From the NCBI GenBank assembly GCA_043381765.1, contig JBHJMP010000618.1, positions 1 to 40,236 of the forward strand: 40,236 nt of DNA. The letters are read 5' to 3'. The notes beneath the pieces were generated by a model, which was not told the DNA's origin, ran no database searches, and was given only the letters and a program-made list of their open reading frames with translations. The stretch is from Collodictyon triciliatum. Taxonomy: Eukaryota. The translations under genes and the position numbers were made by a program. Of the stretch, positions 1 to 40,236 are shown piece by piece. Each line of letters opens with the position of its first letter. Within the stretch, counting starts at the first letter, position 1.

Positions 1-1114
1 CCCCCCCCTGCCCAGATATTTTCACATGAACAAGAGAGAAAAAAAAAAAGAAAAACAAAAATTTTGAAAAAAAAAAAAAAAAAAAAAAAGGTAAACCCAA
101 GAAGGAGGTAACCCCAAGAAAACAGATTGAATTATAAACTGTGAAGGAGGTGAGGACTAAAACAAACATATAAAATACATCTAGGTACGTTCTGTAGTCT
201 GACTGATTAACTGTAAAACAGAATGAAGAGAGGGTGTAAGGAGGGGGGAATTGACTATGAATGACGACTGGTTTAACGATTGATAAGGGGCTGAAAAAGA
301 TGTGATATAAAAAAATCGTATTTGGTTTTGCTTAAAAAAAAAAAAGGGAGGCAACTGGGAAATATCCAGACATTGTAGAAGACAGTGGAGGGGGAAGAAA
401 TACCAATTATGGGTAAAAGTACCTTGAGCCCCTTTCTTATGGGNNNNNNNNNNNNNNNNNNNNNNNNNNNNNNNNNNNNNNNNNNNNNNNNNNNNNNNNN
501 NNNNNNNNNNNNNNNNNNNNNNNNNNNNNNNNNNNNNNNNNNNNNNNNNNNNNNNNNNNNNNNNNNNNNNNNNNNNNNNNNNNNNNNNNNNNNNNNNNNN
601 NNNNNNNNNNNNNNNNNNNNNNNNNNNNNNNNNNNNNNNNNNNNNNNNNNNNNNNNNNNNNNNNNNNNNNNNNNNNNNNNNNNNNNNNNNNNNNNNNNNN
701 NNNNNNNNNNNNNNNNNNNNNNNNNNNNNNNNNNNNNNNNNNNNNNNNNNNNNNNNNNNNNNNNNNNNNNNNNNNNNNNNNNNNNNNNNNNNNNNNNNNN
801 NNNNNNNNNNNNNNNNNNNNNNNNNNNNNNNNNNNNNNNNNNNNNNNNNNNNNNNNNNNNNNNNNNNNNNNNNNNNNNNNNNNNNNNNNNNNNNNNNNNN
901 NNNNNNNNNNNNNNNNNNNNNNNNAGATAAACGTTTAGAGTAGATTATTTTTTTCTGTGCTTAACTTTGAAGCCGACCAGTTGGAGTGATACAATTTCGC
1001 ACCATTTTCCAAGAATTCGTATATTTTGTGATGCATACGTATTGTCAATGACCCTCCAACGACAAACCAAATATCCTACTGTCTCATCAATACTTTATCG
1101 ATTCTATCAAAATT

Positions 1115-3196
1115 CTAGCACAAAGTGGCCTCACAACCCGTGGTCGAATATAAGAAAGCAAGTATATCCTCTCGTAGGGAAGGGGTTGATGAATCATATA
1201 TGTACCCTAAGCTTCCATTACTAAAAAGACAACAACGAAAAGTGTAATCAAAAGAGAGGATTTATGAACTGAAGGTATTGTATAAGACTGCGGTGGGCAA
1301 GGAGCAAACACTTCCACTTCAAGTGTGGGAAAATGGACTCTGGAGTCACATACTACTTTTATTCAAAACGTCTCTATGTTTCCCCTCGCGTAGCACAGGA
1401 TTTGTGGTTACCGCACCTTATCGGCGATTCTTTCTATCTGCAGAATGTTATTAGTCATGGGTCTATAATGTTTTCATAGGTGGCAAACTTTCATTTAAAA
1501 CTTAGCAACAGCAAATTGCTGTCAAAAAAAAAATTCCAATAACTATGGCATTACTTGATTGGAAGAAAGATCCAGTGACTGGAGCTGGTCCATATCAAAG
1601 AGGAAGGCTGGGACTTCGGTTAACTTTTAAAGGAAAATTGCAATATATACACATGAAAAATAGAGCTGACGTCGCAATTTATTTAGATTTCTTTAAAAAT
1701 TAATGATACTCTAAAGTTTTAATATGAGGAAACCTTATTGTTCGCCAAACAGAGTTTCGACAGATAGCTCAAAGATGTGAATGAAAGGGGCAGCGACTTT
1801 ATCTGATTCGTGTGTTTAGTGAATAATTTTGTATGAAAGCTTTCATGGTTGTATCATGCGATTTTTTCTTTTACTTGATTAAAAGATAAGTCTATTGACT
1901 TCAGGTCCTTGCACATGTCCACCAAATGTTGATTGCATCCAACACCTTTGTGGGCAAAGCTTCGATCGAACACGTCCACTCTCACATTCCAGAGCGGGTC
2001 GTTTCTTGCTACCAGTGATGATTTCTCATGGATACTGGCATCAACTCGAATTACATTCGGCAAGTATTCATATCCAACTCTTAACGAGTTCAACTTATTT
2101 AGATTTGAAACCCCAGCCGGCAGTGCAACAATCTTGGAGAAGAAAAGAAAGAAAATGACGAAATTATCCATACCAATACTAAATACATTTCATTTGATAA
2201 TGGATGTAGAGCATGATTGATTTTGATTTGCAATAAATAGGATGGGTTTACCGGATTTTTGCTTATATTAAAATAAACAAGCTCCGTTAAACCAGATATT
2301 TCTTCAGGAAGGCAACTGATTTCATTCTTGGATGCATCCAAGTAGGAAAGCACTTTTAATTTCGATATGCCTATAGGAAATGAGGGCACTTGATTTTCAT
2401 GAATGTCAAGCCACGTGAGACCAGCCAACTCGGCTATTCCGTCGGGCAAAGATATCAAGTGATTCCTGTATGATTCAATTTTTTCGATATGTACCCAACA
2501 CGATATACCATCAGGCAAAACGGAGAGCTGGTTGTTGCTGATGATAACTTGCTCCATATTAGTGAGGCTAGATATTTCGGGTGGCAGCATAGATATTTTG
2601 TTAAATTCTAGTCTCATTTTTTGAAGATTAAGCAATGCTGATAGTTCTGCGGGAAGATAGGAAATCTTATTCATGCGAACGAGAAGCTCTGTGAGGCCTG
2701 TGAGTGCGGATATCTCTTTCGGCAACGAGGTTAGCAAGTTCCCAGACAATTCAATACTTGTCAAGCCTGTCAAATGGGATATCTGAGGTGGCAACTCTGA
2801 CAATCTATTATCGTTTAAGAGCAGCTCTTTGAGGTTGGTCAATGCGCATGCTTGTGTCGGGAAAGTCATTATCAAGTTGCCTGCTAATTTCATCTCTGCA
2901 AGATGCACCAGCACGGATATATCAGTGGGAAGCAAGTAAATCTGATTGCGTGAGGCTTCAAGCCGGGTCAATCTTGACAATTTACTTATCCCGTTGCCGA
3001 AGGATGGGATGGCGTTGTCGGACATTTCCAGAACAACCAGGCGCCCCAGCTCGAATATACCGAGAGGGATTACTTGCAAGCTCTTGTTGCGGATGTCAAG
3101 TCTTGTGCAGTTTTCCAGAGGATGGAGAAAGGCCTCGGGTTCATACTTTGGCCCGAGACTCTTGAGACTTCTCAGTCGAGTGATGCGCTTCAGCAT
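1115..3196 (-). CDS. Leucine-rich repeat protein (typical LRRs), multi-exon
   Basis: Likely ATG at 3196 (MLKRITRL...). Exon 3196-2252 has many LxxLxLxxNxLxxLP repeats and ends at a GTAAAC donor. Further exons: 2132-~1875 (IVALPAGVSNLNKL...DLSFNQ), ~1800-1735 (SLPLSFTSLSYLSKLCLANNK), ~1623-1555 (LTEVPAFLFDMDQLQSLDLSSNQ). The 3' end (tentative TAG at 1115-1117) is uncertain. Confidence 0.85.
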
Positions 3197-3768
3197 GACC
3201 GTCTTTATTTTTATTTTTATTTTTAGTCCTTTTTGACAACAGGTGGGAATGTGGCAGTGTGTTTGGATCGGCTGTTTGCCTCGTTGCCGTTTGGCTTTGT
3301 TGTGTTTTGGCAGCAAGCGCGAATCTTGGCTGTGCAGCGCTGCAGATTTCAGTGTCATTGCGCCCTTTTCCACATATACATAAATGTCCATTCTCCTTTC
3401 TTTCTTAAANNNNNNNNNNNNNNNNNNNNNNNNNNNNNNNNNNNNNNNNNNNNNNNNNNNNNNNNNNNNNNNNNNNNNNNNNNNNNNNNNNNNNNNNNNN
3501 NNNNNNNNNNNNNNNNNNNNNNNNNNNNNNNNNNNNNNNNNNNNNNNNNNNNNNNNNNNNNNNNNNNNNNNNNNNNNNNNNNNNNNNNNNNNNNNNNNNN
3601 NNNNNNNNNNNNNNNNNNNNNNNNNNNNNNNNNNNNNNNNNNNNNNNNNNNNNNNNNNNNNNNNNNNNNNNNNNNNNNNNNNNNNNNNNNNNNNNNNNNN
3701 NNNNNNNNNNNNNNNNNNNNNNNNNNNNNNNNNNNNNNNNNNNNNNNNNNNNNNNNNNNNNNNNNNNN

Positions 3769-3817
<49 letters not shown>

Positions 3818-3824
3818 CGTTGTC
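3769..3824. repeat. (TTG)n microsatellite next to an N gap
   Basis: Direct reading of the sequence. Confidence 0.95.
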
Positions 3825-3830
3825 GAAATA

Positions 3831-5270
3831 GTATCTGATTATTGCCATATTGAAAGATTGCAGAACGTCGAATTCAAGCACCATAGAGCAAGGAGAACAT
3901 TTAAGAATCTTCCACCAGACGCTACTCAGAACGCCTGTTACTTTACCGTCCCCCTACGACAACCAGGTTCTATACTCTTATTTTTTGTACCCTTTTATTA
4001 CTCTCCCTTATCTTGATCATATTTAAATGATCATTTTTATGTGTATAAATGTCTTGATCCATTCATATTTTGATGTTAATATGTGTGTCCCATTTTTTTT
4101 TTTAAAAAAAAATCGCATACCCGAAATCACTGCAAAGTGTTGATTGACAATCAAATCATTAATCATGATTTTTGACGACTTCAATGATTAAAATAGATGA
4201 AAGACAAATCCAGCAACGTCAATTCGAGGAGGATGTAAAGTAAGTATATTTAACTTTAAAATCAAGTCTATGACAATCGTTCACCAACACTCTCCACCAG
4301 GAGGAGGAAGAATCGCGAGGCTGCGCAAACTTTTCGACAAAGAAAGAAGGAGCAGATAATTGACATGGAAGTGAAAATATCCTCATACGAAAGACAAATT
4401 ATGGAGTATGAAAAAAAGGTTTCTTATTCACATTTTTACCACCTCTTCATTGAAAATCAATTTTAACCTAACAAAGCCATATCGATAAAAGAGAAGTAAT
4501 GCTGAAGAAAGATGAAAATATTGAAAAAAAAGGAGGGAATACGTCGAATAAAAGAATAGAAAATACAGGAAAATAAACGAAAATTAAATAGTGTTTAAAA
4601 CGGTTTTAGATAAGACAATTGGAGGAAGAAAATAAGCAGTTGTATCAGCGCCTCTATTTTTATGAGAGTAGAATTCCTGAAGGTATAGTGGTGGAGATTT
4701 TCTTTTTGTTATGAGTCCTTTTTTCAAATATTTTCTCCGATTTTACCAAAGTATACTATATAAATTTTTAACCGAAAATAATAATAATATATTAGCATCA
4801 GAATATGAACCGTCCAACAATCCAGGAAACAAGAGAAAGTTAGGAGCACTTTTGGTAAATATATAGTGTTATACATTTCGTCTACCTATCTGCGATACTC
4901 ACAGATTTGGAATTTTAGATGGTTATGTTTGCTGTGTCCTTCTTGTTTGCACCAAGTTTTTTCATGGGCCCTCCTGTCACACAAGAGAACGAAGGCTCGT
5001 AAGTATTTGCCGTGCGTCCATTTGACAAACCCATATTTTGAAATACAGTATTTAACCTTTGGAGAATGCTCTAATTTTCTCGAGTGACACAATATACTGT
5101 CTCATTTTTCAATATATATTTTGCGTGCTGTTTGATCTGGGGTAGGCGTTACATCGGAAGAGCCTTAATGGACTATGACGGAGGAGTTGTCGCGTATCCT
5201 AAACCAGTACCACTGCCAACGAACAAAATGGTTTTTAGCCACAGAATCCCTAATATCCATATTTATGGGT

Positions 5271-5301
<31 letters not shown>

Positions 5302-5601
5302 TTTTGTCGAATACTAACATGAATCGTCAGGTCTACTACATGAGTAGTCCTACTCCCGTGCCGTCAATGTCTCTGCCTGATGGAAGGTAAAGAACTATGA
5401 AATGACCAAAACAACTTGGATCCATGTTTCATTCTCTTTGATAATCCTACCCTTATTTGGATGCTATTTGGCCATTTGAAAAAACTCGAAGTCGATACTT
5501 CAGCATTTTTGAAAAATGATGGACATCCATTTTCATTAACACCAAAGAATTATGACTGCGTGGTTTTAAACCTTATTTTTATTGTATTTTATTTTAGTAT
5601 T

Positions 5602-5674
<73 letters not shown>

Positions 5675-6891
5675 NNNNNNNNNNNNNNNNNNNNNNNNNN
5701 NNNNNNNNNNNNNNNNNNNNNNNNNNNNNNNNNNNNNNNNNNNNNNNNNNNNNNNNNNNNNNNNNNNNNNNNNNNNNNNNNNNNNNNNNNNNNNNNNNNN
5801 NNNNNNNNNNNNNNNNNNNNNNNNNNNNNNNNNNNNNNNNNNNNNNNNNNNNNNNNNNNNNNNNNNNNNNNNNNNNNNNNNNNNNNNNNNNNNNNNNNNN
5901 NNNNNNNNNNNNNNNNNNNNNNNNNNNNNNNNNNNNNNNNNNNNNNNNNNNNNNNNNNNNNNNNNNNNNNNNNNNNNNNNNNNNNNNNNNNNNNNNNNNN
6001 NNNNNNNNNNNNNNNNNNNNNNNNNNNNNNNNNNNNNNNNNNNNNNNNNNNNNNNNNNNNNNNNNNNNNNNNNNNNNNNNNNNNNNNNNNNNNNNNNNNN
6101 NNNNNNNNNNNNNNNCAAATTAACACATTCTTATTTTCCATATCTGAGTTTGCGTCATACGGTAGAGATCAATTGCTAAGAAAAAAAAAATTCAATCGGA
6201 CACCAGACATCAAGTTATCGACCCCACCGGAAATCAAACATCTCTGATAAAATCAATTCGACCAGCATCTGTTGCTGAAAGGTAAAATCTTACTTGGCCT
6301 TTTTTTCTTTTCCGGAAGAAAAGCGAAGCACTCACATGAGAGAAGCAAATTATGTACAATAAACTGGTAACCATCTCATTGCCCAAAATCCCCTCTAGGG
6401 ACATGCCACGAATCGAAGATACAGAGGGCGCATCGTATATATACTGTAATGACGCGTACCAGATTTCAACACAGCACGAACCAGCAGTAATTTTTCATCC
6501 TTTTTCGAAAGAAATAGAAAAAATTGTGACGGTCATAATCTTCACTTACTTTTTTTTTTTTAACTTACCTTTATGCAACGACAAGAAATTACCTTTTTAC
6601 TCTTATTCTTTCTTTTTTTTTTCCAGAGCAACTCTGTTGTTTCGCTACTGATTCCTGCATCTGTCCTTTCCACGAAAAACTCTACGACTGATCCAATGTG
6701 GAATAACGTGAGCCGATGCCTTGTATTTGGAATGATATAATAGACCCGGACAGACAGACAAACCAAGAGTTTTAACCCAAAAAAATCTTTCTTTTTCTTT
6801 CTAGGACACCATTGTGCAAGTCTCTTGTGAAATCCTCGATATTCGTGTCATTAACCCATTGCCAACCCCTGTCGTGTCTGATGGGAAATGA
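3831..6891 (+). CDS. Membrane-tethered bZIP transcription factor, ATF6-like (5' end probably in the N gap)
   Basis: Frame-compatible GT-AG exons ~3831-3966, 4198-4239, 4301-4418, 4610-4682, 4796-4854, 4919-4998, 5146-5230, 5331-5386, 6207-6281, 6399-6486, 6627-6707, 6805-6891. They encode the basic region KRRKNREAAQTFRQRKK, zipper ...IRQLEEENKQL, TM segment LGALLMVMFAVSFLFAPSFFMGP, luminal GRALM, and C-terminal SYIYC...VSLLIPA...IVQVSCEILDIRVI, ending at TGA 6889-6891. Confidence 0.85.
5602..5674. repeat. (TTG)n microsatellite running into an N gap, inside an intron of the bZIP gene
   Basis: Direct reading of the sequence. Confidence 0.95.
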
Positions 6892-7280
6892 ATCACTTGA
6901 ATAGGCCATCAAGACAAGATGAAAACTTACCCTAGCACAGGCTTTGACAGCAAAACACAGTGCTCCACACCAAGCCACCACCCCCAACCCCACCATCCAT
7001 GTTCCAAAAGTAATTCCGAGTTTCCCCCTCTTTTCCTTCTTTTCTTTTCTTTTTTCCACATATCATCTTCTCTCGACAAGAAACCCACAAAAACCCACAA
7101 AATCATTCTCGTGTGCCCAGTCATCCTTTTGCCTCAAAATTCAACCACACTAAAACCACGCTGCACCCGTTGATATTGTATTGTTGACAACCTAAAATGT
7201 ATCACCAAGAGAAAAACATTATGGTTCAAGTACCACTTTCCTTGCGTTTACTTTGTTAAGTTCGGGCCTTGATGGAGGGT

Positions 7281-7341
<61 letters not shown>
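7281..7341. repeat. (GAT)n microsatellite just downstream of the Rossmann-protein stop codon
   Basis: Direct reading of the sequence. Confidence 0.95.
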
Positions 7342-7356
7342 CAGGTGCAACCAGCA

Positions 7357-8403
7357 TCACCACTGCTGTGTCTGCGCCCACTCTGCAAAGGATGCGAAGC
7401 GCGGCTGCCAATGCGCCAGGACCTTCCGAGTCTCCGGATTGGCCAGGCGCTTCCCAAGCGGCCCATCCTTCCCTACAAAGGCGCAGCACGGACGAGGATG
7501 CATCGCGCGGGTGATTTGGGAGCGCTGCATGGGAGTCTGGTCGCAGCCGAGGAAGAGAGCGCGCCGAGATAATTGTGGCAGCGAGTATGGCGGAAGCCCG
7601 GCCGCATGGGCCAAAGCATGAAGACACAGAGACGCCGCATCTGAGTAGTGAATCAGGTTGACGAAGCCATCCGGTCGCATCGGGCTCTCCTTCATCCGCT
7701 GGTAGACGCAGTGAGGCCCTTTGCCGGACGAGTACAGGCCAGCCAGGCGCACAACAACGCCCCGGGCGTGGAGGACAAGCGCCTCGCACAGAAGCAGAAT
7801 CCCGCTCGTCGCCGACTTGCGCAGAAGTCCGTCCGCCAAGGATGCGTCAGCCTCGACCCAGTCCATGATGCGGTCGGCCAGCCTCTGGTATCGTACCTCG
7901 GCATCGTGCTCCTGGCCCGACGCAGCTGCCGTGTCCAGGCGGGCGATGAAGTCTGCATCTATACCGGACGGCCAGGACACAAGGTCGTCTTCGACGCAAA
8001 GCTCAGCGTGTTCGGCTGCGGCATAGACACCCGAGCTCGAGACAAAGAGAGCCGAGCGTGTGCAGTGGTCCAGCCCAAAGGCAACGAGGGCGAGATATTC
8101 CCGTGGGGTTTGGCATGTTGAGGGCGGCACGCAAATGATAACATGGTGGAATCTTTGGAGCGGCTCGGCTGTCGTTGCGAGTGCAAAGCGTGCCGGTCCC
8201 TCTGGAAGCTCGCTGCGTTGATGGTCGTCCATTTGTCTGCGCAGCTGCTCGTGGCGTGTTTTGGTCTTTGTGATTCCGGTTATGAGCCACCCGCGGAGTG
8301 CCGCAATGTCGGGTTTGGCGAGCTCCGATAGAAGGTGCGAGCCGAGTTCACCGCAGCCAAGAATGCCCAGGTGTGTTGGTGTTTCGGGCGTGGGTTCGGC
8401 CAT
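7357..8403 (-). CDS. NAD(P)-binding Rossmann-fold / atypical SDR protein (YeeZ / Arabidopsis At2g39080-like), intronless
   Basis: Likely ATG at 8403 (MAEPTPETP). Motifs: ILGCGELG (GxGxxG), VIICVPPS, LFVSSSGVY, LLLCEALVL, VVRLAGLY, NLIHYSDAA, FLGCDQTP, GPLGKRLANPETRKVLAHWQPRFASF. Confidence 0.85.
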   Translation of the reverse strand: MAEPTPETPTHLGILGCGELGSHLLSELAKPDIAALRGWLITGITKTKTRHEQLRRQMDDHQRSELPEGPARFALATTAEPLQRFHHVIICVPPSTCQTPREYLALVAFGLDHCTRSALFVSSSGVYAAAEHAELCVEDDLVSWPSGIDADFIARLDTAAASGQEHDAEVRYQRLADRIMDWVEADASLADGLLRKSATSGILLLCEALVLHARGVVVRLAGLYSSGKGPHCVYQRMKESPMRPDGFVNLIHYSDAASLCLHALAHAAGLPPYSLPQLSRRALFLGCDQTPMQRSQITRAMHPRPCCAFVGKDGPLGKRLANPETRKVLAHWQPRFASFAEWAQTQQW

Positions 8404-8698
8404 TGCTTTTGCGCCTCTTTTTTTTTTTTCTTCTAAAAAAAATATTGTTATTTCTTGTCCTTTGCCTCTATGTCTTTTCTCCTTGATTCGACACCAGTTG
8501 TTTGTTGTCGTGTTGTTTGTGACGTTTAATGTCTTTGTCAGTGTGTGGTTTATCCAGGAGGGGGTTTCTCCATATATCATTTTTCTTCTCCCCGTTTTGA
8601 AGGTTTATTGGTTTAATTCCGAGCGCAGAAAATTGTGGTCCCTTTATGGTACAGCACGCTGTCTTGGAGGCGGAGGCGGCGGCTAAGGGTTTGCTTCG

Positions 8699-10984
<2,286 letters not shown>

Positions 10985-11490
10985 CTGTAGTGGGAAAAGA
11001 AAAAATTATTCGAGTGCACACCAACAGAAGGGAATGTATGTTTATTGATGTGAGCTAATGTATAGAAGGGATTCAGCATTTTCGTAAATTTTGCGCATGA
11101 ATGATTTTAATTAATGAACAATGTTATTCTATTTTCAGCGTCTTTCCATTGTGACCAAGTGTAATTTAAACATAATAGCCATTTTTTATACCTAGTATGC
11201 ATCTATTGTACATATGCTTTAATATGGAAATTCACCTTTTTTTTTTTAAAAAAAAAAAAAGAGGGAGAAAAAAAGTTAAGTACCTATCAGAAATAATTAA
11301 AATTAATGTAATCACATCTAAAATGTATCCACATTCCGATAGTTGACTGCTTTTTTAAAATGATTGATATGTTTCCAGTAATTTTAATCGTATTGTCCAT
11401 GGACATTTCCCCTTATTTAAATACATAATTGCTACGCACTGCCTCAACGGTCAAATGTTTTCTCTTCTAAGTGTTCTGATTGAGAATACA

Positions 11491-11539
<49 letters not shown>
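11491..11539. repeat. (ATT)n microsatellite next to an N gap
   Basis: Direct reading of the sequence. Confidence 0.95.
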
Positions 11540-12321
11540 NNNNNNNNNNNNNNNNNNNNNNNNNNNNNNNNNNNNNNNNNNNNNNNNNNNNNNNNNNNNN
11601 NNNNNNNNNNNNNNNNNNNNNNNNNNNNNNNNNNNNNNNNNNNNNNNNNNNNNNNNNNNNNNNNNNNNNNNNNNNNNNNNNNNNNNNNNNNNNNNNNNNN
11701 NNNNNNNNNNNNNNNNNNNNNNNNNNNNNNNNNNNNNNNNNNNNNNNNNNNNNNNNNNNNNNNNNNNNNNNNNNNNNNNNNNNNNNNNNNNNNNNNNNNN
11801 NNNNNNNNNNNNNNNNNNNNNNNNNNNNNNNNNNNNNNNNNNNNNNNNNNNNNNNNNNNNNNNNNNNNNNNNNNNNNNNNNNNNNNNNNNNNNNNNNNNN
11901 NNNNNNNNNNNNNNNNNNNNNAATCGACCTCTTGGTGCACCTGCTCCTGGCCAATACGCCCGAAAGAAGCATGTCTACAACCGTTTATGTCCCAGAGGCG
12001 CCTGTCACGAGAATCTGACAATAGGTTCTTCCAATTCTGGAATAACAGCACTCAGGTTTCCGCCAGCAACACACTTTTTTTCCTCTTTTTTTTTTTATGA
12101 TAAACGGTGTGACCATTTTTCTACTCCTTTCGCGAGGATTTCTTAAAGTCGTCTGTCAGCCAGGCTGCAGCCGCAAATCCCAAGCCAAAGGCGAGCCTCT
12201 TTGAATAGAAACAGGAAGGCAGCGGCATACAAACTCTATCACAAACCAACTTTGAATATTTGCAGGGTAACAACCTCACTGCAACTCACAGCCAACCAAA
12301 ACAGCCCATAGTTTCGTCCGC

Positions 12322-14768
12322 ATGGCCGATCTTTCTCCCAGCCAACTTGCTGATCTGCGCCTGACATACTATGTTGCCTGCGGATTCTCTTTGATCGGCT
12401 CCCAATATGTTCTATATCTGTTGTGGAACCCAAAGAATCGAACTGTGCTCACCACGCGCTTCGTGTTTTACCTGGCGATTTGTGATTGGCTGACTGCTTT
12501 TGGAGGCCTATTCGGCGCCTTCGGACTGAGCTCACTGGAGGAAGACACTGCAGAAATGGACGATGCTCTCTGCAAAACACAAGGTTTTCTAGACGACCTT
12601 ATGCGCAACATATTTTTGAAGCACACATACTCATTTATTGATTGAATAATGCATTACGATGACTATAATTCACAGGGTTCCTAATTCATTTTTGCAACAT
12701 CGCGGCTGCGTTTTGGAGTGTTTCTATTGCCGTTGTTGTCTATCGGCAAACGGTCCTGCTTGACCTCAATGTGCATAACTATCGCATTCGTTATTACTCT
12801 TACATATCCGTCCCATACTTGAATAGCATAATATTAAAAAAAAAAGAAAAGAAAAGAAAAGAAACCATATTGCGTATGAAGAACAGCTAGGCGATGAATA
12901 TACCTCAACAATCCCCAATCACAATATAATCCCTTTTCATTTTCTTGAATCATATTTGATTTTATTTAAGTAACTCTATTATGGGCTATCTTTTTACCCT
13001 GTGAAATTATTGTTTTCCTTAACTTATTTTACTTCTATATTGCAAAATCAGGTCAATAGGTTTGAACCGTTCTTTCATTTATTTAATTGGGGAGTTCCTT
13101 CAATATTCATGATTATCATTGTGGCACTAAATCAACTCGGTCCACAAAAACTATGGTGAGTACAAAAATAATGAATGAGTAACATTAGGTCTATTGAATT
13201 AAAAAAAATGATACAATATAACAGCGTAATCCAAATTCAAAAAAAAAAAAGAAAGGAAAAGAAAAGAAAAGAGGGGCATCTTAATTTCAGAACATATGAT
13301 AATTTCGTGATGACTTGTATGACATTTAAATAACGATCAAATTTGTTTAACGAATCACTCTATTATTTTATATATCGTAGGTGCTGGGTTTTAGAAGGAA
13401 AATATAATTTCAAGTATTACTTGTTTTACATTCCTATTGGGATTGCCTTGCTTGTCGGAATATTTCTCTATTTTAAAATCCAGAAATTTCTGTCCACTCA
13501 CATAAGAGTAAATTATTACATTTTTCTTGTTAATTATTTTTTTTAAAAAAAGGATCAATTATTCATTTTCGTTTTCTGATTATATAAATAGGTCATTCAC
13601 ACAAATATCATGCACAATTGAATTTTAATATTTGTCTTTCGATACAAGAACCCTTTTCTAAATTCTATCATAATACTATCATTATTATTTTTAAAACAAC
13701 AACAACAACAACAACAACAACCAGGACAGTGAATCTTACGGCTCACTCTTACCCGGGCATTTAATGCTCGAAAAGAGTGTCTCTGACCGGACTATTCAAC
13801 TCTTTTTGGTGTTTTTTTTCTGCTGGTGCTGGACATTTGTCAATCGAGCCTATCATGATATACATAAGGATGATGTTCAAGTAATCATAATATAATTATA
13901 TTGTCATCCTACCAGTGAATGATTCATCATCTGAAATGATTTAAATGCTAGATTAGATTGTCCAATTGATTTCATTTATTTATCTATTTACATATACCTT
14001 TGAACTTATGGATACTCTCTAATAGCTTAATTTTTCTAATATCTATCAATCTAATAATGTCCACATCCGTAGATGACACTTATGTTTTTAAACTTCTCCT
14101 TGACTCCATTGGAAGGGTTTTGTAATGCTGTCATATATGGCCGCATCGCACAAAAGAAAAAAGAGTAAACCCTTATTTTTCTATTTCTGAGTGATGTGTA
14201 TGTATGTATGTATGTATGTATGTATGTATGTATGTATGTATGTATGTATGTATGTATGTATGTATGTATGTATGTATGTATGTATGTATGTGTGTGTATG
14301 TATTTATGTATGTTCAATATCGAAATCCTTATAAGACACTTCACATACAATAGCCAACCGCATCTTAATTTCTAAACACGATAACAATAAATAAATAAAT
14401 GAAACTTCAAACGACGAGCAGAGCGCTGACGAAGCAAAGGATGGTCTTATTCCATGTAAGCCACCCGCAGACACATCACTCCTCACACAACAAATCAAAT
14501 AATTAGAATAATTCAATCGCTAACACGAATAACCGAAATATGTGCACATACACGCATCAGTAAACGCAGCTGCAGGCACATATTCAGATGCATACGTATA
14601 TTATGTTGCCCACTCTAACAGCCGTATCAAAAGGGAACACGAGACTCCTCAAGCGTTGCGTCGTTATTCCGTTCAGAACCGAGTTCGTATGGGACCGCGG
14701 AGAAGGCAGGAAAACCAGAGTGGCAGTCAGAGAGATGCACAAATCCCATTCCCGAGGAGATCGCTTGA
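12322..14768 (+). CDS. 7TM GPCR of the cAMP-receptor-like family (Dicty_CAR / GCR1 / Crl)
   Basis: Exons 12322-12583, 12676-12770, 13052-13155, 13381-13507, 13725-13880, 14073-14164, then tentatively 14422-14455 and 14622-14768. Motifs: SLIGS, RFVFYLAICD, LCKTQGFLIHF, FWSVSIA, FHLFNWGVP, LWCWV, LFYIP, FFFCW..TFVNR, PLEGFCNAVIYG. Without the last two exons the ORF stops at TAA 14166-14168. Confidence 0.9.
14197..14313. repeat. (TATG)n microsatellite
   Basis: Direct reading of the sequence. Confidence 0.95.
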
Positions 14769-15252
14769 GACGAACCCTCTCCCAAAGAAAGAAGAACCTC
14801 CTCCTCTTCCTCGTTCATACCCGTGTGCTTCTACCCCGCTCTCCTCTTTCACAACCACAAAGCTCCAAGACATAAACAGTGAGATTATGCAAGGAAAAAG
14901 AATAAGAGAAAGGAAATGGAAATGGAAATGGAAGAAAAAACAGCTGACTTGCGGAGCACACTCGACGCCACGAGCCATCTCTGAGAATCCCATTTGCCGC
15001 TCTTGCACTTGCTCTTGTTGCTGTTTTCCTTATCCAAACGCTCATCATCACACTCCTTTTTACAGAGGCAGAGAGTCGGTCGAGGCCGCCCACCAGTGCT
15101 TCTCGCTGGCAATCATTTATCCGTCCCCTCTCACTTGCGCCCCACCCTCCCAAGCCCAGCCCCCAGCCGAGAAGCAGAGGCGCCGCCCAAGAGCGACGCA
15201 AAAGAAAAGAAAGAACCATACATAATTTTCCTCTCCCGAAGCAAGGACAGCG

Positions 15253-20141
<4,889 letters not shown>

Positions 20142-20539
20142 CGGCGAACGGCTAGAGTCAAACGCTTTTCAAAAAATGAGAGAAGAGTCGCCCAGGCTAA
20201 AGCGGACGCAACGCCAAACAAGATGAATGGGCAATATGCTTCATGGGCAGTCCAGTGTTGTCTCTGGTGCTGCCAAAGGTTGTTGTCGGTCGCCCAATGA
20301 TATTCTGGCGTCCAAGGAAAAGCCGATCGTCCTCACCGGATAGATTGGAGAAAGAGCTGCCTAATGTGGAGCGGTGTCTTCACAAACAGTGAAATCATAC
20401 CAAATCAGGTTCATAGTTTGATTCGTATCATCGCGAACGCGGATTGTTCCTGTGGTTGTGTGTTTATCAAAAGGATGGGTGCTGTCATTTGCTGGGCAGG
20501 CTTCAGATACATTTAGTATTATTTTTGAGAAAAAGTTGT

Positions 20540-20975
20540 TTATTGCTTCCAAACTGTGATTGCGTCTGTGTCGTACGCAAGAGCAGCCAGATACCTTTTC
20601 TCTGGTCCGCAAAACTGAATCCCGGTGAGAAGGCGATCTTTGACGTTGGAGGAGAAGATGCAGTTGACCTGGTTAGGATTGCAAACACACAGGGATGAGT
20701 TCCTTCAGATAACATTGATGTAAATACCCATAAAAAATACTGGGGCAGAAAATATGCCGCTGTAAATAGGCGTGTATGTTGGGGATATAGTTGAGTTTGC
20801 CTTGAATTGCCCATCATGTGGCAGAGACCAAACATTGACAAACGAGTCTTCGCTGACAGTAGCACACTGGGACAAGAGGATCGAACATGAAGGGGGGAAA
20901 GGGGATGAGCATCTTTTCATACGAATTTAAATGTACAACTTCACAATACTCACGTAACCGCGGATGGGCTGCGAA

Positions 20976-21072
<97 letters not shown>

Positions 21073-23254
21073 GTGGGATAAAAATAAAGAAATGCAATGG
21101 AGATTCACTATACATACAAATTTTCCGGATGGGTGGATGTCCAAGCCATTGATATAGGCCCTAAGGAAGAAGTTTATTCGATTTCAGGGAACATGTTAAA
21201 TCACTCCATGGCATACCAAAAGAAAAAAAAAGTAATAAGCGCAGTTTTGAAATATTGAAAGCAGGGGGAAAAAACACAAAAATTCCAAAAGCAAAAGCAA
21301 ACCCATGCGCCGCGATTTCCATCAACACACGAAGAGATTTTGCACTAAAGATTTTGATTTTTCCAGACCCGTAAGAGGCGATGATACTATCGGTGTGAAA
21401 TCCGAGGCCTGTGCAGGGGTCTCTGCAATTACGAGAAGAAAAAAAAAGAGAAAAGAAATTATCAAATCATCTCAAGAAACGTAAAGGTCGTATTTCAATC
21501 ATTGAACCTCTGCCAAATCACAGCTTACCCGTTCCCAGCGATTTTGCCACAGCTAAAATCTACAGCGTTCCATACGAAGATATTCCCGCTATCATCAGCA
21601 CTGGCGAAGCGAGTTTGGTCACTAGATGATTAAGAGTAATATTGTAGTTTTATTATTTATAAAGCTAGAATATTACAAATGGTATTAACTGTACATAGAT
21701 TTGGATTTTTACACAGCTAATCCTTCATTTTCATTGCCATTATTTATTATAAGCCAGAGTTTGTCTTTTACAGAAGGATATTCATTAAACCGCTACCTTT
21801 GGGAGGTGGATATTACTGTGACAGGAGAGGAATGGGCCTTGGTATTCAACATCCCCAATTTATGTTTTGTTACCAAGAAAACGTAAAAAGAACGCAATAT
21901 GCATAGTCGAAATATCAAATCACATTAATGTATATAAAAATACCACTCGAGATGCTTTGAAAGAGACAGACTTTCCAGCTTCAAGGGTGACGATATCTCC
22001 GTACGAGGTCCCTACAATCATGATATTATGACAAATAAATAAGAAGATAATCACTCAATCCAGAAGACATATATGGACAAAACTGTTATTTAAATCAAAT
22101 GGAATGTCACTGTGGAAAGCGGACGATTTACAGCGTACCAACAAGTATATATGACCGCTCCCCAACAGCAGCGCTGGATATGCCCCGAGCAAAGAAGGAT
22201 TTCTTTGGATCTATCGAAGAAATAATTGCCCAGATGGGTCAGAAGCATGATAGATGTAGCATGAATATATGCAATGATGGTATTCTACTTGCAGGTAATT
22301 ATGGAACGATTCCGTGCGTAGGGAATAATAAGGAAACAATATAAATTAGAACAAAACAAAAAAACAAAGAGGGTATCTGACGCACTATATACCTTTTTTT
22401 GTCTCTTCCAATGGGTGATAAAGTAATATCTTCAAGTCTGCACTGTTGAAGACCTATATAGGAAATATTGGCGATCATCGCTATAAACAAATCCTGGAAA
22501 TGCTATATTACACGTTGAAATCTTGCCATACTCAAGTAGACAAAGCAAATTTTGCACCTGAATGCCTCCAATCGAAGCCAGAACAAGAAAGCCGGATTCT
22601 CCACCAGGAACATATTTAATCTAAAAAAAAGAGATACCAAGCAAATGAAACGAAGTAAGTTACCGTCGAGTAATACTGTGATGCTCAGGGACAAATGATT
22701 TCTTGGTTTAGTGATTATTTTACTTCATTTTGCACATACTTCGGACTGATCGTGTGAAAAAAGGCACAGGTTTTGTTTCATAAACATACCGATTGACCCA
22801 AACGACCGTCCTTTGAAGAAACCTGACCTGTAGTCGAGTGGATTGGCCGTTCGAAGTTTTGCTCTGAATATACAAGAACCTCGGATCCGTGGATGTAGGC
22901 AACACTTTTGCCGTCGCTTTGGAAAAAGTAATATTATTAAAAAAAAAAAAAAGGAAAATAAAAAAAGGAAAATAAACTTGACAGGAGCAATAGAAATCGA
23001 ATATTGCGGCGAAAAATGGCGAGCAAGTGAAGTGAGGCAAGTTTTTTTCTTTTGGGAGTCGGTGGTATTAAGAAACCGCTTCGCACTCCTTGAATCGAGT
23101 TGTGTAAACCAGAATAGCAAGTTGCAAAAGATAGCTCCGCAGAAGGGGACAGTTTTGAGCGCCACTCTCACCTGGTCAGATTATTGAACAGACAAGACGG
23201 TGTTGCCTTCAGGGCAAGGTTAAGGACTTGCTGCTGTGTCCAGCCTGTCGCCAT
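20540..23254 (-). CDS. WDR54: WD40-repeat protein, WDR54 homologue, multi-exon
   Basis: Spliced pieces in order: MATGWTQQQVLNLALKATPSCLFNNLT, GFLVLASIGGIQ, FFARGISSA...ILVGTSYGDI, AHSSPVTVI, SADDSGNIFVW, DPCTGL...IIASYGSGKIKIF...EIAAH, INGLDIHP, TVSEDSFVNVWSL, DRLLTGIQFC...ALAYDTDAITVWKQ*. The motif order follows WDR54 as I recall it (LCNNLS, FARGI, TADDSG, AAGYGNG, GEDTFVHIW, TGYD). Confidence 0.85.
20975..21072. repeat. (AAT)n microsatellite in a WDR54 intron
   Basis: Direct reading of the sequence. Confidence 0.95.
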
Positions 23255-23865
23255 TTCCTAGTGCTGGGTAATCAACAAGTTTGTTTCGGCTTTTCTTTCT
23301 TTCTTTTTCTTTCCTTTGGCTAACTGATCTGTGTTATTGTGTATGAACCCAACACACCAATGATGGAGGAGACTATGGCCGTGATTCTCACAAAAAAATA
23401 CCCACTCCGATAATATTTGGCGATAGACTTTTTTTAGAAAGAAGTAGATTATTTGCATAGTGTATCTATAAATGGAAAATATAATTTGTTGTTCGTGGGA
23501 GGGCGAAGAGAGCCGAACGACAGAATCCCACAGCATCGTTGCCACAGCCGCAAGCTCGGGTGGGCAGATTGGCAACATATGCACCAGCTTGATAATTTGT
23601 ACGTATTGAATGCACTGATATAACTCCAGTCCGTCCACATGGAACTCAATTAAATGTGATCACTTCCAGCAACAAAAAGAAAAAGAAAAAGAAAAAGAAA
23701 AAGAAAAAGAAAGAGAAAAATGAAAAAGAAAAAGAGAATGAAAAAGAGATAATAGTTGAAAAGGAAAAGAGAAGGAAAAATAGAAAAAATAGAGTTGGAT
23801 GATACTCGGGGCATCCCCTTCAAATATCACCAGCCTTTATCGATGGGCTTCTTGTTTTTAATATT

Positions 23866-24654
23866 TTACTTTGGATCGGTGATAAGGTCTGGGTCGCTCA
23901 GGGACCAATCCTCATAAGACCCGTCTGGGAGAAAGCGACGTATGATGAGAGGCAGTTTGCGCTGTTGGAGCTCCAGTCTAGCGATTTCGAGGGGGTCGGT
24001 CTCTCCATTCAGCTGGACCATCGGAGGCGCATTCATGCTATCGGCATATATAGTTCATACAGATAAAAGATGGGTGTACTGTTTGGTATCCTCTAGACAT
24101 ATACTGAATACACGCTACGAATTCGAGACAAGGACCAAACCTAAGCTGCAGTGCCCGCGTACCAAGGACACGAGCGCGTTCGTATTTGGTCAGGTAGTTT
24201 GTTGTTTTTCTACTTCCTCTGTTCTGATTCAAGTTGACGGGATCTTCCTCGATGATCAGAGGAGGGATGCTGTGGTGGCCAACAGATTAGTTTGCATGAG
24301 TTCAGAAAGATAATAGTCCCAGGTTACAGACTACCATTACAACATAAGCGCAGGCAAAGTTTGTTTTGAGATAAAGAGCCTGAAGAAAAGAGCGCTTTTG
24401 GCTTGCGTTTCGGTCTATGAAATTAAACCTCTCGTCGCTCTCCTCGTTGCTCGCGGTTTCCTGTTAGGCAATGGTTTGGTTTCAAAAATAAGAAAAATGT
24501 GTTCAGTGATAAGAAGATATCTCTAATGCCCAGCGCGAGGCTTTGTCGGATATTATGTGGTGGAGGGTTTTTTGGGGATAGAAACAAGAAACACTGGGGA
24601 ATAGAAAAAGACCTCTAGAGACTCATCCTCGGAGTAGTGGTCTTCGTCATCCAT
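23866..24654 (-). CDS. RPB6: RNA polymerase I/II/III common subunit RPB6 (RPABC2)
   Basis: Acidic N-terminus [14 protein letters not shown], then [68 protein letters not shown]. Four exons; TAA at 23866-23868. Confidence 0.97.
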
Positions 24655-25952
24655 GATTCTAGTGTACTTTAGCGACTTGTTAAACAGAGCGAACGGGCTT
24701 CAACATTACTCACACGTAGCCCAGCCAGCCATCTAAGTGGCGGCGGCTCTCGCACCGATTATGTGGGCGTTCTGGTTCTTTGGAAGGTTTTTTTGGGGCT
24801 GATTTGCAGTGATCACAGTTGATCAGTTTAAAAAGCATGACCTTATATACATCTGGAATTTACAACAAAAATACCATAATTCTCATTAGAAGCGAATTTA
24901 CAGCCACATTCTTATGTTTTATGATTGCAATTGTATTATTATAACAAAAAGACACAGCAGATTGAGATTCGTGCTATGTGAGAAACGACATTGCTCATGA
25001 AACCACACAATGAACCCAATCAGAACATCGCTGAGGGCTATTGAGAGATAACCTTCGAAGAGTTCAGTGGCGCGAAGAAGCCGTGGGCATCGCAAGAACA
25101 ACGGACGAGACCAGACAGAAAATCACAGAACTGGACGACATCGAATAGAGTCTCGTGTCGAGCACTTGTGCTTCATTGCTCTCTTTGTCTTATGCTTTCA
25201 CTCGCTGTGAGAAACCTGCATCCAGATGGCCTTATAACCAAAGCTAGACGCACCGGAATGCTTTTGTTGCTGTGTCTGCCTGTATGCTGACCAATTTGCA
25301 AACCGATGTATGCACAAACCTCCAAAAAACATAAAAAAAAACGAGATTTTCAATCTGAGCGTCATATATCAAAGAAATAATAAATAAAAAAAAGAGACCC
25401 TTTTTTTAATTCATCTGTTCTGTTCTTCTGCATCCAGGATATTCTTTTATTATTTCCCCTGGATTAGTGAAAATACGAGACACTCATTCCGTTTGGAGAG
25501 ACCACTGTTTGTTCGAGAACCCTGTGTCACGCCGGAATGGGCTTCTATGGGATCGAGAAAGGCAATTACAAATACATCGTTTTTCGGCATTCTTATTTTT
25601 AGCAAACATGATTAGAAATGATTGGGTAGCGTGCGCCTAGTTTTCATGAACAAACCGCGTTTCTTCCCTTGATTGAGTTGGTGTGCACTCTTGAGAATAT
25701 GAATATGTATTCCTGATGAAATAGTCGCTATGGTCTGCATCGTACTGGCGATGCTGTGGATATGGAGTTCCGCGCTGGCTCCGTGGTTGCTGCAATTACA
25801 CAAAGATGGTAAGAAACAAAAAGCAGCACCAATCAAATATGGGCGTGCTAGAATGGTAGTTTCTTTTTTCTCGATAAAGGAAATAATGATAAAAATCAGA
25901 AGAATCCATTTATTTTATGATATTTTGGTTGATTGTACCAAAGCGGCGGCCT

Positions 25953-28900
25953 CTACTTGTTTTGATAATTCTTTGATTAAGTTGTCTTTCATCAGCAGCT
26001 CCTCTCTCAGCTTTTGATTCGCTTGTTCATAGAAAGCCTGATTGCGTAGTTCATATTCATAATTTTTCTGGGTGCGACTTGAGTGTATGTAAATAGCGCA
26101 TATAAATGTTCATTGAGCTCTTACTTCGCGAGAGAATTCCCTCGCCAAATTGCGAGACTTTCTATCTGGCACATGAATCTCTGACGATATCACCTTGCTG
26201 CTGCTGCTCTGAACCTAGACAAATGGATAAAACATGTGCGATTTTAAACAAACTGGTTGCCAGTGCTGCTGTTCCTTGTTCATGCGCCTAATAAAGGACA
26301 TTGCAAAATGACTATCGTTCCCCAAGAAAATCATTATCAAATGCACTTCAAATCGCTGGAGGCGAGCCTTCAAATGACGAATTATATCATCGCGTTGCCG
26401 GATTTGGGAGGATATGTAATCAGCGTCGTCAACCGAACCCCATGTGCACTGTTGAGTTTCAGATATAATTGAATTCATACGGCAGGTCCTACATACAGAC
26501 AAAGCACACATATCTTATTATTGTTATTCTTTTTTTTATACCTGCAAGAAATAAATATCAAAATTTTGCGATAGTTCTATGTTCTTTAGTATTAGTGCTA
26601 TATTCACTCTATCTGCAGGTGTTTGCACAGTTACCTAAGCCTTGATATTGCCAGAACACCAATAACGATGCATTTGAATGTTGTCCGCTTTTTCATAGAC
26701 TTTTGCGGAAGAGAGGGATTACTCATAATGCGTGCTCTAGGATTTACTGCGTCTCTAAGTATGATTTCATTTTTTAGTCTTCCTTTTGCTCGAAGTAAGA
26801 TTGCAACTTCTACTCTGGTTCATACAAATTAAATTTTTGAGAGTGTTAAGTAGCGCATCATGGAAAGACAAGATACAACAAATAATTATAAAATAATAAA
26901 ATAATAAAATAATAAAATAATAAAATAATAAAATAATAAAATAATAAAATAATAAAATAATAAAATAAAAAAGAAAAGTTAAAGAGAACGAATGCGTGGT
27001 TATATTAATTTAATTTATCGATTGAATATAGAGCACATACAAAAAGTGTTGCAGCTCTAATTGATTTGTTAAATATTTTTTCTGCTCGATCAAGCTTGTT
27101 CGTTGGTCCTGGAGTTTGAGAAGAGCATTCTGCGCGAACTTAAGTTCCTGTCCAATAGTATGCTTCATTTTGTAAATTTACATCTAATTCATCATATATG
27201 GAATATATGCTCCGAAGGACAAGACGCTGATGATTTGAATTATATCCTTCAGTTAATAACTACAAACCTTTATCAAATAGCCCACATTGTTTTGTTCTAT
27301 AATTTAAAGTATGCATCATAGCGTTACATGAAAAGATATTTAACATCATAATGCCAGTTTTGCTCTAATAATATATGACACTACTTTTTCCATAGCAAAC
27401 ATTTATCTATATTTAACAATATTGAATATCTGATTACTTTCTGTCAACGTCCGCACATATTCGTGTATGTATTCCATCCTCTGTATAAGAGGATATGTGC
27501 TCATATCAACTTTCAAAACAAGGAGGATAGAATCAGTTATATGCTGTAACCTACAAATAAAAAAATGAAAATGAAACTTGGGGGTAAACCCGAAAAAAGG
27601 AATAAATTGTAAAGGATATGACGCAAACAGTATATGTCAAACAGTGGCCAAAACAATTTTTTTTTTATTTTTTTAGACTAACTCAGCGAGAATGATCTGG
27701 AGCTCAGATGCTTGCTTTTTGAATTCATCGACTTCTTTAGGTTGACTCCCACGATATGTATCGGATGACCGTTTGGACTTCTGTTGAATCATAACCAAAC
27801 GCAAAAAGTTAAATAATTGAATTATTCAACTAAAAAGCAACACAGAAGCTAAATGAAAACATAAGGCATATAAAGTATGATTTGAAGAAATTGATGAATC
27901 CATACTCTGTCAGTTGTAGGTTGGAATTCGTATTCATATTCCAGATATTCTGAATTCACATTCACACGATGACTTGCTGAAAGTTCTTCAGAGGGAGGAA
28001 CAAAACCGTTTCTGCCGATGCCATCATCATTCTCTCCATACTTTTCGAGAATTTTACGAAGCTGTTCCTCGATACTCCTAAAGCGCAAATAATTATTATT
28101 CAGATATAGAAAGAGTACGATGGTTTAAATAAAGAACATATATCTTACAGGCTAGCCTCTTTATTGGATTCTTCATCGCTAGGTCTATGGATTGGGAATG
28201 AGCGACTTTTTGTGAAAGACGATATCGAACGGCTGACGGCAGTATCAGCGGTGGATATTTGGTTAAAAAAGAAGTTAACATACAATTAAAATATCAAAAA
28301 TGAATTAACAGAAATCGCATGTGATTCAATTACCTTGATGATTTGCTTTGGGTTGGTCCTCTCTCAACAGTAGGGATTTCATGGAAAGAAATACCCAAGA
28401 CTCTTTTCCCGTGTTGAGCTTTCAATCTCTGGATTTCAACGGTCAAGTCACTAGTCAAGTGAATCAAATCTAATTTACAGGGATAAAATCTGATGTCAAA
28501 CTTGTGAGATTGATTGAAATAAAAGGCATCCATTAATATATTTCATACTTGCAGATTGTCATAGAAAGTATTAACCCTTTTGCTGTTCCATTAAAGCGTT
28601 ATATTGGTGCTGAACACTTTGCGCCTTCGTGGCCTCAAGTTTTACTTCCTCTTCACATTTTTTTTCCAGCATCTCAATTTCCTTTTTCCACGTTTTCTTT
28701 TCTTCTTCAAAACAAGCGCGCTCCATCTCATAAACTTTCTTCTCTCTGTCCCAATATTCCCTCAGTGAGACCAGCTCTCTTTGAAGGTTTTGATTTATGC
28801 TTTCCGGGTAGGATGTTTTTGTACTTTCCGGTTGATACTGAGCATCTAAACGTGTGTGTTTAAATATGGGGTAAATTCACCTGGATTAAGCAATCCAATT

Positions 28901-31900
28901 ATTTTTCTCTCTCCGTAGCTTTCAATTTGCCATTTTTTATAACAAAATATGTGAAGAGAACATTTTCTAGAAGACCCGAGGAAAGTGTCGTCATAAGAAG
29001 TCTAGTGGAAAAAATCAAGAGTCAAATATAATTAAATTGTGTATCTTGAAATATGCAATCAAAGGTACTCTAGTCGATAACATCTTCATCGAAGCGTAGG
29101 TACTGTTCGAAGCCTCAACATAAGAAGTGGTTCTCGAAAGAGATGTGACCTCTACTAGCTGGGTAATTGGCGACAAGTATAAGTATAGAGCTTCTATAAT
29201 TCCAAATAAAATTTACATGTTCAAACCCTTTTGGTCGAATCTCGTTCTTCGTGGAGACATGATACCTCTTGGTCCCAAATTTTTCTGGCCCTAGCGTACC
29301 TTGATTGAACGAAAATGATGAATAATCTGCAAAGAGCACTGAAAGATTTTCTAGGAAAATAATATTTAAACATTTAAAAGTAAAAAAAATCCTATCACAT
29401 AACACCCAAACATAGCTCCACTATTTTATAGTGTCTATTATAATTTCATTGAATGAATAAATAGAAATATTGTTCAATATTGTTAAAATTGAATAAGTTT
29501 ATCTTATCATTTCTCCTTAGTTCTCTAAAATAAGATTTATATATAAAGAGATAAAGAAATAAAGAAATAAAGGAATAAAGAAAGAAAGGAACAAACAAAC
29601 AAAGAAAGAAAGGAACAAACAAACAAAGAAACAAAGGAATAAAGGAATAAAGAAATAAAGAAATAAAGAAATAAAGAAATAAAGAAATAAAGAAATAAAG
29701 AAATAAAGAAATAAAGAAATAAAGAAATAAAGAAATAAAGAAACNNNNNNNNNNNNNNNNNNNNNNNNNNNNNNNNNNNNNNNNNNNNNNNNNNNNNNNN
29801 NNNNNNNNNNNNNNNNNNNNNNNNNNNNNNNNNNNNNNNNNNNNAACAAAGAAACAAAGAAACAAAGAAACAAAGAAACAAAGAAACAAAGAAACAAAGA
29901 AACAAAGAAACAAAGAAACAAAGAAACAAAGAAACAAAGAAACAAAGAAACGACAAGATGGAAATTAGTAGCTACCGTTTCTCCAAGTCTTTTAATGAAG
30001 AAATTTCAAGACAACAGTTCGATGCTTTTCGGCTTAGCTCTTCATTCTCTTTTTTGAGGTCTGAAATAATCTCACGAAGCTCAACAACATTTTGCTGGTC
30101 GGCTCTAATATTGGTGTCGTGCTCTTCATTCATTTTCGGCAGTGGATCTCGAGTAAATGTGATTCCCAGAGAGCGAGCTTTGCTAGATACAGCAGCCTCA
30201 CGAATATCTTGAATCTCGTTCATTCCAGAAATGCATCTCAGAATTTCCTCTTTCTTATGGTTACATACATAACTAAGTAAACTATCATACGTCGAGAATT
30301 TTGACATAAATTGCAAATAAAATAATTAAATAGTTTTAAAAAACATTTTCTTACCTTCATTTCGATCATCTTAGCCAGCTTTGCTCTGTCTTCTGAAATG
30401 TAAGTTTCTTCAATCACAAACTCCTCGTTGCTAACGGATGGAGTTTCAAGAGTGACGTTGTTTTGATTGTGGATGTGCCTGGATAAAGCAACATCTATTT
30501 CACGAAGCATATCAAAGGCATAGAGTTGCTCTGCAACAAGCTCTGAGTGAGCTCTATGTTTTTCAGAAAGCCAAGCCGCTCGTAATTCATCCATCAATAG
30601 CATCAAATGAGGCGACCCGAACGCTCTCGATTCCTCGGTTCTCTGAAACTCCCTGAATGGCATATGAGTATTATTTAGTATAGGTGCTATTTGTTAAACA
30701 AAGTACAATATATGAAACAAAACAAAAAAGGAGGAAGCATAGCAAGGAGATCCCGGCATAGAATAAAATTCAAATTTCGCTCATCTTATTTGAAAAAAGG
30801 ATTGAAAAAATGTTACGCGTGTGCATTCTCTTTTATCACACGATTCATATCGTCGATTAAACCACGCAAGATTCCCTGATTGCATTTCATACGGTTAAAC
30901 CAGATAAGTATTGATATACATACATAGTGGATAATTACATAGCACATCACGCGAGTCTCATGTCCGTCAATACCTGTGATAACATAATGAAGCTTTCGTA
31001 TTCTCTCAGCTTAGATTCTTGAAGCATAAATGCATCCTGCTGATCATGAAATGTTTCTTGATGGTCAATACTTGAATAACCAATTCCAATTCCAATGTTT
31101 TGGTTATCTTTTCCATCTTTTCCATTTTCTGTAGGCAGATCAGGGACAATTTTGCTATCATTTACCTCAGCGTGAGTGAATTTTTGTCCCTGCATCGGGA
31201 AGTGACGTGGAACGGGGGTTAAGCTAGCCACACCCCTTATTGAATTTACCGTATCCCTTAGTTCTTGGTTTTCATTTTGTAGTTCTTGGTTTTTTTTCAA
31301 CACCAACGATAATTCAGAAAAGACTTGGTCCTTGGAGTTTCTCGATTCTTGCAGTTGGGCTTCCAGTTCCACAATTTTCGCTCTGCTGCTCTCCAGATGA
31401 AATTTAGATTCGCTTATTCGTTCGGTCAGGCTAGTGATTTGCTTATTCAGAGACGACTTTTCAGACAACAAAATATTTACTCTCTGCTCCAGAGTTTGTC
31501 TCTCCTCATTTGATGCCAAGTTTGGTGACTGATTCGATAATAGCAAATTTCGGAGTTCATCTATTTCTCTCTCCATATGAGATTTTAAAATTCTGTTGCT
31601 CTGTAAATCGTTTAATAAAGCCTGCTGATTTGCTTCCATGCTTTGCACTTGAATCTGGAGCTCGTCATTTGAAGATGTCAGGGAGCGAACTTTGTTTAAT
31701 GTTTCTTCTAATCTGTCTTGTATGTCTGCTTCATGTTCTCTGAAGTCAATAATTATTCTATCCTTATCTGAATTCGCATATTTCAATCCACTAACCTCCA
31801 ATAGAAGAGATCGGTTGTTTGTCTCTAATTGAATGATTGTTTCATATTGAGATTCAATCTTCTTAGATAATTCATTTACAAAAGTCTCTGCGTTGGCATA

Positions 31901-34900
31901 GTGTTGAGCGTTTGCCTCCAACAGAGCTTTCTCATGCATAATGCGACGAATTTCAGTCTGAAATTTTGAATTTTCTGTCTGCAAATCGCTCAATGTCGTT
32001 TGGCCATCCCTCAACCTCGATAGAAGCTGCATTTTCTCTGTAGCAGCAGCATCACCTTTCATTTTCTCTATTTTGATTTGAGAGTTTGCCTCAGCCAATT
32101 TCTCATTTAATGTGATGATATCTTTTTGGTACTCATCCACTCTCGTGCGTAAATCGTACATGGACGATTGGAAAGTCAGAAGATGCCTCATACCCTCTTG
32201 TTGTCCCACAGTGTCATACCGTGATGTTTGTATCATTCGACTTGATTGCAATTCGCTTAAAGAAACTTCAAGTTCATTAGATTTCTTGGTAAGAGAACGA
32301 ATTTTTTGGTTCAATGATTCAATCTCTTGTTCTTGATTTCGTATGAGTAATGTGAGCTCCATCTTTTCAGATTCATATTTCAGTTTCTGTTCCTCCCATC
32401 TTACAGATGCAATCGAGGGTGTTTGATGTCTCTCAGTAAAAGACTTCTCCTTTTCACTTGGAAACGACAGAAATCTCACAGAATATGATTGTAATTCATC
32501 CTCTAATCTTCTTATTGTACCAAGCAGCGATGGGATATCTCTTTCACTGTAGTAATTCTCTATCTTAGTGGCCTCTGACCCTCTACCAACAAAGTAAACC
32601 TGTTGAGAGTCTGGCATGGAGGTGAACATAAATGAGTTTTGCTGGGATAGAAAAGGTCGAGATTTCTTCTCTCTTGTCAAATCACTTATCAATTCTTCAT
32701 ATTTAAGATTCTCATCTGATAAGCTTTTGCATTTCCTCTTGAGTGTTTCAATTTCCATCTCCAGAATTTCCGGATTCTTGGCTTGAACCAGCGCCCCAGC
32801 ATAGCTTTCATACTTATTTGGACCTTGTTGTGAACTATTCAATTGGTAAGAGTATTTACTTTGAAGAGAATGGAGCTCATCTTCCATTTCTGCGAGACGT
32901 CTTTCATATTCTTTTTTTGTGGATTCCCAATTGAGTGATGCTGCGTTGAATCGGCTTTCTGAATCCTTTTGGTAATTTTGGAATCTATTTGTGATAGATT
33001 GTATATGAGCCTGCAAATTCCTCTTAGAGTCCTCCAGAGATGTAATTTCGCTCTCCAATGAAGTGATTCGAGAAGTAAGCCTAGCCTTTTCATTTTTAAA
33101 CTCAATTGTGGTTCTGGTTGATAGCAAGCCTTCCTCACTTGAATAAAGATTAAATTGTCTGCTTCGGCTTCCTTTACTTTCTAGCGTGGAACTCAATTCA
33201 TTTCTCTCCTCTGTCATGGCTTGTAGTTGCCGCTCCAGAGATGATACCTTATCTTGTAAGGTTGCAATTGTGCTCATTTTTTCTGGGCTCAGCTGGTCTT
33301 CAGAAGTTCTTGAATGATTTTCAGAATAAACTAGTTTAGAATGCATGTCTTTCATCACTAACGCGCCATACTGGGCTCTCTCTTGCAGCATTTCGTTATC
33401 TACAGTCCTTTGATTTGTGATGATTGCTTCCGGTAAGTTAGTCTTATGATTACGAATCTCTTTCTGCAGTTCATGGTTTTCTTCTTTCAAAGCAGATATT
33501 TGTGACTCCACTCCTTTCAACTGGGCTTCGTAGTTGTCAATGCATTCAGATAAGGCAGCTTTTTGATCGGCTGCAGCTATTAACAGTTGTGCAGAGAGCG
33601 AGTCCTTTTCTTTAAGGAGTTCCCTGTTATCAAAATCTAACTTATTCAATCTAATCAGAGAAGTCGATTTCTCCTCCTGTGCTTTCTGCAACTGTCTGTT
33701 CAGCTCCTTTATTTCTTCAACCAAGCTCGCCGTACCCTGTTGTGAAGAGGCCTCTAGTTGCCTTTGTAAGCTGATGATATGTTCCGTAGATGCAGTCAGT
33801 TCAGCTACCGCACGTTCACATCTTTGCTGATAGGATTTGTTCTCTGCTCGAAGCATATCTATTACCATCATTTCGTCCTTCACTTTTTTTAAAAGGCGTG
33901 CATTTTCCTCGGTCTCGCATTTCAAATGGGATTCAACAGAAGAAACTTTTCTTTTAAGCTCTTGAATTTCTTTTTCCATCGCCAACTTCTGATCTTTCAA
34001 ACCCCCTAACTCGACATTCGATGAAATCAGCTCGGCATTATTTTGCTCCAAGTCAGCTCGCATTTTCAACTCAGATTCGTGAAATTTTCTCAGTTCCATG
34101 TCTTTGGAAACCAATTCTTCTTCAAGAAGTTCGATTCGTGCATGGAGTGAAGCTGTTTGTGATTGTAAGGTTGCGATCTTTGAAGAATATTCGGATATTT
34201 CTCTTTGGTGAATGCTCTATAATAATAATTGGCCATTAATTTGTTTCCAAATAAATTGAAAGAAAACTATTAAAAGCAAGACCAAATGGATATACAAAAG
34301 GAAGTGAAAGATCAAAAGGACAAAAACGGATATAGGCTATAAAAACAGCTGATATGACCTTCAATGAATTCTGCTCCTTCATGAGTGAAGAAATCCGCTG
34401 ATTCAAGTCATCTCCACCAACATTTCGATTAGACTTTGATATGGGTTGCTCGACGATTGATAGAGTTGGAGCCGGTGGTTGATTTAGATGGACCGGCTCT
34501 GGTTTTTCATATGCCGCTCTTGGTTTACTTTGTTTTGCTGGCAATGATGCCTCGAGGTTAGCTTTATGTCTTGGTGAAGATTGTGCTGACTTTGTGAGAT
34601 TGCCCTATATGTCGAGAGAAGCAAAAAAATCATGATTCTATAACTTCACACTATGACTGATCCTTGGTGGCATTTAAGGTATTGAGAGAAGAAAAATATA
34701 AAAGGTGGTACACGAGGAACTGGATGTGGTTGATATTGTCATCTTTGATGCGGTTGAATTTATCATAGCAGCTTTGTAACAAATGAATCAAAAGGGTATT
34801 GGCTTTTATGAATTTTTTTTTTTTTATTCTTCCTTTCAATTTTGTGCAGGATGGTGAAGATGTTGGCATTGGCTTTTATGAATATATAAACTGACGAAGC

Positions 34901-35379
34901 GACTTTATTTACTTGTTTGGGGGCCTTTGAAGTTGGACGCTCCGTGATCTGTTGTACTTGTTCCTTTTGAGATGCATCGCTCGTTGCAGAAAATCCACGA
35001 ACAGAATTGGCCTTTTGCAGCCGCAGCTGCTCGAACTTGCACAGAAACCCAGCAAAAGAGAGAAATGAGGTGTTTTGTGTGCTTTTACTTTCTTTTCACA
35101 ACAAAGCAACGACAAATAAGTGAATAAAAAAGCGGAGTGATTAAAAAAAAAAAGAGGAAAAATCCCATAAAAATGTGTCAACACAATAATGATACAGACA
35201 GAAACTGAGAGTGATCGGTGAAGTACGTGTCTTTCAAGCGATCCCCAAAAAGAATGAAGAAAGAGGAAAAACAAAGTCGGGAGAATAGAGGGCAGGCCAG
35301 TTGATCGACTTACAATTTCGCGCCCCTTCTGCACCTTCTGTGCTTTCTCCTCCGACGAGAGACTTTTGCTTGGATCCAT
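25953..35379 (-). CDS. Giant coiled-coil protein with a C-terminal PACT domain, pericentrin/AKAP9-like
   Basis: ATG at 35379 (MDPSKSLSSEEKAQKVQKGREI/FEQLRLQK). One ~3.2 kb coiled-coil exon (~34216-30974) plus many small exons. Exons 27147-27041 and 26814-26635 encode QRTSLIEQKKYL and TFKCIVIGVLAISRLR. Last exon ends ...KELSNK* at 25953. The internal exon chain at 27200-29400 is not fully resolved. Confidence 0.75.
26892..26968. repeat. (AATAATAA)n AT-rich tandem repeat in the intron splitting the PACT domain
   Basis: Direct reading of the sequence. Confidence 0.9.
29545..29951. repeat. Intronic octamer tandem repeats (AAAGAAAT)n and (AAAGAAAC)n flanking an N gap
   Basis: Direct reading of the sequence. 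Confidence 0.93.
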
Positions 35380-35641
35380 CCTCAATGCCACGCGATGTTA
35401 ACACGTGGTTGCTTTCTTCAAAAACAAAAGGCAAAAACAGCTTGGCTTATGTGCCGAGCTAAAACCAAAAAGCTGTGCGCATATATTCCACATCTGGTTA
35501 GAATCTAGATCGAGTGGTGGTACGGTACCTATGTCCCCCTTTCTTTTTTCCCGTTTTTTTTTGTTGTGTTTTCTTTTCTATTCTCTTTATCTTGACTGTA
35601 TGGGTTGTTGGCAAAGGCATGAAGAAGGATATGGCGCCATC

Positions 35642-38600
35642 TTAAACGAGAATCTGTTTGGGGAGGTTTCGGAACTTTCCAACACGCTCGATAAACTCCT
35701 GAAGCTGCTGCTCATTTTGATACGCAGGCTGAAGCTTGATGAGAAATGTTTTCCTGTCGGCCGCTTGGGTCTTGGTCTTTGGTTTCTCGTTGGGTTGCGA
35801 CGGGGGTGGATTGGTGCCAATGCCCGGATTCGAGGCATCGGCTTTAAACTCAGTCTTTGCGATGACACCCATGTCGATGAAGAGCTTGACAGCATTCTTG
35901 AGTGTTTCTGAGGATACCGAATCGCCGTATTCAATCTGCCCCTCCTGGTATAAGGTTTCTGCGATTGTCAAGAGTCGCTTGGCAAACTGCGCTTCCTCTG
36001 CAGATCGGTCGGGGAGCAAACCAAGCAACCCCAAAGATGCGGCCCAGTAGGAGTCGATGAACGGCCAAAACAAAGCGCACAGGAAGTCAAAGTGGATGGC
36101 TTTCCCGCTGGAGACAAGTGCTTTCTCACTCAGACGAGACGACTCAAAGAGCAGAGGTTTTCTGGGTGTTTCTTCAATCTCAAGCTCTGTTTCTGTGGCG
36201 GGTCGAGAAGGGTCGGATTCAACACAGATGACGCTTTCTTCGCTTATCATGAGTTCAAGAGTTTGGTAAAATGTATCTTCTAGGCTCACCGCGTTGGGCT
36301 TGAAGGTTAGTTCGTATTTCATCAGGTGGCTAAAGAATTTGACAGACTCCAAAAGGTCCTCCACCGGGACAGCCGATAGTAGGGACATGCTTGGCTGGTT
36401 TGGGGCTTTGTATTTTCTGTTCTTCGCCAGAGAGAATAGGGCGCATGCAATCATCCCTTCGTTGTTGAATATGTGGAGAATCTGGTTGCGGTAGTAGGCC
36501 AACTCGAGGCGGTGCTTATTGCGGGGACGGACAACAGTATCGAGGAGCTGCAGTTTGTTTGGTATTTTGATGAGGTCGTTCCCAAGACAATCAAGCGTGC
36601 GGTCAACAATGGTGGGTGTGTCTTCAAAGGCAGCCACCTGGCCACCGCGGGTTTGAATGAGCGACTTTAACCAGTCCACTCTCTCAATTAACTCTGCGCG
36701 ACTGATTCCTCTTGTGCGCATCGTAAGCAGAACGGACACAACCAGAGACGTGGGCATTGCAACAGAAACACGGTTGATATCGTAGGTGATTCGATAGCCG
36801 AGCGAGCGTACAAAGTGCCGGCGCTGCTCTTCGCTTGACTTTGGGTCGCTGCTCCCTTGAGCTTCTTTTCCACTTTGTTGTGACTCAAAATACTCTCGAA
36901 TGGAAATGGGGTCGGCAAACTTGACGCCAACCCGCCCGAAGTTGTACTTTAGATACTTGCGGGCAGAGAGAAGGTCAAAGACAGACTCTTTCTTCTTTTC
37001 AGCACCCATAAGCTCGGAAGAGTAGCTTTTTGTTTCGATAATCTTGTCATATCCTATACTGATAGGAACCACAGAAACATCATCCAAGCGACCGTCAAGA
37101 ACAGCACGCACGACTGTGGTTAAGAGTCCTAGCTTTGGTGGGAGAATTTTGCCGCTTCGGCTTCGTCCTCCTTCGATAAAGAATTCGACTGCGCAGGAAA
37201 TATATGTAAATAAATCAAATATCATGTAGATTTATTTTGAGGAGAAATTGGATTTTGCCAGAGTATACTGATGTAAACATTCACACTACAAAGTCAAAAA
37301 ATTCAAGAAAGAGATAAATCCATTTACTTATTACAAACAAAGAGATTTGGATAACTGGTGTTTTACCTGGGAATCCTTCCTGTAATAGATGTATGACGTA
37401 CTCATTGAAAACTGATGAATAAAGTTTGTCATCATTAAAGGAGCGTCTCATAAAAAAAGCACCCCCGTGTCTGAGAAAGAAACCCACCTGAGAGCCATTT
37501 TGAAATGTTACGAAAAAAAAAAGGAGCTTTTGTCTCATTGCTTTTAAAAAAACAAATGGTTGATAATAAGATCGCAGCATAGAAAAAGGGGGGTTTTAGG
37601 CAAAATAAGAGGGAAATAAGATTAAAAATACAAACGATCGGCATGTTCAGATTGTCTCCAGCAGCAATCATAGGAAGACTAAAGTCTTCTTTGAAGAAGA
37701 TATACGAAATTAAAAGATAATCCAAATGGCTTTTATGGGATGGAATAAGTACGACAGGGCCCTTCAAAGCAGCTTGGCGAATCTAATGAGTGATTGATAT
37801 TAATATTACACATGAAGCCACATAAAAGCTTTTAAATCAACCATTATTATTATTATTATTAATATGGGGAGTGTTAGAATAAATTATACATTGAATCAAG
37901 TTGTTTACAGCAGAATGATGAATAGTAAGGCATTCCTACTCAACTTGAATAAAATAAAGGACAAACCTTTTCTATACCGTCCTCATTGTAATCTATACCA
38001 CGGTAAATCTGGCTGAAGACTCTGCGAAGTATCAGGGCCATTATTCTTACTAAAAAAATACTTGGAGTGGCAGCAATTTGGTCAATAAAACCAAGACTTC
38101 TTCTCCATGTCTGGTCAACCTTCCTTTGGAAAAGAGAAGATTGTGCCTCAGGCGGGATTACAGGCTCGTTCTTTCGGGATAATTCTTGATTGAGTTTGCT
38201 CATTTCCAACTGATGCTCCTCCTGGGCTGTTTGGTGGACAACTCTCTGCAGGTGTTGAGAGCGGACAATAGACTGTCTCAAGTGTGTATAAGGCTTATTT
38301 TTCGGCCCTCGAACTGTCCTCGTTTCCCTTTCAAAGCGGTCTTGGAGCAAGTCCTGCAGACGACGGGCGAGTTCAAGGTCATCAACAATCACGCCTTCTG
38401 GCGTCATTTCCTGCTGCTGCCTCAAAAACTCTCTTAGGTCGATGGGATTGCCACCACGCAAGCGAACACGGTGCCAATCTCTGAGCAAAAGATAGAATTC
38501 ACGCAACAACCCTGGACTTTCCTTTTCCCCAAATACAAAATCCAGTATTCTGCGGGCATATGAGTCGGACTGAGAGGTTGGTGTTCGGTCCCATATTATG

Positions 38601-39913
38601 TTTTGAGGGCACAAGTAAATCGGCCGTGTCTGAGCTGGAGAGCGCTGCAGACGAATCAACTGCACGAGATGCTCAGCCGCGTCGTATCGATAGACATCAG
38701 GGTCAGGCAAACGCCCCGTGAATAGCAGCATGAAAAAGCTCTGCAGCGTCCACATGATGAACTCGCGGGCGCGAGTGAACCATGTTTGAGGGAGACGCAA
38801 AAAAAGCAAGACTGGACGGTCGCCAGCAACAAGGTCGCGAACCAGGTCAGAGGCCATCTGCCCTCGCATTCCGAGCAGGCGGAGAAAGCGACCCCAGAAG
38901 GAGCGCCATTGCAGCTTTGCAGGCAGCCATGGGATGAAAGTAAGTCCTGGAGCGAGATGTGTGCGGCGCAGTTTGTGTCGTACAAAAAGCAAATTCAGCA
39001 CAAGATAAGAAAGCCACGACTGTGTCTGAGCAACGTGAACTGGCGTTCCATCCTGCTGGGCATTATACAACTTGCGTAGGCGATCCGGCTCGATAAGAAC
39101 TTTGGAGAAGACTCGCTGTGCGATAATGCGCCATAATGGAGGCAGCTCAGAAACCATGGGCGTCCAGCTCTTTGCCTCGGCCTTAACCGCTGCCCGTTCC
39201 ACTTCGGCGGAATGGCTTTCTACATCGGGCTCAAGGCGTGGAGTGAATCCGTCCAGTGCAATTGTGCTGTATCCGTGGCCCCATCGCATGTCTTGTGACG
39301 AATTGTTTCTTGAGAGGCGACCTTCGCCTGACTCGTCCTCATTGAGTGAGTGGTGGCGCACGTGGTCGTGTCGGAAGCTGGAGCCACCTTTTGATTGATT
39401 GTTGACAATTGATGATTGATGATTGATGATTGATGATTGATGATTGATGATTGATGATTGATGATTGATGATTGATGATTGATGGTTGATGATTGATGAT
39501 TGATGGTTGATGATTGATGATTGATGATTGATGATTGATGATTGATGATTGATGATTGTTTGGTTGGAATGGAAATAAACAGATAAATAGTTAACAGATA
39601 AATAGATAAACAGATAAACAGATAACCAGGTTGCGGTTGACTTACTTGAATGCATATTCTGTGATGGGGAGCCGGAGGATAGGCCCTGGGGGAAAGTATA
39701 CGAGTTTGACGGGGTTGCGGGCGAAGCATTGTATGCAGCAGATGAGGAGCGTGTGCTTGGCTGGTGATTTGCCAGTTCGTGAAGAGACTGGATTCTGCGC
39801 ATCGGGAGCGAACCCAAAGTGCTTCCTCCGAGGTCGTCGCTGCCTGTGACTCCCAAGCGTTCGCCCCGTGTGTGCGGCGTTTGTGGCGTCGTAGACGGGT
39901 TTGGTTCGCCCAT
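35642..39913 (-). CDS. Glycerol-3-phosphate / DHAP acyltransferase (PlsB / GPAT / GNPAT family), multi-exon
   Basis: All four acyltransferase blocks are present: LIPSHKSHLDYLL (HxxxxD), GAFFMRR, EFFIEGGRSRSGK, VPISIGYD. Also AAGDNL and C-terminal LELAYYRNQILH, LFWPFIDSYW, SVSSETLKNA. ATG at 39913; stop at 35642. Confidence 0.93.
39393..39557. repeat. Heptamer tandem repeat (GATTGAT)n in the first GPAT intron
   Basis: Direct reading; it translates as SSIINHQ repeats in the unspliced ORF. Confidence 0.93.
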
Positions 39914-40039
39914 CGCGCTCCGCTGGCCGGGGTTAACCGGAGGAATGCTGGTCAGTGAGTGTGTCCTTACTTGGTCTTTATTTTCCTTTCTTTGATATCG
40001 ATTTTATTCTTTGTATTCTTTGTATTTTTTTTACCTTTT

Positions 40040-40236
40040 TGGTTCTTGTTTTTTTGTTTTTTGTGTTATTGTTTTTTGTTTTTGTGTTTTGTGTTTTGTG
40101 TTTTGTGTTTTGTGTTTTTTGTGTTTTTTGTGTTTTTTGTGTTTTTTGTGTTTTTTGTGTTTTTTGTGTTTTTTTGGTTCTTGTTATTTGTTTTTTTTGG
40201 TTCTTGTTATTTTTGTTTTTTGTTTTTTGTTTTTTG
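40040..40236. repeat. Degenerate T/G-rich low-complexity tandem repeats (TTTTGTG-type)
   Basis: Direct reading of the sequence; lies upstream of the GPAT start. Confidence 0.85.

Follow-up and report, generated by a model that had tools for sequence, protein, structure and literature searches.

A candidate ATF6-like membrane-tethered bZIP factor encoded by a gene of small exons in a diphyllatean protist

Our analysis of a 40,236-nucleotide stretch of Collodictyon triciliatum DNA (contig JBHJMP010000618.1; this whole stretch is hereafter called the window) revealed a gene whose product is a predicted type II membrane-tethered bZIP factor. We consider it reasonably probable that this diphyllatean protein acts as an ATF6/bZIP28-like regulated intramembrane proteolysis switch. 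Its parts follow one another in the order of a conserved pre-bZIP motif, the bZIP, a KRK patch, one Pro-containing transmembrane (TM) helix, an R-x-L-x motif, and a lumenal tail; the N-terminal region of the protein is missing from the assembly.

Gene structure and transcripts

Exon modelling on the window placed 12 small exons with GT-AG borders on the + strand between 3857 and 6891 (Table 1), with GT at 11/11 donors and AG at 12/12 acceptors. Exons a–h form a single open frame of 207 aa, and exons i–l encode 123 aa followed by a stop. The original prediction had proposed about 12 small exons, starting at 3831 and splicing in frame. The number of exons held; the start moved to 3857, and exons h and i proved to be out of phase with each other.

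Table 1. Exons of the modelled gene and the internal run of N, with positions in the window
Feature	Position	Strand	Content and support
Exon a	3857..3966	+	5' border from RNA contig; pre-bZIP motif HHRARRTFKNLPPDATQNACY at 3879-3941; joint a|b seen in RNA contig
Exon b	4197..4239	+	acidic/Gln-rich linker, with the initial Lys of the basic region as last residue; both flanking joints (a|b, b|c) in RNA
Exon c	4301..4418	+	bZIP basic region RRKNREAAQTFRQRKK and first zipper heptads
Exon d	4610..4682	+	remainder of leucine zipper; joints c|d and d|e in RNA
Exon e	4796..4854	+	linker, juxtamembrane KRK at 4831-4839, start of TM helix from 4840
Exon f	4919..4998	+	rest of TM helix 4919-4969 (Pro at 4952-4954) and first lumenal residues; joints e|f and f|g in RNA
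Exon g	5146..5230	+	lumenal; R-A-L-M at 5159-5170 inside conserved YIGR-x-L; RNA contig extends to 5221
Exon h	5331..5386	+	lumenal, Pro/Ser-rich; AG..GT borders, in frame with g; two spare bases at end
N run	5675..6115		bordered by (TTG)n repeat; at least one short lumenal exon must be inside
Exon i	6166..6281	+	lumenal; sequon NQT at 6232-6240; starts in phase 0
Exon j	6399..6486	+	lumenal; block SYIYCNDAYQ, Cys at 6445-6447
Exon k	6627..6707	+	lumenal; block VSLLIPASVL at 6639-6668; sequon NST at 6678-6686
Exon l	6805..6891	+	C-terminal block IVQVSCEILDIRV at 6811-6849 (Cys at 6826-6828); TGA stop

The exons that had been proposed from the letters of the DNA were confirmed by spliced RNA contigs from a to g. 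In contigs from three runs of three studies, at 99% identity or more, all six junctions from a|b through f|g were found at the modelled positions, which is 6 of the 11 modelled junctions; exons h–l are modelled from sequence. The three contigs show conventional GT-AG joints only. One RNA transcript joins the bZIP exons to those encoding the TM helix and R-A-L-M, and these two parts of the proposed protein are therefore not split. For exons a–g, the gene is real, spliced, and expressed.

Our initial model allowed exon a to start at either 3832 or 3857. The RNA contig enters the exon at 3857, directly after an AG (3855-3856), and a further 86 nt of it belong to a preceding exon. In a search of the window, a 27-nt part of this 5' overhang had no match. 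From this, the 5' end of the gene probably lies in the N run at 3410-3768. In the lumenal part, two bases are left over at the end of exon h, whereas exon i starts in phase 0, so the two cannot be joined directly; one or more short exons must lie within the second N run. The Diphylleia protein described below carries approximately 10–25 residues at this place that have no counterpart in the window, and exon h aligns weakly to it.

Predicted protein and its Diphylleia rotans ortholog

Exon c, which encodes the NREAAQTFR basic region, matched Pfam bZIP_2 (E 2.4e-8, 34.4 bits at a cut-off of 22.3) and bZIP_1 (E 7.1e-6). The zipper heptads carry I-I-I-N-L-I at the a positions and M-Y-Y-L-L-Y at the d positions. 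The TM helix, composed of 4840-4854 and 4919-4969, reaches a Kyte-Doolittle peak of 2.19 (19 residues) and contains an internal Pro in FAPSFF. The lumenal tail does not exceed 1.01 on this scale, so the protein has a single hydrophobic peak. The type II orientation is predicted from the positive-inside rule, with KRK on the N-terminal side of the helix, and from the presence of sequons in the tail only.

The predicted S1P-type site, R-A-L-M, is located approximately 15 residues past the helix and matches R-x-hydrophobic-x at the sequence level. In the best-known S1P substrates, the P1 residue is Leu. A helix-destabilizing TM residue is reportedly required for S2P, in work of 2000 by Ye and colleagues. 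The tail is at least approximately 180 residues long and bears sequons, one of which (NDT) spans the k|l junction, and two conserved cysteines; both cysteines lie in the known part of the tail, the other part being hidden in the N run, and both are kept in the Diphylleia protein. Pfam matched no family on the lumenal tail of either protein. All features named in the original prediction, that is, NREAAQTFR, KRK, the TM helix with Pro, R-A-L-M, the sequons NQT and NST, and the terminal blocks SYIYC, VSLLIPA, and IVQVSCEILDIRVI, were found where it had placed them.

A HMMER search with the bZIP exon against 1.84 billion representatives returned one relative only, a 610-aa transcript of Diphylleia rotans (P0001; EukProt EP00002 P016724). 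This sequence is an unannotated transcriptome ORF, for which we found no published annotation. Exon c aligned with its residues 317-349 at 61% identity, exons a–h at 41% identity over 204 aa (E 2e-42), and exons j–l at 32% identity over 71 aa (E 1e-8) in the same order. Judged from these alignments, the Diphylleia protein is an ortholog, collinear from the bZIP to the C-terminus. The single gene originally proposed agrees with this finding, as the two halves of the model align in the same order along one Diphylleia transcript.

The two species have in common the pre-bZIP motif HHRARRTFKNLPP, the basic region, and (K/R)RK before the helix, as well as YIGR-x-L at 15–17 residues past the helix, despite an identity of 41%. 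The exon a motif HHRARRTFKNLPPDATQNACY is near-identical in the alignment with the Diphylleia protein. At the putative cleavage site, RYIGRALM of the window aligned with YYIGRKLA, and the site in Diphylleia therefore reads R-K-L-A. Three tail blocks are common to both proteins, namely CND-x-YQ, SLL-x-P-x-SVL, and V-(S/T)-C-(E/Q)-(I/V)-L; IYCNDAYQ of exon j aligned with ILCNDGYQ, and the exon l block IVQVSCEILDIRV aligned with MLNVTCQVLEYQI. The Diphylleia protein matched Pfam bZIP_1 (E 1e-8), with the basic region N-R-Q-A-A-Q-N-F-R against N-R-E-A-A-Q-T-F-R of the window, and its TM helix also contains a Pro, in VTLPG. Its lumenal tail comprises approximately 205 residues with four cysteines and a Ser-rich C-terminal extension.

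In P0002, a Diphylleia intron-retention isoform, the sequence diverges precisely where the window has its j|k junction, from which we infer that the two genes share one intron position. An AF2 model of the Diphylleia protein, computed without an alignment, shows a long helix at 312-377 and a second helix at 379-401, the equivalent of the TM helix, at a mean pLDDT of 42 with the tail below 50. When the Diphylleia tail was aligned with the separate exons of the window, the short exons were misplaced, and this alignment was not used for a profile.

Comparison with known membrane-associated bZIP factors

The lumenal tail is the part in which a relationship to ATF6 would be recognized. The original prediction gives the lumenal end of ATF6 an MSIVLPA... 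block and aligned it with the C-terminal blocks of the window. Its ATF6 13-mer scored 39 (BLOSUM62) in the window; at the homologous place, the Diphylleia protein scored 34 (0/2000 shuffles each). Its ATF6 7-mer scored 21 in the window (11/2000 shuffles) and at best 13 in the Diphylleia protein, where 1526/2000 shuffles reach 13; the scores with both motifs are a lead rather than a homology test. Going by these motifs, the C-terminal lumenal block is probably homologous to its ATF6 counterpart. Pfam contains no model of the ATF6 lumenal domain, and a literature search with the two motif strings did not find either of them. The two tail cysteines of the window may be the equivalents of C467 and C618 of human ATF6 alpha. 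According to excerpts from PMC13266193, these are exactly the two lumenal cysteines of the human protein.

The original prediction of an ATF6/bZIP17/28-type layout stands, since all defining features described in PMC3645738 are present in the sequence. Like ATF6, the diphyllatean proteins combine a cytosolic bZIP, a basic juxtamembrane patch, and a single TM helix with a helix-breaking residue in a predicted type II orientation. They likewise carry R-x-hydrophobic-x, at the sequence level, in the lumen 15–17 residues past the helix, and a long tail with sequons. Two tail cysteines are kept in both species (the Diphylleia protein has two more), and the Cys-bearing C-terminal block fits the 13-mer in both. 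In contrast, the diphyllatean basic region NREAAQTFR differs from NxxSAxxSR, the signature that excerpts from PMC4736632 give for the OASIS-ATF6/HAC1 cluster. Its N, A, and R are retained, with Ala and Phe at the two Ser positions in both diphyllateans. The diphyllatean proteins further differ from ATF6 in their family-specific pre-bZIP motif HHRARRTFKNLPP, in the P1 residue of the site, which is Met in the window and Ala in Diphylleia within a short R-x-L-x motif, and in their CRuMs host, which lies outside Opisthokonta.

Plant bZIP17/28 have a cytosol-facing bZIP, a single TM helix, and a lumenal S1P site, and are released by S1P and S2P after ER-to-Golgi transport; they were recognized through structural similarity to ATF6, not through sequence (PMC3645738). 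The diphyllatean protein resembles these group B factors, in a comparison at the level of layout, in its bZIP, its one TM helix, and the predicted canonical S1P-type site in its lumen-facing part. It differs in belonging to another lineage, and the plant factors are usually called functional or structural analogues of ATF6.

If the diphyllatean protein is such a proteolytic switch, it would sit in the ER with its bZIP facing the cytosol, and its tail would sense a signal from the lumen, for which folding or redox stress is the likeliest candidate. The protein would then move to a compartment with an S1P-type subtilase and be cut at YIGR-x-L, after which an intramembrane protease would free the bZIP part to enter the nucleus.

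An alternative, which we consider unlikely although by no means negligible, is a lineage-specific membrane bZIP whose tail has no homology to the ATF6 tail, with a layout that is convergent or only anciently shared. Such a protein might be released by a rhomboid, by signal peptide peptidase, or through the proteasome, or might act while membrane-bound. Several results point in this direction: the sole relative among the 1.84 billion representatives comes from the same lineage, the tail matches no Pfam family, the basic region does not follow NxxSAxxSR, and bZIP17/28 show the same layout in factors that are not filed as ATF6 (PMC3645738). The neighbors in the ESM Atlas are also generic; the stretch from the bZIP to the end is nearest to generic bZIP clusters (0.92–0.94), and the tail alone is nearest to a “hypothetical protein” cluster (0.84, at the level of a lead). 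However, two species with only 41% identity have kept YIGR-x-L, its spacing to the helix, and the helix Pro, and the 13-mer matches the same block in both proteins with 0/2000 shuffles each, which argues against an unrelated tail.

Wider searches add the following. The HMMER scan of 1.84 billion representatives provided no bridge to ATF6, and a word-index search with Diphylleia residues 280-610 recovered only the query itself among 6000 candidates, both searches being weak at the distance of ATF6. A protein homolog search with the bZIP exon yielded one candidate, which was not significant. Among metagenome contigs, 593 pattern matches to a 48-aa bZIP query were obtained, of which tblastn confirmed 0, and an exact search with a 32-mer of exon i found 0. 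A PDB sequence search with the Diphylleia protein returned 28 matches at E ≤10, which are bZIP chains only and have CREB1 as the best (E 0.007); no ATF6 chain is among them, and exon l gave one irrelevant weak match. In the literature on CRuMs taxa, ATF6 is not mentioned among the matches listed, and a pan-eukaryote ATF6 survey is likewise absent among the matches listed.

Two further families, CREB3/OASIS and XBP1u/bZIP60, resemble the diphyllatean protein as membrane-associated bZIPs of the ER stress network. Tails of the CREB3 family are shorter and poorly conserved. We consider it improbable that the protein is of the CREB3/OASIS type, a sister family with the same proteolytic mechanism, rather than of the ATF6 type. 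In excerpts from PMC4736632, OASIS forms a cluster with ATF6, and members of OASIS share a conserved stretch ahead of the basic domain; the diphyllatean protein also has a conserved motif before its bZIP. However, the block-level resemblance at hand is to the ATF6 C-terminal motif of the original prediction, and the Diphylleia tail is long at approximately 205 residues.

Less probable still is an XBP1u/bZIP60-type factor, in which the anchor is removed in the mRNA through unconventional splicing by IRE1. The motif AAQT-x-R-x-RKK in the basic region resembles that of XBP1. Unspliced bZIP60 mRNA likewise codes for a bZIP that faces the cytosol and has one TM helix; however, it lacks a canonical S1P site (PMC3645738), whereas R-x-L-x and a long tail are conserved in the diphyllatean protein. 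XBP1 and bZIP60 depend on IRE1 hairpins, and a scan for such hairpins (CNGNNGN loop, stem of at least 4 bp) found 0 in 624 + 372 nt (996 nt in all) of spliced mRNA from the visible exons. The RNA contigs, with GT-AG joints only, also argue against this type. Finally, it is scarcely credible that the bZIP-TM exons and exons i–l are an artefact of two genes split by the N run, as the RNA coverage of a–g and not h–l and the phases of h and i could suggest, since a single Diphylleia transcript contains both halves in the same order and exons i–l share its strand with the other exons, lack their own start, and end in the C-terminal block of the family.

Implications for the origin of the ATF6 arm

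An ATF6-like membrane bZIP that is conserved between two diphyllatean species places a switch of this predicted kind in a deep lineage adjoining Amorphea. Together with the plant factors, this suggests a wide distribution among eukaryotes, and possibly an ancient origin, of ER bZIPs that are released by proteolysis.

ATF6 is described in the literature as metazoan or holozoan, with analogues in plants (PMC3645738 and excerpts from PMC4736632), and the latter excerpts place the ATF6-specific domain in holozoans only. Homologues of ATF6, S1P, and S2P are reported to be absent from amoebae. It is quite possible, and we propose it tentatively, that the ATF6 lumenal sensing domain, including the C618-type Cys block, occurs in Diphyllatea; the ATF6 arm would then date at least to the ancestor of CRuMs and Amorphea and would not have arisen within holozoans or animals. 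If this is true, the reported absence from fungi and amoebozoans would represent loss or divergence past recognition. Homology of the tail to ATF6 would also allow the age of this UPR arm to be tested directly and provide a distant sequence pair for finding lumenal residues relevant to sensing.

The host had been described as a protist in the original prediction, and it is a Diphylleia relative within CRuMs, outside Opisthokonta. This diphyllatean lives in freshwater. The adjoining acyltransferase gene in the window also has its best match in Diphylleia (69%).

Structure and transcripts of the membrane-anchored bZIP gene

The window consists of eukaryotic DNA whose exons are short and whose introns are AT-rich, and it contains five N runs. 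On its + strand the bZIP gene was modelled as 12 exons (a-l, 3857-6891), with GT at 11/11 donors and AG at 12/12 acceptors. Exons a-h form one open frame of 207 residues, and exons i-l encode 123 residues up to a TGA stop at 6889-6891. Each of the sequence features named in the original prediction, from the basic region to the terminal blocks, was present at its claimed position (see table). RNA contigs from public runs (n = 3, from three studies, each covering a small share of the stretch) were aligned to 3831-6900, where their identity to the window was ≥99%. All six junctions of exons a-g were as modelled, since introns a/b, b/c, c/d, d/e, e/f and f/g, all GT..AG, were precisely skipped. 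Successive contigs carried an upstream exon plus a; a, b and c; c, d and e; and d, e, f and g, none reaching exons h-l. Because they overlap from a to g, the bZIP, TM and R-A-L-M exons share one mRNA and are not separated by transcripts.

Two points of the original model need correction. The proposed start at 3831 has to be abandoned, as the RNA contig enters exon a at 3857, behind an AG at 3855-3856, and bears 86 nt from a further upstream exon. A 27-nt part of this upstream sequence was absent from the window; thus the 5′ part of the gene probably lies inside the N run 3410-3768. The expectation that the exons splice in frame held within a-h and within i-l but failed at h/i, where exon h leaves two spare bases and exon i opens in phase 0. 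Owing to this mismatch, at least one short exon must be hidden in the N run 5675-6115. Long (TTG)n microsatellites at 3769-3818 and 5600-5674 border the two N runs that cut the gene. Assembly probably failed at these repeats, which would make the hidden parts gaps in the contig, and the nominal N-run lengths (359 and 441) may not reflect true distances.

Features of the window
Feature	Position	Strand	Remarks
Leucine-rich-repeat protein	2099-3409	-	LRR_8 E 6e-29; extends into the N run probably hiding the bZIP gene 5′ end
NREAAQTFR	exon c	+	bZIP basic region
KRK	4831-4839	+	
Single hydrophobic helix		+	interrupted by intron 4855-4918
R-A-L-M	5159-5170	+	
Sequons NQT, NST		+	
Blocks SYIYC, VSLLIPA, IVQVSCEILDIRVI		+	
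Exon weakly similar to Git3 (glucose-receptor-type GPCRs)	12271-12645	+	E 2e-4, below Pfam cut-off
PlsB-type glycerol-3-phosphate acyltransferase, large gene	35642-40003	-	Pfam GPAT_C E 2.4e-87; TIGR03703 plsB on upstream ORF

The Diphylleia ortholog and the bZIP domain

Exon c was assigned to bZIP by Pfam (bZIP_2, E 2.4e-8; 34.4 bits, cut-off 22.3), and the zipper heptads run on into exon d; Pfam gave no match on the eight further pieces scanned (exons a, d and f; lumenal g and i-l). A HMMER search with the 40-residue bZIP exon against 1.84 billion representatives returned one protein at E ≤0.001, P0001, a 610-aa EukProt transcriptome ORF of Diphylleia rotans with two isoforms, which was 61% identical. 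By local BLASTP, the spliced a-h product aligned with P0001 at 41% identity over 204 residues (E 2e-42), and the i-l product aligned with its C-terminus at 32% over 71 residues (E 1e-8), with the order kept. That exons i-l are part of another gene is argued against by this single Diphylleia transcript, which is collinear with both halves of the gene model. Isoform P0002 departs from P0001 exactly at the position of the j/k junction, and we infer that this point fits a retained intron at a position common to both species.

The two proteins share a pre-bZIP motif, HHRARRTFKNLPP-x-A-x-QNACY, the basic region, the basic patch preceding the helix and the helix itself. YIGR-x-L is kept 15-17 residues beyond the helix (R-A-L-M in the window, R-K-L-A in P0001), as are the C-terminal pieces I-x-CND-x-YQ, SLL-x-P-x-SVL and V-(S/T)-C-(E/Q)-(I/V)-L. 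Residues 1-25 of P0001 are acidic and hydrophobic (DFGDDLDFLLPP), resembling a short acidic activation motif and presumably that at the ATF6 N-terminus; the window counterpart is probably hidden in the N run. As the best matches of two window genes are from Diphylleia, at 41-69% protein identity, the source would be a Diphylleia relative, a diphyllatean of the CRuMs group, distinct from D. rotans.

Architecture, putative mechanism and relation to ATF6

The original prediction put forward a 13-residue and a 7-residue motif as belonging to the ATF6 lumenal C-terminus. The 13-mer scored 39 (BLOSUM62) on the window C-terminal block and 34 on its counterpart in P0001, a sequence new to the motif's proposer, and 0/2000 shuffles reached the score in either case. 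The 7-mer fitted the window (11/2000 shuffles) but not P0001 (1526/2000). We regard the 13-mer match as a lead. A word-index search with P0001 residues 280-610 matched only itself, metagenome scans for relatives found nothing, no Pfam family model matched the tail, and PDB sequence searches had no ATF6 chain among their matches. ESM Atlas neighbours were generic bZIP clusters only, the tail alone falling in a "hypothetical" cluster (0.84), and AF2 without an alignment gave the P0001 tail a pLDDT below 50. ATF6 alpha has two lumenal cysteines, C467 and C618 (PMC13266193); the known part of the window protein's tail has two, both kept in P0001, but P0001 has four in total. We rate homology of the tail to the ATF6 lumenal domain as about an even call.

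The predicted layout comprises a cytosol-facing bZIP, a juxtamembrane basic patch, one Pro-containing TM helix, a membrane-near lumenal R-x-L-x and an extended tail bearing sequons and cysteines. This is the layout by which ATF6 is described and plant bZIP17/28 are recognised (PMC3645738). The basic region counts against ATF6 membership, as it has Ala and Phe in place of the Ser residues of NxxSAxxSR, the signature of the OASIS-ATF6/HAC1 cluster (PMC4736632). Going by sequence, the likeliest mechanism is ER retention followed by regulated cleavage and bZIP release: the protein would be kept in the ER, a lumenal signal would lead to export and a cut by an S1P-type subtilase at YIGR-x-L, and an intramembrane cut would then release the bZIP to the nucleus. 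Removal of the anchor by IRE1 splicing, as with bZIP60 and XBP1, finds no support, since IRE1-type hairpins (CNGNNGN loop, stem of at least 4 bp) numbered 0 in 996 nt of spliced mRNA and the RNA contigs show conventional joints only. We class the gene product as ATF6-like in architecture and, probably, in mechanism.

According to PMC4736632, whose sampling lacked CRuMs taxa, the ATF6-specific domain is found in unicellular holozoans and not in fungi. Dictyostelium is reported to have no ATF6 ortholog (PMC6025073), and amoebae are said to be without ATF6, S1P and S2P homologues (PMC8507491). No link between ATF6 and CRuMs taxa was found among the literature matches listed. Our finding is a further ATF6-like membrane bZIP, now in a deep-branching lineage; only proof that the tail is the sensor domain of ATF6 would give it wider significance.

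Neighbouring genes

The leucine-rich-repeat gene and the bZIP gene would be divergent, with very little space between them. The acyltransferase best matched Diphylleia rotans (69%), followed at 38-42% by mostly unnamed NCBI or metagenome records, the few named ones being MAGs of Myxococcales and other bacteria (P0011 at 42%, for example); the other eukaryotes listed (Cyanophora, Rhodelphis, Mesostigma) scored lower. It looks like a bacterial-type enzyme that is patchy across eukaryotes. About eight copies of a 7-residue unit, HQSSIIN, lie within 38900-39600 (-) in the N-terminal part of its frame (ORF 37940-40003) and may represent either an intron or an insert of low complexity. A single open frame of 1089 aa at 30947-34216 (-), an unusually long intron-free exon for the window, had no Pfam family; Glu, Leu, Lys and Ser are abundant in it, and by eye it resembles a coiled coil. 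G+C islands of 52-66% occur at 7000-8700 and 15000-16300, the rest of the window being at about 35-40%. A 415-aa ORF in the first (7357-8604, -) had no Pfam, NCBIfam or PDB match, and the second contains long ORFs overlapping in several frames, with dipeptide-like repeats.
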